Part shown: positions 1 to 64,000 of the stretch, one piece after another | How the letters are laid out: every line of letters starts with the position of its first letter | How positions within the stretch are numbered: position 1 is the stretch's first letter | NCBI GenBank assembly: GCA_018060845.1 | Contig: JAGOVG010000003.1 | Span: 21,759 to 85,758, forward strand | DNA length: 64,000 bases | Source of the DNA: Candidatus Woesebacteria bacterium | GTDB lineage: Bacteria; Patescibacteriota; Microgenomatia; UBA1400; UBA12108 | Direction: 5' to 3' | The notes under the pieces: model-generated | Databases searched by the model: none | Told to the model about the DNA's origin: nothing | The model's input: the letters and a program-made list of their open reading frames with translations, nothing else | Position numbers and translations under genes: made by a program

Positions 1-347
1 TTACGACAGACCTCTTAAAGAGTCTAGGTGGCACCCACCAAATCGCCAACTTTAGCGCCGGCTCCTACGCGAGTCCTGCTAGCTGGTCTGGTAGCGAAAC
101 AGGTTTTGGCTACACTAGCTCCGACACCACTATCCAGGGTTCAAACAAGTTTAGCTCGGGCACACTCTACGCTCCCTTTACCCAAACTGGCCCCGGCGAC
201 ATCGTGGCTGACCATACTAGCACTGTTACAGGGACAAGTATTAGCAATGAAGCCTTTAATATAACCTACAAAGTCAAAGTCCCGAGTGACCAGGCAGCCA
301 CCAACTACACTAGTACCGTCGTCTACACCGCAACCGCTCAGTACTAA
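1..347 (+). CDS. 3' end of secreted Thr/Ser-rich surface protein (cassette A, gene 1). Partial, 5' end outside window.
   Basis: Open frame 3 from position 3 to TAA at 345-347 with no internal stops. Ends ...TNYTSTVVYTATAQY and contains GFGY. The C-terminal Y-x-A-T-(P/G)-x-(Y/F) motif is shared with ORFs 1267-2349, 19634-20362 and 21294-22712. Confidence 0.5.
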   Translation, partial: TTDLLKSLGGTHQIANFSAGSYASPASWSGSETGFGYTSSDTTIQGSNKFSSGTLYAPFTQTGPGDIVADHTSTVTGTSISNEAFNITYKVKVPSDQAATNYTSTVVYTATAQY

Positions 348-365
348 GACTGCTATAGTATATTC

Positions 366-1406
366 ATGCGCTATCTTTTGCTCCTACTTTTACCTTTCAC
401 CTTTTTACTTTTTCCTAGCTCGCTCGCTCATGCGAGCGAAAGCGCTCTCTCCGCCTCCCCCGCTATTCTGGAGACTGTCCTAGAATTAGATAAAGCAACA
501 ACTACTAGTGTCACAATCCAAAATAACACTAACTTCCCCCTGCCGATCAAAGGTAGTGTTAGCGCGTTTTTGAGCACCGAAAAAATAAACGATGAAAACA
601 AAGATACCTTTAACGCTAGTCGCTGGTTTACCCTAGAGCCGGCCGACTTTATTCTCCAACCAAATGAGGTCAAAAAAGTCGAGGTAAAGATCAATCCCCC
701 AAAGGGTGCAGAACCTGGAGGCCACTATGCAACAATCTATTTTCGACCACTAATTCCTCAAGATGCGGTAAGCTCCGGTAGTACCATTTCGCTCGCGCGT
801 ATCGGGATCCTCGCCATGATGATCGTCCCTGGTGATATCGAGACAACACTCGCTAGTAGTCCCGTCTCTGCTCCACTCTGGAGTAGCTTTGGGCCAGTCA
901 AGTTCTTTAGCACCCTAACCAACGATGGTTCCGTTCACCTCCTCCCTAGTAGCACACTAACTATTACTAATGTCTGGGGTCAAAAAGTAACCGAGCTCAA
1001 ATCCGATCCCTCGATCGTGCTCCCACACACCACCAAAGAGAACAACTTTGTCTGGGACAAAAAACTCGGTCTAGGTCCATATTCAGCAACTTTGACCACA
1101 ATATATGGTACTGACGAAAAACCAATAATATCTGACCCCGTGGTCATTTACCTTCTCCCCTGGCCTCTCATTCTTGCCACATTTGTTCTATTGACATTCG
1201 TGTATAAAATCTTCATAGTAAATCGTAGGAGATTAGCGCTCGCTATTCGTGTACTCAAAGGACAATATGAACCGCCAGAAACTATTCAAAAAAACCCTAG
1301 CCACCACACTCGCTCTCGCACTAGGCTTATCCCCCCTAACACCCCTGAGTCAGCTCGGCGGAGTCCACGCAGCCAGTCTAACCGGCGGCAAAGTAAGCCT
1401 GTCTGA
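366..1406 (+). CDS. Secreted cell-surface protein with C-terminal TM anchor, PGGHY motif (cassette A, gene 2). Architecturally DUF916/CscA-like.
   Basis: N-terminal signal peptide (MRYLLLLLLPFTFLLFPSSLAHA). Motif KGAEPGGHYATIYF. C-terminal hydrophobic helix LLPWPLILATFVLLTFVY followed by a basic tail. It lies 19 nt downstream of the preceding paralog-family gene. The long basic tail overlaps the next gene by about 140 nt, so the true stop may be earlier if there is a frameshift. Confidence 0.5.
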   Translation: MRYLLLLLLPFTFLLFPSSLAHASESALSASPAILETVLELDKATTTSVTIQNNTNFPLPIKGSVSAFLSTEKINDENKDTFNASRWFTLEPADFILQPNEVKKVEVKINPPKGAEPGGHYATIYFRPLIPQDAVSSGSTISLARIGILAMMIVPGDIETTLASSPVSAPLWSSFGPVKFFSTLTNDGSVHLLPSSTLTITNVWGQKVTELKSDPSIVLPHTTKENNFVWDKKLGLGPYSATLTTIYGTDEKPIISDPVVIYLLPWPLILATFVLLTFVYKIFIVNRRRLALAIRVLKGQYEPPETIQKNPSHHTRSRTRLIPPNTPESARRSPRSQSNRRQSKPV

Positions 1407-2349
1407 TAGTAGGCCATCTGGCACCGCAGTTAGCTATGACATAGAGTTTGATAATGTAACCACTAGCGCCACAAAGTGTCTTAAGGTAGAGTTTGATACC
1501 GCAGCCGACGGCTCTGGTGGCAAGCCCACTGGAATAGATATCACGAGTGCCGCCCTCTCTGGCACCTCCGACTACATACCCACTCCTGCTTCATGGAGTG
1601 TTAGTAATAACAATACAACAGGCATTAGTAGTATCACTTATGTAACCGGCGAAACACCAGCCGGTGCCTCAGATCGCAACGTCATCTTAACTGGCATTAC
1701 TAATGGCAGTACCGCGGAGACTGGTTATTACGTTCTCTTTAGCACATACAACAACACCGACTGTACTAGTAGCGCTATAGATTCTGGCGTTGGCACTTTT
1801 ATATATGTCACAGGTCAAGCAGTCAGCTTAACCGTTGACCCCTCACTCTCTTTCAACATTGCCGCTGTTGCATCGAGTCAAGCAGTCAATAGTGCCACCA
1901 CAACCGTGACCACTACCGACGGCACCATCCCGTTTGGCACAGTCACATCAGGCGCTCTTAGTATCGCTGCTCATGATGCAACCGTTACCACCAACGCGGG
2001 CTCTGGCTACACTGTCTATATCCGCTATACCGCTGCTCCTAGTAGTGGTGCCAATAGTATCGATGACCACTCAGGTAGCAATGCCGCACCTAGCGCCATG
2101 TCTGCAGGCACCGAAGCCTTTGGTTATACAACCAATGACTCAAGTCTATCTGGCAGTGCAGCACGCTTTACCGACAGTGCGCCCGAATACGCCGCTTTCA
2201 CAACCAGTAATGCAGAGGTCGCCTACAGCGCTGCAGCTGTCTCCTCTCAAACAACTCGCATCGGTTATGCAGTGGGTATCTCCGGTACTACTCCAGCCGG
2301 CACTTATAGTTCCTCAACCGTTATAATTACCGCTACCCCTGCCTACTAA
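1267..2349 (+). CDS. Secreted Thr/Ser-rich surface protein (cassette B, gene 1)
   Basis: ATG at 1267 preceded by AAGGA. Signal peptide MNRQKLFKKTLATTLALALG...VHA. Ends TVIITATPAY. The track ORF starts at GTG 1249, and the ATG at 1267 with an RBS is preferred. Confidence 0.55.
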   Translation: MNRQKLFKKTLATTLALALGLSPLTPLSQLGGVHAASLTGGKVSLSDSRPSGTAVSYDIEFDNVTTSATKCLKVEFDTAADGSGGKPTGIDITSAALSGTSDYIPTPASWSVSNNNTTGISSITYVTGETPAGASDRNVILTGITNGSTAETGYYVLFSTYNNTDCTSSAIDSGVGTFIYVTGQAVSLTVDPSLSFNIAAVASSQAVNSATTTVTTTDGTIPFGTVTSGALSIAAHDATVTTNAGSGYTVYIRYTAAPSSGANSIDDHSGSNAAPSAMSAGTEAFGYTTNDSSLSGSAARFTDSAPEYAAFTTSNAEVAYSAAAVSSQTTRIGYAVGISGTTPAGTYSSSTVIITATPAY

Positions 2350-2407
2350 GCTATGTACTCTGCCTAACCATAATATTTAAAGCAGGGGCAAAGGCAACAA
2401 GGCAGTT

Positions 2408-3355
2408 ATGAAATCAAAAATTCTTTCAAAACTTTCACCCCTCGTCTTACTTGTACCTTTCAACTTTTACCTTGCGTCACTCGTCCTTGCCCAATCAGCT
2501 AACAGCACCCCAAGCACTGGCTTAGCCGTTACTCCTCCTACATTCGAGTTAAATGGTAACCCTGGCGACAATATCAAAAATACTGTCAGACTCGACAACA
2601 TGCATCCCTATCCCGTCGAGATTGCAGTAGATCTACGCAACTTTACGGCCGTTGGTGAGGATGGTGCAGTTGGTATCACCGAAGAGCAAAATAGTTTTAG
2701 CTTGGCTAGCTGGATCGAGATTACACCAAAAACTATCACTCTCGCCCCCAAAACCTCACAGTACTTTACCTTTAACATCAAAGTTCCGCTCCAAGCCGAA
2801 CCCGGTGGTCACTTTGGCTCGCTAATCTTCCGCACCATCCCAACCGAAAAACTCGAAGGTAGTGGTGCTAGCCTAGCCCAGGAGATCGGCGCCTTAGTAC
2901 TCTTACGTATCGCCGGTGAGACGGTCGAACAAGCCAACATCGAGAGCTTTAATCCTGTCAAAAGTTTATTTGAAAAAGGTCCAGTTGGTTTTGAGATCAG
3001 AGTCAGAAATCAAGGTAACGTCCACACCAAGCCTAGTGGCACCATCATCATTACCAACATGCTCGGAAGTCAGGTCGCAAGCGTAGTCGTTGAGCCAAAA
3101 AATATATTGCCAGCTGCTACCCGCAAACTAGAGGCAGTTTGGGATACCAAGTGGCGCCTCGGCCGCTACAGCGCCACCTACACCGCCGTTTTAAGTGACC
3201 AAACTACTCGTAGCGCCACAACTACTTTTACCATCCTCCCATACCGAGCCATAGGCGTTGCGCTCGTTATTGTCATCATTCTGATTATCATACTCAAGAA
3301 GTATCAAAAACGACTTAGCCTAGCCTGGAAGATACTTAGATCTGGTAAAGCATAG
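2408..3355 (+). CDS. Secreted surface protein with C-terminal TM anchor, PGGHF motif (cassette B, gene 2)
   Basis: Signal peptide. Motif QAEPGGHFGSLIFR. C-terminal TM GVALVIVIILIIIL followed by KKYQKR. Paralog of 366-1406 and 22712-23677, and likely also of 20365-21279. Confidence 0.55.
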   Translation: MKSKILSKLSPLVLLVPFNFYLASLVLAQSANSTPSTGLAVTPPTFELNGNPGDNIKNTVRLDNMHPYPVEIAVDLRNFTAVGEDGAVGITEEQNSFSLASWIEITPKTITLAPKTSQYFTFNIKVPLQAEPGGHFGSLIFRTIPTEKLEGSGASLAQEIGALVLLRIAGETVEQANIESFNPVKSLFEKGPVGFEIRVRNQGNVHTKPSGTIIITNMLGSQVASVVVEPKNILPAATRKLEAVWDTKWRLGRYSATYTAVLSDQTTRSATTTFTILPYRAIGVALVIVIILIIILKKYQKRLSLAWKILRSGKA

Positions 3356-3367
3356 GAGATCTCTCCC

Positions 3368-4231
3368 ATGCGATACATTGTCCCCATCCTTGCGACTTTA
3401 ACCTTTCTCCTTTCCACTATCCTCGTACGTTCCGAAAGCCTGACTGTCTCACTCGTAGTCGGCGTTACCGAAGTCGTCTTTTCTGGCTACACTAGTCCGA
3501 GCAGTCAGATTGTAATCAAAGAAGATGGTAGTGTCGTAGGCACTACCACGAGCGATAGTAGCGGCCTCTGGACCAAAACAGTCTCGGTTGCCGTCCCAAC
3601 CACTCATACCTATGAGCTCTATGCTACTGATGCGAGTAGCATCGCAAGCGCAACCATTAGCTATTCTCTAAGTGTTGCAGGCGGTACAACAACTAGTATC
3701 AGCAACATTGTAATGCCCCCAACTGTAATTCTCTCTGGAACAACCTTATCTGGTCAAAGCTATCCTGGCAGCTCACTGACCGCAACTAGTGACCTAGGCG
3801 ACACCCTAACCCTAACTGTCCCAGGTAGCGGAATGTGGTCAACGGACCTAACCACTTGGCTCACTGGCGGCCCACACAATATAAGCGTCGTTACAACCGT
3901 TGGTAGCTTTATTTCTCTCAGTAGCACTAGTCTTACCTACACTACCCCTGCTCCCTCACCGAGCCCCACTACTACTCCTAACTCTAGTTCCAGTTTGAGT
4001 CCTACTCCAACCTCATCACCATCACCTTCTCCAAGCTCAGCACCTACATCCACACCCATCCCCTACGCAATCGAGATTTATGATCAAAACCAAGATGGTC
4101 GCCTCGGCCTAGGTGAACTCATTAGCGTCATCACCAGCTGGCTCAAACAACACCTACCCTGTGACTTAAACCGTGATACTCGCTGTGATCTGATCGACCT
4201 CTCGATCTTACTTTATTACTTTGAACGCTAA
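3368..4231 (+). CDS. Secreted Ser/Thr/Pro-rich protein with C-terminal two-repeat dockerin-like module
   Basis: Signal peptide. PT-rich linker (SPSPTTTPNSSSSLSPTPTSSPSPSPSS). Two Ca-loop-like segments, DQNQDGRLGLGE and DLNRDTRCDLID, each followed by a hydrophobic helix, as in type I dockerins. Confidence 0.5.
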   Translation: MRYIVPILATLTFLLSTILVRSESLTVSLVVGVTEVVFSGYTSPSSQIVIKEDGSVVGTTTSDSSGLWTKTVSVAVPTTHTYELYATDASSIASATISYSLSVAGGTTTSISNIVMPPTVILSGTTLSGQSYPGSSLTATSDLGDTLTLTVPGSGMWSTDLTTWLTGGPHNISVVTTVGSFISLSSTSLTYTTPAPSPSPTTTPNSSSSLSPTPTSSPSPSPSSAPTSTPIPYAIEIYDQNQDGRLGLGELISVITSWLKQHLPCDLNRDTRCDLIDLSILLYYFER

Positions 4232-4249
4232 AGAGGGTAAAATGAATCT

Positions 4250-5236
4250 ATGAACATATTAACTATCGCCAAGCAAGCCTTCTCCCTCATCCTCTACCTC
4301 ATCTTGGCATTTATCCTTATCCACTTTTTAGCAGTCTTTGGAGTCTTTTTAGCGCTCGCGATCCCCCTTCTCCACCTCGCTTTTTACCCCAATATCACTT
4401 GTTTTAGCTGCCACATTAGCAAACGTCCTCATTCATTTAAACACTCACTCCTCGATGCCACACTCATCCTGCTTCTAACCCTCCTCTCAATTCCTATTAT
4501 TTATGGCGAGACTAGATTGATTAGCTATATTTTAAGCAAAAGAACGACTCCTACGATTGCAACTATTGCCGAGTTTAGTATCCCCGCTCGTTCACAGTAT
4601 CCAGTCGGCACTATTTTCCCGCTCCCCCTCGAGCTCAGGCGGATTCCCTCTGCCATCAACGTTGCCCAGGCCGACCTCGCATTTGACCCCAACCTCCTCG
4701 AAGTCGTCGACATCACAACTGATGGGACCTTTGCCGAGTTTTTTGTTCAAAAAGAATTTGATAATCAAAAAGGCTACCTTAGGTTAAGCGGCGGCATCCC
4801 CAATCCTGGGTATAACCGAGCCGACGGCCTCATTGGCACCGCCTATTTCCGCGCCAAGTCAGCCGGTGCCACAACCCTTAGATACTTAGAGAGCTCGCTC
4901 GTCCTCGCTAACGACGGCCGTGGCACCAACCTCCTCTCCGACTACCCGACCATCAACCTCATCATCACTCCGGGAACAGGTATTGGCGATGCTACATCTT
5001 CTGCCCTCACCATCAAGAACATGGTTCAGGGCGACAGCGACAAAACCGTGCTTAGCTTTACCGAATATGGCGGCGATCTCCCCAAACCGCTCAACAACGT
5101 CAATGGCACAAGCACTACTATGCCTATTCCCACCAAGCCACAGTCACTGCCCGCCGAATCCCCGCTTCTTGCTCATTTGCTCTCATTTAACCAGCAAGTA
5201 CTCAGTATCTACCGCTACCTACTCTCCAATTTATAG
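4250..5236 (+). CDS. Membrane-anchored protein with cohesin-like domain
   Basis: Three N-terminal TM helices. Then a domain resembling type I cohesin, GTIFPLPLELRRIPSAINVAQADLAFDPNLLEVVDI...GLIGTAYFRAKSAGATTL. Compare the cohesin pattern G.P.VYFRGVPSKGIANCDFVFRYDPNVLEII...GVFAKIRATVKS. It lies immediately downstream of the dockerin-bearing gene. Confidence 0.45.
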   Translation: MNILTIAKQAFSLILYLILAFILIHFLAVFGVFLALAIPLLHLAFYPNITCFSCHISKRPHSFKHSLLDATLILLLTLLSIPIIYGETRLISYILSKRTTPTIATIAEFSIPARSQYPVGTIFPLPLELRRIPSAINVAQADLAFDPNLLEVVDITTDGTFAEFFVQKEFDNQKGYLRLSGGIPNPGYNRADGLIGTAYFRAKSAGATTLRYLESSLVLANDGRGTNLLSDYPTINLIITPGTGIGDATSSALTIKNMVQGDSDKTVLSFTEYGGDLPKPLNNVNGTSTTMPIPTKPQSLPAESPLLAHLLSFNQQVLSIYRYLLSNL

Positions 5237-5583
5237 TCCCCTAGTTTAAACCATAACACTCTTTATTAATTTTAGTTTACTATCGTCTCACATCTACTTT
5301 TCCCCACAATTGTTCACATTTAATATACTACGATCACCAGATTAAAAGATCGAATTATTCACAAGATGGGATCAAAGTTACATTAAAATATTGCCTTACT
5401 TATGATCACTCTCACACCCTCTCTTATACTATCCCATAGCTATTATGCATCTTATGTCAGTATTCACGACTCAGCTAGCCGTCAACAAAACTCTGAGAGG
5501 ATCGCCTCCAAGAGCGTTTTTATCAGCAACATTGGTTCATTTGATAGCAATCAATATACCTAGTTTGCTAATTGCTCAATTTG

Positions 5584-6462
5584 CTAGGGTAGAATGATAT
5601 CTCCCTCCAAATCTGTCCGCATCACTGCCGTACCTACGCTCTCTAATCTGGCCAGTGCCTCCTTAGTCGGGTGACCATAAGTATTCCGCTCCCCTACACT
5701 GATCACTGCTATTTCTGGTCTGACAATCTCCAAGAAATCCTGGGAGCTCGCGTACTTTGACCCATGGTGACCTACTTTGAAGTAGTCAATATCATGTAGT
5801 AGACCACTCTTCACCAGTTCCTTCTCTGCCTGGAAACCCGCATCCCCCATGAGGAGAAAACGATGATTGTCCTCTAATATTTCTACAACAACACTTCGCT
5901 CATTCAAGTCACCTCTTTTGGCACTCGCTCCTAGTATCTGCTCACGAGCCACTTTATCCATTTGATCTGTAAACACCGCAACATATTCTTCGATAACTTC
6001 CGGTGGCCATAGGACCTTTAGCTCCATCTCGCTCTCACCTGACACTCTCACAACATCCCCCTGCTCCACCCCTACGACTGCAACTCCATACTCCCTGAGT
6101 TTGGCGATCATTCTATCTAGCGCCGAGCTCGCGTGTACCCCATCAGATGTTACAAACTGCATCACCTCGTATCTCTCTATTACAGAGCTCAAACCGTTCA
6201 TGTGGTCGTAATCGGTGTTGGTCAGTACTATGAGCTCAATAGTCCTATCCCAAAACGGCATATGTCGCTCCAGGCAAGATAGCATCCTCTCGCCGCTCGG
6301 CCCACCGTCCACTATTACTTGGAGACTCCCCTTAATCATCACTATCCCATCGCCCTGCCCGACGTCACAGGCAACCATGCGAAACTTAGAGTCTGGCCAC
6401 TGCAATACAACCAGCATTGCTAGTCCAACTAAGAGTCCCAGGCCATACCAATACTTCAGCAT
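5584..6462 (-). CDS. comEC: ComEC/Rec2 C-terminal metallo-beta-lactamase domain protein (separate ORF)
   Basis: Carries CDVGQGDGIVM and TNTDYDHMNGL, which is an MBL-fold HxHxDH-like motif typical of the ComEC C-terminal domain. It has its own N-terminal TM segment. Confidence 0.65.
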   Translation of the reverse strand: MLKYWYGLGLLVGLAMLVVLQWPDSKFRMVACDVGQGDGIVMIKGSLQVIVDGGPSGERMLSCLERHMPFWDRTIELIVLTNTDYDHMNGLSSVIERYEVMQFVTSDGVHASSALDRMIAKLREYGVAVVGVEQGDVVRVSGESEMELKVLWPPEVIEEYVAVFTDQMDKVAREQILGASAKRGDLNERSVVVEILEDNHRFLLMGDAGFQAEKELVKSGLLHDIDYFKVGHHGSKYASSQDFLEIVRPEIAVISVGERNTYGHPTKEALARLESVGTAVMRTDLEGDIILP

Positions 6463-6577
6463 AGCTCTATCATAGCGTGCTCTGAGAGATGGATGCCAAA
6501 TATTAATTGCTTTAGATTATAAATTTTTGTCCATACGTTAAGAAACTGTGGCGAATACTATTATCCAGCGAGTTCAA

Positions 6578-6599
6578 CCTGGTTTGGTCTCAAACCAGG
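6578..6599. other. Perfect hairpin in the gap between the two comEC ORFs
   Basis: CCTGGTTTG gtct CAAACCAGG: 9-bp stem with 4-nt loop. No adjacent U-tract. Confidence 0.4.
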
Positions 6600-6649
6600 A
6601 GTTCTACGAGCTATCGCATGAGCAAACAGTTTTAGTCGGACATCAAAAT

Positions 6650-7738
6650 TTATAAACTAATGTCACCTCCAAAGGCTCGTATCACCCACGCCATCCACCA
6701 AAGAGGCACATAAAGTAGATAAGATAGAGGAGCAACAAAGACCGAGAGAGCCGAGAGTAGCATTATCACTGGCACGACAGGCAGGATCAGAAGATTAACC
6801 AATACTCCAATCAAAGATACCCTCCCAAAGTGCCACCAAATCACTGGTGCGGTAGCGACAGTCGCCGCAAGCGTAGGGATCAGATAATCTTGGATCCACT
6901 TCCAATTTGAGAATTTGAGAATTTGTGATTTGAGAATTTCGCCTACATAAAGCAATCCAACTGTCGCTGACAGTGACAGCTGAAACCCAATATCAGCAAT
7001 AAGATCTGGTTTGACCATTAACATAATCCAGGAAGTAACCCACAATAGCCACCGAGCGTCATTCACTCTTCCCAGTATTACTCCGATCAAAGTTAGGCTC
7101 CCCATCACTCCAGCTCTAACCACCGATGGGCTCGCACCAGATAGTAATACATAACCACCTATCGCAGCAATCCCCAGCATCAGACTCCTTTGTTTACTCA
7201 GGATCCCTGTGAGAGCTCCCATTACAACAGCCGCCACCACACTCACGTTGTAGCCTGATGCCGCAATCACGTGTAGTGTTCCAGTTTTAACCAACATGTC
7301 ATAAAACTCTCTAGGCATACTCCGCTTAACACCAAGCAAGATCCCGATCGCGAGACTTGCCTGCGGCTCAGGCAAAATACCTTGTAGCCTCCCGACTGCC
7401 CAGTACCTGAGCTTTGCAATCTGCACTAGTCCCCAGTCTACTCCCTCTAATTCTCGATACTTTATACTTTCTACTTTCGAATCAATTACCCTCCCTCTCT
7501 CGTCCACTACTCCCTCTACCTCCACAATATCACCAGGCATAAAGTCTGTATAACCTTTGACTCTCACCTCCCACTCTGCTCGCTTAATCACAGTTTGGCT
7601 GTCTGTATGCTCCGGGTAATCAATTGTTGGGATGGTCAGCCTGACTCTCGTCCCCTCCACTATTCTTTCTGGCTGCCCAGTGACCAATCTAATACCCAAT
7701 ATGCTAATAAACACTAATACTAGAGCTAATCTTGTCAT
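6650..7738 (-). CDS. comEC: ComEC/Rec2 competence membrane channel domain (N-terminal OB/DUF4131 plus competence domain)
   Basis: Polytopic membrane protein with TGTLHVIAASGYNVSVVAAV, which resembles the ComEC competence-domain signature. It follows comEA on the minus strand. Confidence 0.7.
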   Translation of the reverse strand: MTRLALVLVFISILGIRLVTGQPERIVEGTRVRLTIPTIDYPEHTDSQTVIKRAEWEVRVKGYTDFMPGDIVEVEGVVDERGRVIDSKVESIKYRELEGVDWGLVQIAKLRYWAVGRLQGILPEPQASLAIGILLGVKRSMPREFYDMLVKTGTLHVIAASGYNVSVVAAVVMGALTGILSKQRSLMLGIAAIGGYVLLSGASPSVVRAGVMGSLTLIGVILGRVNDARWLLWVTSWIMLMVKPDLIADIGFQLSLSATVGLLYVGEILKSQILKFSNWKWIQDYLIPTLAATVATAPVIWWHFGRVSLIGVLVNLLILPVVPVIMLLSALSVFVAPLSYLLYVPLWWMAWVIRAFGGDISL

Positions 7739-8294
7739 ACACGCTTTGTGGTATCCGAGCTTTGCTAACTAGCTCTTCTGTTTTACTGTACGGCCTGTTA
7801 TCAACTATCGCTTGAGCTCTAGATGGACCAATACCCTCCAAGCGATCTAGCTCGCTAACACTCGCTGTATTAATATTTATTTTCTGGTTCTTCTGAGTTT
7901 CTGATACTCCGATATTCTGAGTTGTCCGATTATCTGAGTTTTCTGACTTACCAGGAATATATACCTTCTCCCCATCTTCTAGCTTTTGTGCAAGGTTAAG
8001 GTTGACTGTAATCCAAGCTCTGTCAGCACTAGCCGACAGCCCACCAGCAACTACCAGCGCGTCCCCAATCCTTGAGTTTGATGGCAATTTGTATACACCG
8101 GGTTTTTCTACGGATCCAGCGACATCCACCACTATTTCACCACCAACTTTAACCTTTTCACTTTCACCTTTCACCTTTATTATCTCCACCCTCACTTCTC
8201 TCGGCTTTACCTGATCCCATACCCCGTAAACTACTAATCCCAACCCCAATACTCCCAACAACAAAGTAACTCCCCATTTCCTCACCCACTCCAT
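7704..8294 (-). CDS. comEA: ComEA competence protein, helix-hairpin-helix DNA-binding
   Basis: N-terminal TM. SLBB-like middle region. C-terminal tandem HhH: ININTASVSELDRLEGIGPSRAQAIVDNRPYSKTEEL. Confidence 0.75.
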   Translation of the reverse strand: MEWVRKWGVTLLLGVLGLGLVVYGVWDQVKPREVRVEIIKVKGESEKVKVGGEIVVDVAGSVEKPGVYKLPSNSRIGDALVVAGGLSASADRAWITVNLNLAQKLEDGEKVYIPGKSENSDNRTTQNIGVSETQKNQKININTASVSELDRLEGIGPSRAQAIVDNRPYSKTEELVSKARIPQSVYDKISSSISVY

Positions 8295-8367
8295 ACCCTA
8301 AATATAGCACTATATATAGTGACGATAAATCCTTGACTAAACGCTCATATTCTGCCAAGCTAAGTTA

Positions 8368-10182
8368 GTGAAGAAAACAAGTAAAAAGTCATACCTATTC
8401 CCTCTCAGTATATTAGCTCTGGCTGTTCTGGTCGCAACCTCTTATCAACTACTAGCTCCCAAACCTACTCAACTCGGCATCAACCAGATCACAGTCTCCG
8501 GCACTCAGAGATATGTCGCACCAAACGGCAGCGATACTAATAACGGCTCAGAGGCGACACCTTACAAAACTCTAGGTAAAGCTATCAACTCTGCTGGACC
8601 TGGTGATGTTGTCTGGATTAAGCCAGGAACATATAAAGAGAATATTAAAATTAATAATAAAAAAGGTACCCCAGATGCACCAATCCGCATTGTGGGAACC
8701 AGCACTAGTCCAGCCGACTACCCTATCTGGGATGGTGGTAACACCGGCTATGCCAAAAATACAGACAACCCCGCACTCACCCTCACTAATAGTAGTTGGA
8801 TCACCATCGAGCGCCTCAAATTCCAGAGCTCAGGCCTCGCCTCTGTTTTTGTCGATGCTTCACACTATATAACATTCCGTAGGAACGTTATGGATTATCT
8901 CAAGTATGGAGTCCTCTCTCGCAACAAAAGTTCTCACCTACTAATCGAGTATAACGAGTTCTACCAGAGTTATCCTAGCAACTCCACCTGGACCCAGCTC
9001 AAAGACAGTAAATGGGAAGGCGGTGCCTACACTTCGTTTAGCGGCGCTGGCATGAATATTATCCGCAACAACTACTTTCACGACCAGTTTAACTCAGTAT
9101 TTATGTATAGAGACGTCCGAGTCGGCAATTATTACGACGCCAACGTCTGGATCTACAGAAATCGCTTTGAACGTATCGTCGATGACCCCTACGAGCCAGA
9201 GACCTATGCCGTCAACAACCATTTCTTCCACAACACACTAATCGATACACATCGCTTAATCTCTCTAGCTCCAGAAGATGGCAAAGCTCCTCTCCAAGGC
9301 CCTATCTATGTCTATGGCAATATGATGATCCTCAAAAAAGATCCAACAAAAGAGCCAACTAGAGAAAATTCTGCCTACAAGCTAGAGCTCTCTCCCAACA
9401 GCTGGGCAAACGGGATTTATCTTTTTAATAACAGTATCGATGTAAGCTATGCCGGCACCAATGGCTCAGGAATAGACTTTTTGAGTAGTACTGTTTCAAA
9501 CGTCACCCATATTAACCATGCTTACAAAAGTCTCAAGAACGTCTTTGGTTCTAGTAAATTAACACTCAAAAACAGTACCTTTAGCCACGACATGGCGACC
9601 AACTTAGGATATACCGAGAACCCAGGGTTTGCCCAGGATCCTGCTTTTACCAATTCAAGCGGCGAAAACCTAACACTATCAGCCAACTCTCCAGCAAAGG
9701 GCAAAGGGCGAGAGCTCACTGTTAGCAGCGGCTTTAGCAACAACAACGTGATCGCAGCTGGCGCCGATCTAGGCGCATTTAACGCGAGCGGGACCGATTT
9801 TAAATCATTCCCCTCACCTGCCTATATGACACCTCCAGGTGGCGAAGATAGTAGCTTCCCCGCTAACACTGCTTGGCCCGCAGACATTATCCCAGGATTT
9901 ACCCCTCCCTCAGGCCCTAGTTGGCTAACTGGAGTAGTAACTACACCCAATCCAACTGCCACCCCCACTCCTACGCCCACGCAGACCCCCTCTACCGTTC
10001 CATCAGCCACCCCGGCACCTTCTCCAAGCGTAATCCCCACTCCATCTGTAAGCGCAAAGCCTGGCGACCTAAATAACGACGGTGCAGTCGATATCAAAGA
10101 CTTTAATCGACTTATCTCAAACTTTGGTAATCCCTATACCATCCTCGACTTTAACTTGATCATCAGTAACTTTGGTAAATAA
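8368..10182 (+). CDS. Secreted right-handed beta-helix (pectate-lyase-fold) protein with C-terminal dockerin-like module
   Basis: GTG start. Signal peptide. Repeated PbH1-like turns (IEYNEFYQS, IIRNNYFHD, IYRNRFERI, NNHFFHNTLID, VYGNMMI, LFNNSIDVS). PT linker. Then GDLNNDGAVDIKDFNRLISNFGNPYTILDFNLIISNFGK. Confidence 0.55.
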   Translation: MKKTSKKSYLFPLSILALAVLVATSYQLLAPKPTQLGINQITVSGTQRYVAPNGSDTNNGSEATPYKTLGKAINSAGPGDVVWIKPGTYKENIKINNKKGTPDAPIRIVGTSTSPADYPIWDGGNTGYAKNTDNPALTLTNSSWITIERLKFQSSGLASVFVDASHYITFRRNVMDYLKYGVLSRNKSSHLLIEYNEFYQSYPSNSTWTQLKDSKWEGGAYTSFSGAGMNIIRNNYFHDQFNSVFMYRDVRVGNYYDANVWIYRNRFERIVDDPYEPETYAVNNHFFHNTLIDTHRLISLAPEDGKAPLQGPIYVYGNMMILKKDPTKEPTRENSAYKLELSPNSWANGIYLFNNSIDVSYAGTNGSGIDFLSSTVSNVTHINHAYKSLKNVFGSSKLTLKNSTFSHDMATNLGYTENPGFAQDPAFTNSSGENLTLSANSPAKGKGRELTVSSGFSNNNVIAAGADLGAFNASGTDFKSFPSPAYMTPPGGEDSSFPANTAWPADIIPGFTPPSGPSWLTGVVTTPNPTATPTPTPTQTPSTVPSATPAPSPSVIPTPSVSAKPGDLNNDGAVDIKDFNRLISNFGNPYTILDFNLIISNFGK

Positions 10183-10276
10183 TAGCTAGTTTCCCAGATC
10201 TACACACCCAAAACATACAAATTGCTTGACAAGTGACCTATAATAGTCATAGTTATTAGTCGAGGAGGAGAATTAT

Positions 10277-10582
10277 ATGACAAGTCTTGAACAGCTAAGC
10301 AAACATATAAATTATGGAGCAAATCTTCACGGGACGGTAGGAGTTCATTTTAAAAAATCCGGCAATAGAGTAGAAATGCATCAATCCAACAGATTAGTTT
10401 GCGTTATGACAAATTTAGGCTCTGATGGTGTAAGAATTACCGGAGGTGTGAACGATGGCCATCCTTTTAATTCAGGTGAAAATGTTAGTTTGGCAAATAG
10501 TCTAGTTACAATTGAAGGTGCGGCTAACGATAGTGACAAAATTACCTATAACGGTTTGACTATACATGAAATGCCAAGATGA
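10277..10582 (+). CDS. hypothetical small protein
   Basis: Strong RBS GAGGAGGAG 7 nt upstream of the ATG. No recognisable domain. Confidence 0.35.
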   Translation: MTSLEQLSKHINYGANLHGTVGVHFKKSGNRVEMHQSNRLVCVMTNLGSDGVRITGGVNDGHPFNSGENVSLANSLVTIEGAANDSDKITYNGLTIHEMPR

Positions 10583-10613
10583 GAAGCTCTGTAATCATTA
10601 ATGTTTAAGTCAC

Positions 10614-13148
10614 CTACACCACCAAACTAAGCAACTTGCCAGGCACAAAAACTACTTTTTTAAAATCATGTCCTGAGCTTGCTTGCCCTGAGTCTACCGA
10701 ATGGGCCGAAGGAACCCACTTCTTCACCTTCTCGTCAATGAGAGCTAATGCCACAACCTCACTTTCAACTTTTGACTTGTCACTTTCTACTTGCAAAATG
10801 CCTCGCATTTTACCATTTACCTGCACCGCCACCCGAACGTTGAGAGATTCTATGCCCGATATTTGCGACACATCTGGCCATGCCTGCTCTTCCACGTTCC
10901 CCTTTCCTATCGTAGTCCATAGTTCCTGAGCAGTATTTGGTGCAAAAAGTGAAAGTAGTTTTGCAAACATACCTAGGTGTTCTTTAGAAATGGTTTGCCC
11001 ATCTTCTCGCCACGCATTTACAAACTCCATGAGTCCAGCAATAGCTGTATTAAATTTCTGGTTTAAGACTCCATCTTCTACCCGCATCACTAATGCCTTC
11101 AACTTTGCCGCCAACTCCGGTGTTGTTTTTTCACTTGTCACTTTTACCTTGTCACTTGCCACTTTTTTGATGCGTTCCAAAAACCTAACCTGTCCTGAGA
11201 TTGCCCCACTATCCCACGCAATAGACTGCTCCCATGGCCCCATAAACATCTCATACATCCTGGTCGCATCACTGCCATACTTTGTTACCATATCATCTGG
11301 ATTTACCACATTCCCTATCGATTTACTCATTTTTTTACCATCTTCTGCGAGCACTAGCCCGACCGAGCGAAGACGTAGAAATGGCTCTGGGAAGTCTAGG
11401 ATATTAAGATCCTGCAAAACCTTTACCCAAAAACGAGCATATAGCAGGTGTAATACGGCATGCTCCGCACCACCGAGATACCAATCAACCGGTGACCATT
11501 CTTTGATATATTTTTTAGCATCATTGAGATTGTTTATTTTTTCGCCACTTTGTTTGGCTGCCCAGAATGGGAAAGCAAGAAAATACCAGCAGGACCCTGC
11601 CCAGTTAGGCATAGTGTCAGTCTCGCGAGTGGCCGGCCCACCACAGTTGGGACAGGTGGTGTTCACCCAGTCGGTGACACGTGATAGTGGTGACTCTCCG
11701 GTCTCTGTGGGTTCATACGAGTCTAGGGTCGGCAGCTCTAGTGGGAGCTGATCTTCTGGCACTGGCACCACCCCATTCTCGTCTCCACACTTATCACAAT
11801 AAACTAGTGGGATCGGCTCACCCCAGTAACGTTGGCGACTAAATACCCAGTCACGGAGATGATAACTCACGGTTCGTTCGCCCCAACCATTCTCTTCAAA
11901 ATAATCCTTGGTTTTTTTCATCGCCTCAGCAAAATCTAAGCCATTCAAAAAGTCCGAGTTAATCATTGTCCCCTTCATACCTTTTTCGACAAGTTGCTCT
12001 ACTCGCTCTACAGGACTCTCATCACCATCCTCACCTACTACTACTCGCTTGATTGGTATCCCAAATTTCTTCGCAAATTCAAAATCACGCTTGTCATGTG
12101 CAGGACAGCCTTGCACAGCTCCTGTTCCTACATGAGCGAGCACAAAATCAGCAATCCAAACTGGGATGTTCTCATTGGTAACGTGATTAATTACGTATAG
12201 TCCAGTAAACACACCAGTTTTCTCTTTTCCCTCTACCATCCTGTCTACTTCAGATTTTTGTTGTGCTGTCTTTACATAATCAATAACACTTCTCTTAATC
12301 TCTTCTTCAACTGGGTATTCCCCACTAATTATCTTGTTAACCACTTCATGCTCTGGAGCTACAACCATAAATGTTGCACCAAAATTAACTGGAGTAGTAG
12401 TAAACACGGTTATTTTGTCCGTGTGATCAACAACATCATAGGTTATATTGATCCCCTCCTTTTTCCCTATCCAGTTCCTCTGCATCTCAAGTATTCCTTT
12501 AGGCCAGTCGAGCCCCGCCCTGGCGGGGTCTAGCTTCTTTCCCTCAATTTTTAAATCAACATCCAGATCATTTAGTAGTCGCTCGGCATAACTCGTGATC
12601 CGCATCACCCACTGTGGGAGGAGCTTCTTCCCCACCACTGTCCCACATCGCTCATGAGTCCCATCTGGCAGAACCTCTTCATTCGCTAGTCCAGTTAAGC
12701 ATTTGGGACACCAGTTGATGGCGACTTTTTCTCTGTATACAATCCGCCTCCCCTGTTCGTCTTTTTTCCCATAAAGCTGGAGGAAAATCCACTGGGTTAT
12801 CGCATAATATTGTGGATCAGTGGTTGCAAACTCCCGCTCCCAGTCAAAAGAAAGGGAAAGATTTTGCATTTGTTTTTTAAAGTTGGCGTAGTTATGTGGC
12901 ACCATGGTTTGAGGGATCTTTTTTGCTTTGATCGCCGCATTCTCTGCAGGCAGTCCAAACGCGTCCCACCCCATCGGAGAGAGCACCTGTGGAGAACTTT
13001 CACCGTGGCCGCTCGTAGCGCTTGCGCGAAGACGGCTCCGAAAATATCTGGCCATCACGTCACATGCTGTAAATATCCGCACATGCCCAACATGCAGCCC
13101 TTCGCCTGATGGATATGGGAACATGCCGAGGATATATGTTTTCTTCAT
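10614..13148 (-). CDS. leuS: leucine--tRNA ligase
   Basis: N-terminal PYPSGEGLHVGHV (HIGH motif). KMSKSIGN (KMSKS motif). Editing-domain-sized insert. 844 aa. Confidence 0.9.
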   Translation of the reverse strand: MKKTYILGMFPYPSGEGLHVGHVRIFTACDVMARYFRSRLRASATSGHGESSPQVLSPMGWDAFGLPAENAAIKAKKIPQTMVPHNYANFKKQMQNLSLSFDWEREFATTDPQYYAITQWIFLQLYGKKDEQGRRIVYREKVAINWCPKCLTGLANEEVLPDGTHERCGTVVGKKLLPQWVMRITSYAERLLNDLDVDLKIEGKKLDPARAGLDWPKGILEMQRNWIGKKEGINITYDVVDHTDKITVFTTTPVNFGATFMVVAPEHEVVNKIISGEYPVEEEIKRSVIDYVKTAQQKSEVDRMVEGKEKTGVFTGLYVINHVTNENIPVWIADFVLAHVGTGAVQGCPAHDKRDFEFAKKFGIPIKRVVVGEDGDESPVERVEQLVEKGMKGTMINSDFLNGLDFAEAMKKTKDYFEENGWGERTVSYHLRDWVFSRQRYWGEPIPLVYCDKCGDENGVVPVPEDQLPLELPTLDSYEPTETGESPLSRVTDWVNTTCPNCGGPATRETDTMPNWAGSCWYFLAFPFWAAKQSGEKINNLNDAKKYIKEWSPVDWYLGGAEHAVLHLLYARFWVKVLQDLNILDFPEPFLRLRSVGLVLAEDGKKMSKSIGNVVNPDDMVTKYGSDATRMYEMFMGPWEQSIAWDSGAISGQVRFLERIKKVASDKVKVTSEKTTPELAAKLKALVMRVEDGVLNQKFNTAIAGLMEFVNAWREDGQTISKEHLGMFAKLLSLFAPNTAQELWTTIGKGNVEEQAWPDVSQISGIESLNVRVAVQVNGKMRGILQVESDKSKVESEVVALALIDEKVKKWVPSAHSVDSGQASSGHDFKKVVFVPGKLLSLVV

Positions 13149-13210
13149 GGTAGTTATTTTACCAATGTTTAGACCAATGCGATATACAATCTTTTGAAAA
13201 TTATGTGCGC

Positions 13211-13663
13211 CTATTTACACATGGATTCAGTTGACGCTGAAGAGTCACCTGGACTACAGCCTATCTCTTGCTGATCAACAATTATCGCTACAGGTGCTGG
13301 ACACCATAGGTCTCCACCCGTAGAAAGCATTCCAGCTTCATAATCATCAGTAGTCCGTAAAGAAGTAGTTATCTGATTTGCGAGAGTTCCGATAAACTTC
13401 AAAGTTTCGGTGCCAGGCTTATCAGGTATTTGCTCCGCAGGGTAAACTACACTCACGAGACTACCTCGCTCTCCACCGTTCACTGTCACTGCACAGGTAT
13501 TAGGTGAGTTCCTAGATGCTGTAACAACATATTCTATGTTGTTACTAGATACGACAGTATCTGCACCGCACGCTATCATCAATAACGCAAGCGATATGTT
13601 AATGAATAATCGCTTCATCCATACAGGCATCTCAACTGGTCGAGAGTCATTTTCCATACACAC
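13211..13663 (-). CDS. hypothetical secreted protein or lipoprotein
   Basis: Signal-like MKRLFINISLALLMIACG with a Cys after a hydrophobic stretch. Four Cys in total. The true start is probably the internal Met near 13618. Confidence 0.3.
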   Translation of the reverse strand: MCMENDSRPVEMPVWMKRLFINISLALLMIACGADTVVSSNNIEYVVTASRNSPNTCAVTVNGGERGSLVSVVYPAEQIPDKPGTETLKFIGTLANQITTSLRTTDDYEAGMLSTGGDLWCPAPVAIIVDQQEIGCSPGDSSASTESMCK

Positions 13664-13682
13664 CCCTCTGAACTGAAAATTG

Positions 13683-14054
13683 TTATTTGCCTAACCGCAT
13701 TAGTGCAAGAATCGCGCGTTGTGTTCCATCAATAACATCTGGATTTGTTCGTGACAAGGTTTCGGCTATCTCGATTCCAGGGTTTTGACCTTTCAACCAA
13801 GCAGTATACAAGTCAAGCGAAGGCGCGTGGTCATATCCGTCGATTAATTGAGTTGATTTGTCGACCACGGTGGATAGTACATTTGATACATGATTAAGGA
13901 CAGAATTTGCTACACCCATCACATCAATACCACTCTCAATCATCCCAACAGCTGTCCATAAAATAAGCCCAGCACCAACTAAATAGGGCACTGCTTCAAC
14001 CGCCCAGTTCTCTTGTTTCCTGTTCATCGTATTTTTTAGTTTTTCCATACACAT
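13683..14054 (-). CDS. hypothetical membrane protein
   Basis: One TM segment (AVEAVPYLVGAGLILWTAVGMI). No recognisable domain. Confidence 0.3.
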   Translation of the reverse strand: MCMEKLKNTMNRKQENWAVEAVPYLVGAGLILWTAVGMIESGIDVMGVANSVLNHVSNVLSTVVDKSTQLIDGYDHAPSLDLYTAWLKGQNPGIEIAETLSRTNPDVIDGTQRAILALMRLGK

Positions 14055-14093
14055 CTCCTACTCACATATTATACCACTATCTATACTATAAGT

Positions 14094-15482
14094 CTACTGC
14101 CTGCCTGGAGGAATAGAGTTCTTGACTCGTTCTGAATGCTGTATATCTTGCTGCAACAATTCTACGTTAGTTTTAATTTCTTCCACTCCTCGAGCGGCCT
14201 GCGATTGCTCCCCATGTACAATACTCATATGTGCTATCGTCTTTTCCGTTGCATCAGTCACCATCCTGGCTATGTCATGTATTTGTGCAGCTTTTTCTTC
14301 AATTACTCCAGCTATTTGTTGCCCTAGTTGAGTAGTCAATATTACTTCTAAAGATGGATGCTTATAATTGTACTTATCTTCCATTGCAGCAACCACTCTC
14401 ACCATAGTGTCCCGATGAATTGGTAGATCTTTTACGCCATCTCTTTTGCTAATGTCAGCTAATAATTTTACTATTTCGTCTGCATCTTTTACTGCTTGTT
14501 GTGCATCTGCTGCCAGCTTTGGGTTCCTCGGTGTCGCCATTGCTAACTTTGAGCTAATAGACTGAGCAGAAGCTTCAGCAAATCTTGCATATGGCGCTAA
14601 ATGACCAATGTCTACATTTACTGGACCAGTATATTCATCTCCCAATCCATATGGATTAGCACCTACTGAACTGTTTGAGTTACTAGATCCATCTGCCGGG
14701 TAACTATAGAAAGTGTCAACTCCATCGCCATTATTATGGTTTCCTGCCAAAGCACTAGCATATCGTTCCGCCTCACCCTTAGCTGGACTTAGCCTACTGC
14801 CCTGGCGAACATAAGAGGTGTCACCTGGATCTGCGCGAAAAATTGCATACAACCAGTAACCTACCCCAAGTGCAGCTAGTCCAGCTCCACCCAGAAGGAG
14901 ACTCCGCTTATTTTCTTGCCTATTAGTTGCCGACTCCTCTCCTACCCCTCTTACTGTAGCGCTATTCATAGATGCCACAAAGATATCTACTGGAACTACT
15001 GCATTGACTGTATATTGCTGTTCAACCGCTGGATCAAAGAACACCATCCTTGTAGGTACATAAAAAGTATCATCTCCTTCAATTTTGGTGAGCGATATTG
15101 TGTCTGGTAGGTTATCTAATCTGATGCTCATGTCTTGAGCATTTGCTACATTGGCAGAGTCAGCATTAGTGCTAGGTATATTTTCAGCAAAGAAGCTAGG
15201 ATTAATATAGAGATCATGAGTAGCACTTATATAGTTAGCTAGTAGTTGCTGAAATAAGACCAAGTTTAATGTGTCGCCAGGCAAACAGTTGGCAGTATCA
15301 AGTGATAGCTGCTTAGTAGCGTCATCCACTCTGGGGTGTATACAGTCAGCCACAACATTCCCTAGAATCTCTGCGCTGGTACCACAGGCTAAACTAGATA
15401 ATATACCCATCAAACCAAGCACTGCAAAACTCTTTAAGCGAGTACTCCAGTGAATATTGCTCTCTGGGGATTTGTGGGACAT
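14094..15482 (-). CDS. hypothetical secreted/membrane protein with C-terminal coiled-coil
   Basis: Signal peptide. Internal TM (LLLGGAGLAALGVGYWLYAIF). The C-terminal about 70 aa (GEQSQAARGVEEIKTNVELLQQDIQ) are faintly reminiscent of an MCP signalling-domain tip. Confidence 0.35.
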   Translation of the reverse strand: MSHKSPESNIHWSTRLKSFAVLGLMGILSSLACGTSAEILGNVVADCIHPRVDDATKQLSLDTANCLPGDTLNLVLFQQLLANYISATHDLYINPSFFAENIPSTNADSANVANAQDMSIRLDNLPDTISLTKIEGDDTFYVPTRMVFFDPAVEQQYTVNAVVPVDIFVASMNSATVRGVGEESATNRQENKRSLLLGGAGLAALGVGYWLYAIFRADPGDTSYVRQGSRLSPAKGEAERYASALAGNHNNGDGVDTFYSYPADGSSNSNSSVGANPYGLGDEYTGPVNVDIGHLAPYARFAEASAQSISSKLAMATPRNPKLAADAQQAVKDADEIVKLLADISKRDGVKDLPIHRDTMVRVVAAMEDKYNYKHPSLEVILTTQLGQQIAGVIEEKAAQIHDIARMVTDATEKTIAHMSIVHGEQSQAARGVEEIKTNVELLQQDIQHSERVKNSIPPGRQ

Positions 15483-15598
15483 AACAATGACAAAATATCA
15501 CTAGTTTAATCGCATAATCCTATAGTATCTTAAATGAATTGTCAATATAACTATCTACTCCCCTTTCTACTTTCTACCCGTTACTTTATACTGTATCC

Positions 15599-16309
15599 AT
15601 GCCTGCCCGGTTTATTGCCCATACTATCCTCCTCTTTGCCGCTGTTTTTGGCATCCTAGCCTGGCTGCTCTCCCCTCTAGAGCCGTATACGCTCCAGTTG
15701 ACCGGCATCCTAGCTCTACTCTATATTGGCTCACACAGCCTACGCCGCCACTACCCCAAGCTATTTCACAGAAGTAGCATCACATTAGACCTAACCATCC
15801 TCACCAGCATGATCCTACTCTTGGTCACCGAGACCGGCGCACTCACCTCCCCCCTCTTCTTCCTCCTCTATTTCCTCCTCTTTGCAGTCTCCATGCTCTA
15901 CGAGATCGAGGCTACTCTGGTTCTAACAGGCGCCCTCATCCTCTACTTTATCTTTCTGCCTGGCACCAACCTAGGCGATCTCATGCATCTCTCTCAGCTC
16001 GGCGCACTCATTATGATTACTCCCCTCGCACTCTTTACTGGTCATCAATATGAGGTCAGTCTAGAGGAAAAAGAGGCAAGGCGCAGGCTCACCCACCACC
16101 TCAGCCACCAAGAGACCGATACTCTCCTCTTCCTCTCCCTCAACCTCAAAAATACACTAGTTGCCTCGCTAGACAGACTATCTACCATTATTCCAGTTAC
16201 CAGGGTCAAGGAGGTTCACGACAACCTGAACACTCTCTACAAAGATCTCAAAGCCCTCTACAAAACCAGTCTAGATCTAGAGCGTGCGATCGACAAAGAA
16301 ACGGATTAA
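15599..16309 (+). CDS. hypothetical polytopic membrane protein
   Basis: Four to five predicted TM helices at the N-terminus, then a charged cytoplasmic tail. No recognisable catalytic motif. Confidence 0.35.
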   Translation: MPARFIAHTILLFAAVFGILAWLLSPLEPYTLQLTGILALLYIGSHSLRRHYPKLFHRSSITLDLTILTSMILLLVTETGALTSPLFFLLYFLLFAVSMLYEIEATLVLTGALILYFIFLPGTNLGDLMHLSQLGALIMITPLALFTGHQYEVSLEEKEARRRLTHHLSHQETDTLLFLSLNLKNTLVASLDRLSTIIPVTRVKEVHDNLNTLYKDLKALYKTSLDLERAIDKETD

Positions 16310-16728
16310 TCGCTCAACAGATGGATCAATACATCACTCACTTCACCTACATCTTTAAATCCACCCAGAAATCGGTGTTCCAGAGAACCTAGAAGAATAC
16401 CAGCCGTAAATCCTGTCAGAGCACCATGGACACCGTAGTGGACAATAGATCCGTCAGATCGCTTCCGTCTATCTTTAGGGATATTTAAATCTACTAGATG
16501 CCCGATACCACCAAAGATCAATATTGGCCATATAACATCTTCTACTCCTTCGAGTATTCCTACAATTGATCGAATTAAGTCTGGATCAAAATCTAATTGT
16601 TGTTTATGAGTGATACTGTTCATGACTCGCTCTGCACCAACAACTAGTCCTGGTACGTCAATGCCATTTTCCGTCATCTTGCCTGCGAGATGTATTGATG
16701 CTTGACTCACAATTTCAACTACTGACAT
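16306..16728 (-). CDS. hypothetical protein
   Basis: ORF only. No motif recognised. Confidence 0.3.
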   Translation of the reverse strand: MSVVEIVSQASIHLAGKMTENGIDVPGLVVGAERVMNSITHKQQLDFDPDLIRSIVGILEGVEDVIWPILIFGGIGHLVDLNIPKDRRKRSDGSIVHYGVHGALTGFTAGILLGSLEHRFLGGFKDVGEVSDVLIHLLSD

Positions 16729-16776
16729 AAGACCAGTATTCTAACTTAAGTAACTAAAAATTAAAATAGTAATTTT

Positions 16777-17511
16777 CTATCGAGTTTCGTAAGACAGTGT
16801 CACGCTAGCCACCACCTCACTACTGCCTACCTCAACTGGTGTCTCAACCTTAGCTTCCATGGTCGAGGACACAGCCACATCTCGGCCGTAGTTCATTGGT
16901 ACTGGGTATCCACCACTCCCACCCTCGTTAATATTTACGATTCGCCCTAGCTTCATACCAGCTAGTCCTGACAGTTCTTCTGCCTTACTCTTAGCTTTAT
17001 CTATCGCTATTTCTCTGGCTTCTTTCATAGTCTTCTCTCTCAGTTCTTCTGACAGTCCAAAGCTCGGGCCAGCCACATTATCTAGTCCTAGAGTACCTAT
17101 CAAATCTAGCGCGTCCGAGACCTTATCTAAGTCACGGATCTTTACACTAAGACTAGCCTGAGCCTGGTAGAGCCCCTCTTCTTGGTAGTCTGGGTACACG
17201 TTATATCCGGTGGTCTTAATGTCTTTGTCGTCAATCCCAATGTCATTCAAACTCTCGCTCAGTTCTTGCATTGTTGCATTGATACTTTGTTGCACTTGCT
17301 TTAGGTTACGACCCTGATCTGTTACTCCGAGCTGTAGAGTAGCTTCATCTGGTACCACAACCACTCGACCCTCTCCTGACACATCAAATGTTGTCATCTT
17401 CTGGGTTTGAGTAACCGCAATAGGTAGTGCACCAACCACCTTAAAATAAACCCCTACTACTCCTGCGACTAAGAGTGCTACTAAGGTCATTTCCATTATT
17501 TTCTTCATCAT
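16777..17511 (-). CDS. SIMPL/DUF541 (YggE-like) periplasmic protein
   Basis: N-terminal TM or signal. Pattern V.G.G.V...PD.A.L.LGV...VK.RD and a C-terminal region typical of the 26-kDa periplasmic immunogenic protein family. Confidence 0.6.
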   Translation of the reverse strand: MMKKIMEMTLVALLVAGVVGVYFKVVGALPIAVTQTQKMTTFDVSGEGRVVVVPDEATLQLGVTDQGRNLKQVQQSINATMQELSESLNDIGIDDKDIKTTGYNVYPDYQEEGLYQAQASLSVKIRDLDKVSDALDLIGTLGLDNVAGPSFGLSEELREKTMKEAREIAIDKAKSKAEELSGLAGMKLGRIVNINEGGSGGYPVPMNYGRDVAVSSTMEAKVETPVEVGSSEVVASVTLSYETR

Positions 17512-17571
17512 ATCTCCTCCATTGGTACCAAACTATATATACTTACTCTATACTAGAATTTAGTTACAAAT

Positions 17572-18954
17572 ATGTCAAAGTATTCTATGTTTAATCACAT
17601 CTTGTTTCGCACTACAGCGTGTGTCTTTTTGACGATTGCACTCAGTTTCATATCTTCTTCTCCTGTACTAGCTCAGAGCACTCCAGGCATCACTACTGGC
17701 AGCATTCGCAAACTAGACGTCACTCCACCAAGCGGCGGCTACTTTGAGCTGCCATTTTTTATGACATCATTTAACAATACTCGTGTAATTAATGTTCCAA
17801 CAGCCTGGACTTTTACCTGCAATGTCACTGCCAACCCTCTTACTACTAGCATTAACACCAGTAACTCTAGTTGTCTCTTAACCAACAAGAGTCTCATCCA
17901 CCAAAAAGATTCTAGTGTCACTGCTCCCTACGCCCGCAACTATATAGCGACCGTTACCAACCACTACATTAATGTTGGTGGCTCACAGAGGCGCTATAGC
18001 GTTAACCACGGCGAAAATAAGAACGAAAAGGTTAATGGTGTAGCATATCAAAACTCAGTTAACCCTGATATCACTACTTCTACGTGTATGTCACAGTTAG
18101 TAAATGGTGTCTACCAAGACTGTAATGCTTCCTACCACTCGTTTATAACTCTAAGCTACGGTGACAGCTATCCACAGACAGATCTTGGACCCATCATATG
18201 GCCCGATCGCGGCTACTACTCCCCTCACCCTAATAACTCAGGAGTTCGCTGGAGCCACTCTTTTGTCCGCATTCCTCATGGTTTTGTTAATGACGGGTAC
18301 CTGTACGTTTACTACCACGAACAATCCTCCTACAACGATAGAATTGGTTTAAAAGTGGCTCGCGCTCCAATCAACAATCTGACCCCAGCAGCATTCAAAA
18401 AATACTCACAGGGTAGCTGGGTCCCAGCACTACCCTCTGGTTTTGACAACAACAGAATTACAGATTTTTATAATCAGCCAACCAGCGACTCTAGCCCTAT
18501 TATCCCAAGAGTTACTGGCGTCGCGCATATTTCTATGGCTGTCACCAAGACTCAATCAGGCTCATTTTTGGGGATCGAAGAAGCAATAGTCAATAATCAG
18601 TGGGCGCTGCGCCTCTACTCAACGACTGATCTAGTCAACTTTACTCTTCTCGGGACCGTTGCACAGGAGGCTAGTTATGCCGCAGGCAAACTTCATTACC
18701 CCGTTTTTCTAAACGCGGCTGGCGACAATAGTAGTCTAGTTGATACTAATAATTTTTACGTAGTCGGTAGTAGCCACACTGGCGAGATCTCGGTACTCCC
18801 GTTAAGCGTCTCTAACATGAAGCCCAGCAAGCCAGGTGACCTTAACCTTGATGGCACAGTCAATCTCATCGACTTTAATCTCCTAATCACCAATTTTGGT
18901 AACCCTTATACTATCCTCGACTTTAACTCGATCATTAGTAACTTTGGCAAATAA
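17572..18954 (+). CDS. Secreted protein of unknown function with C-terminal dockerin-like module
   Basis: Signal peptide. C-terminus KPGDLNLDGTVNLIDFNLLITNFGNPYTILDFNSIISNFGK, nearly identical to the tail of 8368-10182. Confidence 0.55.
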   Translation: MSKYSMFNHILFRTTACVFLTIALSFISSSPVLAQSTPGITTGSIRKLDVTPPSGGYFELPFFMTSFNNTRVINVPTAWTFTCNVTANPLTTSINTSNSSCLLTNKSLIHQKDSSVTAPYARNYIATVTNHYINVGGSQRRYSVNHGENKNEKVNGVAYQNSVNPDITTSTCMSQLVNGVYQDCNASYHSFITLSYGDSYPQTDLGPIIWPDRGYYSPHPNNSGVRWSHSFVRIPHGFVNDGYLYVYYHEQSSYNDRIGLKVARAPINNLTPAAFKKYSQGSWVPALPSGFDNNRITDFYNQPTSDSSPIIPRVTGVAHISMAVTKTQSGSFLGIEEAIVNNQWALRLYSTTDLVNFTLLGTVAQEASYAAGKLHYPVFLNAAGDNSSLVDTNNFYVVGSSHTGEISVLPLSVSNMKPSKPGDLNLDGTVNLIDFNLLITNFGNPYTILDFNSIISNFGK

Positions 18955-18963
18955 TACCAACCA

Positions 18964-19614
18964 TTGACAAGGATAGTCACCCTCTGTCATATTAGAGATA
19001 TGCCAAGTATTCTACTCAAACGCGACTACCTAGCCGGGTCTTACTACCACATCAAGCATCAGGCCAAAAAAGATACACTATTGTTTCAGACTGAGGCCGA
19101 CTACAAAACTTTTATCCTGCTCCTCTCTTACTACCTCCGCTTCCCCGATGCGACCCCTCTCTCTTGGGTCAAAAGACTCAACCCCAAGACAGTTGTCGAC
19201 AAACGAAACAAGAGCGAGCTGGGGGCTAGCCCTGTCACCCTCCACTCTTTTCTCCTCCTCCCCGACCACTTCCACCTGGTTCTCAAAGAAAACCAAGGGG
19301 GCAAAAAACCCGGGATCAGCAACCTCATGCGCAGGCTCTCAGTTGGCTACGCCATGTACTACAACAAAACTTACGGAGTAAAAGGCACCATCTATCAAGG
19401 CAAGTACAAAAATATTCAGATCAACCAGGACGACCTATCTCCACTCGTGCAGTCGCTCCACGCTCACGACAACGTCAACTCGACATATATGAATAGCCCG
19501 CTGCACAGTAGCGCTAGCGACTATGGTAGTAGCGCCCGACCATGGATCACACCACTACCTCTAGGTATGGAAGATAATGCCAAACTAAATCCTCGCTTAC
19601 TGCTAGACAAATAA
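18964..19614 (+). CDS. IS200/IS605-family Y1 (HuH) transposase-like protein, REP-associated tyrosine transposase-like
   Basis: YYHIKHQAKKDTLLF resembles the N-terminal YHxxxxxKxR motif. PDHFHLVL is an HuH motif. YQGKY provides the Tyr motif. There is no tnpB partner. The start is possibly the Met at 19000. Confidence 0.5.
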   Translation: MTRIVTLCHIRDMPSILLKRDYLAGSYYHIKHQAKKDTLLFQTEADYKTFILLLSYYLRFPDATPLSWVKRLNPKTVVDKRNKSELGASPVTLHSFLLLPDHFHLVLKENQGGKKPGISNLMRRLSVGYAMYYNKTYGVKGTIYQGKYKNIQINQDDLSPLVQSLHAHDNVNSTYMNSPLHSSASDYGSSARPWITPLPLGMEDNAKLNPRLLLDK

Positions 19615-19633
19615 TCCTTGCTATACTAGGTTC

Positions 19634-20362
19634 ATGCCCAAGTTATACGCAGTGTTTCTGCTTTCAACTTTCTACTTGCTACTTTCTACTCCACTCGCCT
19701 CTCGCGCACTCGCTGAGACCATGAATAGCAACAACTACACAATCCGGACCGGCAACTTTAATATTACTAGTGGTCTCAAGAGTAGTGGTAGCTATAGTTT
19801 GACCGACACCGTTGGTCAAACAGTCGCCAACTATTTTTCTGGCACTGGCTACCACGTCAAAGCAGGTTTTCAATACCTCTACACTCTCTACAACTTTAGC
19901 TTTAGCATCTCTGATCTCGCAGTTAATCTAACTCTCACCCCCAACTTCTTTAGTACCGATACTCATAACTTGGTAGTGACCGCACCAGGTCAGGGCTATA
20001 GCGTAAGCGTTTACGAGACCGAAAAACTAACCCTGAGTGGTGGTCTAGATACCATCCCAGATACTACCTGCGACTCTGGCTCCTGCACAGAGACTAGTGC
20101 CGAGCCCTGGACTAACGCCAACAATAATGGTTTTGGCTACAACTTAACAGGCAACGACATAAGTTCCGACTTTATAAACAGTTCATACTTTCGCCCCTTC
20201 CCCGATTTTTCCCTAGGCGAAAATCCCGCAACCATCATGTCTACAGTCGAAGCCGGGAAAAACAGAACAGCTACCGTCACCTACCAGCTCAGTCCTAGTG
20301 GCTCTCAAGCCTCAGGCACTTACTTCACCAACATTATTTATATAGCCACTCCAACCTACTAA
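19634..20362 (+). CDS. Secreted Thr/Ser-rich surface protein (cassette C, gene 1)
   Basis: Signal peptide MPKLYAVFLLSTFYLLLSTPLASRALA. Contains TCDSGSCTETSAEPWTNANNNGFGY. Ends YIATPTY. Confidence 0.55.
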   Translation: MPKLYAVFLLSTFYLLLSTPLASRALAETMNSNNYTIRTGNFNITSGLKSSGSYSLTDTVGQTVANYFSGTGYHVKAGFQYLYTLYNFSFSISDLAVNLTLTPNFFSTDTHNLVVTAPGQGYSVSVYETEKLTLSGGLDTIPDTTCDSGSCTETSAEPWTNANNNGFGYNLTGNDISSDFINSSYFRPFPDFSLGENPATIMSTVEAGKNRTATVTYQLSPSGSQASGTYFTNIIYIATPTY

Positions 20363-20364
20363 CT

Positions 20365-21279
20365 ATGAAAAACATATTCATCTTCCTTTTACCTTTGACC
20401 TTTCTCCTTTTACCTCCACAAGCTAGTGCCGCCGCTGGCATGAGTGTAACTCCACCAGTCACCGAAATTCTAATATCGCCTAATAAGTCAGTTAGTACCA
20501 CCATTCAACTAACCAACGACGGTGAGGACACTAGTATCATCCTCTCGCTTCATCGCCTCATCCCCCAGGGAGACCAGGGACACTCCACCATCGACCCTAA
20601 ACCCCTCGACCCGACTTCTATCCCCGTAGTAATAAAGTTAGTAGGCAAGGAATTGGGTATTCCATTCAAATTATCTGCGGGTCAAACCCAGGCTATCACC
20701 ATCGAGCTCGAAGCGGCCAATCTAGATGAGCCGACAGATGTTTATTTTGCGATTCTCGCCCGCGGCGTAAATGAGGGGGCTAGCCCCACAGAGAGCCAGG
20801 CCACGCCCGGCATCACTGCGCTCTTCATGGCCACCATCACTCCCTCTGCATCCCTGCCCACAAACATTGCCTTAACCCCGCCTGAGTTACCGATTATTCA
20901 AGATACGAGCATACCTCTGTCATTTGATGTCAAAGCCGAAAACAAGACTGGCATAATGTTGCAGGTCCAAGGCAAGATCAAATTACTGTCACCCAATAAG
21001 GCATTAATTTCCGAATCAAGTATTGATCCCAAACTAATCCTAGGCAATACCTCACGCCTACTTTCTGATTTCGAATTTCTACCTTCTAATTTCGCTTTTG
21101 GTCCTCACACACTGACGATCGAGCTCTCAACAGTTGGCGGCCGCACCTTAACCGAGCACTCGTATGTGATCTGGATGCTCCCTCTTAGGTACCTACTGGT
21201 TGCTACTGTAGCCCTAGTCATTATTTCTATCCCATTACTCCGCAAGTTTCACTTGACAAGGGTATCCATAAGAGCCTAA
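20365..21279 (+). CDS. Secreted surface protein with C-terminal TM anchor (cassette C, gene 2)
   Basis: Starts 3 nt after the upstream stop. Signal peptide. C-terminal TM LLVATVALVIISIPLL followed by RKFHLTR. Confidence 0.5.
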   Translation: MKNIFIFLLPLTFLLLPPQASAAAGMSVTPPVTEILISPNKSVSTTIQLTNDGEDTSIILSLHRLIPQGDQGHSTIDPKPLDPTSIPVVIKLVGKELGIPFKLSAGQTQAITIELEAANLDEPTDVYFAILARGVNEGASPTESQATPGITALFMATITPSASLPTNIALTPPELPIIQDTSIPLSFDVKAENKTGIMLQVQGKIKLLSPNKALISESSIDPKLILGNTSRLLSDFEFLPSNFAFGPHTLTIELSTVGGRTLTEHSYVIWMLPLRYLLVATVALVIISIPLLRKFHLTRVSIRA

Positions 21280-21293
21280 AGTGATACATATAT

Positions 21294-22711
21294 ATGTCCA
21301 AATTGCTTGTAGGCTATTCTGCCCTTGTCCTCACTACTCTGGTAACACTTATTAACCCGAGCTCGCTCAATAGCGCCAACCTAACGACCGTCAGAGATAC
21401 TCTCCAGACATCAAGACTCTCAGTTAATGCGCGGGTGGACGCTACAGGTACAACTGTTGGCAGTAGTAACGTCAAACTCAAAACTGTCGCTAGTGCCCCA
21501 GCCAACACCATTAGTACCGGCAACCTGAGAGCCCAAGATAGCTTGGTAATAGGGACTGGAACCTACACCGTAGTCGATATCGTTGACGCAGACGAATTTA
21601 CCGTCACCCCAGTCCTGGCTAGCGGCGATGCCGACGACAACGATCCTATTTATTTAAAAATACGTCCTCGCCACGCCATCCAGTTTACGACAGCTAGCGC
21701 TGTCGCTAATGGCTATTTCCAGGTCCTTCTCCCTGCCGATCCAACTACCCCAAACGACGGCAACCCAGATGACCAGGGTTATGACTTTAATACTACTGTC
21801 AATGTGACAGCTCCCGCAGACGTCGGCTCTACTTTTGATTTTGTAACAGGTGTCGCAACGGCAGCTGGTGCCACAGGTTGTACTAGCCCAGCCAACTATC
21901 ACTGTTTTGAGTTTCACTACAGTGGCGCTGGCGGAGTCGGCCAAGCTTTTACCCTTTATATCGGTAACACCAATGGTAGTAACACTCCAATAGCCCCTGC
22001 GACCGGCACTGCGCACACCGAAGGTACCGCCGACACCTACCCTGTCTTGGTTCGCCAATTTGCCGCAGATACCAACCCCAATTCAGCCACACCAATCGAT
22101 GCAACAAGCGCTCGGGTCGCCCACATCGAAGCAGTACGAGTAACAGCCACAGTCGAACCAACTATCAGTTTTAGTATCGCAGGCATCGCATCAGGCGCTA
22201 CCCGCTGCGGTATTAGTACTGATGTTACAACCACAGCCACCAGCGTCCCCTTTGGCAGCATGACTCTAAACAGTTTCAAAACACTAGCCCAAGATTTGAC
22301 TGTTAGCACTAACGCTAGCGGAGGCTATGTCGTAACTAGCAGTGAAAACGACCAACTAGGTCTCGGTGGTGGCACCACTCCCTTTATCCCAGATACCACT
22401 TGTGATGGCGGCACATGTAGTGAGAGTACGGCAGTAGAGTGGGCAACAGCCACCAATAATGGTTTTGGTTATAGCCTGGAGAATGTAGATGCAGTAACCA
22501 TCGCGTTTGAGTACGACACTAGTGGCGACACATTCCGTAGCAAGCAGTTTGCCGATATTACAGGCAGCGAAACACCTCAGACTATCTTTAGTAGTAGTAC
22601 AGTCGCCAACGCCGAGAATGCTTATGTCTGTTACCGCTTAAGTGTAGGTGCTACTCAAGCAGCCGGCGACTACGAGAACCAGATTACTTACACTGCCACC
22701 GGAACCTTCTA

Positions 22712-22712
<1 letters not shown>
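21294..22712 (+). CDS. Secreted Thr/Ser-rich surface protein (cassette D, gene 1)
   Basis: Contains TCDGGTCSESTAVEWATATNNGFGY, a paralog of the 19634 protein. Ends YTATGTF. Confidence 0.55.
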
Positions 22713-23677
<965 letters not shown>

Positions 23678-23695
23678 CTGAGATATACTGGTTTC

Positions 23696-24955
23696 ATGCC
23701 CAAGTTTTTTATTGTTCTAATTCTTACTACTTTCAACTTTCTAATCTCTACTATTTCAGTCCACGCTGCAACAGATCCTATATCGGCCACAGTTAGTGCA
23801 ACCGCCAGGATCCCTAGCGCTAGTCCAACTACAGACGATACCGCAGCTCCCCCTGCCGTTATTTTGATTTCCCCTCACGATGGCGCGACCACCAACCAGT
23901 CACGCCCCGAACTAGTATGGAAGACGACCTTTGATAGTAATAGTAACAACGTAAGTTATATCGTCTACCTCAATGGTGTAGCTACCTATCTAGGTGTTAG
24001 TAATACCGGCAACTCACAGCAAAATAACTACATCTCCCATATCGGAGATGGCAACATTTATCTGACACCGACCATTGATCTACCTGCCGGTACCTACGAT
24101 TGGTATGTGAGAGCCATAGATGGCAGCGACAACTCTAGTTTCTCTACCACCTGGCGCTTTACCATTGATCAGACACCGCCGCAACTCACAGTGGTCAATA
24201 TTGATGATGTCTATCTCTCCCCATCCATTACAGAGGGTACTAGCTTTGATTTACCAGGACCACAAGAGGTCAAGATCATCTTTGCGACCGAGAGCTACGC
24301 TACAGTCTCAGTAACCATAACACTCAGTGATGGGACTTTAAGGTCTGTCAGCTTGCCTACCAGTAGTTCTGGTCTCGCCACACTCCTAACCTCGCTCCCG
24401 TTAGGAAGACATGAGATAGTCGCAACTAGTTTTGACTCTGCAGGCCTAACCACTACCCTACCCACCTTCTACCTCAATCTCACTACCACCACCATACCTG
24501 GTATTACAGGGTCGCCCATCCTGCCTATACTCAAAAATATCGTCAATCTACCCGCAAAACTGATAGTATTACCCGCTACCATCTCCCAGATCAAAGATGC
24601 TCAAGTGTTCGCATATGGTTATTCTATATTGCTAGCATTAGCAATAGCCATACTGCTAATCATAATCTGGAGCAGGAGATATAACATCACGATCCTTGAT
24701 ACTTCAACCAACAAGCCCTATCGATCACTTATCGTATACCATAGTAGACCTACTCACTCCGCGAGGCTAGGTGACTTAGCTAGTCGCATCTTTGTAACCT
24801 CTCGCTCACCTATCCTCTACGAGCTAGGGAGCAGTGGCAGGGCCTACATTAGTCATCTGTCGCGCTACAGTAGCTTAACTATCCGCACACCTAGTGGTAC
24901 TACCCACATCCTCTCGATCTCATATAATCTGAACAAGTATGTAATCTGTCTCTAG
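23696..24955 (+). CDS. Secreted Ig/FN3-like surface protein with C-terminal TM anchor
   Basis: Signal peptide MPKFFIVLILTTFNFLISTISVHA, paralogous to the cassette signal peptides. Beta-rich repeats. TM ILLALAIAILLIIIW near the C-terminus. Confidence 0.45.
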   Translation: MPKFFIVLILTTFNFLISTISVHAATDPISATVSATARIPSASPTTDDTAAPPAVILISPHDGATTNQSRPELVWKTTFDSNSNNVSYIVYLNGVATYLGVSNTGNSQQNNYISHIGDGNIYLTPTIDLPAGTYDWYVRAIDGSDNSSFSTTWRFTIDQTPPQLTVVNIDDVYLSPSITEGTSFDLPGPQEVKIIFATESYATVSVTITLSDGTLRSVSLPTSSSGLATLLTSLPLGRHEIVATSFDSAGLTTTLPTFYLNLTTTTIPGITGSPILPILKNIVNLPAKLIVLPATISQIKDAQVFAYGYSILLALAIAILLIIIWSRRYNITILDTSTNKPYRSLIVYHSRPTHSARLGDLASRIFVTSRSPILYELGSSGRAYISHLSRYSSLTIRTPSGTTHILSISYNLNKYVICL

Positions 24956-24960
24956 AGCAT

Positions 24961-25094
24961 AATTGTGTAGTGTTGTGCAGTGTAAGTAGGAGTAATCAAG
25001 TAAATATTGACCAAGCGAGTATGAGCGTAAGCGATGTCTACGAGCGACTCAATGTTTACCTGATATGTCTTTCTCACAAACAACACGCACAATT
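24961..25094 (+). repeat. Copy 1 of a ~130-nt conserved noncoding element (candidate structured RNA)
   Basis: Core TTGTGCAGTGTAAGTAGGAGTAATCAAGTAAATATT...GAGCG..AGCGA..CGAGCGAC..TTTACCTGA. About 75-80% identical to 52060-52160. Closed by imperfect inverted repeat AATTGTGTAGTGTTGTG / CACAAACAACACGCACAATT. Confidence 0.55.
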
Positions 25095-25243
25095 AGGCGA
25101 GATCACTATTTTCACATTACCGTAATCAGTGTAAACATTACCGCAGATACATTGCGGTTAATATACTCCGACTTGAGTATTGACAGCACCCATCATGTAT
25201 TACTATAGTGGGTGTATATCGATATAACTACGTATAACTCCAG

Positions 25244-28200
25244 ATGAAAAACACTGTCCAATTACCCTCTACTCACACAGCTCTCTTAACCGCCTTCAGG
25301 ACCTACTTGGCTAGTCTCGGCTTAAGCAGTATTAGCCGCAAGCTCTACTCTGCAGATATAGCTCGATTACTCGCCTCAAGTCTCTTTAGTGATCTCAATG
25401 TCGCTACCCTGACCAACCCCAAGAACTATGCATCCTACCTCTCCCAGCCCGAGCTAACTAGCTCTAGCACCCTACTCCGCCGCACACTCGCATCACTTCG
25501 CCAATTTGGCACCTTCCTCAATCAGAGTTTTGACCTCCCAAGCCCCATCACCAACCTCTCTCTAGCCTCCAACACCCTCTCAAACACCATTAGCAACAGT
25601 TCGAGCAAGTATATCAAAGCATGCATGGAGTATCTCAAAGACAATCATCTAACAGATTCGAGTATTAGGTCCTATAAATCAGACATCACCCAGTACCTCA
25701 CCTACCTAGAGTCTCACCACCCTAGCACTCAGATAGGGAGTCTGCTAACTGATAAAAATCTACAAAATTACACGGATCTACTCACTCATTTGGATACCCA
25801 ATCCCCTGCTACCATAGAGCGCAAAATCAAAACTATCAGACGATTTTTGAACTGGTACAGCAGTACCAAGTTGCAGGTAGTAGTATCCGATAACACAAAA
25901 ATCCCCGCATCCAGTTCACATATCTCCCCTCTGTCCTCTTCCGTCCAGGTCAATGGTGTTAACTCCGCACAGGCAGAGCTCTACTCAGATCAACCTCAAA
26001 CTCAACTACCAGATCACAAGTACAATAATGTGAAAACTAGCAATTACCGCAAACTACGTCTACCCACTCTAAGAATGATCCTAAGCGGCGTAATCCTCTT
26101 AGTCTTAGTCTCCACACTCTCAATATTCTCTTATCGACAGTTTGGCCGTGACGCTAGTCTAACTGCCGCCTTCCCCTCTACTCCAGTAACCCCCAATAGG
26201 CAGTTGAGTTTTCAGGGTCGCTTAGAGAATGCGAGCGGCACCCCAATCACTGCCGCGACCAACTTTGTCTTTAAGCTCCACGATGCCAGTAGCGGTGGCT
26301 CAGAACTATATAGTAGTGGTACCTGTAGTATCACCCCCGACACCGATGGCGTCTTCTCAACACAAATCGGCGGGACCTGTGGCGCCGGGATCGCGAGCTC
26401 TGTCTTTACCGAGAACGCAGATGTCTGGCTCGAAGTCACAGTCGGTGCCGAGACTCTAACCCCTCGCCAGCAGATTGCAACCGTCGCCTACGCCCTTAAC
26501 TCTGAGACCATCCAGGGCTTCCCGATCAGCGCCACAGTTAGTGCGATCAGAAACACAGTTGTCCCCATGAACCAGTGGGGCGAGATCATCGTTGGTGAAC
26601 AGTCCCCTCGTCTAACCGGAGTCTCAGGTACTTTTCAAATCTCGGCCCCCTCCCTCTCCTTAGTTACTGCAACTGGCACCAACGGCAACATCACATTAGC
26701 CCCCGACGGCACTGGTCAGGTTAATGTCAATGGCAACACCACTACCACCAACTTCTTTAATGTCAGTAACGCTCAGCTTACAACCGGATCCTTGATTACA
26801 GGTACTGCCGCCAACAACAATACAGGGTTCAACTTACTTGATCTATTATCAGGTGCCTCACCTACCAGCAAATTCTCGGTATCTGATTCAGGAGATACCA
26901 CAATTGCAGGCACACTCTCATTACCCAACTCAAATAATATGACTGGTGTCGCCAATGGCGTTCAATTTAATGAGGGTATTTTTGTCGGAGGTGGCACAAC
27001 TTACTATTTTGACGTTGGGGGTGAGCTAAATGCAGCAGGTGGGGCCTTCTCTAATGGCTTAAGCATCATTAACGATTCTGCTCTATCTGCTTTTGGCCAA
27101 GTAAACTTAGGTGATGGAGGTGAGACTATTCATCTAAACGGAACTAGCATTACACTCACTGGCTTTGACTGTACCGGCAACACCAACGGTGGCGCCCTGA
27201 CCACCAATGGTTCTGGGGTTCTACAGTGTAGTGATGACGACGGAGGTGGTGGTGGCAGCGGTGGTCTCTGGCAAGACACTACACTAGGCGCCATCTCCCC
27301 AAACAACTCTACCTGGGACGTCTTGGTAGGTGGCACAGCTACTAGTAGTGCCAAAATCGGTTTGATCAATATAAATAGCGGCACCCCTACCATCAATCTA
27401 GCTAACCAAGCCAGTAATCTAGCAGTAATTGACAATACCAGTAACGCCCTACGTATCCTCGAAGGAGCCAACAACTATCTCGCACTCACCACAACTAACG
27501 CGAGTGAAAACTTGTCATTTGGCAATACAACCACCAATCCTACATTCTCATTCCTAGGCACAGGTCTCACTACTCTTAGTGGTGGATTGACGGTTAACGG
27601 CATTACAACTATCGGCAACAACTCAGCGACTGTCGCTATCAATAGTAGCGACTGGGATATCACGACAGTCGGTAATATGTCTGGAATTGGAACCATTAGT
27701 AGCGATGGTGACTGGACCAACAGTCAGGCAACGCCATCTATATTTTTGACTGATTCTACAGCTAGTTCAGACGACTATAGCGTCAATGTCGACGCTAACG
27801 TATTTAATATAACCAATGCAACAGACTCTAGAATAGAGCTAGATTTCGCAGGTAACGGTAGTATCAACTTTGGCGACAACACTGCCACCAAGACTATCGA
27901 CATCGGTGGTGTCACAAGCTCAGCCATCGACACTATTAATATAGGTACCAACGCAACTGCCGCAGATATTATCTCTATCGGCAACAACCATGCATCAACT
28001 ACTCTTGCTCTCACAGGCGGTACAGCCTGGAGCATCACAACAGCAGGCAATCTAACTACCAACAATACAACAGTTAACGGTAATACAATCCTCGGCAACG
28101 CCATTACCGACACAATCGACTTCCAGGGTCGGGTACTACAAGATGCAGACCTCATCCCTATCACTACTACTGGGACCAATGACTTGGGTAGTTCTGCCCT

Positions 28201-31200
28201 CGCCTGGGACAACCTCTACACTAACGCTGCCTACTTTGCAGGCGGCACCAGCTTCTATGTCGATGCCTCGGGTAACGCTAGATTTAACGATATTATCGCT
28301 GCCGACACCGCTAACCCAGGTATCACCGTCGGCGATGGATCAACTGGCTTCCTCAAAGTTGGGTCACTGACAGTAGGAGACAATAATGCAAGTGTCGTGA
28401 CCTTTGATACTAACAGCGACGCAACTCCCGAATTTCAGCTCTACAACACCGGTTCCGCCACTGCCTCGGGCGACATTACAATGGGGGGACAGTTGCAGGT
28501 CGGTAGATTTGAAAACACTCCAACAGCCATCGGTGCCGGCACCATGATCTTTAATACGACTACCAACAGTTTCCAATGCTACAACGGTACCGCCTGGACT
28601 AGCTGTGGTGGGACGCTCTTTAGTAACTCTAACGCAAGTGTGGCCGATGGCAGCTATATTACAGTCACTCACAACTTGGCCAGTAACGACCTCCTCTCCA
28701 ATGCCTGGATCAACGCACAAGGGGTCTGGAAGAGTCTCGATGCCAGCTATAAACCCGCGATCGCTTGGGAGGGCAAGGATACTCAAAAAGGGATCTATCA
28801 CAACGCTCTAAACAGCTATATCCCCTCCTCAGAGACAGGCACCGGAACCAACACTCTCCATGAGGGGATGATCTTTGACACATTTGAGGACACAACCAAG
28901 ACCGATAGTGCCAACACCACGGTCAGCACCAACCAACAAATAGGCGATGATGGTAGTAGTAACTTTGTCACCCTCGACCAGCGCATCCAAGGCGGGCGGG
29001 TCGGGCTAGTTGGTGGTCAAACTTTGAGTACTGGTGAAACAGACAATGATGGCCAAGCATACTTAGGTAGCAACACAGTTAATGATATGTATTATTACGA
29101 TAGAGCAAAAGATAGCGTACCAGAAGTTTTAGTAGAACTTGGCATTGATCCAAACTGGTATAACGGAGTTACTCTTTCAGTTGCAACAGGTAGTGCAAGT
29201 TATTCTCAATCAGGAACACTTGCAGACAAGAATCCAAACCTAACAACTACATATAACGGTAGTTTAATCAAAGCAACAGGAACTGATTCAACACCGAGAA
29301 CAATCTTTATAACAATCAAATCCCCTACTACATTTGATTGGACAAACTATGAGGGTGACTCTGCAACAGCAGTCACAATTACTCCAGGAACTGCACAGGC
29401 ACTAGGTAGTACAGGCGTATCAGCTACTTTTACAGCTACAAACTACAACGTCGGTGATGTATTTAAAATTGCCTCTTGGTATATAGAAGCAGAATCTGCA
29501 ACAAGAGGAGCAAAACAACAGTTTCCAGAAAGAAGTTATGTTGTAGCTTCAGGTACAGCAGGAGCAGGTTTTATTGATGTGATCGACGCCGACACGCAAA
29601 AATTATGGATTAAGTTCACAGAAGGTACTGGGTACTACCTTCGCTCTACAGCAAATCGCGTCCCCCACACTGTTGACATGCTAAACGGCAAATTATACTT
29701 TGGTCAAAAGGATTCTAACAATGGGATCCTAGAAAGGATCAACTTTGATACAGATTCACTACACTTATGGACCCCGTCTGCTAAATACACCTACGACCAA
29801 GGAATATCACAAAGGAATACAGCCAGTAATATATTAACAATCAACACAACTGAAACAACTGTTGCAAACGACGTCAACGATGTTTCTGCAGCCGTCATCC
29901 CAAATCAACCGTCACAACAGATGACTCTGACAGGCTGGCGAGTTCACCCCGGCAATGGAACTGCAACCCTAACTTCTGGTGTTGACTTCCAGTATCCGTT
30001 TACCGACACACCTCAAATTCAAGTAAGTATTGTTGGTAGAACCACCTCAACTACAACGCCAAAAAGTCTAAAGGACTGTTCGACTAATGTCGATTCTGCA
30101 ACCATCTCAGCATACAACAACAATCCAGCTAACTTTTATGCAAGATTTTCCAACACAACCTTCTCTGCTTCTTACAATTATTGCTTTGTTTGGAGTGCGA
30201 CAGGCACAGTTGCACCAAAACAAATCGTGGCGGTTGCGACAGGCACAACTGGGGCAGATGGAGGAACGACTATTATCAACGAAACTGACGGTAAAAAGGC
30301 CGACATTTTAATTGGCTCACAAAACGCTTCAGTATTATGGCAAAACAAGGTTGCATTGGCTCAAGATGGCACGTTGTATGTCGTATTAAACAACCAATCG
30401 ACAGCAACAACCCTTAATGTCTATGCTGGAGCGTCGGGCATACCTGAAGTAATTTCTCAAGAACCAACCTGGGCAGCTTATCGCAATGGATTCTATTACC
30501 TTGATTTGCAAACACAAGGATGGTCAGCAACTGGTCCGGTCATTAAAGGAGTAGGTACAAACTCAGATGAAGTTAAGTCTCTATCTGTAACTAGTGGAAC
30601 CAGTTCAATATCTCCCGGAGCAAATACTATTTATGTTGGCACCTCTACAGGTGTAACCGTACTTAATGAAGCCAACATAGAGCCAGATTACAATAGTGAC
30701 GAACCAAGCAACGGCTCAGTCAAATACTACACCAAAGACTACGTTTCTGAAGAAATGATTGGCGATGTAAGAGGAATGTGGGGTATGTATGATACTGATA
30801 CAGACATTGACACGGCTGAAACAACAGATGATGTCTCGATTAAAAATCTTAACCTAACAGCTAACAACGCAAACAGTACTGGGTTTACCTCAACCTCAGG
30901 AGTTCGTGGTGAAGGTATAACTTTTGATGGTACCGACGACTACTTTAGTCGCGCAGATGACGCATCACTTAGTTTTTCTAACAACACCATGTCGGCAAGT
31001 TATTGGGTAAAACGTAATGGAAATCCATCTTCTGCTGAATATATCATGCTCAAAGGAATTACCACCTGGGAATATGCTTCTGCTATTACTACTGCAGGTA
31101 AAATTATCAGCTGGTTATTTACTTCAGCTGGAGCTACTGTCGCAACTGTTACTTCTAATTTATCTGTCACTGACAATGAGTGGCATCATGTAGCTATAAC

Positions 31201-34200
31201 CTCAAATGGTTCTACTATTGCTGTGTATATCGACGGGCAATTAGACAATAACTCCACATCATTCACCAGTGCAATGACAAATACTGCATCAAGTTTTTAT
31301 GTCGGAGACAGATCAGACATAGCTAATTCAGAGTTCCAAGGTTCATTAGATGAATTAATGATAACTGGCACTGCTTTATCGAGTAGTCAAGTTAGGAATA
31401 TCTATCAAGTTGGCTATCGTGCATTACAAAGTCATACAAGTTCTGGATTAGGTACAGGTGGTGCAGATACTAACCAACAGCTCGGATACATTTCGACAGG
31501 TACTAGCTCTGTAGGTGTAGTTCAACCGGATTACAACAACCAATATATGTACGTAGGTACAAACTCAACAACACTTGGAGCTCTATCAAAAATACAATTG
31601 AACAGTGATACAAATATTAAAACCTACAACTCCAGTGCAAACGTCCCTACTGGCGGTGTTCTTACTTTAGATGAAGACATAACTTCCCTAGCAGTTGGAG
31701 AAACACTGTATGCAGTTGGTTCTGCAGCAAGTGGTGTTAAAACAATGGGACTGGATAACAATGCAACTGCAACTAGTGGTAACTTTGTCAGTAAAACCTA
31801 TGCGCTACCAAAAAATATTGGCTCTGCAGTTCTTTGGGTCTCACCAATTATGGACAGCAACGACGGAAGTAACACAATCACAGTACAGGCAAGTAACGAT
31901 GGTGGTAGTAACTATGCAACTTGTACTCTAGTAAACACAAATACAAATTATGATGCACCAGAACGTGAGTATGCCTGTACATTTACAGCTGCAGACAACG
32001 ACCTAAAAGTTAGATTTCAAATGGCAAGAGGAAACACAAAAACAAATACCTATGTTGTCCAATATGGAATTAGCTGGTTAGGTGAAACTGGTTTTAGAGT
32101 CGAACAAGCTGATAACAACAATGTAAGGTTATATAACTTCTCAGGTGAAGCTCAAAACTTAAAGTTAAACATAACTGGTGCATCAACTTCTGCCCTAGCA
32201 AACCCATGGACAGATGGTGGTAGCTACATTTACGCAACAGGATATGAAACATTAAGAATATATGACGGTGCAGGAACAAATTACTTAGGACTCTCTCATG
32301 ATGGAACATATGCAACATTGGGCTACAATGGTACAGACTTTATCAACCTCACATCAACAGGTGATTTATTACCAGAGACAAATGATACTCAGGCTCTTGG
32401 TTCTGACTCATTTAGATGGGAAGATGTCTTCCTCGGTCCAGGTAGCGTTCACGTTGGAACCTCAACGACTGACGAAGGTGTTATATCTTATGATACATCC
32501 GGTAACATCTTAAATATTGGTACGGATAGTACTAGTAATGGAGATATTGCATTCTTCACCGACGACCTCTATCTAGATAAATCGTCTGGATTTATCGGTC
32601 TCGGCGATATAACTCCAGATTACTTACTTGACGTCGCAGGCACTGCAGGGTTTGACTCAACGCTCACACTTACCGGATCAGCAGCAAATGTCGCACTCGG
32701 ATCAAACTACCTATCAGGCGATGGTGGTGATGAAGGAGTCTATGTTGACTCCAGTGGTAACGTCGGCATTGGGAATGCCTCACCTGACAGACCATTACAA
32801 GTTACGAGATCAACAACAGGCATACCTATGAGATTACAAAACAATTTTACAGATTCATCTGAGTACTGGGTAGTCGGTCCGTCAGACAGTGATAACTTCG
32901 CGATATTTAATGATGCAACAACTGGTATGTATATTGCGTATGGTGCCACCTCTTGGACCGCCAACTCAGACGAACGACTAAAGACTAACATCGAGGCGCT
33001 CACTAGTGTAGAAGGACTGGCATCTCTTCTAGAGTTGACTCCGGTCAACTACAACTGGAAAGACGTTAACACCAATCAGAGCAAGCAAACAGGTTTCTTA
33101 GCTCAAGAAGTCCAGCGTCTCTTCCCAGGACTTGTAAGTTTAGGAGAAACCACAACAATTACGCTTGCTGATGGCTCGACCCAGACGATCGAGGCACCCC
33201 TTGGCGTCAACTACACTGGCTTTATCCCATACATCATCAAAGGGATCCAGGAACAACAAGCACAGATTAGTCAGATGTTCCAAAATCTCATTACACCTCA
33301 AGTTAATACCGCCATGATATCCCCTCTCGCTCCAGGGCAGTCCATCGAGATCACAGCCCCCGTCGTCATCTCACCCACAACTCCCAACCTAGACACGCCA
33401 ACTCTCATCGTTGATGGTGAGATTGAGGCCACGACCATCTCTGCTCGTGTAGCTCAGTTAGAAACCATCCGTGCCGAGACAATTACCGCCAGAGACATAG
33501 TAGCCGACACTATCACTGCCAACTCAATTGTCGGTCTAGATGCCAAAATAGCTAGTCTCTCAGCCGGGATCAGCGAATCAGATTTCGACTCGATCTCCGA
33601 GCGGATCAGATCTAGATTAGCGAGCCTGACTGGTGGCGAGGCAAATGCCCAGGACGTCCCCGCTCCTCCCTCTATTCCTGAGACAGTAATCGAATACTCA
33701 GAGCTATCCACTGCCTCAGCTACGCTAGCTACTGCCGACATAGACTTTGTCACAGTCAATCAGTATCTCGCTGTCATCGGCTCAGCCACCATCACTAGTT
33801 TGGATATAACTAGTGACCTCTATACTAATAGAATAGGTAGCAAGGATAACCTCCTCGCCATCCAGCCACTCGGTGGGATAGTCAACATAGCAGACAGCAC
33901 ATTTGTTGTAGATAGTAGCGGCCAGGTCATGGTCAACGGCGACTTAACAGTCTCCGGACGCATCCTAGCCGAATCAGGCAACCTAGGTTCGCTTGAACTA
34001 GGTTCGCCATTGGACGCTTCAGCTAGTAGCGCGCTAGGCAACCTCCTCTCTATCTACAACGAGCAGGGACAAGCGGTCGCAACTATAGACGCTTCAGGCA
34101 GTGCCAATCTAGCGGGTCTCACCACCCAGCTAGTAACCATCGCATCAGGTGGAACCTCCGCCACTCAGTCAGGACTGATCTCAAGTCAGACGAGTAGCAA

Positions 34201-34453
34201 CTCAACCGCAGGTGTCAGCACCCTCCTCTCACCCGACACTGAGCTAACGATCGATAGTCCCTATGTCACTGCCAACTCCCTAGTCTATTTGACACCTACC
34301 ACAAATACTGACAACAAAGTTCTTTTTGTCAAAGCTAAGGTTAGTTGTCCCGAAGAATCTGAACTATGCACACCATCATTCACAGTCGGGATAGATGCAC
34401 CAGCGTCGACTGACATCGGCTTTAACTGGTGGATAATCGAGCTCAAACAATGA
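25244..34453 (+). CDS. Giant (3069 aa) single-pass membrane surface protein. Two N-terminal phage-integrase SAM-like domains, TM, Gly/Thr/Asn-rich beta-repeat ectodomain with LamG-like domain and S74-type intramolecular chaperone domain.
   Basis: Uninterrupted 9.2-kb ORF. Two N-terminal repeats resemble the XerD N-terminal domain (LTAFRTYLASLGLSSISRKLYSADI and YLKDNHLTDSSIRSYKSDITQYLTYL). TM at about aa 272-298. LamG/ConA-like segment at about 30.88-31.41 kb (WHHVAITSNGSTIAVYIDGQ...LDELMI). SDERLKTNI...VNYNWKD at 32.96-33.25 kb matches the PF13884 tail-fibre chaperone motif. Confidence 0.75.
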   Translation: MKNTVQLPSTHTALLTAFRTYLASLGLSSISRKLYSADIARLLASSLFSDLNVATLTNPKNYASYLSQPELTSSSTLLRRTLASLRQFGTFLNQSFDLPSPITNLSLASNTLSNTISNSSSKYIKACMEYLKDNHLTDSSIRSYKSDITQYLTYLESHHPSTQIGSLLTDKNLQNYTDLLTHLDTQSPATIERKIKTIRRFLNWYSSTKLQVVVSDNTKIPASSSHISPLSSSVQVNGVNSAQAELYSDQPQTQLPDHKYNNVKTSNYRKLRLPTLRMILSGVILLVLVSTLSIFSYRQFGRDASLTAAFPSTPVTPNRQLSFQGRLENASGTPITAATNFVFKLHDASSGGSELYSSGTCSITPDTDGVFSTQIGGTCGAGIASSVFTENADVWLEVTVGAETLTPRQQIATVAYALNSETIQGFPISATVSAIRNTVVPMNQWGEIIVGEQSPRLTGVSGTFQISAPSLSLVTATGTNGNITLAPDGTGQVNVNGNTTTTNFFNVSNAQLTTGSLITGTAANNNTGFNLLDLLSGASPTSKFSVSDSGDTTIAGTLSLPNSNNMTGVANGVQFNEGIFVGGGTTYYFDVGGELNAAGGAFSNGLSIINDSALSAFGQVNLGDGGETIHLNGTSITLTGFDCTGNTNGGALTTNGSGVLQCSDDDGGGGGSGGLWQDTTLGAISPNNSTWDVLVGGTATSSAKIGLININSGTPTINLANQASNLAVIDNTSNALRILEGANNYLALTTTNASENLSFGNTTTNPTFSFLGTGLTTLSGGLTVNGITTIGNNSATVAINSSDWDITTVGNMSGIGTISSDGDWTNSQATPSIFLTDSTASSDDYSVNVDANVFNITNATDSRIELDFAGNGSINFGDNTATKTIDIGGVTSSAIDTINIGTNATAADIISIGNNHASTTLALTGGTAWSITTAGNLTTNNTTVNGNTILGNAITDTIDFQGRVLQDADLIPITTTGTNDLGSSALAWDNLYTNAAYFAGGTSFYVDASGNARFNDIIAADTANPGITVGDGSTGFLKVGSLTVGDNNASVVTFDTNSDATPEFQLYNTGSATASGDITMGGQLQVGRFENTPTAIGAGTMIFNTTTNSFQCYNGTAWTSCGGTLFSNSNASVADGSYITVTHNLASNDLLSNAWINAQGVWKSLDASYKPAIAWEGKDTQKGIYHNALNSYIPSSETGTGTNTLHEGMIFDTFEDTTKTDSANTTVSTNQQIGDDGSSNFVTLDQRIQGGRVGLVGGQTLSTGETDNDGQAYLGSNTVNDMYYYDRAKDSVPEVLVELGIDPNWYNGVTLSVATGSASYSQSGTLADKNPNLTTTYNGSLIKATGTDSTPRTIFITIKSPTTFDWTNYEGDSATAVTITPGTAQALGSTGVSATFTATNYNVGDVFKIASWYIEAESATRGAKQQFPERSYVVASGTAGAGFIDVIDADTQKLWIKFTEGTGYYLRSTANRVPHTVDMLNGKLYFGQKDSNNGILERINFDTDSLHLWTPSAKYTYDQGISQRNTASNILTINTTETTVANDVNDVSAAVIPNQPSQQMTLTGWRVHPGNGTATLTSGVDFQYPFTDTPQIQVSIVGRTTSTTTPKSLKDCSTNVDSATISAYNNNPANFYARFSNTTFSASYNYCFVWSATGTVAPKQIVAVATGTTGADGGTTIINETDGKKADILIGSQNASVLWQNKVALAQDGTLYVVLNNQSTATTLNVYAGASGIPEVISQEPTWAAYRNGFYYLDLQTQGWSATGPVIKGVGTNSDEVKSLSVTSGTSSISPGANTIYVGTSTGVTVLNEANIEPDYNSDEPSNGSVKYYTKDYVSEEMIGDVRGMWGMYDTDTDIDTAETTDDVSIKNLNLTANNANSTGFTSTSGVRGEGITFDGTDDYFSRADDASLSFSNNTMSASYWVKRNGNPSSAEYIMLKGITTWEYASAITTAGKIISWLFTSAGATVATVTSNLSVTDNEWHHVAITSNGSTIAVYIDGQLDNNSTSFTSAMTNTASSFYVGDRSDIANSEFQGSLDELMITGTALSSSQVRNIYQVGYRALQSHTSSGLGTGGADTNQQLGYISTGTSSVGVVQPDYNNQYMYVGTNSTTLGALSKIQLNSDTNIKTYNSSANVPTGGVLTLDEDITSLAVGETLYAVGSAASGVKTMGLDNNATATSGNFVSKTYALPKNIGSAVLWVSPIMDSNDGSNTITVQASNDGGSNYATCTLVNTNTNYDAPEREYACTFTAADNDLKVRFQMARGNTKTNTYVVQYGISWLGETGFRVEQADNNNVRLYNFSGEAQNLKLNITGASTSALANPWTDGGSYIYATGYETLRIYDGAGTNYLGLSHDGTYATLGYNGTDFINLTSTGDLLPETNDTQALGSDSFRWEDVFLGPGSVHVGTSTTDEGVISYDTSGNILNIGTDSTSNGDIAFFTDDLYLDKSSGFIGLGDITPDYLLDVAGTAGFDSTLTLTGSAANVALGSNYLSGDGGDEGVYVDSSGNVGIGNASPDRPLQVTRSTTGIPMRLQNNFTDSSEYWVVGPSDSDNFAIFNDATTGMYIAYGATSWTANSDERLKTNIEALTSVEGLASLLELTPVNYNWKDVNTNQSKQTGFLAQEVQRLFPGLVSLGETTTITLADGSTQTIEAPLGVNYTGFIPYIIKGIQEQQAQISQMFQNLITPQVNTAMISPLAPGQSIEITAPVVISPTTPNLDTPTLIVDGEIEATTISARVAQLETIRAETITARDIVADTITANSIVGLDAKIASLSAGISESDFDSISERIRSRLASLTGGEANAQDVPAPPSIPETVIEYSELSTASATLATADIDFVTVNQYLAVIGSATITSLDITSDLYTNRIGSKDNLLAIQPLGGIVNIADSTFVVDSSGQVMVNGDLTVSGRILAESGNLGSLELGSPLDASASSALGNLLSIYNEQGQAVATIDASGSANLAGLTTQLVTIASGGTSATQSGLISSQTSSNSTAGVSTLLSPDTELTIDSPYVTANSLVYLTPTTNTDNKVLFVKAKVSCPEESELCTPSFTVGIDAPASTDIGFNWWIIELKQ

Positions 34454-35151
34454 GACAATCAATGTGGTTTAATAGATCTATGCTCAACTCTAGACGACGT
34501 GGTTTTACATTAATCGAATTACTAGTAGTTTTGGCTATCCTAGCTATCTTAATGATAATTGCTTTGAGTATGGTTCAGACCAATAGAGACAAAGCAGTAG
34601 ATAGCAAAATTAAAGCCGATCTTCAAAGGTTAAAGATTGTCTTCGAAGATTACCATGCTGACAACGGCTGCTACCCGCCACCCAGTTTTTTCGACGATCC
34701 TAGTGATTGTGGCGCTAGCCACCTCGCTCCATACTTAAGCACGATTCCCTGCAATCAAAAAGGCGGTAATCCCTACACTCTCGAACGTGACCCCACAGGG
34801 TGTGAGTGGTTCAAGATTTATGCTGATCTATCACTCTCAACCGATCCTCAAGCCCTAGAACTCTGTTCACCCTCTGGATCCAGTCTTGGCAACTATGCAA
34901 CCAGCTCAGACAACGTAGTCCCGAGTGTCCTGTGTGATGCTCAACCTAGCTCATCTGCGCCGAGCTCTGCTCCGGGTGTGTCACCATTACCACAAGGTCA
35001 CAACTACTATTACTGCAGTGCACAGGGCAACTGCACCAGTTTTAACGAAGAATCTCACGTCTGTACACCCTATTTTGTAGATAATCCTAACTGCAATGGA
35101 ACCATCAGTCCTTGCACTACTCAGTTTGTTGGATCTTGCACCTCGCTATAA
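34450..35151 (+). CDS. Type IV pilin-like protein (prepilin N-terminal cleavage/methylation domain) with Cys-rich C-terminal domain
   Basis: GFTLIELLVVLAILAILMIIAL carries G-1/F+1 and Glu+5. The leader is about 18 aa. The ATG overlaps the giant gene's TGA as ATGA. The C-terminal domain has 14 Cys. Alternative start ATG 34480. Confidence 0.75.
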   Translation: MRQSMWFNRSMLNSRRRGFTLIELLVVLAILAILMIIALSMVQTNRDKAVDSKIKADLQRLKIVFEDYHADNGCYPPPSFFDDPSDCGASHLAPYLSTIPCNQKGGNPYTLERDPTGCEWFKIYADLSLSTDPQALELCSPSGSSLGNYATSSDNVVPSVLCDAQPSSSAPSSAPGVSPLPQGHNYYYCSAQGNCTSFNEESHVCTPYFVDNPNCNGTISPCTTQFVGSCTSL

Positions 35152-35169
35152 ATTACAAACTATCGTAAC

Positions 35170-37053
35170 ATGATATATATGACTACAAAATCTATATTAC
35201 TGGTCACACTAATCACACTGTGCTCGCTCTTCTTTTGGACAATCACCCCTAACTATTTTGCGACCCCAAAAGAGGTTGTCTACTCACTAGTTATATTAGT
35301 AATTGGCATTATCACAATACACTCCCTACTAGTCAAAAAAACTCTCCGTCTCCCAAGCATCTATACTATTGCCCCACTCATTTTGTTCATAGTATCAGTT
35401 ACTTTATCTCTCATTTTCAACCCAGAGGGGAGGCCAGAAGCACTAGGCAGCAAAGCTAGCATTCTCCTATCTCTACCAATTATCGCTCTATACTTTAATT
35501 ACCACGCAACTAGCGCTCTCTCCAAGATCCTAATCAACAGCCTCGTCTGGGTCGGCTCACTCCTCTCTCTCCACAGCCTACTTTCACTAATTACACTGTC
35601 CAAACTAATCTGGTTACCACAGTACATGCAATCACAGGCTTTCACGCCGACTGGCTCATACCTCACTACCCTCTTCCTCATCGCAGTTAGTCTATCGATC
35701 TCAATCTACCAGCTCAAAAAGAATACTCAAGGCGTCTATTACAAGGTTGCACTCCTCATCATCCACATTGTCGCAATCGTTGCAATCGTGGCACAGATGC
35801 TACCTGGCAACCCACTCTCACCACAACTCTTACCTTACGGTTCGAGCTGGAGCATCGCGCTAGATGCCCTCAAATCGATCAGATCACTATTTTTTGGGAT
35901 TGGTATTTCCAACTATAGTCTCCTCTATACCAGTGTCAGACCTCTCGCAATTAATGCAAGCGAACTATTTAATCTACTACCTCAGAGTGCGACCAGCGAA
36001 TTTCTCACCATTCTGCCGACCGCAGGCCTACTCACCTCAATATCACTGATTTATTTGATGCTAAAAACGGTCTATCAATCTCGTGCAACATTGCTTTTTG
36101 CACCTACAATACTCACAGTTATTACTTTCTTCCTTATCCCCTCCTCCCTGATCCAGTATCTCTTACTCTTTACTATTTATGGACTCGTCTCAAGAGAGCC
36201 GAGCACAGATCACGTTTCGCTCAAACACAAAAGTAATATTATAATTTCTATTCTAGTATTATTTTTAACAGGAGCTTATCTCTACCCAACAGTTTCCAAC
36301 TACGTAAGTGAATATTTCATTAATCGCGCGCGCGTTGCAACCATAGCAGGTGAGAGTCAAAAAGCCTACGAATCTCATCTTAGAGCACTCTCTATCTCGC
36401 CACGTATCAGCAACTACTACATTAGTTTTGCCGATATCAACTTTAGGCTAGCTCTCGCACTCTCGCAAAAACCAAATCTAAGCGAAGAAGAGCGCCAAAA
36501 CGTATCGAGGTTAATCCAACAGAGTATCGAATCATGCAAAAATGCCATCGCGCTAAGACCCAATGATAGTCGATCTTGGGTAGCGCTAGCCAAGATTTAT
36601 CAAAATTTAATCACTGTCGCTCAGGGTGCAGATAATTTTGCCCTAGAGGCATACACCAAAGCAGTCTCACTAGACCGTGCTAACCCTGAGCTTAGGGTTG
36701 AGCTGGGCAATCTCTTCTCACAACTAGCTTCGCTTCCCAAGAATGCTTCTAGCTCGAGCGCTTTGAGGGAGCGAGCTCTCAACGAGATCTCAACTTCCCT
36801 CCAGCTCAAGAACGACTTTGCTGCAGCATATTACAGCCTTGCTCGGATTTTTGTCCAAACCAACGAGACCGATAAGGCTCAGGCAGCATATGACCTAGCA
36901 CTCAAATACCTCGATCCAAATAGCCCAGAATATGCTCGAGTTCTTTCCGAAAAGAACCAGCCAGAGATCACAAAGACACCCTCACCAACCCCACTCCCAT
37001 CACCAATTGGTGGTGCAGCACTAAATCTGCCTACAGCAGAATCAAATAACTAA
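35170..37053 (+). CDS. Polytopic membrane protein with C-terminal TPR repeats (O-antigen ligase/Wzy_C-like; candidate pilin glycosyltransferase)
   Basis: At least 10 predicted TM helices in the N-terminal 400 aa. Then TPR-like repeats (AYESHLRALSISP..., ALRPNDSRSWVALAKIYQNL, AAAYYSLARIFVQTNETDKAQAAYDLALKY). It lies directly downstream of the pilin gene. Confidence 0.4.
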   Translation: MIYMTTKSILLVTLITLCSLFFWTITPNYFATPKEVVYSLVILVIGIITIHSLLVKKTLRLPSIYTIAPLILFIVSVTLSLIFNPEGRPEALGSKASILLSLPIIALYFNYHATSALSKILINSLVWVGSLLSLHSLLSLITLSKLIWLPQYMQSQAFTPTGSYLTTLFLIAVSLSISIYQLKKNTQGVYYKVALLIIHIVAIVAIVAQMLPGNPLSPQLLPYGSSWSIALDALKSIRSLFFGIGISNYSLLYTSVRPLAINASELFNLLPQSATSEFLTILPTAGLLTSISLIYLMLKTVYQSRATLLFAPTILTVITFFLIPSSLIQYLLLFTIYGLVSREPSTDHVSLKHKSNIIISILVLFLTGAYLYPTVSNYVSEYFINRARVATIAGESQKAYESHLRALSISPRISNYYISFADINFRLALALSQKPNLSEEERQNVSRLIQQSIESCKNAIALRPNDSRSWVALAKIYQNLITVAQGADNFALEAYTKAVSLDRANPELRVELGNLFSQLASLPKNASSSSALRERALNEISTSLQLKNDFAAAYYSLARIFVQTNETDKAQAAYDLALKYLDPNSPEYARVLSEKNQPEITKTPSPTPLPSPIGGAALNLPTAESNN

Positions 37054-37055
37054 AT

Positions 37056-37814
37056 ATGAAAGCTCGAAATACAAAATCCTGGAAAACACTCATAATCCCC
37101 ACTCTCGTAGTCGTGATTACCTTGCTCTATCTCTTCATCAAACCTAAGCCGATCCAGATCGCCGAAATTACTAATGTCCCAGGCAGCGTATCACTAACTC
37201 TGAGCGCCACATCTCCACAGCTCAAGCTCAACCAGCCCAGTACAGTCACACTCTCATATAGCTCTCCAACCGAAAGATTCACCGCCATCCAGACCGATAT
37301 TATCTTTGATCCGACCTACTTTAATGTCTCATCATTTACCCCCTCTCCCACCATGGAGGCCATCCTCCAGACTGCTACTGTCAAAAATGGCAATACTATT
37401 TCTTTTGCTTACGGGGTCGCACCTGGTAGTCAGGGTTTAATCGGTAGCGGTAGCATCATGAGCTTTACTGTCACACCAAAAAAAACTGGCTCTAGCCCGC
37501 TAACTCTGCAGAATACCTTAGTCGCGACAATAGGTCGTCCCACCAACGCTCTCCAGAGCGTGGCTAATCCCACATTTACCGTGATCAACCCATCCCCCTC
37601 AATATCCCCCACACCGAGCCCCACTCCCTTACCTTCAATTACTCCGACACCTAGTCCAGTGCCCTCTCCTTCACCATCTCCCACCTATAAGGCAGGTGAT
37701 CTCAATAAAGATGGTCAGGTCAACTTTGTCGACTTTAATGTACTCATTACCGACTTTGGGACCAAATATCACATTGTCGACTTTAACAACATCATTACCA
37801 ACTATGGCAAGTAG
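37056..37814 (+). CDS. Cohesin-like domain protein with C-terminal dockerin-like module (adaptor-scaffoldin-like)
   Basis: N-terminal TM or signal. Cohesin-like segment VTLSYSSPTERFTAIQTDIIFDPTYFNVSS...ISFAYGVAPGSQGLIGSGSIMSFTVTPKKTGSSPLTL. PT linker. Then KAGDLNKDGQVNFVDFNVLITDFGTKYHIVDFNNIITNYGK. Confidence 0.5.
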   Translation: MKARNTKSWKTLIIPTLVVVITLLYLFIKPKPIQIAEITNVPGSVSLTLSATSPQLKLNQPSTVTLSYSSPTERFTAIQTDIIFDPTYFNVSSFTPSPTMEAILQTATVKNGNTISFAYGVAPGSQGLIGSGSIMSFTVTPKKTGSSPLTLQNTLVATIGRPTNALQSVANPTFTVINPSPSISPTPSPTPLPSITPTPSPVPSPSPSPTYKAGDLNKDGQVNFVDFNVLITDFGTKYHIVDFNNIITNYGK

Positions 37815-37852
37815 TTGTTTGCATACCTCGCAAATAATGCTACATTAGTTAT

Positions 37853-39247
37853 ATGAAGAAAAAGATCACTCGTACCAAAGCTAAAGTTTCCAAGAGGATC
37901 AAGTCCAAATCAACCTCCCTTTCTCCACTCCCACTCATCTTAGTTTTAGCCTTAATCATTATCTCAGGCTACTATGTCTACCGCTCACTCCTATCCAGTT
38001 CTAGTACCCCGATCCAGATCGCCGAGATCAAAAATGCCACCGGGTCGGTTAATCTAAACTTAAATAGCACTAAGACTTCCCTCGCCCCTAACCAGGATGC
38101 AACAGTTACCTTAACCTACGACTCCCCAACCGACAAATTAACAGTCATTAGTGGTGAGATCAGCTACGACCCCGCAGTCTTGACTGTTAGCAACTTTGTC
38201 AAAGGCGATGGTTTCCCCACCGAGTTTGCAGCAGCCACAGCCGCAAATGGCAAAATAACCTTTACCTACGGCGTCGCGGTCGCCGCCGGATCAGGTTTAA
38301 CTGGTCAAGGCAATATCTTGACATTCAAAGTCAGATCCAAGGCAGTCGGCTCCTCCACCCTCGCAATCACTGATGCTACCCAAGTACTCGTAACTGGCAA
38401 CAGCAATAATGCACTTCGTGAGATTACCAATACTACAGTCGCAGTTGCAGACCCAGCAGTAAGCCCCTCCACTGCCGCGAGCGCTGCAGTCTCTCCATCA
38501 CCCAGTACCACTGTAACAGTTAGTCCGAGCCCAGCGGTATCTCCATCTGCAGCTGCATCCATTATTCCCTCAACTCCTGCCTCTGCCTCACCTATTGCTA
38601 GCGTGCCAGTAGTCCAAAAACCGGCCGCTCCCACTAACCTCGTATACAACTGCTACAGTGACGGCAAAAGGATCACCTTGCGCTGGAATGCAGTTGCCAA
38701 TGTTGATAGCTACGAAGTAGTCTTTGACCAAAAAGATGGCGACAACGACCAGACAAAGTCAGCCACTCGCGCCGAGATCGACCTAGATATCAAAAATAAC
38801 ACGAATTACAAATGGAGTGTTGTTAGCGTTAAGGATGGTGTTAAGAGCGATGCCAGCAGTGTAAATGATATTAAGTGTAGTGGTGACGTCGCACAAGCTG
38901 CTACCCCTACTCCTACTCCCACGCCAACAACTACTCCCACACCCACCCCAGCTCCAACCAAAAAACCTATTACAGAGCAGATTGCAGGTATCTTCAAACC
39001 CAAGTCTCCCTCACCTACTCCTACCCCCAAGCCAACCTTAGCTCCGACAGACTTTACTACGCCCAACCAGAATAGTAATGTCATTGCCACACCCACTCCA
39101 ACACCTGGCAGCCTCGGCGACATCTTTACTTCCCCCTCAGCTACTCCAGTCGTCGCAGCCAACACGAACAATACCAGCTTCTTCTCCAAAATCCTCTTAG
39201 GATGGCAAGCACTCTTCATTAGATTCATCGAAACGCTGACAAATTAA
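37853..39247 (+). CDS. Cohesin-like domain, FN3-like domain and Pro/Thr-rich linker surface protein
   Basis: N-terminal TM. Cohesin-like segment VTLTYDSPTDKLTVISGEISYDPAVLTVSNFVKGDGF...KITFTYGVAVAAGSGLTGQGNILTFKVRSKAVGSSTLAI. FN3-like NLVYNCYSDGKRITLRWNAVANVDSYEVVF. Long PTPTPT linker. Confidence 0.5.
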   Translation: MKKKITRTKAKVSKRIKSKSTSLSPLPLILVLALIIISGYYVYRSLLSSSSTPIQIAEIKNATGSVNLNLNSTKTSLAPNQDATVTLTYDSPTDKLTVISGEISYDPAVLTVSNFVKGDGFPTEFAAATAANGKITFTYGVAVAAGSGLTGQGNILTFKVRSKAVGSSTLAITDATQVLVTGNSNNALREITNTTVAVADPAVSPSTAASAAVSPSPSTTVTVSPSPAVSPSAAASIIPSTPASASPIASVPVVQKPAAPTNLVYNCYSDGKRITLRWNAVANVDSYEVVFDQKDGDNDQTKSATRAEIDLDIKNNTNYKWSVVSVKDGVKSDASSVNDIKCSGDVAQAATPTPTPTPTTTPTPTPAPTKKPITEQIAGIFKPKSPSPTPTPKPTLAPTDFTTPNQNSNVIATPTPTPGSLGDIFTSPSATPVVAANTNNTSFFSKILLGWQALFIRFIETLTN

Positions 39248-39358
39248 TCTCGAGTTGTAGTAAAATATCATCTACCAGGGACCTTATAGCTTGCACATCA
39301 AGTGCAGTATGCACATGAGAAATGCCTCCAGACACGAAGTAGTCTGGGAGACCAGTTG

Positions 39359-39390
39359 GTAGAGCGTCCCGATGGACATCGGGGAGGTAA
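39359..39390 (+). repeat. 32-nt direct repeat copy 1 (GTAGAGCGTCCCGATGGACATCGGGGAGGTAA) inside a degenerate tRNA-like sequence
   Basis: Identical to 39764-39795. Contains a 6-bp stem / 4-nt loop hairpin (CCCGAT ggac ATCGGG). Preceded by a tRNA D-arm-like CCAGTTGGTAGAGCG. Confidence 0.6.
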
Positions 39391-39421
39391 CCCTAGTCTT
39401 AACAATCAAATAGATATGCTT

Positions 39422-39497
39422 GGGCCCTTAGCTCAGTTGGTAGAGCGCTTCTATGGCATAGAAGAGGTAAGCGGTTCGATCCCGCTAGGGTCCACCA
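39422..39497 (+). tRNA. tRNA-Ala (anticodon GGC), CCA encoded
   Basis: Cloverleaf: acceptor GGGCCCT/AGGGTCC with the G3:U70 Ala identity pair. D-arm GCTC AGTTGGTA GAGC. Anticodon arm CTTCT ATGGCAT AGAAG. T-arm AGCGG TTCGATC CCGCT. Discriminator A plus CCA. 76 nt. Confidence 0.85.
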
Positions 39498-39761
39498 ATG
39501 TGGACTGTTTATATTCTGCAAAGCCAGATAAACTATTCCTACTACGTCGGCTCAACTTCTGATGTCAACCGCCGAATTAAAGAACATAATGCAGGCCACA
39601 CACCCTCCACAAAAAATCTCATACCACTCACCATTCGTTTTTCTCAAGAATACCCAACGCTAAAATATGCTAGAAAAGTCGAGAGTTGGTTAAAGTCCAC
39701 TCATAGCAAGGTCGTCATCGAACAAATAATACTAGATGGCAAGATAAACAAAAAGTTCTAA
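39498..39761 (+). CDS. GIY-YIG nuclease family protein (YhbQ/UPF0213-like)
   Basis: MWTVYILQSQINYSYYVGSTSDVNRRIKEHN is a classic GIY-YIG motif with the conserved Arg and Glu. ATG immediately follows the tRNA CCA. AGGG of the tRNA acceptor 3' strand sits 8 nt upstream as a possible SD. Confidence 0.7.
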   Translation: MWTVYILQSQINYSYYVGSTSDVNRRIKEHNAGHTPSTKNLIPLTIRFSQEYPTLKYARKVESWLKSTHSKVVIEQIILDGKINKKF

Positions 39762-39763
39762 CT

Positions 39764-39795
39764 GTAGAGCGTCCCGATGGACATCGGGGAGGTAA
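39764..39795 (+). repeat. 32-nt direct repeat copy 2, followed by a degenerate tRNA 3'-half copy (to about 39822)
   Basis: Identical 32-mer. The downstream GAGGTAAGCGGTAGGGTCCCACTAGGGTCCACAC parallels the tRNA-Ala 3' part AGGTAAGCGGTTCGATCCCGCTAGGGTCCACCA. Confidence 0.6.
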
Positions 39796-39822
39796 GCGGT
39801 AGGGTCCCACTAGGGTCCACAC

Positions 39823-40977
39823 TTAACTAAGTTGGTTAACTAGATCCACTACCTCACCCATCCCCGCACTAACCCAGACTATATTCTTACCTGTTTCTTC
39901 ATCAAATTTTGAGCTCACCATACCCCTATCAGCCTCGTCTACTAACTCCATTTTATTTACAACCACGATTTCGCTCTTCTCACTTAACCCTTTTCCACCC
40001 TGTGCTGAGCTAGCCGAAGCATATTTTTCTAGCTCTTTCCGTACGACTCTATAATCCCTGACCAGTTGCTCCGCGATACTTTCATTTTGCCCTTTTTCAC
40101 CCATTTCTATACTGGGCGCTATCACATGAATCAAGGTCTTTGTTCGCTCCAAATGTCTCAGGAACCATGGTCCTATCCCCTTCCCCTCCCACGCTTCCTC
40201 GATCACTCCAGGCACATCAACTAAGATCAGTTTTTTATCATGCACTGTAACTACACCCAGATTAGGTTCTAGTGTCGTAAATGGGTATCCAGCTATCTTG
40301 GGGTTAGCATTGGTCAGTGCTTTGAGTATTGAGCTTTTACCGACATTTGGTAGCCCCACAATGCCTATGTCTGCCACCACCTTAAGCTCTAGTAGTAGAT
40401 ATTTTTCTTCACCGGGTGTGCCGGGCTCAAACTCTTGCGGAGTCTGGTTAGTAGAACTACGAAAGTGCCAGTTCCCCTTGCCACCCCTACCACCCCATGC
40501 TCCCACAAATTCTTTGCCGTGAACATCCATATCAACGAGCATTCGTCTCTCTTTCATGAGCTCATCAAAGGTTTCTCGGTTTCTTAGGTTTTTCTCAAAA
40601 TAATCTTGAGTTACTTCATAGATTGCAGTACCCACTGGGACCGCGATCACAATATCACCTCTGTCTTCACCATGCATTTTCTTTGGCATCCCACCCTCTC
40701 CATCCATCGCCAAGTATTTCTTTTTAAAGTTAAACTCTACTAAGTTCTCGACATTTTCGTCAGCGCGGATTATAACGTCGCCACCCTTACCTCCGTCTCC
40801 CCCATCTGGTCCACCTTTAGGCGCAAATTTCTCATGCCGAAACGATAGCTTCCCACTCCCCCCGTCCCCTGCCTTGATATAAATCCGTGCTAGATCTTTC
40901 ACAGTGTCCCTCCGTAGTTCCCCCAGAACGAAGGGGGATCTCTTCATTATACCAGCAAATAGTTCAAAATAGATCAT
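39823..40977 (-). CDS. obg: GTPase Obg/CgtA
   Basis: Obg fold with Gly-rich LSFRHEKFAPKGGPDGGDGGKGGDVII. G-domain GIVGLPNVGKSS and FTTLEPNLGVV. The true start is possibly the internal Met around 40947. Confidence 0.85.
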   Translation of the reverse strand: MIYFELFAGIMKRSPFVLGELRRDTVKDLARIYIKAGDGGSGKLSFRHEKFAPKGGPDGGDGGKGGDVIIRADENVENLVEFNFKKKYLAMDGEGGMPKKMHGEDRGDIVIAVPVGTAIYEVTQDYFEKNLRNRETFDELMKERRMLVDMDVHGKEFVGAWGGRGGKGNWHFRSSTNQTPQEFEPGTPGEEKYLLLELKVVADIGIVGLPNVGKSSILKALTNANPKIAGYPFTTLEPNLGVVTVHDKKLILVDVPGVIEEAWEGKGIGPWFLRHLERTKTLIHVIAPSIEMGEKGQNESIAEQLVRDYRVVRKELEKYASASSAQGGKGLSEKSEIVVVNKMELVDEADRGMVSSKFDEETGKNIVWVSAGMGEVVDLVNQLS

Positions 40978-41023
40978 ATTTTCACTCTGCTATACTAATA
41001 GCAATATCACACTGGAGATATAT

Positions 41024-41761
41024 ATGGATTTTTTACTCCCAATTATTATTTTCTTAATTCTGATCTCTCTCAAGCAAGTAAACGAGTATGAGCGCGGCGT
41101 CGTCTACACCATGGGCAAGTTTAGCTATATTATCGGTGCCGGCTGGAAGCTAGTGATCCCCATCTTTCAATCATTTAGAAAAGTCGATATCAGAACCAAA
41201 GCAGTCGACGTCCCCAAACAAGATACCATTACCAAAGATAACGTTACCTGCAAAATGAACGCAGTTATCTACTACAAAGTAATCGATGCTGGTAAAACTA
41301 TCAATGAGGTCGAAGACGTCTACTACGCCATGCTCCAGCTCGCGCAGACCACCATGCGCAGGGTCGCGAGTGAGGCGACACTAGACGAGCTACTTAGTCA
41401 GCGAGAAAAGATCGCCACCAAGATATTGGCAATTGTCGACAAACACGCGACCGATTGGGGCATCGACGTCCAAACAGTCGAACTCAAAGATATCGAGCTA
41501 CCCGAGAGTATGGTCCGCACCATGGCCAAACAAGCCGAGGCCGAGCGTGAGAAGCGTGCAACTATCATTAATAGTGAGGGTGAGCTCATGGCTAGCCAAA
41601 ACCTAGCCGAAGCAGCCACCAAGTTAGCCAAGGCGCCAGGTGCCCTCCACTTGCGTACCCTTAACTCGATCAATGACATCAGTAGCGACGCCAGTAATAC
41701 CATTGTCTTTGCCGTCCCGATCGAAGTCCTCAAAGCCATCGACGGATTTGCTAAAAAATAA
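41024..41761 (+). CDS. SPFH/band-7 (stomatin/prohibitin-like) membrane protein
   Basis: N-terminal TM, then an SPFH domain (EYERGVVYTMGKF...VDIRTKAVDVPKQDTITKDNVTCKMNAVIYYKV). Confidence 0.7.
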   Translation: MDFLLPIIIFLILISLKQVNEYERGVVYTMGKFSYIIGAGWKLVIPIFQSFRKVDIRTKAVDVPKQDTITKDNVTCKMNAVIYYKVIDAGKTINEVEDVYYAMLQLAQTTMRRVASEATLDELLSQREKIATKILAIVDKHATDWGIDVQTVELKDIELPESMVRTMAKQAEAEREKRATIINSEGELMASQNLAEAATKLAKAPGALHLRTLNSINDISSDASNTIVFAVPIEVLKAIDGFAKK

Positions 41762-42081
41762 TGACCTTTTTTGAGCAGGTATATACTCTCGTCCAACAAG
41801 TCCCTGCAGGCTACGTCACCACATATGGCGATATCGCACGCGCTCTAGGCACTCGCGACGCCCGTCGGGTCGGCCACGCGCTCCACGCTAACCCCAGTGG
41901 TGATACTACCCCCTGCCACCGTGTAGTCAACAAAGATGGCAAACTGTCCGAATCCTACGCCTTTGGCGGGACTATGGAGCAATACGCCAAATTAATAGAA
42001 GAAGGAGTCACTTTCCTTGACCGCACCCATGTAGACAAAAATAGAAATCTTTACGTCTTTAATCAACAAAATAAGGGGTAA
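41761..42081 (+). CDS. MGMT-family protein (methylated-DNA--protein-cysteine methyltransferase DNA-binding/active-site domain only)
   Basis: VPAGYVTTYGDIA...NPSGDTTPCHRVV carries the PCHRV active-site motif. 106 aa with no N-terminal domain. The ATG overlaps the upstream stop. Confidence 0.65.
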   Translation: MTFFEQVYTLVQQVPAGYVTTYGDIARALGTRDARRVGHALHANPSGDTTPCHRVVNKDGKLSESYAFGGTMEQYAKLIEEGVTFLDRTHVDKNRNLYVFNQQNKG

Positions 42082-42601
42082 CAATAAACCTCTCTATATT
42101 CCCCACTTCTTTTAAGCTTTGATATACCACACTCTCGCGTTCACAAATAACCGATAATCCATTATGTCTATAACGAGTTGTGGCAAAATAGTACTGAAGT
42201 GATTGCATATCATCAAGAGTAAAAGGAAAATAAGAGTTCACTTCCATTTTTTCTTTCATAAGGGTCGCAAAGCCACTCCATAACACACTAGCGATCAACT
42301 CAAGATCAAGGTCACTACGCTCAAACTCGGCACTTATCACGACTTTACCATCAAAATCCGAATCAGTCATAGGAGGACGCTTATCACCAACTCCCCCACC
42401 CATCGACCCAGGCACAATAATTCCTTGAATAGCACGTCCATTCTCTCCCAGCTTGAGTTTAGATATTGTATTCTTTTTTGATCTCGCATAATAGCCCACA
42501 GCATGGTTCATTAGGGCCTGATGTTGCTTATGCGAAAGTGCTTCACCCCTCCTTTGTGCCATGTTCGCTATTTTACTACAGAAACTTTGCAAAGACATCA
42601 A
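42059..42601 (-). CDS. hypothetical protein
   Basis: ORF with no recognisable motifs. Convergent with and slightly overlapping the ogt-like gene. Confidence 0.3.
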   Translation of the reverse strand: MMSLQSFCSKIANMAQRRGEALSHKQHQALMNHAVGYYARSKKNTISKLKLGENGRAIQGIIVPGSMGGGVGDKRPPMTDSDFDGKVVISAEFERSDLDLELIASVLWSGFATLMKEKMEVNSYFPFTLDDMQSLQYYFATTRYRHNGLSVICERESVVYQSLKEVGNIERFIVTPYFVD

Positions 42602-42610
42602 TCTATTAAA

Positions 42611-43126
42611 TTAGAGATACTCTCTAATCATTTCTATATCATTATTATTAAAAAACTCTACCACTTTTCGCGGCACCCTACTCACCCATTCTTTATTACT
42701 TGCTCGCATTATCGCTCTTACTTTTACCCCCTCCAGCTCATCTCTGTTATGTAGCCCGCTTTCAGACACAGAGTAGCCTGCTTCTTTAAAAATAGAAAGA
42801 ACCCAATCATTATTACTAACTGCGACATCAAAATAACCTGCTCGGCGGATTAGGTCGGCGAGCCAAGCTTTGTCACTGGGGTTATCAGGGCAGCTACAAA
42901 TCCGGGCGATCCTCGCTTCTACTCCCAGCTCTCGCACCACCTCGCACACCATCTGTTTTCTTATTTTGTAACCCCATGGGTTATTTTCTGTCCCCGACTC
43001 CTGCGAACTCCCAACTGCAACCACTACCTTTTCAGCAATATCTAAACACTTTTTTAGGCTATACAGATGTCCATTATGAAATGGCTGAAATCTACCAATA
43101 AACAATGCTGTCTTATATTTTTTCAT
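42611..43126 (-). CDS. nicotinamide-nucleotide adenylyltransferase, archaeal NadM type
   Basis: GRFQPFHNGH matches the (H/T)xGH cytidylyltransferase motif in the NadM context. 171 aa. Confidence 0.65.
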   Translation of the reverse strand: MKKYKTALFIGRFQPFHNGHLYSLKKCLDIAEKVVVAVGSSQESGTENNPWGYKIRKQMVCEVVRELGVEARIARICSCPDNPSDKAWLADLIRRAGYFDVAVSNNDWVLSIFKEAGYSVSESGLHNRDELEGVKVRAIMRASNKEWVSRVPRKVVEFFNNNDIEMIREYL

Positions 43127-43309
43127 CCATAAATAATACTACAGTTCTCGCGATATTTTTTTCGGATCATTGCGAGCACAGGGTGCAGATGTATTTTGCA
43201 GTCAAAAAAACTTGCGCAGGACGTGTATCCGAGCGCGAGGTCGCTGAGTCAGCAGACTCTGATAGACCGGTTTTTTGCGCAAATTACATCGAAATCCAAG
43301 TGAGCGATA

Positions 43310-44398
43310 CTACTTCAAATATCCAAGCGGATCTACCTTACCACCTGGACCATGGATCTCAAAGTGGAGATGTGTACCCGTAGAGCGTCCTGTACTACCC
43401 ATCTGCCCCAGTGTCGCGCCTCTCGCTACGCGCTGACCTGACACTACTGAGAGTGACGATAAGTGAGCATACAGTGTTGTATATCCATTGCCATGATCGA
43501 TCACTACGTGGTTACCATATCCTGCACTGCTCCAGCCAGCTACCGAGATTGTACCTGCATCCGCAGCTAGGATTGCCCCACCATCGCGGTTGGCAATATC
43601 GATCGCCGGGTGATACCACCGGTATCCCTGGGTAATCCGGCCAAATCCAGGCCAGACAAAGTTACCTGTAGCTGCGACTGCCCCTGCATCAGGAGTTAGG
43701 ACATTAGCAAAGCGAGGTGTCGTCACGCTCGGTGCATCTGGCATAACACCATCTGGGACTATCAATGTCTGTCCTGCGACGAGTGCAAAGGTTTCGTCAT
43801 CCGAGAAAGTGTTAAATGGAAAGTCGACGATAGCCTGCTCAGACGATTCAAACTTTTTAGCGATCGAGTAAATCGTGTCACCTGGTCGTACTTTGTATAC
43901 CAGTCCAGTAACAGGCGGGATTTTAACTACCACTCCAGGCTTCAATTTCTTAAAATCTATACTCTCATTTGCCCATTTGATGGTGTCTATCGACACGTCA
44001 AATTTGTCAGAAATCGAAGATAGTGTGTCTCCATCACGGACAGTGTAATCTCTCACTTCGGATGGTGGCTTGTCAGAGACTAGCGTCACTACTCCAGCCG
44101 AATCTAGGGTTCCCAGCACTTCTCCCCCTACTCCACTCGCTTCGCCCTCGCTCGTAAATGATGCTTCGACTAGTAGTTTTGGACCAAAAGTTACACCAAA
44201 AAAGATCAAGGCCATCATGGTCGAGTGCAGAATAGGCTGGGCATACATCCCTCGCTTATGGTAGAGCACGCCTGTAATCACGTCTTTAACTGCCTCAAAA
44301 CGACCAAAAACATTCTTTCCATGGACAGCCAAATATGCCCCAAGTTGTCGTAAAAATTCTCTAAATTCTTCCCTAGGTGTCATCTCAGTCATAGGCAA
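43310..44398 (-). CDS. LysM-domain M23 family metallopeptidase (cell-wall hydrolase)
   Basis: N-terminal TM. Two LysM repeats (YTVRDGDTLSSISDKFDVSIDTI and YKVRPGDTIYSIAKKF). C-terminal HPAIDIA...GTHLHFEI zinc-binding M23 motif. Confidence 0.8.
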   Translation of the reverse strand: MPMTEMTPREEFREFLRQLGAYLAVHGKNVFGRFEAVKDVITGVLYHKRGMYAQPILHSTMMALIFFGVTFGPKLLVEASFTSEGEASGVGGEVLGTLDSAGVVTLVSDKPPSEVRDYTVRDGDTLSSISDKFDVSIDTIKWANESIDFKKLKPGVVVKIPPVTGLVYKVRPGDTIYSIAKKFESSEQAIVDFPFNTFSDDETFALVAGQTLIVPDGVMPDAPSVTTPRFANVLTPDAGAVAATGNFVWPGFGRITQGYRWYHPAIDIANRDGGAILAADAGTISVAGWSSAGYGNHVVIDHGNGYTTLYAHLSSLSVVSGQRVARGATLGQMGSTGRSTGTHLHFEIHGPGGKVDPLGYLK

Positions 44399-44437
44399 CC
44401 CCCTATCTTAGCAGAGTTGACCGATGAGCGCAAAAAA

Positions 44438-45883
44438 CTATCCCTCTTTAAGCATCGCCAGGAACTCTTTATTCGATTTGGCTCGAGCCATCCGGTCGAC
44501 CATCACAGATGTTCTCTCATCATCATTTAGCATATCTAGCATTCGGCGCATGACCACGATATTTTGATAATCGGTTCCGGAGAAGAGTAGATCTTCACGG
44601 CGTGTACCAGATTTATAGACATCGATTGCCGGGAAGATGCGGCGCTCAGAGAGGCGACGGTCTAGGACCAGCTCCATGTTGCCTGTACCCTTAAACTCTT
44701 CGTAAATGAGCTCGTCCATGCGAGATCCGGTATCAACAAGTGCAGTTCCTATAATAGTCAGTGACCCTCCATCCTCCATCTTTCGTGCAGCGCCAAAGAA
44801 GCGCTTAGGTGGATATAAGGCTGCTGGGTCAAAACCACCTGATAGAGTGCGCCCTGATGTTGGTATAGCTAGGTTGTAAGCACGGGCTAGACGAGTGATA
44901 GAGTCCAGTAGGATCACTACGTCCTTCCCCTCTTCAACCAGTCGCTTGGCACGCTCTAGAGCGATCTCGGCAACTCTTGTTTGGTCTTCGGCTGGCTCAT
45001 CAAAGTTGGATGCGGCACACTCCCCGACCATTGCCGAGTTCTCGGTCACCTTCTCTAGGTGACGTCTGATATCTGTTACTTCTTCTGGGCGCTCACCAAT
45101 GAGCACGGCCATAAGGTGGATCTCGGGATAGTTCTTAGCCACTCCAGTCATCATGTCTTTCATGATCGTGGTCTTACCAGCTTTTGGTGGTGCCACGACC
45201 ATCCCACGTTGCCCTCGACCAATTGGGGCTACTAGATCGATTACACGGTTAGATAAAGGAGCAGCCCCCATCTCTAGAGTAATTTTCTGATTAGGGTAGA
45301 TCGGGGTCATGTTGTGGAACTTAACGCGCTTATTAAACTCAGCTGGTGATTTGCCATTTACTCGCGTCACTGTCACTAGTCCCCAATATTTTTCGTTTTC
45401 TTTTGGCTTCCTGGCTGTACCTTCTACATAATCACCTGGTCTTAGACCGATGCGCCTAACAACCATCGATGAGATATAAACGTCGCGCTCCGAGGGTGAA
45501 AAGTGTGGGCGCAGTACGCCATGTCCATCTGCTGAGTCGTCTAGGAATCCCGCGACATTCTCGATAGGTTGGGTGTTTACTGGTGCAACATATGTGCCCG
45601 GGTTACTTCGACCTGCAAACTGATTGTTAACGGCTGGTCTCGGCATCATGGGGGGTCGCATTACATAGGTGTTGGGGACAGGTGGTGCCATCTCTCTCTT
45701 TGCCACTTCGATTACGGTGGTGGCTGGAGGTACTACTGGCTCTACTTTCTTTTCTTCTGGTTTTTCTTCAATTGGTTTAAGGATTTTTTCTTCGACCACT
45801 GGCTTGACTACTTTTTCTGCTTGTTCACTAACTACAGTCTCTTGATCATTATTTACTACTTTAGCCACTTTCTTAACAGGCAT
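44438..45883 (-). CDS. rho: transcription termination factor Rho
   Basis: Lys/Glu/Pro-rich N-terminal insert. OB-fold RNA-binding region. RecA-like ATPase with GQRGMVVAPPKAGKT (Walker A) and a conserved C-terminus. Confidence 0.85.
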   Translation of the reverse strand: MPVKKVAKVVNNDQETVVSEQAEKVVKPVVEEKILKPIEEKPEEKKVEPVVPPATTVIEVAKREMAPPVPNTYVMRPPMMPRPAVNNQFAGRSNPGTYVAPVNTQPIENVAGFLDDSADGHGVLRPHFSPSERDVYISSMVVRRIGLRPGDYVEGTARKPKENEKYWGLVTVTRVNGKSPAEFNKRVKFHNMTPIYPNQKITLEMGAAPLSNRVIDLVAPIGRGQRGMVVAPPKAGKTTIMKDMMTGVAKNYPEIHLMAVLIGERPEEVTDIRRHLEKVTENSAMVGECAASNFDEPAEDQTRVAEIALERAKRLVEEGKDVVILLDSITRLARAYNLAIPTSGRTLSGGFDPAALYPPKRFFGAARKMEDGGSLTIIGTALVDTGSRMDELIYEEFKGTGNMELVLDRRLSERRIFPAIDVYKSGTRREDLLFSGTDYQNIVVMRRMLDMLNDDERTSVMVDRMARAKSNKEFLAMLKEG

Positions 45884-46009
45884 ACACTCTCCTTCTGAAA
45901 TATTTATGTTGTTGAAAACATTTTGTCTAACTAAATACTGGGTACTTTGTTACTTGAAAAACTCGGTTTTCCTGGGAACAAGTGATAGTATCGCAAATCT
46001 AACCCAGTT

Positions 46010-46015
46010 CGTCAA
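46010..46015 (-). promoter_or_regulatory. Candidate -35 (TTGACG) for rho; putative -10 TACTAT at 45985-45990
   Basis: Minus-strand GTAGTTGACGAA, then 19 nt, then TACTAT. AAGGAGAG RBS before the rho ATG. The same GTAGTTGACGAA 12-mer recurs at 47090-47101 and 48187-48198. Confidence 0.3.
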
Positions 46016-47029
46016 CTACCCGCTGTGTTTTGAACTACTAAGTTGTCGCATGTTGTGCCATTTAGCAATTGATTTATGCATCTTATAAGCATATTGTAAT
46101 ATCAATGCTGCATTAGGTATGTCCGATCTACCAAGCGCCACAATCTCTGCAAAGCGCTGTTGCAGATCACCAACAGCCTCTAATTGTACAAAACCGAATT
46201 CCAAATCAGGTGTGAAGTGTCTAGGATCAGTGGCCATAGTTTGCAATTCAAACAAATCCTCTAGCAATACCTCACCCAACTCAAAGGTGGTATAGTTCTG
46301 CATAGGTTGCTCTTTAGATCCATCTTTGATAGCACGATTTACCTCTCTTTCTAGATCAGCTTGATTTTCCATCTCTTCAACCCAACGAGTCGCATATTCT
46401 GTATATGGTATATGTTCAGCTCTCTCCTGATTCATCATTTCCGAGAGCATTATTCGCACAGTTGTATTCACCACTCGCATTGTAGAAACATCATCACACT
46501 CTTCTGGATTTCCGGTTGCAAACTCATGCGCAATTTTTGCCAGGCCCACCAACACTGTAGCCTCTCCTAACTGCTCAGATACTTTAATCGAATCCTCCTG
46601 TAAAGATACTATATTTTCTCGCGCACTAACTGGAGGGCGTGATCTTTCTAGGTTCTCACCAATAACTAGTAGATCAGACTTAGCACAAGCTTCATCTATT
46701 ATTTTTAACTCTCCATTTAGCAACTGGGGATTACGATTTTTCGATGCAACTAATTTGGAAGTATAGGGTTCAACATATTTTTGATATCCATCGTCCACAC
46801 CAATGTACGCAAGTCTAATTCTAGTCATTCGTTCATTTAAATCTCTTGCCGAATGTACCAAACTATCCGTGTATTCAAGCATCTTTGCTTCAGGTGGGCG
46901 ATCCCAAGGGCTAAACTTTTTTTCATGTTGATCTACTGCAAGCGACAGTAAAGCATTAACTTTTTTGTTTCCAACATCAAAAGCGATGTCAGTTAATCTA
47001 AGTCCATCCACTTTAGAATGATCATTCAT
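46016..47029 (-). CDS. hypothetical cytoplasmic protein (tandem paralog 1)
   Basis: No signal peptide and no recognised domain. Shares blocks with 47095-48075 (SLQEDSIKVSEQLGEATVLVGLAKIAHEFA versus SLQNESVEASIMVGETGVLTELAKLAQEFA). Confidence 0.45.
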   Translation of the reverse strand: MNDHSKVDGLRLTDIAFDVGNKKVNALLSLAVDQHEKKFSPWDRPPEAKMLEYTDSLVHSARDLNERMTRIRLAYIGVDDGYQKYVEPYTSKLVASKNRNPQLLNGELKIIDEACAKSDLLVIGENLERSRPPVSARENIVSLQEDSIKVSEQLGEATVLVGLAKIAHEFATGNPEECDDVSTMRVVNTTVRIMLSEMMNQERAEHIPYTEYATRWVEEMENQADLEREVNRAIKDGSKEQPMQNYTTFELGEVLLEDLFELQTMATDPRHFTPDLEFGFVQLEAVGDLQQRFAEIVALGRSDIPNAALILQYAYKMHKSIAKWHNMRQLSSSKHSG

Positions 47030-47094
47030 ATATATATGATAGCTAAATCATTACACATTAACAACGTCGCTCTGACTAACTAAAACTTAATTCG

Positions 47095-48075
47095 TCAACT
47101 ACTTCCATCCCCCGCACGTCTCGCTTTATGCCAAGCGACGATCATATCGTTCATCCTATATCCTGTTCTCAAGACCCAGGCTGCATTTACAGAAGCACCT
47201 AGTCCATCAACTCTATTAACCAAAAGATGGACTCCATCGTGAAGGTCTAGTAGTGCTGCTAGCTGAAAATTGGCAACCTCATCATCTGATGCAACAAAGT
47301 TGTTTCTGTCTGTAGACAACTTTAAGATACCAAGCATCGCCTCCTTAAAGTTGGCATTCAAGGTATTAGCATCGTACAAGACAGTTGATGACTCTGATCC
47401 GTTTAGTGCTTTCATTTCCTGCTCTTGCTGCCACTTCAATTCATTTACCCAACTTTCGGCATAGTCAAGACTGGACTCTCTCTGTACTCCATCCTGCTCC
47501 ATCATTTTTGTGAGCATAGCCTCGACCGTTCTAACTACTACCCTGGTTGAAGATAGTTGGTCGCTAGGTTCAGCTTCAGCAAATTCTTGCGCTAGCTTAG
47601 CTAGTTCAGTCAATACTCCAGTTTCTCCAACCATAATGGATGCCTCGACAGATTCATTTTGCAAGGAGATCAATTCGTCGCGAGCACTTTCTGATTTTAC
47701 ATTAGTTCTACTTGTTTTTTTACCTAGAAGCTTTCTACTTGCCCTTCTAAACGCGCTACTGATTATATCTAGATCTGCTTCAGCGAGCTGAGTCTTGGGT
47801 AATTCGCTTGTATTTACTGGTTTATCTATATGGGGTTGTACAAATTCAGTATAGTATTCTTGAACCGTTCCAAAGACTTCCCCAACTCTCCCCAGTCTTT
47901 CCACTAGGTCGTTAGCAGAAGCGTCTACGCTTCGACCAAACTTGTCCATTTCTTCCTTTGGAGGTTTATTGAATACTCCGTACTGAGCTTGGGTCTCATT
48001 AACTACTTTAACTTTGAGTGCTGTGACTAACCCTGGATTATCATACAACTCGCTTAATTCAACGACCATATTCAC
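47095..48075 (-). CDS. hypothetical cytoplasmic protein (tandem paralog 2)
   Basis: Paralog of 46016-47029. GTG at 48075, or ATG at 48069, with TATAAT 2 to 8 nt upstream. Confidence 0.45.
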   Translation of the reverse strand: MNMVVELSELYDNPGLVTALKVKVVNETQAQYGVFNKPPKEEMDKFGRSVDASANDLVERLGRVGEVFGTVQEYYTEFVQPHIDKPVNTSELPKTQLAEADLDIISSAFRRASRKLLGKKTSRTNVKSESARDELISLQNESVEASIMVGETGVLTELAKLAQEFAEAEPSDQLSSTRVVVRTVEAMLTKMMEQDGVQRESSLDYAESWVNELKWQQEQEMKALNGSESSTVLYDANTLNANFKEAMLGILKLSTDRNNFVASDDEVANFQLAALLDLHDGVHLLVNRVDGLGASVNAAWVLRTGYRMNDMIVAWHKARRAGDGSS

Positions 48076-48077
48076 AG

Positions 48078-48083
48078 ATTATA
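48078..48083 (-). promoter_or_regulatory. Perfect TATAAT -10 box 2 to 8 nt upstream of start of 47095-48075 gene (possible leaderless transcript)
   Basis: Minus strand reads TTGTGC-N18-TATAAT-CT-GTG-AAT-ATG. Confidence 0.35.
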
Positions 48084-48175
48084 CACTTCAAATTTATACT
48101 GCACAATGAAAATTTTATGTCTGCTGTTTCGAGAATCTAATTCTAAAAACACTGTTTGCAATTTCCTACCAATTA

Positions 48176-49075
48176 CTATTGCTCAATTTCGTCAACTATC
48201 AAGCTTGCCACACTCAACACCTTGAGTTTCATATTTCTAATTTCTGATTTAGAATTTATAACCGTATCAGAGACCACCACCTCATCAATCTCGCTCTCCT
48301 CTAGCTTATCCTGAACCCCATCTAGATATAGGTGATGTGTGGCCGCCACCGATACGCTCACCGCCCCCATTTTCTTTAAGTATTCAGCACTCTCCATCAT
48401 GGTCGACCCAGTCACAATCATGTCATCAATTATGATCACGTTTTTGCCAACCACCTCCCCACTCATCCCGACCACACTTACTTCACCAGTTTTTAGATCT
48501 CGTCGCTTATCCATATAGGCTATAGACACCCCGAGCTCTCGCGCGATAGCCGCACTGGCTTTAACCGCCCCCTCATCAGGCGCTACCACCACATACTTTC
48601 CCTTACTCCCACCAATCTTTTTCTCATAATAGTCTTTAAAAAGTGGTTTAGCTGACAGTTCAACAACAGGGATATCAAAGAATCCAGTAATAGCCCTATT
48701 GTGTAGGTCAAAGGTAATCAGTTTTTTGATTTTGGTAGTCTGGATAATCTGCGCGATAACTTTGGCAGACAATGCCTCGCCCGGCAAAAAGACTTTGTCC
48801 TGTTTACTGTACCCGAGCCATGGGACAACACCCATCAACTCACTATATCCAGCTCGCGTCAGTGCATCCGCAAGCAGGCAAAACTCAATTATGTGTTCAT
48901 CTACCGGTTTAGAAAATGATTGCAGTATTGCCGCTGCTCCACTACCGTTCCCCACGCTCACTCTCTTCTCGTCGTTCGCAAATTTAGAAATATTTACATC
49001 ACCAATACCAATCCCCAACTCACCGATCTGTTTAACTAAATCCTTATTACTTGATCCAAAAAATAACGACGACAT
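48176..49075 (-). CDS. prs: ribose-phosphate pyrophosphokinase (PRPP synthase)
   Basis: PRPP-binding loop VIIIDDMIVTGSTM. Flexible loop and whole-length collinearity with Prs. Confidence 0.85.
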   Translation of the reverse strand: MSSLFFGSSNKDLVKQIGELGIGIGDVNISKFANDEKRVSVGNGSGAAAILQSFSKPVDEHIIEFCLLADALTRAGYSELMGVVPWLGYSKQDKVFLPGEALSAKVIAQIIQTTKIKKLITFDLHNRAITGFFDIPVVELSAKPLFKDYYEKKIGGSKGKYVVVAPDEGAVKASAAIARELGVSIAYMDKRRDLKTGEVSVVGMSGEVVGKNVIIIDDMIVTGSTMMESAEYLKKMGAVSVSVAATHHLYLDGVQDKLEESEIDEVVVSDTVINSKSEIRNMKLKVLSVASLIVDEIEQ

Positions 49076-49095
49076 CTCTATATTATACTATCCTC

Positions 49096-49905
49096 ATGAA
49101 GATTAAGCCTCTTTCAATATTATTTGTCGGTTACGCAACTATTGATTTTATCGATAATACAAAGCATTTTGGCGGCGCTGCAGGCGCGATGAGTATAAAT
49201 GCAACTTTGTTGGATATTAAATCGAATCTCTTTGCCCCTCTCTCCCAAGATATACTCGGTTCAACGTATATACAACAATTAAATAACGCAAAAGTCGGTT
49301 TGTCCTCTTGTGGTCTATCATCTCCGTCTATTCCCACTTGTACTGTCGTTGATCATCTTGGTCTCGGTAGTACACGAAAATGGCAAGATAACGGAGCCAT
49401 TAGCTACTTCCAGAATATGCCAATCCCGTATAACCTAAATCATTTATATGACTATATTTTTTTCTGCAATGCACCGAGCGACGTCGTCAAAAATATGTCA
49501 CAAAATCTTACAAAAAGAAACGCGTTATATATTCCTGGGCCACAGTCACTCAAAATCAACAACTGGATTCAAGATACCGCCTTACTTAGATCACTAATTG
49601 TTTTCTGTAACGAAGAAGAAGAACCTGTAGTATGGAAATCTCAGCCTTTCAAAAAAGGTGTCGAGCTCATAATTTGCACTCACGGTAAAAAAGGTGGCGT
49701 AGTACACACGTCAAACGGAGAGAAAATCCCCTATCAATCCAAATCGATCCAGGTAATCGACCCAACAGGCGCAGGAGACTCTTTTGCATTGGGATTCGCA
49801 CATAGTTATCTTGCAAAAAATGATATAATCTCGGCAATAAAGGCGGGCAAACAACTCGCTGAGCGTTGTATAAAGGTGAAAGGTTCGATACTAAACTATG
49901 CATAA
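49096..49905 (+). CDS. PfkB-family carbohydrate/nucleoside kinase (ribokinase-like)
   Basis: C-terminal DPTGAGDSF anion-hole motif of the ribokinase/PfkB family. Start set at ATG 49096 to avoid overlapping the divergent prs. Confidence 0.6.
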   Translation: MKIKPLSILFVGYATIDFIDNTKHFGGAAGAMSINATLLDIKSNLFAPLSQDILGSTYIQQLNNAKVGLSSCGLSSPSIPTCTVVDHLGLGSTRKWQDNGAISYFQNMPIPYNLNHLYDYIFFCNAPSDVVKNMSQNLTKRNALYIPGPQSLKINNWIQDTALLRSLIVFCNEEEEPVVWKSQPFKKGVELIICTHGKKGGVVHTSNGEKIPYQSKSIQVIDPTGAGDSFALGFAHSYLAKNDIISAIKAGKQLAERCIKVKGSILNYA

Positions 49906-50605
49906 ACTTGATAGAGCATTTGGTTTCGATGTCGATCAGACATTGAATACCAACTTAGTTGCACTCCACCTAAAGCATTACAACAGTATACTAAACCTGG
50001 GCTTAAGCTCACAATATATTCAAGAAGCCAACAAAAATTACAGAAAAGTCTTTGACGTACCAGAAATCGCAGCGGCCATGAATAATCGAGAAAATGAATT
50101 TAAAGCTGCCCGCAAATGGATCCGTGAATCAAGCGAAGTAAATATGGCATTCGATGTTATGCCAGGATCAGTATTAGGCGTAAAACACTTATCTTTGATC
50201 GCCCACAGTCTCGGATACTTTACAGTACGCCCGCAAATTGAAGGGATGTATGAAATGACGAGAGATTGGCTTGCCATGGCAGGTATACCAAACTCACAAA
50301 AGACTATAGTATGCAAAGATCCTGGAGACAAAATAGACAAAATTGTTAGATCAACAGAAACAGATCTACCTGTCGTTCTTATTGATGACAGCTTGGGCGG
50401 ACCTGATGGCCTACTTGCGGCTGCCGCTAAATACTCCCCTCAGGATCTACTAAATAGGCTCACACTAGTTGGTTTTGGCATGAATACCACAAAAGCTCAA
50501 TCACTACGCGAAGAAATGGGAGTTTCTTCAGCAATTAACGTCTTGGGACTTGCGAGCTGGAATCCTAATTTAGTCCATGCATTAACAATTGAACTTGCCG
50601 TTTAA
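49898..50605 (+). CDS. HAD-superfamily hydrolase (possibly 5'(3')-deoxyribonucleotidase-like)
   Basis: Motif I FGFDVDQTL (DxDxT). Motif IV VLIDDS. The 3' end overlaps convergent pyrF. Confidence 0.45.
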   Translation: MHKLDRAFGFDVDQTLNTNLVALHLKHYNSILNLGLSSQYIQEANKNYRKVFDVPEIAAAMNNRENEFKAARKWIRESSEVNMAFDVMPGSVLGVKHLSLIAHSLGYFTVRPQIEGMYEMTRDWLAMAGIPNSQKTIVCKDPGDKIDKIVRSTETDLPVVLIDDSLGGPDGLLAAAAKYSPQDLLNRLTLVGFGMNTTKAQSLREEMGVSSAINVLGLASWNPNLVHALTIELAV

Positions 50606-51311
50606 TTCCTATTGCCACTTCGCGCGGATCTTTTGCCTGAGATATACTCCTACTTGCATTAATTATCATATCTAGTCCACGACTATTCTCTTTGTTTAAA
50701 ACTTGATCAACACTCCCACCCTGCGTTCCAACTCCAGGCACTAGTAGCACCATATCACCCACTATTTCTCTAGCTCTCTTTAATTCTTCGGGATGAGTTG
50801 CCCCAAACACTAGTCCCCACTGCTTCATTCCATGATCTCTTAATACCACGTCGCGAGCTATTTTTTCCCACATATTTCCTTGGTATTCCTCAGATTCTGG
50901 GTTACTGGTACGACACAACACAAATAATCCTTTATCTTCATACTTTTCAAACGCAGTCAACGCGCCAATCCCTTGGTATGGATGAAGCGTTACAGCATCC
51001 CCTCCTAGATACTCAAAAACATATTTTGCATATGCCTCGTTGGTGCTTCCAATATCACCCCGTTTTGCGTCAATTATCAACGGTATACCAGGATAGCTAC
51101 TATGGATGTAATCACAAATTACCTTAAGCTGCTCTACCCCCTTAGCTCCCTCAGCCTCATAAAATGCCACGTTCGGCTTGTATGCACATACCAAATCGGC
51201 AGTCTGATCGACGAGCTTCTTGTTAAACTCAAAGTCAGCTTGATCTAGACCAACGCAAAGAAAGCTATTATTTTTTACTGCAGCTTTCTTATATAAATCA
51301 AAAAACTTCAT
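50565..51311 (-). CDS. pyrF: orotidine-5'-phosphate decarboxylase
   Basis: LIIDAKRGDIGST substrate/catalytic motif. C-terminal PGVGTQGG phosphate-binding loop. Confidence 0.75.
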   Translation of the reverse strand: MKFFDLYKKAAVKNNSFLCVGLDQADFEFNKKLVDQTADLVCAYKPNVAFYEAEGAKGVEQLKVICDYIHSSYPGIPLIIDAKRGDIGSTNEAYAKYVFEYLGGDAVTLHPYQGIGALTAFEKYEDKGLFVLCRTSNPESEEYQGNMWEKIARDVVLRDHGMKQWGLVFGATHPEELKRAREIVGDMVLLVPGVGTQGGSVDQVLNKENSRGLDMIINASRSISQAKDPREVAIGIKRQVQLLMHGLN

Positions 51312-52050
51312 CGACTTGTCTCCTCAGCTTGTCGATACTTAAATCTCAAATTGTCAGAGATTATTCGAGATATTAACAAAGTATAATTACTATCTATAAA
51401 ATAACCCACCCTGATCCCGACACATACTCCCTCAACACCTTTTGTATTATTGTGCATTAAAAATGTAGTTTAACACAAAATATCATGCGCAATATTGGGG
51501 GATTATGAGCCTGCCCTATCTCACATATCCCCCAATACTAAGCACGAATTATTGTTTAGTAACATCAAGTGATTATAGGTCGTGACCCTACCCGTAGTGT
51601 GTAGTATATGTACTTACACACAAAATGTAGCTTGACGACTATATAACCGAGTGTTAAAGTGCATGTAACGCTCACGCATCCTCAAAACGCGCGTGACGTC
51701 CTTGAATAAGAGCATTGCTACACGTGAACCCGGTATTAGGTGATTCAGCGGTAGGAATGCTCTTTTCGTTTCTACTGAGCAGGGTTTTAAGGCCTGCTAG
51801 GGCAGTATATAAACTTGTTTTCAAAGACCAACCAAGTTATTAGCTTGATCTAGCGGGTATTATCGCGCGTTTCTTGCCTGGAGTCAACCCATAATAATTT
51901 ATTACCAACAAAAACACGTAACCCATAACATAAATAGATCTGGAGAAATGATAATAATGTCCAGTGTGGATAACTATAGAATAAACTAATAATCGTGAGG
52001 TAGATACTGATTTACACGGTGTGCCTAGCATAAAACTACTAGACATGAGG

Positions 52051-52179
52051 TTGTATGGTTTGTGCAGTGTAAGTAAGAACAATCAAGTAAAAATTTTCAA
52101 AGTGAGTTGGAGCGCCAGCGACGTTCAACGAACGACACAATTTTTACCTGAAGTGAGATTCTCACCAGCAAACCATACA
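52051..52179 (+). repeat. Copy 2 of the ~130-nt conserved noncoding element (candidate structured RNA)
   Basis: Core TTGTGCAGTGTAAGTAAGAACAATCAAGTAAAAATT...GAGCG..AGCGA..CGAACGAC..TTTACCTGA. Enclosed by an 11-bp perfect inverted repeat TGTATGGTTTG / CAAACCATACA whose sequence differs from the closing helix of copy 1. Confidence 0.55.
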
Positions 52180-52186
52180 TGCATGC

Positions 52187-53500
52187 CTACAACGACTTAA
52201 CCAGCTCAGCTACTTTTCGGTAACTATTTTTCGAGTAAATCTGACTATAACCTAGTTTTTTGGCTTCTTTTTCGCGCTTATCATACAAACTCACGCTCCG
52301 AATCTCACCAAGCAGCCCAACTTCACCAATCGCACAACTATTTTTAGGCAGTGCTCTCCCGCTCGCTGAGCTCGCAACAGCCAGAACCACCGCGAGATCA
52401 ATCGCCGGTTCTTTGACCGTCAATCCACCAGTTACCTTAACGAACACATCTTTTGTACCAATCGAGAGCTTCGTATATTTTTGCAAAACTCCGAGTAGTA
52501 TTTGTACTCTCCTAACGTCTACCCCCTGAGAAACTCTTCGTGGTACCGGTAGCTCCGAGTTAACCACAAGTGCCTGTACTTCCAGTAGGACTGGTCGAGT
52601 TCCCTCCATCACAACCGCAATCGCACTCCCCACACTACCCTCCTCTCGCTCCGATAGGAAAAGTTCTGATGGATTAGTTACCTCCTCCATTCCACTCTCG
52701 TTCATGCGGAATACCCCTACCTCATCTGTTGCGCCAAATCTATTTTTTTGCGTTCGTAGCAGGCGGAGATCGTAGTACCTGTCCCCGGTTAATTCTAGAA
52801 CTGCGTCGACCATATGTTCTAGCACTTTGGGACCAGCCATCTCCCCATCCTTGGTCACATGACCAACCAAGATCACAGGCACATTCTTACTTTTGGCATA
52901 CGCAATTACCCGTCCCGTGCACTCCCTTATCTGTGAGACAGACCCAGCAAGACCAGGCAAATCTGATGTATAAAGTGTTTGAACAGAGTCAATAATTAGT
53001 AGCGATATAGATTCTTTATTTACAGTGCTTAAAATCGTGTCCACATCCATTTCCGCTAGCATTTTGAGGCCGACTATACTCTTATTAATTTTTGAGCTTT
53101 TCATCATTCGGTCAACTCGTATTTTTACTTGTCCCGGCGACTCCTCGCCACACACATAAACCACATTCGACATATTAAGTGATAATTGTGTAAGTAGGGT
53201 CGATTTACCTATTCCCGGCTCACCAACCATCAAAACCACTTCACCCGCAACCAGCCCACCACCGAGCACCCGGTCCATCTCACTAATACCTGTAGTCGCT
53301 CGCTCCCCCACCTTCCCCTCCACTTCGCTTAACGACAGAAGCCTTGTAGTGTGATTTGACACTTTGACCTTTGACCTTTGACCAACTGTACTTACGCTCT
53401 CCTCGAGAGTATTCCACTTCCCACACTCGCCACACTGCCCTTGCCATTTTTTTGACTGAGCACCACAATTAGAGCACTCGTAGATCACGGAATTTTTCAT
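52187..53500 (-). CDS. radA: DNA repair protein RadA/Sms
   Basis: N-terminal C4 zinc finger CSNCGAQSKKWQGQCGECGKW. Walker A GEPGIGKST. KNRFG motif. C-terminal Lon-protease-like domain. Start at MKNSV, with a GGAGGG RBS. Confidence 0.85.
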   Translation of the reverse strand: MKNSVIYECSNCGAQSKKWQGQCGECGKWNTLEESVSTVGQRSKVKVSNHTTRLLSLSEVEGKVGERATTGISEMDRVLGGGLVAGEVVLMVGEPGIGKSTLLTQLSLNMSNVVYVCGEESPGQVKIRVDRMMKSSKINKSIVGLKMLAEMDVDTILSTVNKESISLLIIDSVQTLYTSDLPGLAGSVSQIRECTGRVIAYAKSKNVPVILVGHVTKDGEMAGPKVLEHMVDAVLELTGDRYYDLRLLRTQKNRFGATDEVGVFRMNESGMEEVTNPSELFLSEREEGSVGSAIAVVMEGTRPVLLEVQALVVNSELPVPRRVSQGVDVRRVQILLGVLQKYTKLSIGTKDVFVKVTGGLTVKEPAIDLAVVLAVASSASGRALPKNSCAIGEVGLLGEIRSVSLYDKREKEAKKLGYSQIYSKNSYRKVAELVKSL

Positions 53501-53699
53501 AGCTTGCTGTGTCCCTCCGAAGCTCGTAGAGCGTAGGGGGATGCCCCACAATTACTACATTCATAAACGACTGATTGCTTCATACTCCTATTCTACTGCA
53601 ATATTATTAGATTCTCCCCTTGTCTGTTGTTTTTCACAGTAGTATCATATCCATATTGCCCAGTGTGATTAATACTATTTATATACAGGAGTTCTTTAT

Positions 53700-55673
53700 A
53701 TGGACGTTCATACACTTATTACTGTCTTACTATTTATCTCCACCTTCCTCCTCGGTGCTACCGCCCTCCAAAGTTGGAGCAGTAAAACCGGCTTCCCTTA
53801 TACCGTCGCCCTCCTCCTCTCAGGTTTTGTCACTCAATTCGTCGTACACACACTCCACCTCGAGTTACATCTCACTCTGAGTTCTGACATTATCTACTTT
53901 GTCCTACTCCCGATCCTCCTATTCGAGGCAGCACAACACCTCATATTCCACCAATTCAAATTACAGTTCAAAACCATTACCGCTTTTGCCACTATCGGCG
54001 TCATGATCAGTGTGGGCGTAGTAGCCGCTGTCCTCTCTATTGCGCTCGGCATGCCCGTTGGTCCTGCACTACTTTTTGGTTCTATCATCTCAGCAACAGA
54101 TCCTATTGCGGTCCTAGCTCTCTTCAAATCACTTGGTGCCCCCAAGCGATTGGGTCTTATCGCTGATGGCGAATCCATGTTTAACGATGCAACTGGCGTT
54201 ATCATGTTTAAAGTAGTATCAAGCTTTGTGGTTGCTGGTACCGTCTTTGAAGCCAGCAAGTTAACCGCTTCTCTTGGTAACTTCCTCTATGTCTTTATTG
54301 GCAGCATGCTCTTTGGCGCACTCTTTGGTTACGTCGGGACACTCTTTGCCAAAATGGTCAAAAACGACCGTGTCTTAAACATGGCCATCTCCTTAGCTAC
54401 CGGCCTCGGCTCCTTTGTAGCCGCCGAGCATTTCTTCCATTTCTCTGGCGTCATCAGTACTGTGATCGCCGGAATCGTCTTTGGCAATGTAGGACGCCTC
54501 GCCCTCTCCCATCACATCCTCCACTGGACTGAGGAAATGTGGGAAGTGCTCGGATTTGTCTCCCTCTCCCTCGTCTTCTTCTTTGCTGCCTTCAATATGC
54601 ACTTAGATATTTTTGGCCACTACGGACTCAAGCTAGTTTATGTCATCCTTGCTGTTCTGTTGGCTCGTGCCGCGTCAGTCTACATCACTGCGGCCTGGAC
54701 CAACAAGAGTCGCTTATTCAGTGACGAACCCAACATGCCTATGTCCTGGCAACACATCATGAACTGGGGTGGTCTACGTGGCGTGATCCCATTGGTCCTC
54801 GCCTATTCACTACCAGAAGACTATATGTATAGACAAGACATGCTTGCCTTTACTTTGGCAGCGCTCCTCTTTACGTTGATTGTTAACGGTCTAACAATCA
54901 AAAAACTCCTCCTGAGCCTAGGTCTACACTTACCTAAAAAAGAAGAGGAAATAGTCAAAGAAGAGGCTGAGGTCTACCACTATGAGAGCGCTCTCCACAA
55001 TCTCGAACACCTCGAGAAATCGGAGTTCAGCAAGGAGATAGTGCTCGAGCTCAAGAACAAGCTAGTCAAAGCCGAAAAGACTCACAAAGACAAACTAGTA
55101 AAGATCAGTACTAGCGATGAACTAAGAGTCGCCGTACAACTCCAAGGTATCGCCATCGAGCGTGAGGTTATCGACAACCTGCTTGATAGTGGCCACATTA
55201 ACGCTACCGTCCACACCCAGTTCTCGACTCAGCTAGATATGCAACAAGATGCGCTCGAGTACCCCGAGATCTATGCTAGAGCAATCGACAAAGATGGTAG
55301 GCTAACTAACCAGGAGACTCTAGCTAAGCGTCTAAAAAAGTTGCGCAAACTAGCTAGCGATCTTCCTTTCCTCAAGACCATATTGAGTGAGAGTGTAGAC
55401 CAGACTGTGCGTGATCGCTACTCGCTACTACGGGCTCGCAATTTAGCATCCGAGGCTGTAATTAGCTACATCGGTCGAGTTGAAACTAGCTTTAACGCCA
55501 AAACCGATAGGGCTGCTCTATCAGTAGTTCGCAAACTTCACCAGAAATTCATAAGTGACAATACCAACGAAATTAAAGAGGTGGGCGCTAAATATAAGGG
55601 AGTGGTCAAGAAATACCAATCCGAGCTCGCAGAGAGGATCATCCTCTCCCCTGCTACCCACGCCTCACACTAA
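53700..55673 (+). CDS. Na+/H+ (cation:proton) antiporter, CPA1/NhaP-like with C-terminal cytoplasmic domain
   Basis: About 12 TM helices. The conserved SATDPIAV motif appears as GSIISATDPIAVLALFKSLGAPKRL. A hydrophilic C-terminal region of about 250 aa. Confidence 0.75.
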   Translation: MDVHTLITVLLFISTFLLGATALQSWSSKTGFPYTVALLLSGFVTQFVVHTLHLELHLTLSSDIIYFVLLPILLFEAAQHLIFHQFKLQFKTITAFATIGVMISVGVVAAVLSIALGMPVGPALLFGSIISATDPIAVLALFKSLGAPKRLGLIADGESMFNDATGVIMFKVVSSFVVAGTVFEASKLTASLGNFLYVFIGSMLFGALFGYVGTLFAKMVKNDRVLNMAISLATGLGSFVAAEHFFHFSGVISTVIAGIVFGNVGRLALSHHILHWTEEMWEVLGFVSLSLVFFFAAFNMHLDIFGHYGLKLVYVILAVLLARAASVYITAAWTNKSRLFSDEPNMPMSWQHIMNWGGLRGVIPLVLAYSLPEDYMYRQDMLAFTLAALLFTLIVNGLTIKKLLLSLGLHLPKKEEEIVKEEAEVYHYESALHNLEHLEKSEFSKEIVLELKNKLVKAEKTHKDKLVKISTSDELRVAVQLQGIAIEREVIDNLLDSGHINATVHTQFSTQLDMQQDALEYPEIYARAIDKDGRLTNQETLAKRLKKLRKLASDLPFLKTILSESVDQTVRDRYSLLRARNLASEAVISYIGRVETSFNAKTDRAALSVVRKLHQKFISDNTNEIKEVGAKYKGVVKKYQSELAERIILSPATHASH

Positions 55674-55700
55674 CTAGCACTCAAGTTATTAGCCAACAAT

Positions 55701-55726
55701 TAACCCCACAGCAATGTGGGGTTAAT
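55701..55726. terminator. GC-rich hairpin between convergent genes (likely bidirectional transcription terminator)
   Basis: TTAACCCCACA gcaa TGTGGGGTTAA is an 11-bp perfect stem with a GNRA-type tetraloop. It lies between the antiporter (+) and the 55754-56734 gene (-). The flanking U-tracts are weak. Confidence 0.4.
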
Positions 55727-55753
55727 ATAGCGACACTCACGACTATGTTAATA

Positions 55754-56734
55754 CTAGCGAGCTGCGACTTTTAGCAGATAATGATTCACAAAAAATAGCG
55801 CGTTCACTGTCAGCATCGCTGGTAGTACTATTCCGACCACATTCAGTTGTGGCTGCACGATGAGTAGTAGCAGGAGTGTCGTGATCCCCTTCTGCTCAGC
55901 AGTAGCGATAACTCCTTTTTCTACCCAGCTAAAGCCGCGGAAAAATAATACAGTTTCTAGCGGCCGAACTACGTACACGAGTAGCAATCCAATAATAATG
56001 CCCGTCATCACCTCTACTCCTGCAGATGGCAAGAACATCCCAATCATGATATAACTCGCGTGCGTTATCAGGTTGATAGGTTCATCAAAAATCTTCTTTT
56101 TGACCTGGAAAAATAGTCCTGATAATGCCACTCCCAGAAATACGTTAAATATCCCACCCAGCACCACGAGAGCCGAAGGTAGAAAAGAATTGTGGATCTT
56201 GGTCCTATGCTTGGCATAGAGGAATAGCCCGACAAACAAAAAGTTCATGAGGAGCAAAAACAAGTAAAAATCCACGCTCACTTTGCCCGCCAGTGCAATC
56301 GGCAGCGCAATATAGACCGTGAGTAGAGTACTGACTGGGTCGTCAAAAGTCGACTCCACCAGGGTCAGTTGTGCCACCCTCCCCTTGATCTTGAACATCC
56401 GCTGGGCCCAGTTGGTAAACGATGGATCAATCTGAGACATCAAGGTAGCTACCAGTACAACCCGCAAATCATGGGTAATCAAGTAAGCCAACAACCCTAG
56501 CATTGCGGCCTTAAACACCAATCCTACAGAGACTAGAATAATCGATCTGGATTTGTATTCTTTGATAAATTTGCCATCTATCCCCTGCACATTGGCAAAC
56601 AGCGAGACAGAGAGAAATAGAGATCCAAGTAGTAATATTGTCTGGAGATAATCAAACGGGTTGATCTTAAACAGGGTTACAAACCCCGCTCCCGCAGCCA
56701 CCCACAATATTGGTAATATCAGAGCCTTCCACAT
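55754..56734 (-). CDS. hypothetical polytopic membrane protein
   Basis: About 9 TM helices. No clear motif. Confidence 0.4.
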   Translation of the reverse strand: MWKALILPILWVAAGAGFVTLFKINPFDYLQTILLLGSLFLSVSLFANVQGIDGKFIKEYKSRSIILVSVGLVFKAAMLGLLAYLITHDLRVVLVATLMSQIDPSFTNWAQRMFKIKGRVAQLTLVESTFDDPVSTLLTVYIALPIALAGKVSVDFYLFLLLMNFLFVGLFLYAKHRTKIHNSFLPSALVVLGGIFNVFLGVALSGLFFQVKKKIFDEPINLITHASYIMIGMFLPSAGVEVMTGIIIGLLLVYVVRPLETVLFFRGFSWVEKGVIATAEQKGITTLLLLLIVQPQLNVVGIVLPAMLTVNALFFVNHYLLKVAAR

Positions 56735-56766
56735 GGGTTGGATTATACACCCCAGGAACTACCACA

Positions 56767-57204
56767 CTACATTCTTAAGCGGTTATCTCCCCAAATATGT
56801 ATTAAAACCTGATCTAGTGGGGAAGGTTCGCCAAGATATAGTGTTCTCAATAAACCTGGCACACCAGATTCATCCAACTGTCTATACACTCTATCATGCA
56901 TGCTAAACCACCCATTACTGTTAAGCGCGCTCGAACTATTAGCTTCTGACAATATTATAGCTTGCTCTGTATCCTCCACCAGTTGTTGTAGAGCGATCCA
57001 GTGATAATCAATCCCCTCTATTCCCGTATGTCCTAGCCCCTTACTAACCCACTCCATCGCAAAAGCATATCGTTGCCCATCTCTACTATTAGCCCAGGAT
57101 GATTGGGCGCCATGGCTATATTCCTCTCTGCCCTCTAATTCCACCACCATCAGTCCACTCTCTACTCTACTTGCTGTTGCACCAAATACCTGCATTCCAC
57201 CCAT
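56767..57204 (-). CDS. hypothetical protein
   Basis: ORF only. No Cys and no clear motif. Confidence 0.3.
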   Translation of the reverse strand: MGGMQVFGATASRVESGLMVVELEGREEYSHGAQSSWANSRDGQRYAFAMEWVSKGLGHTGIEGIDYHWIALQQLVEDTEQAIILSEANSSSALNSNGWFSMHDRVYRQLDESGVPGLLRTLYLGEPSPLDQVLIHIWGDNRLRM

Positions 57205-57438
57205 ATTTTATCCCCTTTATGATTGTCTATAGGATTCTATCCTATTATTCTAATAATACAAGATTTAGTTGTTCTTTATCTTCAATTACTTGAAAACAAA
57301 GAACAACCAACACGACACACAGAGAGATCCTAAAAGGATCAAAGTAACCTTGCGGTCACATCTCTATGAAAGCAGTCGCTATAGTTATCCTTCCGCGGGG
57401 AGGATGGCTCGGCAGAATCATCCTCCCCTGTTCGCATA

Positions 57439-58671
57439 TTATGCGAACTGCACGGCGGGCGTGACGTCGTCGCGCTGACCAGCGGCGGAACGCTTGAGGG
57501 CAATGGCGACCGGAATCGTGATCAATGAACTGTAAAAAACCAGCCCTTGGATCATATCCGGGTTGACGTGGAGCGAGTGTGCCACTTCAACGGAGAGCCA
57601 CGAGGCCACCGCGAAACAACACAAACTTGCGTTAATGATTTTGATCCACATCAAAGTCGCAAGTTCACCATCACGCCGTTTCTGGACATACATCGCTGGC
57701 AGCAAACAAACAACAGTGATAACGAGAATCACAGTCATTGCAGCCATAGACAGCCAGAAAACGCGCCAAGTAAGGATGGAGTGGAAATCGAGGACTACCA
57801 TAATGCAACCAACGATCAAGACAACGAGAAAGTTGCCTAGTTCGTGGATATGATGGTGAAATCGATGTACTCGATCGGCGTCCATCTTTTTCTCGAAAGC
57901 ATTCTCAATGTAGCCAGCGATGCAAAGCACCAAGATGGGAAGAAACATCCCGAAATTGGCGAGTTCTGCAGCTACGATCGAGATCGCAATCCACACAAAG
58001 AACTCCTTGGTTTTCGAGATTCCTACTCCCTCACAGAACTTTCGCCATGAGACACGGATCACGAGTAGCCCTGCGATCGCAACCAATGCGAAACCAAAGG
58101 CTTTCATCGCCAATGCTTTTCCAAGCAAAACAACGAGGTCAATCGTACTAGCGGCTCCGTCGTTGGCTTGGCTATAGATCAAGTTTGTGTGGGTCGCAAA
58201 CTCGGACCGAGTAACGTTCTTCACACCACCTAGATCTTTGGCGAGGAGCCATGATTTGCCAAAATCGTCTACAGACAACGTATCATCCTTCGATGACTTT
58301 GCTCCTGCCGACTCGGCAATCAACGCCCCAATCGGATCGCTAGCTGAGCCAGCCGACCCAATTCTTCCGGCGAACAACCCAGCCGGGTATCCAAACATCA
58401 TCGCCAACGCGCGAAGTACAATTGCGCGTAATACGACGGCAACCATCAACCAACTAAGCGTTGGCCATGTTGCTTTCCATTCATACAGTTTAGAACGAAA
58501 CCCTAAAATCAGAGCTTCGTTACCAACAGCCAGGGCTATAATTACGCCCATTTGGCTAAAAAACATCGCGAGGTTAAGGTGGTGGTAAAGTTCGCCATTC
58601 ACACCTTCTCCACCGTTTGCAACGGTCAAAATTACAGCCGCTGCGAATACTACCAAACTAATCACTTTCAT
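57439..58671 (-). CDS. hypothetical polytopic membrane protein in a GC-elevated segment (possibly cation:proton antiporter-like)
   Basis: Start MKVISL with an AGGAGA RBS. Multiple TM helices. GSAGSASDPIGALIAESAG resembles the CPA SxTDP motif. Local GC is visibly higher than surrounding genes. Confidence 0.4.
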   Translation of the reverse strand: MKVISLVVFAAAVILTVANGGEGVNGELYHHLNLAMFFSQMGVIIALAVGNEALILGFRSKLYEWKATWPTLSWLMVAVVLRAIVLRALAMMFGYPAGLFAGRIGSAGSASDPIGALIAESAGAKSSKDDTLSVDDFGKSWLLAKDLGGVKNVTRSEFATHTNLIYSQANDGAASTIDLVVLLGKALAMKAFGFALVAIAGLLVIRVSWRKFCEGVGISKTKEFFVWIAISIVAAELANFGMFLPILVLCIAGYIENAFEKKMDADRVHRFHHHIHELGNFLVVLIVGCIMVVLDFHSILTWRVFWLSMAAMTVILVITVVCLLPAMYVQKRRDGELATLMWIKIINASLCCFAVASWLSVEVAHSLHVNPDMIQGLVFYSSLITIPVAIALKRSAAGQRDDVTPAVQFA

Positions 58672-59010
58672 TTCGGTACGATCTCCTATTCTTTTTTTGT
58701 CTTTTGCCGAGACTTGGAATATAGCGAGCAAAACCTAATTACTATAAGTTCCACTATCTATACCCCAAGCTTGCTAAGAAAATTAGGAGAATTTTGCGTG
58801 TCGTGTTGTTAAAGTGCGAATAGGAAGTAAATAACTAGACGCAAATGTCTATTGTTACCCCTAAACACCAAAAAAGAGTCCTTCCCTCCCCCCATTCATG
58901 CGTCTTAAGCACTTTGGTGATGAGTTAGTTGACTCCTCCTATATACGGGTTTACACACCCACTACACCGGGGATCATAGCACTTTTTCGGAAAATTTCAA
59001 GATTATAGGG

Positions 59011-59322
59011 CTAATTAACAGTCTCTTCTACTGACGGAGCCCACCACTTTTCGTGATTACGCCATCCCAACCAACCAAGCTTTACCAACACCATCCCTAA
59101 TCCAACATTTGCCAACACACTATCCTCTCCCATAATCGCCTTAATCGCAAACACCGACTCAGGTACTAGTGTTGCAAACTCCGCGATCGCAGTCCATGCC
59201 TTACGGCGAAATTTTTCAGTTGCTTCATCTGTGCCCGCAATCCAAGCCATCTCAACAAATTGCTGCATCCCACCAATTCCAATACCACCACAAAACGCTA
59301 ATAGCGGATCCATTTCAGTCAT
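59011..59322 (-). CDS. hypothetical small protein (paralog pair member)
   Basis: CGGIGIGGMQQFVEMAWIAG resembles SLGVAGGLVVSETQYQIERAWIEK in the adjacent 59352-59675 ORF. Confidence 0.3.
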   Translation of the reverse strand: MTEMDPLLAFCGGIGIGGMQQFVEMAWIAGTDEATEKFRRKAWTAIAEFATLVPESVFAIKAIMGEDSVLANVGLGMVLVKLGWLGWRNHEKWWAPSVEETVN

Positions 59323-59351
59323 ACTTTTCTCCTTCGGCGTCGATTATACAC

Positions 59352-59675
59352 CTAGCGAGTATTTGTGGCTCGCAACAGCGCCCTATCTCTATCTAACCAC
59401 CGCACCTTATCTGCCAAATAGCCTACACAGAATCCCGCAACCTCGATTCTTTGCTCAAGCACTGCTGCAGCAAACAAAACCACGGCACAAACACTAGCTC
59501 CCACCTCAGCCATACAACTCCACACGATTGCATGGACATAATCACTATCATTCCGCTTGTTTTTCTCGATCCATGCGCGCTCGATCTGATATTGCGTTTC
59601 TGATACCACCAAACCCCCAGCTACACCAAGAGAAAAATCTACAGCAGGTATGGTAAAAACCTCAGCTCCTGTCAT
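59352..59675 (-). CDS. hypothetical small protein (paralog pair member)
   Basis: See 59011-59322. One hydrophobic segment. Confidence 0.3.
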   Translation of the reverse strand: MTGAEVFTIPAVDFSLGVAGGLVVSETQYQIERAWIEKNKRNDSDYVHAIVWSCMAEVGASVCAVVLFAAAVLEQRIEVAGFCVGYLADKVRWLDRDRALLRATNTR

Positions 59676-59689
59676 GTAATAAGGAATTT

Positions 59690-59833
59690 TTATTCTTCAA
59701 CAGCTGATAGTAGTCCCTTGAGCTGCTCTTCGACTGCTTTCCAGTCGCCATTAGCACCTCGGATCTCTTCAAAGATCCACTGTAGGTCTACTAGGATTTG
59801 ATCATCCTTGACTATCATTTTTGTTTTTGACAT
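59690..59833 (-). CDS. hypothetical 47-aa protein (MSKTKMIVKDDQILVDLQWIFEEIRGANGDWKAVEEQLKGLLSAVEE)
   Basis: Clean short ORF in the gap upstream of the 59352 gene. Not in the supplied track because it is under 60 aa. No RBS evaluated. Confidence 0.2.
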   Translation of the reverse strand: MSKTKMIVKDDQILVDLQWIFEEIRGANGDWKAVEEQLKGLLSAVEE

Positions 59834-59896
59834 ATCTTCCCTTCTCAGTCTTACAAAAAGACTGTGTATGGGTACCTTAGTATTTGTATTTTCGCT

Positions 59897-61150
59897 TTAT
59901 TTGTAACCAACTGGTACTTCGGTGAGTACTGGACCGAGACTCATACGGCGATTCGCTGGGTCTACGTTCTCGACTAAGACCTCGATCTCCTCACCAGCAG
60001 TCAGTTCAGGGAAGCTGCCCATGCGGGACACATGGATTAGTCCGTCTACGCCTGGCTCAAAGTTAACGAAGGTTCCAAATGGCGCGCTACGTGACACCTT
60101 GCCCTTAACAGTAGTACCGGCTGGGTATTTGTCTCCTGCAGTTGACCATGGATCATTCTTGAGCTGCTTGATAGAGAGGTTCAGTTTACCTGTCCCCTCC
60201 TCAACTCCCATTACTTTAACCTGAGCACTGTCTCCGACCTTGAGGTACTTGTGGATATCATCCACCTTCTCCCATGAGATCTCAGAGATATGGACTAGTC
60301 CCTCAACAGTAACGGAACCGACATGGATCGCCACAAATGCACCAAAGTTAAGTACTCCTGTGACCTTGCCCTCTAGTTGGTCGCCAACCTTAACAGCTTT
60401 GAGTGCAGTCTCGCGCTCAGCCATTACAGCTGCTTCGGATACATGTTTTTCAGAGAAGATAAGTCTATTCTTTTCGCGGTCGACTTCGATAGGCTTAACT
60501 GCGATAGCTTTGCCAACGAGTCCCTGTAGGTTGCCAGCAAAGGCGCTACCAAACTGGGAACTAGGGATAAACCCGCGTAGTCCCTGCCACTTTACTATCA
60601 TTCCACCACGATTTAGCTCGACAGATTTAACCTGTACTTCGGTCTCATTCTTGAGATAATCATCTAGCATATCCCAGAGTTTGCCCATCATAGCTCTTCG
60701 GAGTGAGAGCAGGATCTGTCCCCTCTCATTCTCGTCAGATGCTACGTAAACATCGATCTCGTCACCAGGTTTGATGGTCTCGATAAATTCTTTGGCAATT
60801 TCGTATTCTTTGTCAGCCACCACTCCCTCGGTTTTGGCGCCCACATCAACTAGCACCATCTTGCGGTTAACCATGGTAACAAGGCCTGTCATTGTCTCGC
60901 CTTTTTTAGGTACCGAGAGTGTATAGCCTGCACTAGATAATAGGTCTTCCATGGTAATGGCAGATCCCTTTTTCTCAACAGTTTTTTCTACTTTTGGAGC
61001 TTTCTTTTCGACTTTTACCTCTGGTTCAGACTTAACCTCAGGTGTAGGAACGGTAGCAGTAACCTCAACTTTCTTGGCTACTTTCTTAACTACTTTTTCC
61101 TCAACTTTCTCAGATTTTTTTGTCTTAACGACTGCTTTTGCTTTTGGCAT
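59897..61150 (-). CDS. rpsA: 30S ribosomal protein S1
   Basis: Lys-rich N-terminal extension followed by four S1 domains (GETMTGLVTMVNRKMVLVDVG, GDQLEGKVTGVLNFGAFVAI, and others). Confidence 0.8.
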   Translation of the reverse strand: MPKAKAVVKTKKSEKVEEKVVKKVAKKVEVTATVPTPEVKSEPEVKVEKKAPKVEKTVEKKGSAITMEDLLSSAGYTLSVPKKGETMTGLVTMVNRKMVLVDVGAKTEGVVADKEYEIAKEFIETIKPGDEIDVYVASDENERGQILLSLRRAMMGKLWDMLDDYLKNETEVQVKSVELNRGGMIVKWQGLRGFIPSSQFGSAFAGNLQGLVGKAIAVKPIEVDREKNRLIFSEKHVSEAAVMAERETALKAVKVGDQLEGKVTGVLNFGAFVAIHVGSVTVEGLVHISEISWEKVDDIHKYLKVGDSAQVKVMGVEEGTGKLNLSIKQLKNDPWSTAGDKYPAGTTVKGKVSRSAPFGTFVNFEPGVDGLIHVSRMGSFPELTAGEEIEVLVENVDPANRRMSLGPVLTEVPVGYK

Positions 61151-61250
61151 AATAAATAATCCCCTTTCTTATAGAAATCTTATTTTACCAGAGGACAAAT
61201 CAATTCACAAGAACATTACACTTTATGAACTTTAGCCTTTATACTTTCGA

Positions 61251-61475
61251 CTAATTACCAGCACCTGGGATTAATTCTGTTGGCGAAATTTCGTATACGC
61301 TTGTGGGAACCTGTAGTGAGATAACAAAGTATCTAACTACTACCACGAGTGCACCTAACCCTAGAGCGATCAGGAGCATGCCAAAGAATTGATTATTGCG
61401 GATCCCAGTCGGACTCATCGAAGTCTTAACTACTTTTTTTGCAACTGTTTTCTTGGTGACTTTTTTCTTGGGCAT
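61251..61475 (-). CDS. hypothetical small membrane protein
   Basis: MPKKKVTKKTVAKK basic N-terminus, then one TM (FFGMLLIALGLGALVVVV). Confidence 0.3.
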   Translation of the reverse strand: MPKKKVTKKTVAKKVVKTSMSPTGIRNNQFFGMLLIALGLGALVVVVRYFVISLQVPTSVYEISPTELIPGAGN

Positions 61476-61519
61476 AGAACTCCTTATTGGTGTGTATCTA
61501 CACTCCAATATACACTATT

Positions 61520-62578
61520 TTAGTGCTCTGCAATAATCCCACCACCCACAACCACTCCCTCGCTATCATAAAACACCGCACTCTGCCCGGGAGCGAGTGC
61601 AAATATTGGCTCTTCTACTGACGCTTTGTTCCCATTTACCTCTTTAACTGGAGTTAGTTCCCCCAAGTTACGCACCCTGACCCTCAAGTCTCGCTCGTTA
61701 TCGGTATTCAAATGGAGCTTGTCCAGCCCAAAAGAGCTCAAATAGCACTCGTCGCGCACACCTACTACCAAGGTATTCAAACTCGCCTCTTTGCCAACGA
61801 CATAAAGTGGTGGCATTGATTCATTCTGAGCATGAGGGTTAATCTTAAACCCGCCTCTCGAACCGATCGTGTAGAACCAAAGTCCTTCGTGACTTCCCAC
61901 AGACACCCCTTTCCACATAACTGGTCCTGGATTAGTCCCGAGCTTTTCCTTCAAAAAATCACGCACATTCAACTCTCCAATCATGCACACTCCCATCGAA
62001 TCTGGTTTGTCTGCATTTGGCAGACCTAGTTCGTGTGCTCGCTGCCGCACCCAGCTCTTTTCGACATTACCCAGTGGCCATAAAATATGCTCAAGTTTTT
62101 CGCGCGCCACTTGCCAGAGAAAGTAGGTTTGATCTTTACTCAAATCCTTTGGCTGTTGTATGAAAAACGCTTTAACCTTCTCGCTTGTCCCTTTAACCTC
62201 TGTGATCCTCGCATAATGTCCAGTCGCCAGGTAGTCATATCCGTTTTGGATCATATATTCATAAAGCAGTCCAAACTTAATGTCTCGGTTGCAGATAATG
62301 TCTGGGTTAGGCGTCCTACCCTGCTTATACTCATCAATAAAGTAGTTAACCACTCTCTCTTTGTATTCTTTTCTTAGATCCAAGACCTTAAATGGTATGC
62401 CTAGTTTTAGAGCGACCTGGAGTGCATCTTTTTTATCTTGGTCAGTCCGGCACCCTGGCTCGTTGTAGGCCTCGACAAATACCCCATGAACCTCATATCC
62501 TTGCTCTTTCAGCATAGTGGCAACCACAGAAGAGTCCACTCCCCCACTCATCCCCACTAGTACTTTTTTACTTATCAT
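61520..62578 (-). CDS. mnmA: tRNA-specific 2-thiouridylase MnmA
   Basis: PP-loop VLVGMSGGVDSSV. Conserved Cys residues. Length and collinearity with MnmA/TrmU. Confidence 0.85.
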   Translation of the reverse strand: MISKKVLVGMSGGVDSSVVATMLKEQGYEVHGVFVEAYNEPGCRTDQDKKDALQVALKLGIPFKVLDLRKEYKERVVNYFIDEYKQGRTPNPDIICNRDIKFGLLYEYMIQNGYDYLATGHYARITEVKGTSEKVKAFFIQQPKDLSKDQTYFLWQVAREKLEHILWPLGNVEKSWVRQRAHELGLPNADKPDSMGVCMIGELNVRDFLKEKLGTNPGPVMWKGVSVGSHEGLWFYTIGSRGGFKINPHAQNESMPPLYVVGKEASLNTLVVGVRDECYLSSFGLDKLHLNTDNERDLRVRVRNLGELTPVKEVNGNKASVEEPIFALAPGQSAVFYDSEGVVVGGGIIAEH

Positions 62579-62831
62579 ATCGCGTTATTGTATCCGTTGA
62601 CGCTCACAGGTACAACTGTTAATATCAATTTATGACTCTAACACATTCTGACTTAAATGCTATTCAAGAGTTGATTATTCAGCAATTTACCAAACATCTA
62701 AAGCCGATCAAAAAGGATATCAAAGATATCAAGACTACTCAGAATCTAATTATTGGCCAGTTCGACCAAAGAATAAATCATCTCGAAAAACATACGACGC
62801 ACCCACCAAAAGTGACTACATTTATTCCACT

Positions 62832-64000
62832 CTAACCCACCACGACCGCAAATTGTTTTAAGTCACGTCTCCCAATCAAGATTTTAGTCCTGAGTCTAGA
62901 TCGATCAGCGATCGAGATTTGTGTCTTTACTCTCCTGCCCGCCATCACAAATGTTACCCCCACTATTTTTCTGCGTTTACGGCCGTTCGCATTACTAAAA
63001 TAGTCGTAGTAGAGCACATTATCACTATCAGTCAAACCTAATTCATGCGCTAGTGACTCATCTATACTACTCCCGTCTGCACCCGTATCTATCTTTGCTG
63101 TAATAGTCAGAATCTTTCCATTTAGTCCTTGGACCTCCACTTCCTCGTATGCTCCGACTGTTTTTCTCCCGAGCCCCTTCTCTTGTAGTTTGGGGTCAGC
63201 AAAGAGCGCTTGAGCAACTCTGATCCCATGCCTAGGTGAGACCACCTTTAGGCCCTGTACGCGGTTTAGGCGCTCCCACAGGCCTGCTCTATTTGCTATC
63301 TGGATCTTGAGTCCTGGCTGAGCGTTTACCTCCAGAATCATCGGCACTGCCCCAGTTGGTTCGTCTGATGCTACTTTACCCTTTATACTTTCACCTTTAA
63401 CCTTGTCTACCGTCTGCAAAACAATGTCTGATGCCATATACCCGAGTCCAATTGCCTTAGATGCTGCGATCGCTGTCTCTAGTATCTCCTCCCATTGTGG
63501 GATATGGATCCCAGCTAGTTTGCGCCTAGTCCCAGGGAATACATCGATTGGCCTCCCATGATGCACCCCGTAAGTCGTAATACCTGTAGCTATATCTATA
63601 CCTGCAGCAGCTGCTCCTTGAAACAAATTAGCTCTCCCACCAGACTCTTCAGTCGGCAATCTCACATAGCTCATTATCGGTATCTCATTAAAGACGATTA
63701 CTCGTATGTCAGGGGTACCATGGTAGCTATACTTCTCAAATACTGGATGTACTCTCACTCGCTCTTCAATATATGCGATATCAGGCTGATCATCCATCGA
63801 ATATCGACCAGACAAAATATCTGCGATATGTAACCTGATATCTGCAGTTGCAAAAGTATCTCCCTGCGAATCTATCCACTCACCCGCAAATTCTCCTTGG
63901 CGCTCTATAACTACTATCCCCTCACCTCCTAACCCATTGTTAGGCTTAACTACAAAATCTGGCGGTAATGTTAAAAAATCAAAGTTGTCTAACTGCTCAA
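62832..64000 (-). CDS. ATP-grasp (RimK-like) enzyme fused to C-terminal retropepsin-like aspartic protease domain. Partial, N-terminus outside window.
   Basis: Frame open to the window edge (…LPPDFVVKPNNGLGGEGIVVI…). SGGRANLFQGAAAAG and MILEVNAQPGL are ATP-grasp RimK-like motifs. C-terminal AKIDTGADGSS is the DTGA aspartyl protease motif. Confidence 0.55.
   Translation of the reverse strand, partial: EQLDNFDFLTLPPDFVVKPNNGLGGEGIVVIERQGEFAGEWIDSQGDTFATADIRLHIADILSGRYSMDDQPDIAYIEERVRVHPVFEKYSYHGTPDIRVIVFNEIPIMSYVRLPTEESGGRANLFQGAAAAGIDIATGITTYGVHHGRPIDVFPGTRRKLAGIHIPQWEEILETAIAASKAIGLGYMASDIVLQTVDKVKGESIKGKVASDEPTGAVPMILEVNAQPGLKIQIANRAGLWERLNRVQGLKVVSPRHGIRVAQALFADPKLQEKGLGRKTVGAYEEVEVQGLNGKILTITAKIDTGADGSSIDESLAHELGLTDSDNVLYYDYFSNANGRKRRKIVGVTFVMAGRRVKTQISIADRSRLRTKILIGRRDLKQFAVVVG

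Follow-up and report, generated by a model that had tools for sequence, protein, structure and literature searches.

Two adjacent genes in an uncultured, ultra-small CPR bacterium, one encoding a cysteine-rich prepilin and the other a large membrane protein with TPRs, raise the question of whether the second protein glycosylates the first. The original prediction proposed this for the window (the whole stretch of 64,000 nucleotides analyzed here), viewing the pair as a possible O-glycosylated, disulfide-rich pilin and its oligosaccharyltransferase.

Genomic context of the gene pair

The pair consists of 2 co-directional ORFs (34480–35151 and 35170–37053, both on the + strand, coordinates verified) separated by 18 nt, and appears to belong to an operon for cell-surface proteins in a CPR (Microgenomates/Woesebacteria-type) bacterium (Table 1). 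The putative operon would encode, in this order, a giant fiber-like protein, the Cys-rich prepilin, the membrane-TPR protein (11 TM helices and a TPR domain predicted to lie outside the cell), and cohesin-type proteins. The giant protein carries an N-terminal Phage_int_SAM-like domain, and its stop codon and ATG 34450 share the four nucleotides ATGA. The 2 cohesin-domain proteins both have long Pro/Thr/Ser linkers; their genes, separated from neighboring genes by just 2 and 38 nt and thus probably in the same operon, occur in the same order in a related locus (L005), and a tRNA-Ala lies beyond them at 39422. No glycan-assembly genes (initiating phosphoglycosyltransferase, flippase, or glycosyltransferase) were found among the ~53 window ORFs scanned. 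The original prediction correctly recognized the gene pair, the prepilin, the TM and TPR regions, and the Cys enrichment, but erred in the number of Cys (14), the CxxC spacing, and, most likely, the 18-aa leader.

Table 1. Coordinates and supporting evidence for the features of the locus.
Feature	Position	Strand	Evidence
Giant surface protein, 3069 aa	25244..34453	+	Upstream of prepilin; Laminin_G_3, Peptidase_S74
Prepilin gene, 223 aa from ATG 34480	34480..35151	+	PF07963 E=1.8e-10; TIGR02532 E=8.6e-9
Short, basic leader MLNSRRRG, up to prepilin-peptidase site G/F	34480..34503	+	Translation
Alpha1 helix (FTLIELLVVLAILAILMIIAL...) with Glu5	34504..34659	+	Pilin-family profile against solved structures
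Globular pilin domain, six conserved Cys (C64, C77, C91, C108, C129, C152)	34660..34935	+	Homologue alignment
Ser/Ala/Pro-rich low-complexity linker DAQPSSSAPSSAPGVSPLPQGHN	34936..35004	+	Translation
C-terminal 48-aa module, six Cys (YYYCSAxGNCTSF...C..NPNC...C...GSC)	35005..35148	+	Conserved as a unit
Membrane domain, 11 TM helices, WaaL-like fold	35170..36345	+	AlphaFold pLDDT 81.5, pTM 0.85; Foldseek
Large predicted extracytoplasmic loop, residues 212-286	35803..36027	+	Invariant columns; collinear with WaaL loop
TPR domain, ten helices/about five hairpins, predicted extracytoplasmic	36355..36954	+	Pfam TPR_11, TPR_19, TPR_17, others
Pro/Ser/Thr-rich disordered tail (TKTPSPTPLPSPIGG...) and stop codon	36955..37053	+	pLDDT <50, residues 600-627
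Two cohesin-domain surface proteins	37056..39247	+	Cohesin PF00963 E=8e-6 and 1e-7

A class III prepilin with a short leader and 12 cysteines

The first gene encodes, as predicted, a type IV pilin-like protein with a canonical N-terminus (RRG/FTLIELLVVLAIL, containing the canonical G/FTLIELL site), that is, a prepilin with a standard class III signal and a short leader. The 18-aa, type IVb-like leader previously assigned to it requires initiation at ATG 34450; GTG 34429 is a further possible start, and ATG 34480 gives 8 aa. Of 10 loci compared, 9 have a proximal ATG that yields a leader of 3–8 aa, and 5 of these (L001, L002, L006, L010, and L105) offer no other ATG. The peptide encoded from ATG 34450 to ATG 34480 is unconserved among the loci compared, and a 98%-identical database homologue (P0045) is called at 223 aa. 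Judged from these sequences, the leader is most likely 8 aa long rather than 18, so that the signal would not be type IVb-like, and Phe +1 and Glu +5 mark it as type IVa/pseudopilin-like. Against solved structures, the pilin-family profile aligns only over residues 4–69, to type IV pilins and GspG.

The globular part is indeed Cys-rich, with Cys accounting for 5.6% of the mature pilin versus 0.46% in 24 other window ORFs; the count is 12 rather than 14 (numbering from ATG 34480), and the CxxC-like spacing reported near the end is absent, the spacing in the C-terminal module being C-x5-C-x9-C-x9-C-x6-C-x7-C. Among 23 pilin homologues, 7 have jointly lost C129 and C152, and 3 others have C152 replaced and an extra Cys 2–3 residues past C129, whereas P0067 lacks the entire C-terminal module, all six of its Cys being gone together. 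Across homologues, this pattern of loss and replacement of the 12 conserved Cys fits six disulfides, in line with the proposed pairing. Searches for Pfam and PDB sequence matches to the C-terminal module returned none. The predicted Ser/Pro-rich stretch SSSAPSSAPG is present in the translation, and we infer that the Ser/Ala/Pro linker is a candidate O-glycosylation region; it is variable among pilin homologues and short or absent in a 10-Cys clade, which still keeps the adjoining membrane-TPR gene. As to the suggested C-terminal Ser/Thr acceptor, the pilin-family alignment shows no conserved C-terminal Ser.

A divergent WaaL-like membrane domain fused to TPRs predicted to be external

Hydropathy and the helices of the AlphaFold models (pTM 0.81 and 0.85) predict 11 TM helices in the second protein, where 10 or more had been anticipated, with 7 preceding and 4 following the large loop. 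The C-terminal TPR array also stands, spanning residues ~396–595 (AlphaFold helices; several Pfam TPR families, best E 5e-10) and retrieving TPR proteins with Foldseek; because four TM helices come after the external loop, it is predicted to lie outside the cell. The loop holds the invariant W227, D232, K235, G243, G245, N248, and G286. Of the 14 invariant residues, 13 are polar, Gly, or Pro and cluster in predicted outward-facing loops, and the GxGxxN[YF] skeleton is retained across 22–30% identity. Residues P606, P608, and P610 of the tail are almost invariant in the family.

When the membrane-domain model was compared with the PDB using Foldseek, the top match was the O-antigen ligase WaaL (7tpg_B; E=2.5e-3, prob 1.00), with a TM-score of only 0.44; it was the only credible match, those that followed having prob ≤0.16. 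Weak matches to Wzy_C (PF04932) were obtained for 15 of 41 family representatives (E≤0.01; best 4.2e-9), always mapping residues ~170–298 onto HMM positions 17–149, and the loop motif W..(D/E)..K..P..GxGxxN[YF] is collinear with WaaL, the family HMM aligning the loop to CmWaaL W269...G283-G287...H313-N314. The window protein itself gave no Wzy_C match even at E≤10, an outcome that the original prediction had named as refuting it. The family profile found nothing significant among PDB sequences, and neither E. coli WaaL nor an enterobacterial WaaL profile of 21 sequences was matched significantly by hhalign (prob <1%), a non-significant alignment placing T275-S276-E277 on EcWaaL H338-N339-E340. 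The PglL_A (PF15864) motif was absent in all Pfam scans, and equivalents of WaaL R215/R288/H338 were not conserved in either the HMM alignment or hhalign. Taken together, the modeled fold, the weak matches of relatives, and the loop motif place the membrane-TPR protein in the WaaL/Wzy_C fold superfamily, from whose known members it has diverged deeply. Of the O-antigen-ligase-family architecture initially assigned to it, the WaaL-like fold and the weak Wzy_C matches of relatives hold, but not a match of its own or the catalytic residues.

Family distribution and conserved neighbors

The membrane-TPR family comprises at least 4,325 clusters at 50% identity (E≤1e-3), nearly all of 600–700 aa; it is unannotated, confined to CPR bacteria, and near-ubiquitous in the lineage, and its members invariably combine the membrane domain and the external TPR domain in one protein. 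The pilin family, with about 23 close members, is far narrower. The adjacency on which the original prediction was built recurs as a tight pilin-to-membrane-TPR order in 10 related loci (L001, L002, L004, L005, L006, L007, L010, L011, L103, and L105), although only 11 of 23 loci have the pilin ahead of the membrane-TPR gene, the other 12 being without it. Over a greater evolutionary distance than the pilin, the neighbor of the membrane-TPR gene is the giant surface protein, which ends in "FNWWIIEL"; this FNWW module, a conserved C-terminal module of ~70 aa, is present in 12 of the 23 loci, and minimal FNWW proteins of 250–280 aa contain little beyond a membrane anchor and the module. The flanking genes for LeuRS (upstream) and Obg (downstream) likewise reappear in distant loci, and part of the adjacency may therefore be mere conserved gene order.

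Possible functions of the membrane-TPR protein

We tentatively propose that the membrane-TPR protein is an extracytoplasmic glycan-transferring enzyme acting on co-encoded surface proteins, with the pilin as one probable substrate. It would take a lipid-linked glycan at an outer-face site, while its TPR domain would hold the exported proteins encoded alongside it, to which the glycan would then be passed in the manner of an O-oligosaccharyltransferase; in this clade, the pilin would be the probable substrate, with the Ser/Ala/Pro linker or conserved Ser residues as candidate acceptors. Because the giant FNWW protein is the more widely kept partner, such an enzyme probably does not serve the pilin alone, and because other residues stand in place of Arg/Arg/His and the protein has further invariant polar positions (K34, R88, D232, K235, K257, N248, and E277), its chemistry or donor may differ from those of WaaL and PglL. 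The earlier interpretation is thereby retained in part, namely for the pilin, the TPR membrane protein, the WaaL-like fold, and the recurrent gene order, but not for the Wzy_C match, the acceptor Ser, the type IVb assignment, or the 14 Cys. If true, our proposal suggests that an uncharacterized CPR enzyme family sugar-coats surface proteins.

Alternatively, the protein could be a Wzy/WaaL-like glycopolymer ligase or polymerase with no protein substrate, building envelope polysaccharide or attaching it to a lipid or cell-wall acceptor; its adjacency to surface-protein genes would then be nothing more than conserved gene order. The nearest fold, that of a lipid A-core ligase, the weak Pfam matches to the general Wzy_C model, the near-ubiquity of the family, and the distant recurrence of housekeeping LeuRS and Obg as flanks all speak for it. 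We consider it unlikely nonetheless, since CPR bacteria of this type are not known to have LPS, the invariably fused external TPR is reported for the protein-directed WsfB, PglL, and TfpW, spacing to the exported-protein genes is tight and operon-like, and polysaccharide synthesis genes were not found among the ~53 window ORFs scanned. The loss of conservation of Arg/Arg/His, essential in WaaL and PglL, would suit a non-catalytic scaffold that has lost enzyme activity and whose external TPR anchors, chaperones, or organizes the giant FNWW fiber at the cell surface, together with the pilin in this clade; the ~70-aa C-terminal module of the most distantly kept neighbor could be a TPR ligand, and the shortest versions of that neighbor are little more than anchor and module. 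The invariant polar, Gly, and Pro residues of the external loops (K34, D232, K235, N248, and others), together with a GxGxxN[YF] skeleton kept at such low identity, form a pattern that fits a retained active site better than a relic, making a scaffold unlikely.

Quite unlikely, in our assessment, is a dedicated pilin O-oligosaccharyltransferase (TfpO/PilO- or PglL-like) that would glycosylate the Ser-rich linker or the C-terminus before assembly. The same-strand position 18 nt downstream of the pilin, the order shared by 10 related loci, and the WaaL-like fold favor such an enzyme, and the SSSAPSSAPG linker is similar to the low-complexity stretches reported as acceptors in PglL substrates (PMC3643930). 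It is hard to reconcile, however, with a family of thousands of clusters facing about 23 close pilin members, with 12 of 23 loci having the membrane protein without this pilin, with a 10-Cys clade that keeps the pairing without the linker, and with the lack of a conserved C-terminal Ser, a PglL_A motif, and the catalytic His/Arg.

Comparison with known systems

WaaL (Cupriavidus metallidurans, PDB 7TPG; E. coli WaaL) is the only structure that the membrane domain credibly matches, and its loop motif, W-x9-E-x-P-x2-G-x-G-x-G-[NQ]-[FY], follows the same order as the consensus of the broader family; in both proteins, the large functional loop faces outward, as predicted for the membrane-TPR protein. 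The latter differs from WaaL in having 11 rather than 12 TM helices (our helix count), an additional C-terminal TPR domain predicted to lie outside the cell, and a host not known to have LPS, in missing equivalents of R215/R288/H338, and in showing no significant sequence-profile match. PglL of Neisseria, A. baylyi PglL/ComP, and TfpO/PilO share with it the Wzy_C superfamily and an outward-placed C-terminal domain, and their genes commonly adjoin a type IV pilin gene and point the same way, as here, pglL lying beside pilin genes in 21 of 31 cases (PMC3643930). Unlike these systems, the membrane-TPR protein has no PglL_A match and no conserved equivalents of the PglL catalytic R224/R298/H349, the window pilin lacks the conserved C-terminal Ser of the TfpO system, the family mostly has no pilin neighbor, and the organism is presumably a monoderm CPR bacterium.

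TfpW, the pilin arabinosyltransferase of Pseudomonas aeruginosa Pa5196, is nearly identical in outline: its ~646 aa begin in the cytoplasm, cross the membrane as 11 TM helices, and end in a large TPR domain in the periplasm, and its gene directly follows pilA (bioRxiv 10.1101/2020.04.19.049825). It is, however, a GT-C enzyme with a DDX motif, modeled on ArnT, whereas the membrane-TPR protein matches WaaL; GT-C structures scored poorly against the membrane domain in Foldseek (AftA prob 0.12), and the protein has no PMT_2/ArnT-type Pfam match. WsfB, the S-layer O-oligosaccharyltransferase of Paenibacillus alvei, has, like PglL, both Wzy_C and a TPR motif at its C-terminus (PMC2943079). Its host is a monoderm, as presumed for the window organism, and the exported surface protein on which it acts is abundant and comes from the same cluster of genes (PMC2943079). 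WsfB is, however, described with a Wzy_C domain and belongs to a glycan-biosynthesis cluster, whereas the membrane-TPR protein shares the C-terminal TPRs but gives no match to the Pfam model, and no genes for glycan synthesis were found among the window ORFs scanned.

The membrane-TPR protein: WaaL fold and TPR domain

The membrane-TPR protein, encoded directly downstream of the Cys-rich pilin, genuinely belongs to the WaaL/Wzy_C fold superfamily, though its relationship to the other members is very remote. The original prediction described a polytopic protein with 10 or more transmembrane (TM) helices and a C-terminal TPR array, and both features are borne out: hydropathy and two AlphaFold models (pLDDT 85 and 81.5; pTM 0.81 and 0.85) give 11 TM helices, which are followed by ten helices forming approximately five TPR hairpins (residues 396–595) and by a disordered, Pro-rich C-terminal tail. 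Foldseek searches with the full-length model returned TPR proteins only, and we therefore used a TM-only model (pTM 0.85), which matched WaaL of Cupriavidus metallidurans (CmWaaL; 7tpg_B) with E = 2.5e-3, probability 1.00, and a TM-score of 0.44. The next match had E = 0.3 and probability 0.10; all matches besides 7tpg_B had E ≥ 0.3 and probability ≤ 0.38, those to membrane proteins ≤ 0.16, and the only ones above 0.16 were short alignments to the histone chaperone Hif1. Scores for SEDS proteins and GT-C enzymes were low. On this comparison, the TM region folds like WaaL, as a polytopic domain with a large loop facing outward.

The protein fails the curated Wzy_C sequence test, and its Wzy_C membership holds at the fold level only: a Pfam scan returned TPR families alone, and Wzy_C (PF04932), which had been expected to match, gave no hit even at E ≤ 10. 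Among 41 representatives spread over the family, 15 matched PF04932 at E ≤ 0.01 (best 4.2e-9), always aligning residues ~170–298 to HMM positions 17–149, and the scores of relatives in per-protein scans (16.6–25.2 bits) all lay below the gathering cut-off of 31.7. The family profile had 0 matches among PDB sequences, and hhalign comparisons of 2 family alignments with Escherichia coli WaaL (EcWaaL) and a 21-sequence WaaL profile (A2 and A4 versus EcWaaL and A5) were not significant (probability <1%) and were used solely for local alignment position. PglL_A (PF15864), the motif that separates PglL from WaaL, matched neither the window protein nor any of the 60+ relatives scanned. The proposed O-antigen-ligase-family architecture stands in its WaaL fold and TPR domain, but not in PF04932, PglL_A, or (provisionally) the Arg/Arg/His residues considered below, and membership in the PglL, TfpO, or GT-C groups is not established. 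The GT-C group is marked by a GT-C fold or a PMT_2/ArnT-type domain with an early-loop DDX/DE motif; a GT-C assignment (TfpW/PMT/TMTC/TMEM260-like) was rejected, with no PMT_2/ArnT-type Pfam match and AftA appearing in Foldseek at E = 0.79 and probability 0.12. An NCBIfam match to “PilW” was caused by the TPRs alone, lay far under its cut-off, and was likewise set aside.

A word-indexed search recovered 44 full-length homologues, none annotated with Wzy_C. In an exhaustive profile search, at least 4,325 representative clusters matched at E ≤ 1e-3, of which 639 reached E ≤ 1e-30. Among the 150 matches listed, almost every protein is 600–700 aa long, a near-uniformity indicating that the fusion of TM and TPR regions defines the family. 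Relatives were recovered in MAGs assigned to Microgenomates, Woesebacteria, and the “Patescibacteria group,” which places the window in a CPR bacterium. The two members with a named source are labeled only “hypothetical” or “TPR repeat protein”; we found no description of the family in CPR in the literature. Some of the records compared (L005, L007, L008, L012–L015, L017, and L019) are titled “uncultured Pseudomonadales” or “uncultured Gammaproteobacteria,” which clashes with the genes they carry and with the Microgenomates/Woesebacteria titles given to the homologues; these titles of TPA assemblies are probably a taxonomic mislabel.

The conserved functional residues of EcWaaL, R215, R288, and H338, correspond to R224, R298, and H349 of Neisseria PglL (PMC3643930). 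The family HMM aligns CmWaaL (PDB 7TPG) W269...P280..G283-V-G285-V-G287-Q-F...H311-A-H313-N314 to the consensus W-s-i-a-l-d-s-L-K-n-s-P-l-l-G-v-G-p-g-n-Y...s-s-s-n, and hhalign independently places T275-S276-E277 of the window protein on EcWaaL H338-N339-E340. In these weak alignments, the position of the catalytic His (H338/H313) is a variable S/T/R/A in the family (T275 in the window protein) and that of R288/R265, four before W227, is Y/L/F; no conserved Arg is found in the family at the outer end of TM7. The two independent methods agree that the Arg/Arg/His triad is apparently missing, a mapping that is provisional because the individual alignments are weak. The family has an invariant set of its own (K34, P150, F158, P160, G162, W227, D232, K235, G243, G245, N248, G286, P324, and F334), of which 13 of 14 lie in predicted outward-facing loops. 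By analogy with WaaL and by helix counting, with a weakly supportive positive-inside signal, the N-terminus would lie inside and the large loop outside; the four further TM helices after this loop would then place the TPR domain outside as well. The protein thus joins a WaaL-fold membrane region to a TPR domain and carries a conserved set of polar residues predicted to face outward.

The pilin: a probable short leader and a disulfide-type Cys pattern

The pilin N-terminus, RRG/FTLIELLVVLAILAIL, is that of a canonical type IV pilin, as first proposed: it matches PF07963 (E = 1.8e-10; 40.4 bits, cut-off 21.2) and TIGR02532 (34.9 bits, cut-off 16.3), and the prepilin motif RRG/FTLIELL has G at −1, a hydrophobic residue at +1, and Glu at +5. 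The profile of the pilin family matches Geobacter PilA-N, Thermus PilA, GspG, and PilE of solved structure (E down to 1e-16) only within residues 4–69, covering the long hydrophobic α1 helix; the globular part has no relative in Pfam or PDB. The leader of about 18 aa suggested earlier is doubtful, since it depends on an upstream, non-conserved ATG (34450), and the peptide between that codon and ATG 34480 is not conserved among loci. The proximal ATG yields leaders of 3–8 aa in 9 of 10 loci examined, being the sole available ATG in five of them, and the window pilin most likely has an 8-aa leader (MLNSRRRG from ATG 34480). Type IVb pilins have leaders of ~15–30 aa and a non-Phe residue at +1; Phe at +1 and the conserved proximal ATG rule out the type IVb-like reading, and Phe +1 with Glu +5 points to a type IVa/pseudopilin-type signal.

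The pilin has 12 Cys residues rather than the 14 first counted, and its C-terminal module, described as CxxC-like in spacing, reads C-x5-C-x9-C-x9-C-x6-C-x7-C, with no CxxC. The enrichment is real (5.6% Cys versus 0.46% in 24 other window ORFs). Pairing was judged by comparative presence and absence across homologues only: all 12 Cys are kept in 11 homologues, C129 and C152 are jointly missing in seven, three have C152 replaced and a second Cys 2–3 residues after C129 (CxxC or CxxxC), and one (P0067) lacks the entire six-Cys C-terminal module. This pattern favors disulfide formation and so supports the disulfide-rich pilin originally envisaged; judged from sequence, the gene encodes a prepilin with a disulfide-type Cys pattern. 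The SSSAPSSAPG stretch is present, but it varies across the family and is short in the 10-Cys clade. In the TfpO/PilO system, the pilin carries a C-terminal Ser acceptor; no conserved counterpart emerged here, with the pilin ending in GSCTSL and the C-terminal residue of the family varying (L, F, R, N, and others).

A surface-protein locus

The genes for the giant surface protein, the pilin, the membrane-TPR protein, and two cohesin-domain proteins, followed by tRNA-Ala, form a tightly spaced series on the + strand (see table), with gaps of 18 nt between the pilin and membrane-TPR genes and 2 nt between the latter and the first cohesin gene. Pattern scans for promoters and terminators did no better than on shuffles, so that these genes are taken as a putative operon from their spacing alone. 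The pilin and membrane-TPR genes adjoin and are co-oriented, the arrangement looked for in PglL-type enzymes. The tRNA-Ala gene and a small ORF directly 3' of it (39498–39761), GIY-YIG-like by eye, mark at 39422–39761 the end of the putative surface-protein operon.

The giant protein is unusual in its domain layout (see table), with approximately 2,700 aa of predicted external sequence after its TM helix. The ORF run directly 5' of its gene is a probable surface-protein operon; six of the seven ORFs have Sec-type signal peptides, with weak Ig-like matches (FixG_C/fn3_5/WxLIP_PGBD, Big_13) or no Pfam match. Near the membrane-TPR gene, several loci have ORFs with a common N-terminal motif, ...YH(I/V)YN(R/K)G...(I/V)F.DD.DY..F...L..YL, which look IS200/Y1-transposase-like by eye. 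The window has three cohesin-domain proteins, one with a weak dockerin-like match, all with very long Pro/Thr/Ser linkers (e.g., PSPSISPTPSPTPLPSITPTPSPVPSPSPSPT). These linkers are plausible further targets of O-glycosylation, and the proteins hint at cohesin–dockerin-type surface assembly in a CPR bacterium.

Type IV pilus (T4P) machinery genes, including PilD, PilB, and PilC, were not found among the ~53 window ORFs scanned. The window encodes ComEA and a split ComEC, and, given these DNA-uptake genes (5584–8294, −), its lone pilin could be a component of a competence pilus. GC skew is negative in all 2-kb bins of the window (1–64000), and the cumulative skew drops monotonically to −6.2 with no switch. 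The + strand is thus C-rich throughout, even with genes on both strands.

Features of the window and of related loci (positions in the window unless a locus or residues are named)
Feature	Position	Strand	Remark
Pilin ORF	34429/34450/34480-35151	+	ORF call; three candidate starts
Membrane-TPR ORF	35170-37053	+	ORF call
Giant protein ORF, 3069 aa	25244-34453	+	Stop overlaps ATG 34450
Giant protein, Phage_int_SAM-like domain	residues 125-210		PF13495, E = 2.9e-5; N-terminal, presumably cytoplasmic
Giant protein, TM helix	~residue 290		
Giant protein, Laminin_G_3	residues 1895-2050		
Giant protein, Peptidase_S74	residues 2575-2631		Intramolecular-chaperone domain, not at C-terminus
FNWW module	34240-34450		Without a match in Pfam or PDB
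Two cohesin-domain proteins	37056-37814 and 37853-39247	+	
Third cohesin-domain protein	4250-5236	+	
tRNA-Ala (GGC)	39422-39497		
Run of seven ORFs	17572-24955	+	Directly 5' of giant gene
ComEA	7704-8294	−	SLBB + HHH_3
ComEC part 1	6650-7738	−	Competence domain ORF
ComEC part 2	5584-6462	−	Metallo-beta-lactamase ORF
ORFs with YH(I/V)YN(R/K)G motif	window 18964-19614; L012 1401-2102; L018 3089-4276; L020 12267-13406		
T4P cluster on L104, contig of pilin homologue P0065	1339-5956		T2SSE, T2SSF, Peptidase_A24, several pilins

Partners of the membrane-TPR gene across loci

We compared 23 loci with a membrane-TPR gene: the window itself, L103, L105, and 20 distinct loci among L001–L021. A member of the Cys-rich pilin family lies 0–2 genes upstream in 11 of them (the window, L001, L002, L004–L007, L010, L011, L103, and L105), which are the closer relatives (≥~35% identity in the TM domain). 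The pairing of pilin and membrane-TPR genes therefore stands in part: the order is kept in 10 related loci but is absent in the 12 more distant ones, which lack a pilin there.

Homologues of the giant protein recur more widely, up to the most distant loci. Its conserved C-terminal end, the FNWW module (~70 aa; ...SLVYLTPTxNTxNKVLFVK...FTVGID...FNWWIIEL, with end variants FNWWI(I/V)(E/D)L), is found in 12 of 23 loci at the end of the protein encoded 5' of the membrane-TPR gene (the window, L001–L005, L017, L018, L020, L021, L103, and L105). In the distant loci L017, L018, L020, and L021 the FNWW protein is the immediate neighbor, and in L017 and L020 it is only ~250–280 aa long: its cytoplasmic Phage_int_SAM-like domain is followed by a segment that looks hydrophobic by eye and by the C-terminal module. 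The membrane-TPR protein may have the FNWW protein as its true conserved partner. LeuRS upstream and Obg downstream also recur, so part of the adjacency may be plain synteny.

In L003, a bAvd-type gene (23S_rRNA_IVP/bAvd; 9482–9841) lies between the gene for a 2158-aa Laminin_G_3 protein and the membrane-TPR gene. As bAvd is an accessory protein of diversity-generating retroelements (DGRs), the L003 giant protein is a possible target of a DGR.

When metagenomes were scanned with the pilin alignment, most matches were generic pilins, aligned in the N-terminal helix only; the globular domain was matched in just three loci (L023, L024, and L026), and no useful reverse-association statistic resulted. 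One pilin relative (P0065; 41% identity) belongs to a canonical T4P cluster that includes PilB-, PilC-, and PilD-type genes. There, a pilin gene is followed directly by that of a 667-aa TMEM260_N+PMT_2 (GT-C) protein, and the cluster also encodes a 727-aa YfhO protein. The GT-C protein is a membrane glycosyltransferase of another kind that is likewise paired with pilins, and the cluster lends independent circumstantial support to the idea that CPR pilins go together with polytopic glycosyltransferases.

Possible functions

The membrane-TPR gene has a conserved, operon-like linkage to genes of exported proteins. Our tentative reading, which we hold at somewhat less than even confidence, is that the membrane-TPR protein would move a lipid-linked glycan onto exported proteins encoded nearby, with the TPR domain holding the client; the pilin would be the probable client in the window's clade and the FNWW-terminated giant protein the more widely kept partner. 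The original version, an O-oligosaccharyltransferase strictly dedicated to the pilin, has the adjacency of the 11 pilin-bearing loci on its side, but the pilin-specific story is weakened by the remaining loci, and we consider it improbable.

An enzyme that ligates or polymerizes a glycopolymer and has no protein substrate would fit the WaaL fold and is less in keeping with the exported-protein neighbors; glycan-assembly or glycan-pathway genes were not found among the ~53 window ORFs scanned, and we regard this reading as unlikely. A non-catalytic TPR scaffold would agree with the provisionally missing triad and sits less easily with the invariant outward-facing residues, and strikes us as rather unlikely; even then, the conserved pairing with FNWW-terminated giant proteins would define a new surface-assembly module. 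Glycan transfer to exported proteins could also be generalized, in that the CPR-wide family of WaaL-fold proteins with external TPRs, apparently without the Arg/Arg/His triad, would be the general enzyme for protein O-glycosylation or surface ligation that is so far missing from Patescibacteria, with a mechanism unlike that of WaaL/PglL, membrane-anchored giant FNWW fibers as main clients, and type IV pilins recruited as extra clients in one clade. This extension is speculative, and we regard it as unlikely.

CPR/Patescibacteria rely on pili and huge surface proteins for attachment to host cells. Protein glycosylation in Patescibacteria has been described as unexplored, with pilin glycosylation only predicted and no enzyme assigned (PMC11623550). 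With the WaaL fold and external TPR domain, a very large unannotated family gains a first handle on its structure and function, and the proteins encoded beside the gene are concrete candidate substrates. The canonical catalytic residues are, provisionally, replaced, a change that bears on mechanism in the WaaL/PglL superfamily and is of interest in glyco-engineering. The family is a solid, testable lead with a predicted functional role.

Comparison with known systems

WsfB and PglL, whose substrates are surface proteins, each carry Wzy_C together with a C-terminal TPR motif (PMC2943079), and the membrane-TPR protein would work most like these enzymes, with its C-terminal TPR and putative surface-protein clients. 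In gene position, it resembles the pilin-adjacent PglL-type enzymes (PMC3643930). A near twin in outline is TfpW, which has 11 TM helices and periplasmic TPRs and is encoded directly after pilA (bioRxiv 10.1101/2020.04.19.049825); the two differ in fold, TfpW being a GT-C enzyme, whereas the membrane-TPR protein is WaaL-like.

Follow-up and report, generated by a model that had tools for sequence, protein, structure and literature searches.

How does a gene for a minimal nuclease come to begin at the first base past a tRNA gene, with a broken piece of that same tRNA on either side? The question is raised by a tRNA-Ala(GGC) locus of Candidatus Woesebacteria, found in the 64,000-nucleotide stretch of DNA analysed here as a whole (the window). 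The occupied locus in this window is called W below, and L-numbers denote the loci compared with it. A sequence-only reading had described a GIY-YIG gene abutting the tRNA, two identical 32-nt repeats and two degenerate tRNA-like copies, and had seen in them the footprint of a small mobile cassette in a tRNA-like target or, alternatively, an att-site duplication. All of these elements were recovered where that reading had placed them, and the comparisons below bear on what they are.

Architecture of the occupied locus

The stretch 39278-39820 of W consists of a disrupted 5' copy of the tRNA (copy 1), the intact tRNA-Ala(GGC), the nuclease ORF and a disrupted 3' copy (copy 2), in that order (Table 1). 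The cassette measures ~0.5 kb, encodes the minimal GIY-YIG nuclease as its sole protein and has genes for a cohesin-domain protein and the Obg GTPase as its neighbors. No integrase is found within the 0.5-kb unit or adjacent to it, and the GIY-YIG ORF is the only domain-bearing ORF between the repeats.

Table 1. Features of the tRNA-Ala(GGC) locus W, in window coordinates.
Feature	Position	Strand	Details
Promoter-like box GTAGTAAAATA	39257..39267	+	~11 nt 5' of the tRNA-like 5' end; conserved
Copy 1, remnant of tRNA-Ala 5' acceptor strand and D-stem 5' strand, GGGACCTTATAGCTT	39278..39292	+	gapped alignment of the intact tRNA
Copy 1 insertion, ~61 nt, at D-loop position	39293..39352	+	after tRNA position 12; dG -20 kcal/mol
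32-mer repeat, copy 1	39359..39390	+	D-stem 3' strand GTAGAGCG, hairpin H, variable-loop AGGTAA
Spacer, copy 1 to intact tRNA	39391..39421	+	42% identity to L001
Intact tRNA-Ala(GGC)	39422..39497	+	G3:U70, CCA; ARAGORN; Rfam tRNA 61 bits
Hairpin GGTCCAC-CAAT-GTGGACT, then GTTTATATTC	39489..39506	+	terminator-like call
87-aa GIY-YIG nuclease ORF, Slx1/UPF0213 (YhbQ-like) type	39498..39761	+	PF01541, 8e-14
32-mer repeat, copy 2	39764..39795	+	hairpin H at 39772-39789
Copy 2, 3' part	39796..39820	+	T-stem with altered T-loop (AGCGG TAGGGTC CCACT); acceptor 3' strand AGGGTCC-AC
Obg GTPase gene, right unaltered flank	39823..40977	-	Pfam GTP1_OBG; orthologues

Copy 1 proves longer than the sequence-only reading had it (~39343-39400), as its true start lies upstream at 39278, where the remnant GGGACCTTATAGCTT is followed by the D-loop insertion. 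Homologues of this remnant are seen in L001 (GGACCTGTAGCTT) and in L131, which retains GGACCTTG. Copy 1 aligns to tRNA positions 1-49 and copy 2 to positions 19-74; each of the two is a tRNA-Ala duplicate that has been disrupted. The insertion of copy 1 is made up of a variable hairpin (39293-39317), which in L001 is a different hairpin within an overall fold that is alike, and an invariant block (39318-39352) bearing a CCAGAC/GTCTGG hairpin. It has no second occurrence in the window or among the loci compared and is missing from the L131 relic. The predicted RNA fold of copy 1 is similar in W and L001, with fold z-scores of ~-1.8 to -2. The proposed check for pseudo-tRNA calls came back empty for both broken copies, with no call by ARAGORN and no Rfam match at E<=10. 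Copy 2 of another locus, L110, gives a sub-threshold tmRNA match that reflects its tRNA-Ala-like 3' part.

Three other accounts of these parts were set aside. The small ORFs that overlie copy 1 (39284-39409, minus strand; 39302-39562, plus strand) are rejected as the source of its conservation because 100% nucleotide identity with zero synonymous change is not a coding pattern. A single large outer tRNA-like gene was considered, in which 39279-39285 would pair, with covariation, with the 3' strand of copy 2; both W and L001 do show this pairing, which is explained by descent from the tRNA. For the spacer to be a tandem-duplication junction, it should resemble the promoter or the downstream flank, and neither W nor L001 shows significant homology to them.

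The 32-mer, GTAGAGCGTCCCGATGGACATCGGGGAGGTAA, is exactly repeated on the two sides of the tRNA and ORF, as had been reported, and these are its only two matches in the 64 kb even at 3 mismatches (0 expected from 100 shuffles). Nor is it a generic repeat: scanned for as the pattern GTAGAGCG-N5-ATGGACAT-N5-AGGTA, it has no match in two public collections, one of genome contigs and one of metagenome contigs. More copies of the exact W cassette were reachable solely through Obg orthologues. At the center of the 32-mer is hairpin H, a CCCGAT/ATCGGG stem with a GGAC loop (39367-39384 in copy 1, TCCCGATGGACATCGGGG), which replaces the anticodon arm in both broken copies. A hairpin like H occupies the same tRNA position at ~14 further loci, and the 32-mer is a module specific to the cassette, met again in related cassettes beside other tRNAs.

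As first read, the nuclease ORF starts with the first base past the CCA and stops 2 nt short of repeat copy 2. The tRNA-ORF hairpin of Table 1 pairs the 3' acceptor strand of the tRNA with codons 1-3 of the ORF, a GTCCAC/GTGGAC pairing that is kept in L001 and that may couple expression of the ORF to folding or processing of the tRNA.

Plain, occupied and remnant alleles

Orthologous loci in related Woesebacteria, located by means of the Obg flank, come in three forms. In the naive alleles L005, L129 and L037/38, a promoter box is followed by a plain tRNA-Ala(GGC) and then by the 3' end of Obg; the alleles W, L001 and L034 are occupied; and L131 is a remnant that holds a relic of copy 1 without the nuclease gene. 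Gain and loss at the tRNA-Ala site is thus a real polymorphism, and in the manner of a homing gene the cassette is present in some and absent from other close relatives with unaltered flanks. The small-cassette footprint proposed from the sequence is borne out by these alleles, including the anticipated empty sites between the same promoter box and Obg 3' end. The box GTAGTAAAATA stands before copy 1 in W and L001 and before the plain tRNA in L005, L129 and L037, and is the left, unaltered flank of the insertion; it presumably acts as a promoter, and the promoter consensus scan did not call it. On the other side, the 3' part of copy 2 adjoins the Obg stop codon in exactly the position held by the plain tRNA of naive alleles.

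The dS to W is 0.87 for Band7 and 1.36 for Obg in the empty L005, and 1.37 and >2.5 in the occupied L001, and by this measure the empty L005 is nearer to W than the occupied L001. Just three occupied alleles of the W-type cassette were recovered.

The plain alleles also revise two parts of the sequence-only reading. As far as GGTCCAC, the inner tRNA of W shows no difference from the one tRNA present in L005, L129 and L037, and the target is accordingly a genuine tRNA-Ala gene, not a tRNA-like one. Hairpin H is missing from the naive alleles, and the 32-mer is therefore not a simple att or target duplication.

Synonymous sites are saturated between W and L001 (ORF dS ~1.8), and the ORF has a dN/dS of 0.09. 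Over this distance the 32-mer of repeat copy 2 is identical at 32/32 positions (its hairpin is identical in L034 as well), the D/H/variable region of copy 1 at 37/38 (97-100% for repeat copy 1) and the invariant block at 35/35; the tRNA itself is 87% identical and the flanks ~45%. These comparisons show strong purifying selection on the ORF and on the hairpin modules. A purely selfish homing gene would not usually be under such selection at a dS of at least 1.4, and the cassette could have a role that benefits the host.

The nuclease and its relatives at other tRNA genes

The ORF of W is the sole GIY-YIG ORF in the window. Its PF01541 match covers residues 1-71, its profile matches include PDB 1zg2 (1.4e-9), 1ywl and SLX1 chains, and its alignment conserves the GIY and YIG tyrosines (Y5, Y15/16) along with R25/26, H30 and E62. 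The domain motifs, catalytic residues and stand-alone size of ~90 aa place it in the Slx1/UPF0213 branch of the GIY-YIG superfamily, where the UPF0213 (YhbQ-type) and prokaryotic Slx1-like proteins (1zg2, 1ywl) share its minimal catalytic domain and its size and give its best profile matches. Those proteins have been treated as uncharacterized putative repair proteins (PMC1564403), and the searchable papers yielded nothing that ties them to tRNA genes or to mobility. The 87 residues include no obvious DNA-binding module of the kind that gives I-TevI and the Seg proteins a long, specific recognition site, and the NCBIfam model grpIintron_endo matches only residues 3-39, with a score under the cutoff. 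A phage origin was rejected, since a viral contig collection gave only weak, partial N-terminal matches to the nuclease; a defense system was rejected with no meaningful PADLOC match; and a group I intron, a tmRNA-like domain or another known RNA was rejected on an Rfam search of 39000-40100 (E<=10) that returns the tRNA only.

Homologous ORFs drawn from metagenomes show that proximity to a tRNA is typical. A same-strand tRNA lies within 70 nt of 59 of 82 such ORFs, or of 44 of the 62 non-redundant clusters at 90% identity, with ~0.4 expected from the tRNA density of far flanks, and 21 anticodons are represented among the adjoining tRNAs. The absence of any spacer between tRNA and ORF, initially regarded as uncommon, turns out to be the rule across this protein family, in which spacing is zero or near zero. 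Direct repeats of part of the adjoining tRNA, 13-41 nt or longer against shuffled maxima of 9-12, typically enclose the ORF, and in most members it is the 5' part of the tRNA that is duplicated, not the 3' part. The pseudo-copies carry a stable, GC-rich hairpin, either inserted in the D loop or T loop or substituting for the anticodon arm, and in many relatives the stop codon of the ORF falls inside the hairpin loop. The three-copy layout of W is also found at tRNA-Thr in L051 and L070, the only two loci with a clear duplication of the promoter; L045 and L070 contain arrays of pseudo-copies, and W contains partial tandem copies.

Nuclease clades are correlated with both hairpin type and tRNA group, and the hairpin stems keep their pairing between clades through compensatory changes. 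A single nuclease clade has members beside four different tRNA-Arg isoacceptors, a spread that implies movement between genes. The GIY-YIG ORF is the only constant gene over dozens of hosts and tRNAs. These tRNA-adjoining nuclease genes form a widespread class that is apparently undescribed, no description of cellular GIY-YIG/tRNA cassettes having been found in the searchable literature.

Origin and meaning of the cassette

Among the closest known parallels are free-standing GIY-YIG homing endonucleases of tRNA gene clusters, such as SegB of phages T4 and T6. SegB cuts within tRNA gene regions, promotes the inheritance of a tRNA+segB unit and has been shown experimentally to drive tandem amplification of that unit by homologous recombination; its co-localization with tRNA genes holds for phages in general, whatever the isotype (PMC2330249; PMC13096335). 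Both systems place a GIY-YIG nuclease gene beside tRNA genes. However, SegB resides in phages, whereas the genes of this family reside in the cellular chromosomes of Woesebacteria and many other bacteria, and the W protein, at ~87 aa, of Slx1/UPF0213 type and without a DNA-binding extension, is not a SegB orthologue. The ORFs of this family also lie 0-70 nt from the tRNA on the same strand and are flanked by hairpin-modified partial tRNA copies, for which no SegB counterpart was found reported. Group I introns are another kind of selfish element that sits in tRNA genes of Patescibacteria while tRNA function is preserved (PMC13011429), but W has no intron RNA (no Rfam match) and an uninterrupted tRNA, in which duplication rather than splicing preserves function.

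The explanation favored here, and probably the correct one, is that the tRNA-Ala(GGC) gene has been remodeled by a small, selfish homing-type cassette of a putative Slx1/UPF0213-like nuclease, with partial duplication preserving tRNA function. The predicted nuclease would nick or cut in or beside its cognate tRNA gene, possibly by recognizing sequence or DNA structure, and recombinational repair would then copy the cassette into naive alleles and yield partial tandem duplications, as with SegB in phages. Survival would be limited to arrangements that contain one intact tRNA, so that the broken duplicate persists as flanking halves. The three-part layout of W probably arose by unequal recombination within a simpler unit of tRNA, ORF and partial copy, and recombination between the tRNA and copy 2 would remove the ORF and leave a relic like L131. 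The ORF, which lacks its own promoter, would be co-transcribed from the tRNA promoter and released through tRNA processing; its candidate Shine-Dalgarno sequence is AGGG, which lies 9 nt upstream in the purine-rich acceptor strand. The conserved hairpins may be cis-acting sites of the cassette, serving nuclease recognition or immunity, or structures that stabilize or process the transcript. Two simpler versions of homing fall short, for the inner intact tRNA does not differ from the naive target, which leaves self-protection unexplained by a model of immunity through a disrupted site, and the naive alleles are without the hairpin, so that simple cut-and-fill duplication of the target does not account for the repeats.

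A bolder proposal, which is rather unlikely, takes the cassette for a new kind of mobile element in which a structure-specific GIY-YIG nuclease and a clade-specific hairpin or tRNA-mimic module target tRNA genes, possibly via DNA or RNA structure, and regenerate the tRNA by templated partial duplication, a mechanism distinct from those of integrases, classical homing endonucleases, introns and IS elements.

The conservation reported above could also mean that nothing moves at all. The ORF would then be a resident Slx1-like host gene co-transcribed with tRNAs, and the pseudo-halves and hairpins would be RNA-level signals left by old local tRNA duplications, with candidate roles as RNase P/Z-like processing sites, 5'/3' stabilizers or translational control elements. 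The very low dN/dS over deep divergence, the 97-100% conserved hairpin modules, the promoterless ORF whose start codon pairs with the tRNA 3' strand, the stop codons within hairpin loops, the like fold of copy 1 in W and L001 and a GIY-YIG/TrmH fusion that hints at an RNA connection (PMC1564403) are all consistent with such a gene. Against it stand the presence/absence and relic alleles among close relatives, a patchy distribution, and the finding of one nuclease clade at differing isoacceptors, where the local repeats, of up to 34 nt, are freshly identical in each case, and the fold z-scores go no lower than ~-1.8 to -2; a resident gene is distinctly unlikely.

Very unlikely, again, is a two-component system in which the tRNA mimic formed by the outer 5' strand, the D arm, H in place of the anticodon arm, the T arm and the 3' strand would be a functional RNA or ssDNA partner of the nuclease, as guide, scaffold or recognition structure. 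Near-absolute conservation of H and the 35-nt block, beyond that of the real tRNA, would suit it, as would the clade-specific co-variation of nuclease and hairpin, the compensatory changes in the stems, the potential pairing, in both W and L001, of the outer 5' strand with the 3' strand of copy 2, and the structure-specific nuclease action of Slx1 relatives. Yet W, L001 and L034 all have a degenerate T loop in copy 2, just one partial copy is present in many relatives, and tRNA descent mostly accounts for the outer acceptor pairing.

Highly improbable, finally, is a miniature integrative element mobilized in trans, with the repeats as attL/attR of a tyrosine or serine integrase encoded elsewhere and the GIY-YIG gene as cargo (compare the cis-mobilizable derivatives of tRNA-targeting islands): integrase islands and prophages do keep their target tRNA intact and have a partial copy of it, in direct orientation, at their opposite end (PMC9897764), the classical signature that the full tRNA and copy 2 of W resemble, with sharp repeat boundaries, but those islands span 9-23 kb or more and the family unit is an integrase-less 0.3-0.5 kb, mostly duplicates the 5' and not the 3' part of the tRNA, has repeats holding non-target hairpins that naive sites lack, and keeps the GIY-YIG ORF as its one constant gene.

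If the homing-type explanation is true, it would supply a biological role for the large family of Slx1/UPF0213-like minimal GIY-YIG proteins (~2,490 clusters at 50% identity). It would also reveal a third way to occupy an essential RNA gene: introns self-splice and integrases bring a replacement tRNA end, and the cassette would use partial duplication that leaves hairpin-marked pseudo-halves behind. Several annotation problems would find an explanation, namely pseudo-tRNAs beside these ORFs that are mistaken for suppressor or Sec tRNAs, over-extension of ORF starts through tRNAs, and CPR metagenome contigs that break at tRNA loci. The co-varying triplets of nuclease, hairpin and tRNA would be testable as putative compact, possibly structure-guided nucleases, and the cassette may contribute to the duplication and turnover of tRNA genes in reduced genomes.

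Architecture of the tRNA-Ala locus

Two disrupted duplicates of a tRNA-Ala gene, copies 1 and 2, flank an intact tRNA-Ala(GGC) and a GIY-YIG ORF, the four together forming a compact cassette beside the Obg gene (see table). The identical 32-mers (GTAGAGCGTCCCGATGGACATCGGGGAGGTAA) that the sequence-only reading had described on either side of the tRNA and ORF were recovered in place by sequence search; 0 would be expected by chance, and no others occur in the 64-kb window with 3 mismatches allowed. An 18-nt hairpin (H; TCCCGATGGACATCGGGG) stands in place of the 17-nt anticodon arm in both copies. Copy 1 is indeed a degenerate tRNA copy, but its gapped alignment places its start farther upstream than that reading supposed. 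The search it proposed for pseudo-tRNA calls returned the intact tRNA-Ala from ARAGORN, while neither ARAGORN nor Rfam recognised either degenerate copy as a tRNA. The first base of the ORF lies directly 3' of the tRNA CCA, and its stop codon falls 2 nt short of the second 32-mer. A hairpin (GGTCCAC/GTGGAC) links the tRNA 3' end with the ORF start codon; besides this, the cassette showed no notable internal promoter or terminator, and AGGG 9 nt upstream of the ORF is a possible Shine-Dalgarno sequence. The product of the gene immediately upstream has a cohesin domain and extended low-complexity stretches rich in Pro, Thr and Ser.

A profile search against PDB sequences placed the UPF0213 proteins 1zg2 and 1ywl first, followed by SLX1, and the cassette protein belongs to the minimal Slx1-like GIY-YIG branch (PMC1564403); NCBIfam, PHROGs and PADLOC searches gave nothing above threshold. 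The catalytic GIY-YIG residues are present in the alignment, and the short ORF has no space for a separate DNA-binding domain. NCBI lists the identical protein under a Candidatus Woesebacteria bacterium. The family comprises about 2,490 clusters at 50% identity (E<=1e-3). Many of its database entries are 110-120 aa long with a match beginning near residue 30-35, and the N-terminal extension of one protein, P0004, reads through the spacer that follows the tRNA; it seems that gene callers start ORFs of this family too far upstream.

Coordinates of the cassette, its surroundings and features at compared loci (L numbers)
Feature	Position	Remarks
Single 3,069-aa ORF	window 25244-34453 (+)	
Cohesin-domain protein	window 37853-39247	Pfam Cohesin, 1.2e-7
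Copy 1	window from 39278	gapped alignment to tRNA positions 1-49; 61-nt insertion at D-loop position
35-nt block	window 39318-39352	within D-loop insert
32-mer sites	window 39359-39390; 39764-39795	
Intact tRNA-Ala(GGC)	window 39422-39497	between 32-mers; ARAGORN; Rfam 61 bits
GIY-YIG ORF, 87 codons	window 39498-39761	PF01541, 8e-14
Copy 2	window 39764-39820	aligned to tRNA positions 19-74
BrnT/CopG module	L035 734-1280; L129 1958-2504; L130 349-895; L131 1958-2504	corresponding window interval 40978-41023
Obg in two ORFs	L001 1166-2418	257 + 174 aa
Tandem GIY-YIG cassettes	L042 1492-1749; 2042-2287	
tRNA-SeC(tca)/tRNA-Stop(tta) calls	L083 1754-1829; L104 1204-1276; L105 1726-1798	ARAGORN
P0004	L002 5001-5360	real start 5106

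Allele states and sequence constraint in Woesebacteria

Orthologous loci, retrieved via the neighbouring Obg gene, fall into naive, occupied and relic states. Naive alleles (L005, L129 and L037/L038; Obg identity to the window about 89% for L129 and 79% for L037/L038) present an upstream box GTAGTAAAATA common to the window, about 10 nt, and a plain tRNA-Ala(GGC) directly at the Obg stop codon, this tRNA being the window's inner tRNA, identical through GGTCCAC. The empty sites sought in relatives thus exist, but as a genuine tRNA and not as a single 32-mer; H, then, is not a duplicate of the target, and the 32-mer is not a simple att-site duplication. Only three occupied alleles of the exact cassette were recovered: the window, L001, which matches its layout (copy 1, tRNA, GIY-YIG at 72% aa identity, copy 2), and L034 (Obg 95%), where H is identical and the contig ends inside copy 2. 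The relic L131 (Obg 79%) bears the promoter box and a decayed copy 1, GGACCTTG...CAGAGTGTAGAGCG, devoid of the 61-nt insert and H, followed by a spacer with the end AATAGCTAAACTAG as in L001 and a normal tRNA adjoining Obg; the nuclease gene and copy 2 are absent. By dS, naive L005 (0.87 for Band7, 1.36 for Obg) is nearer to the window than occupied L001 (1.37 and >2.5), so the distribution of the cassette is patchy, with gain or loss.

Contigs of five independent assemblies (L034, L036, L039, L040, L130) end near GGTAGAGCG, within the tRNA or copy 2, which looks like an assembly-graph branch point from the repeat or coexisting alleles in the samples. The L001 Obg is split by a frameshift or MAG assembly error. 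A second presence/absence polymorphism lies on the other side of Obg, where a BrnT toxin/CopG-type antitoxin pair overlaps the Obg start, between Band_7 and Obg, in relatives whose tRNA allele is naive or relic; it is absent there from the window, L034, L001 and L037.

Neutral sequence has reached saturation between the window and L001 (42-45% identity in flanks and spacer; ORF pS 0.68), and the ORF has a dN/dS of 0.09. The copy-2 32-mer is identical at 32/32 positions, the copy-1 D-arm/H/variable region at 37/38 and the 35-nt block at 35/35, compared to 87% identity for the functional tRNA, making the hairpin modules the most constrained sequences of the locus. Toward its upstream end the D-loop insert forms a hairpin in the window, which in L001 gives way to a different hairpin within the same predicted fold. 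Lineage-specific tRNA substitutions (CAGTTGG, GCGG and CTAGGGTCC in the window; CAGATGG, GGGG and CTCAGGTCC in L001) recur in the host-like parts of the local pseudo-copies, which indicates concerted evolution of these and the inner tRNA through gene conversion.

A family of tRNA-adjacent GIY-YIG genes

An alignment of four homologues, used to search metagenome contigs, yielded 80 loci. Of 82 GIY-YIG ORFs, 59 lie within 70 nt of a tRNA on the same strand. In clusters at 90% identity the figure is 44 of 62, spanning 21 anticodons and loci of 30-63% G+C, against about 0.4 expected from a far-flank density of 0.084 tRNAs per kb. Typically a portion of the adjacent tRNA is repeated in direct orientation, so that tRNA and repeat enclose the ORF: where the tRNA lies upstream, as in the window, 13-41 nt of its 3' part follow the ORF (for example L110/L113, 34 nt exact; L120, L051/L070, L116, L096, L084, L002), and where it lies downstream, the ORF comes after a repeat of its 5' part (positions 1 to about 22-35). 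Repeats in shuffled controls reached a maximum of 9-12.

In the partial copies, stable GC-rich hairpins are inserted at the D or T loop or replace the anticodon arm. The window's type, CCGATG..CATCGG, is also found at tRNA-Ala and tRNA-Ile loci, with related forms at tRNA-Ala (TCCCGGTGAAACCGGGA) and tRNA-Thr; each stands between the local D-stem 3' strand on its 5' side and AGGT with the T arm on its 3' side, and several loops contain the ORF stop codon. Compensatory changes keep the stems paired between clades. The full window layout recurs at tRNA-Thr in another organism (L051, L070), with a visibly duplicated promoter in both and tandem copy 2s in L070. Protein clades correspond both with the type of hairpin and with the group of tRNAs occupied: a clade carrying the palindrome CCTGCCTGCCGGCAGGCAGG occurs at four different tRNA-Arg isoacceptors, another at Glu/Gln and a third at Gly-CCC. 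Hairpin and nuclease thus co-evolve, and cassettes have passed from one tRNA gene to another.

At L042, two cassettes of different protein clades stand in tandem adjoining tRNA-Ile(GAT) and tRNA-Ala(TGC), a pair typical of rRNA operon spacers. Near-identical contigs differ in tRNA-Arg(GCG)-to-ORF spacing (43 nt in L084/L087 vs 219 nt in L085/L086) by a segment containing a hairpin-bearing pseudo-tRNA piece, a structural polymorphism inside one population. The selenocysteine and stop tRNA calls directly adjoining GIY-YIG ORFs resemble tRNA duplicates in which the anticodon arm has changed, and annotation could mistake pseudo-copies of this kind for suppressor tRNAs.

Proposed mechanism and significance

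Locus polymorphism, duplication geometry, clade-specific hairpins and purifying selection are established; the window's element is classed here as a putative homing-type selfish nuclease cassette. The predicted nuclease, probably expressed from the tRNA promoter, would nick or break DNA within its cognate tRNA gene or just beside it, and recombinational repair would carry the cassette into naive alleles and produce partial duplications, by analogy with phage SegB. Experiments show that SegB cuts within tRNA gene regions and causes a 718-bp tRNA+segB unit to amplify in tandem via homologous recombination and microhomology (PMC13096335; PMC2330249). SegB-type nucleases accompany phage tRNAs, whereas the present gene is cellular. 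Insertions destroying the sole tRNA copy would be lost, such that survivors retain one intact tRNA adjoining the ORF. From a simpler tRNA-ORF-partial-copy unit, tandem duplication and then deletion between GTAGAGCG repeats could give the three-part layout, and a deletion joining the tRNA to copy 2 could leave an L131-like relic.

Since the inner tRNA is identical to the naive target, homing leaves self-immunity unexplained. A resident gene with RNA-level signals is a possible alternative, as is an integrase acting in trans, given that integrase islands likewise leave one full tRNA plus a partial copy (PMC9897764); a tRNA-mimic partner molecule is also possible. Group I introns, too, reside in Patescibacteria tRNAs (PMC13011429). 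No published account of minimal cellular GIY-YIG genes at tRNA genes with hairpin-modified pseudo-halves was found in the literature searched, whose coverage is incomplete, so an earlier description may exist; the chance of the mechanism being new is modest. The near-absolute conservation of the hairpins points to a sequence-specific cis role, with nuclease recognition or immunity, a recombination site, and RNA processing or stability as candidates, and purifying selection across such deep divergence could indicate a role beneficial to the host.
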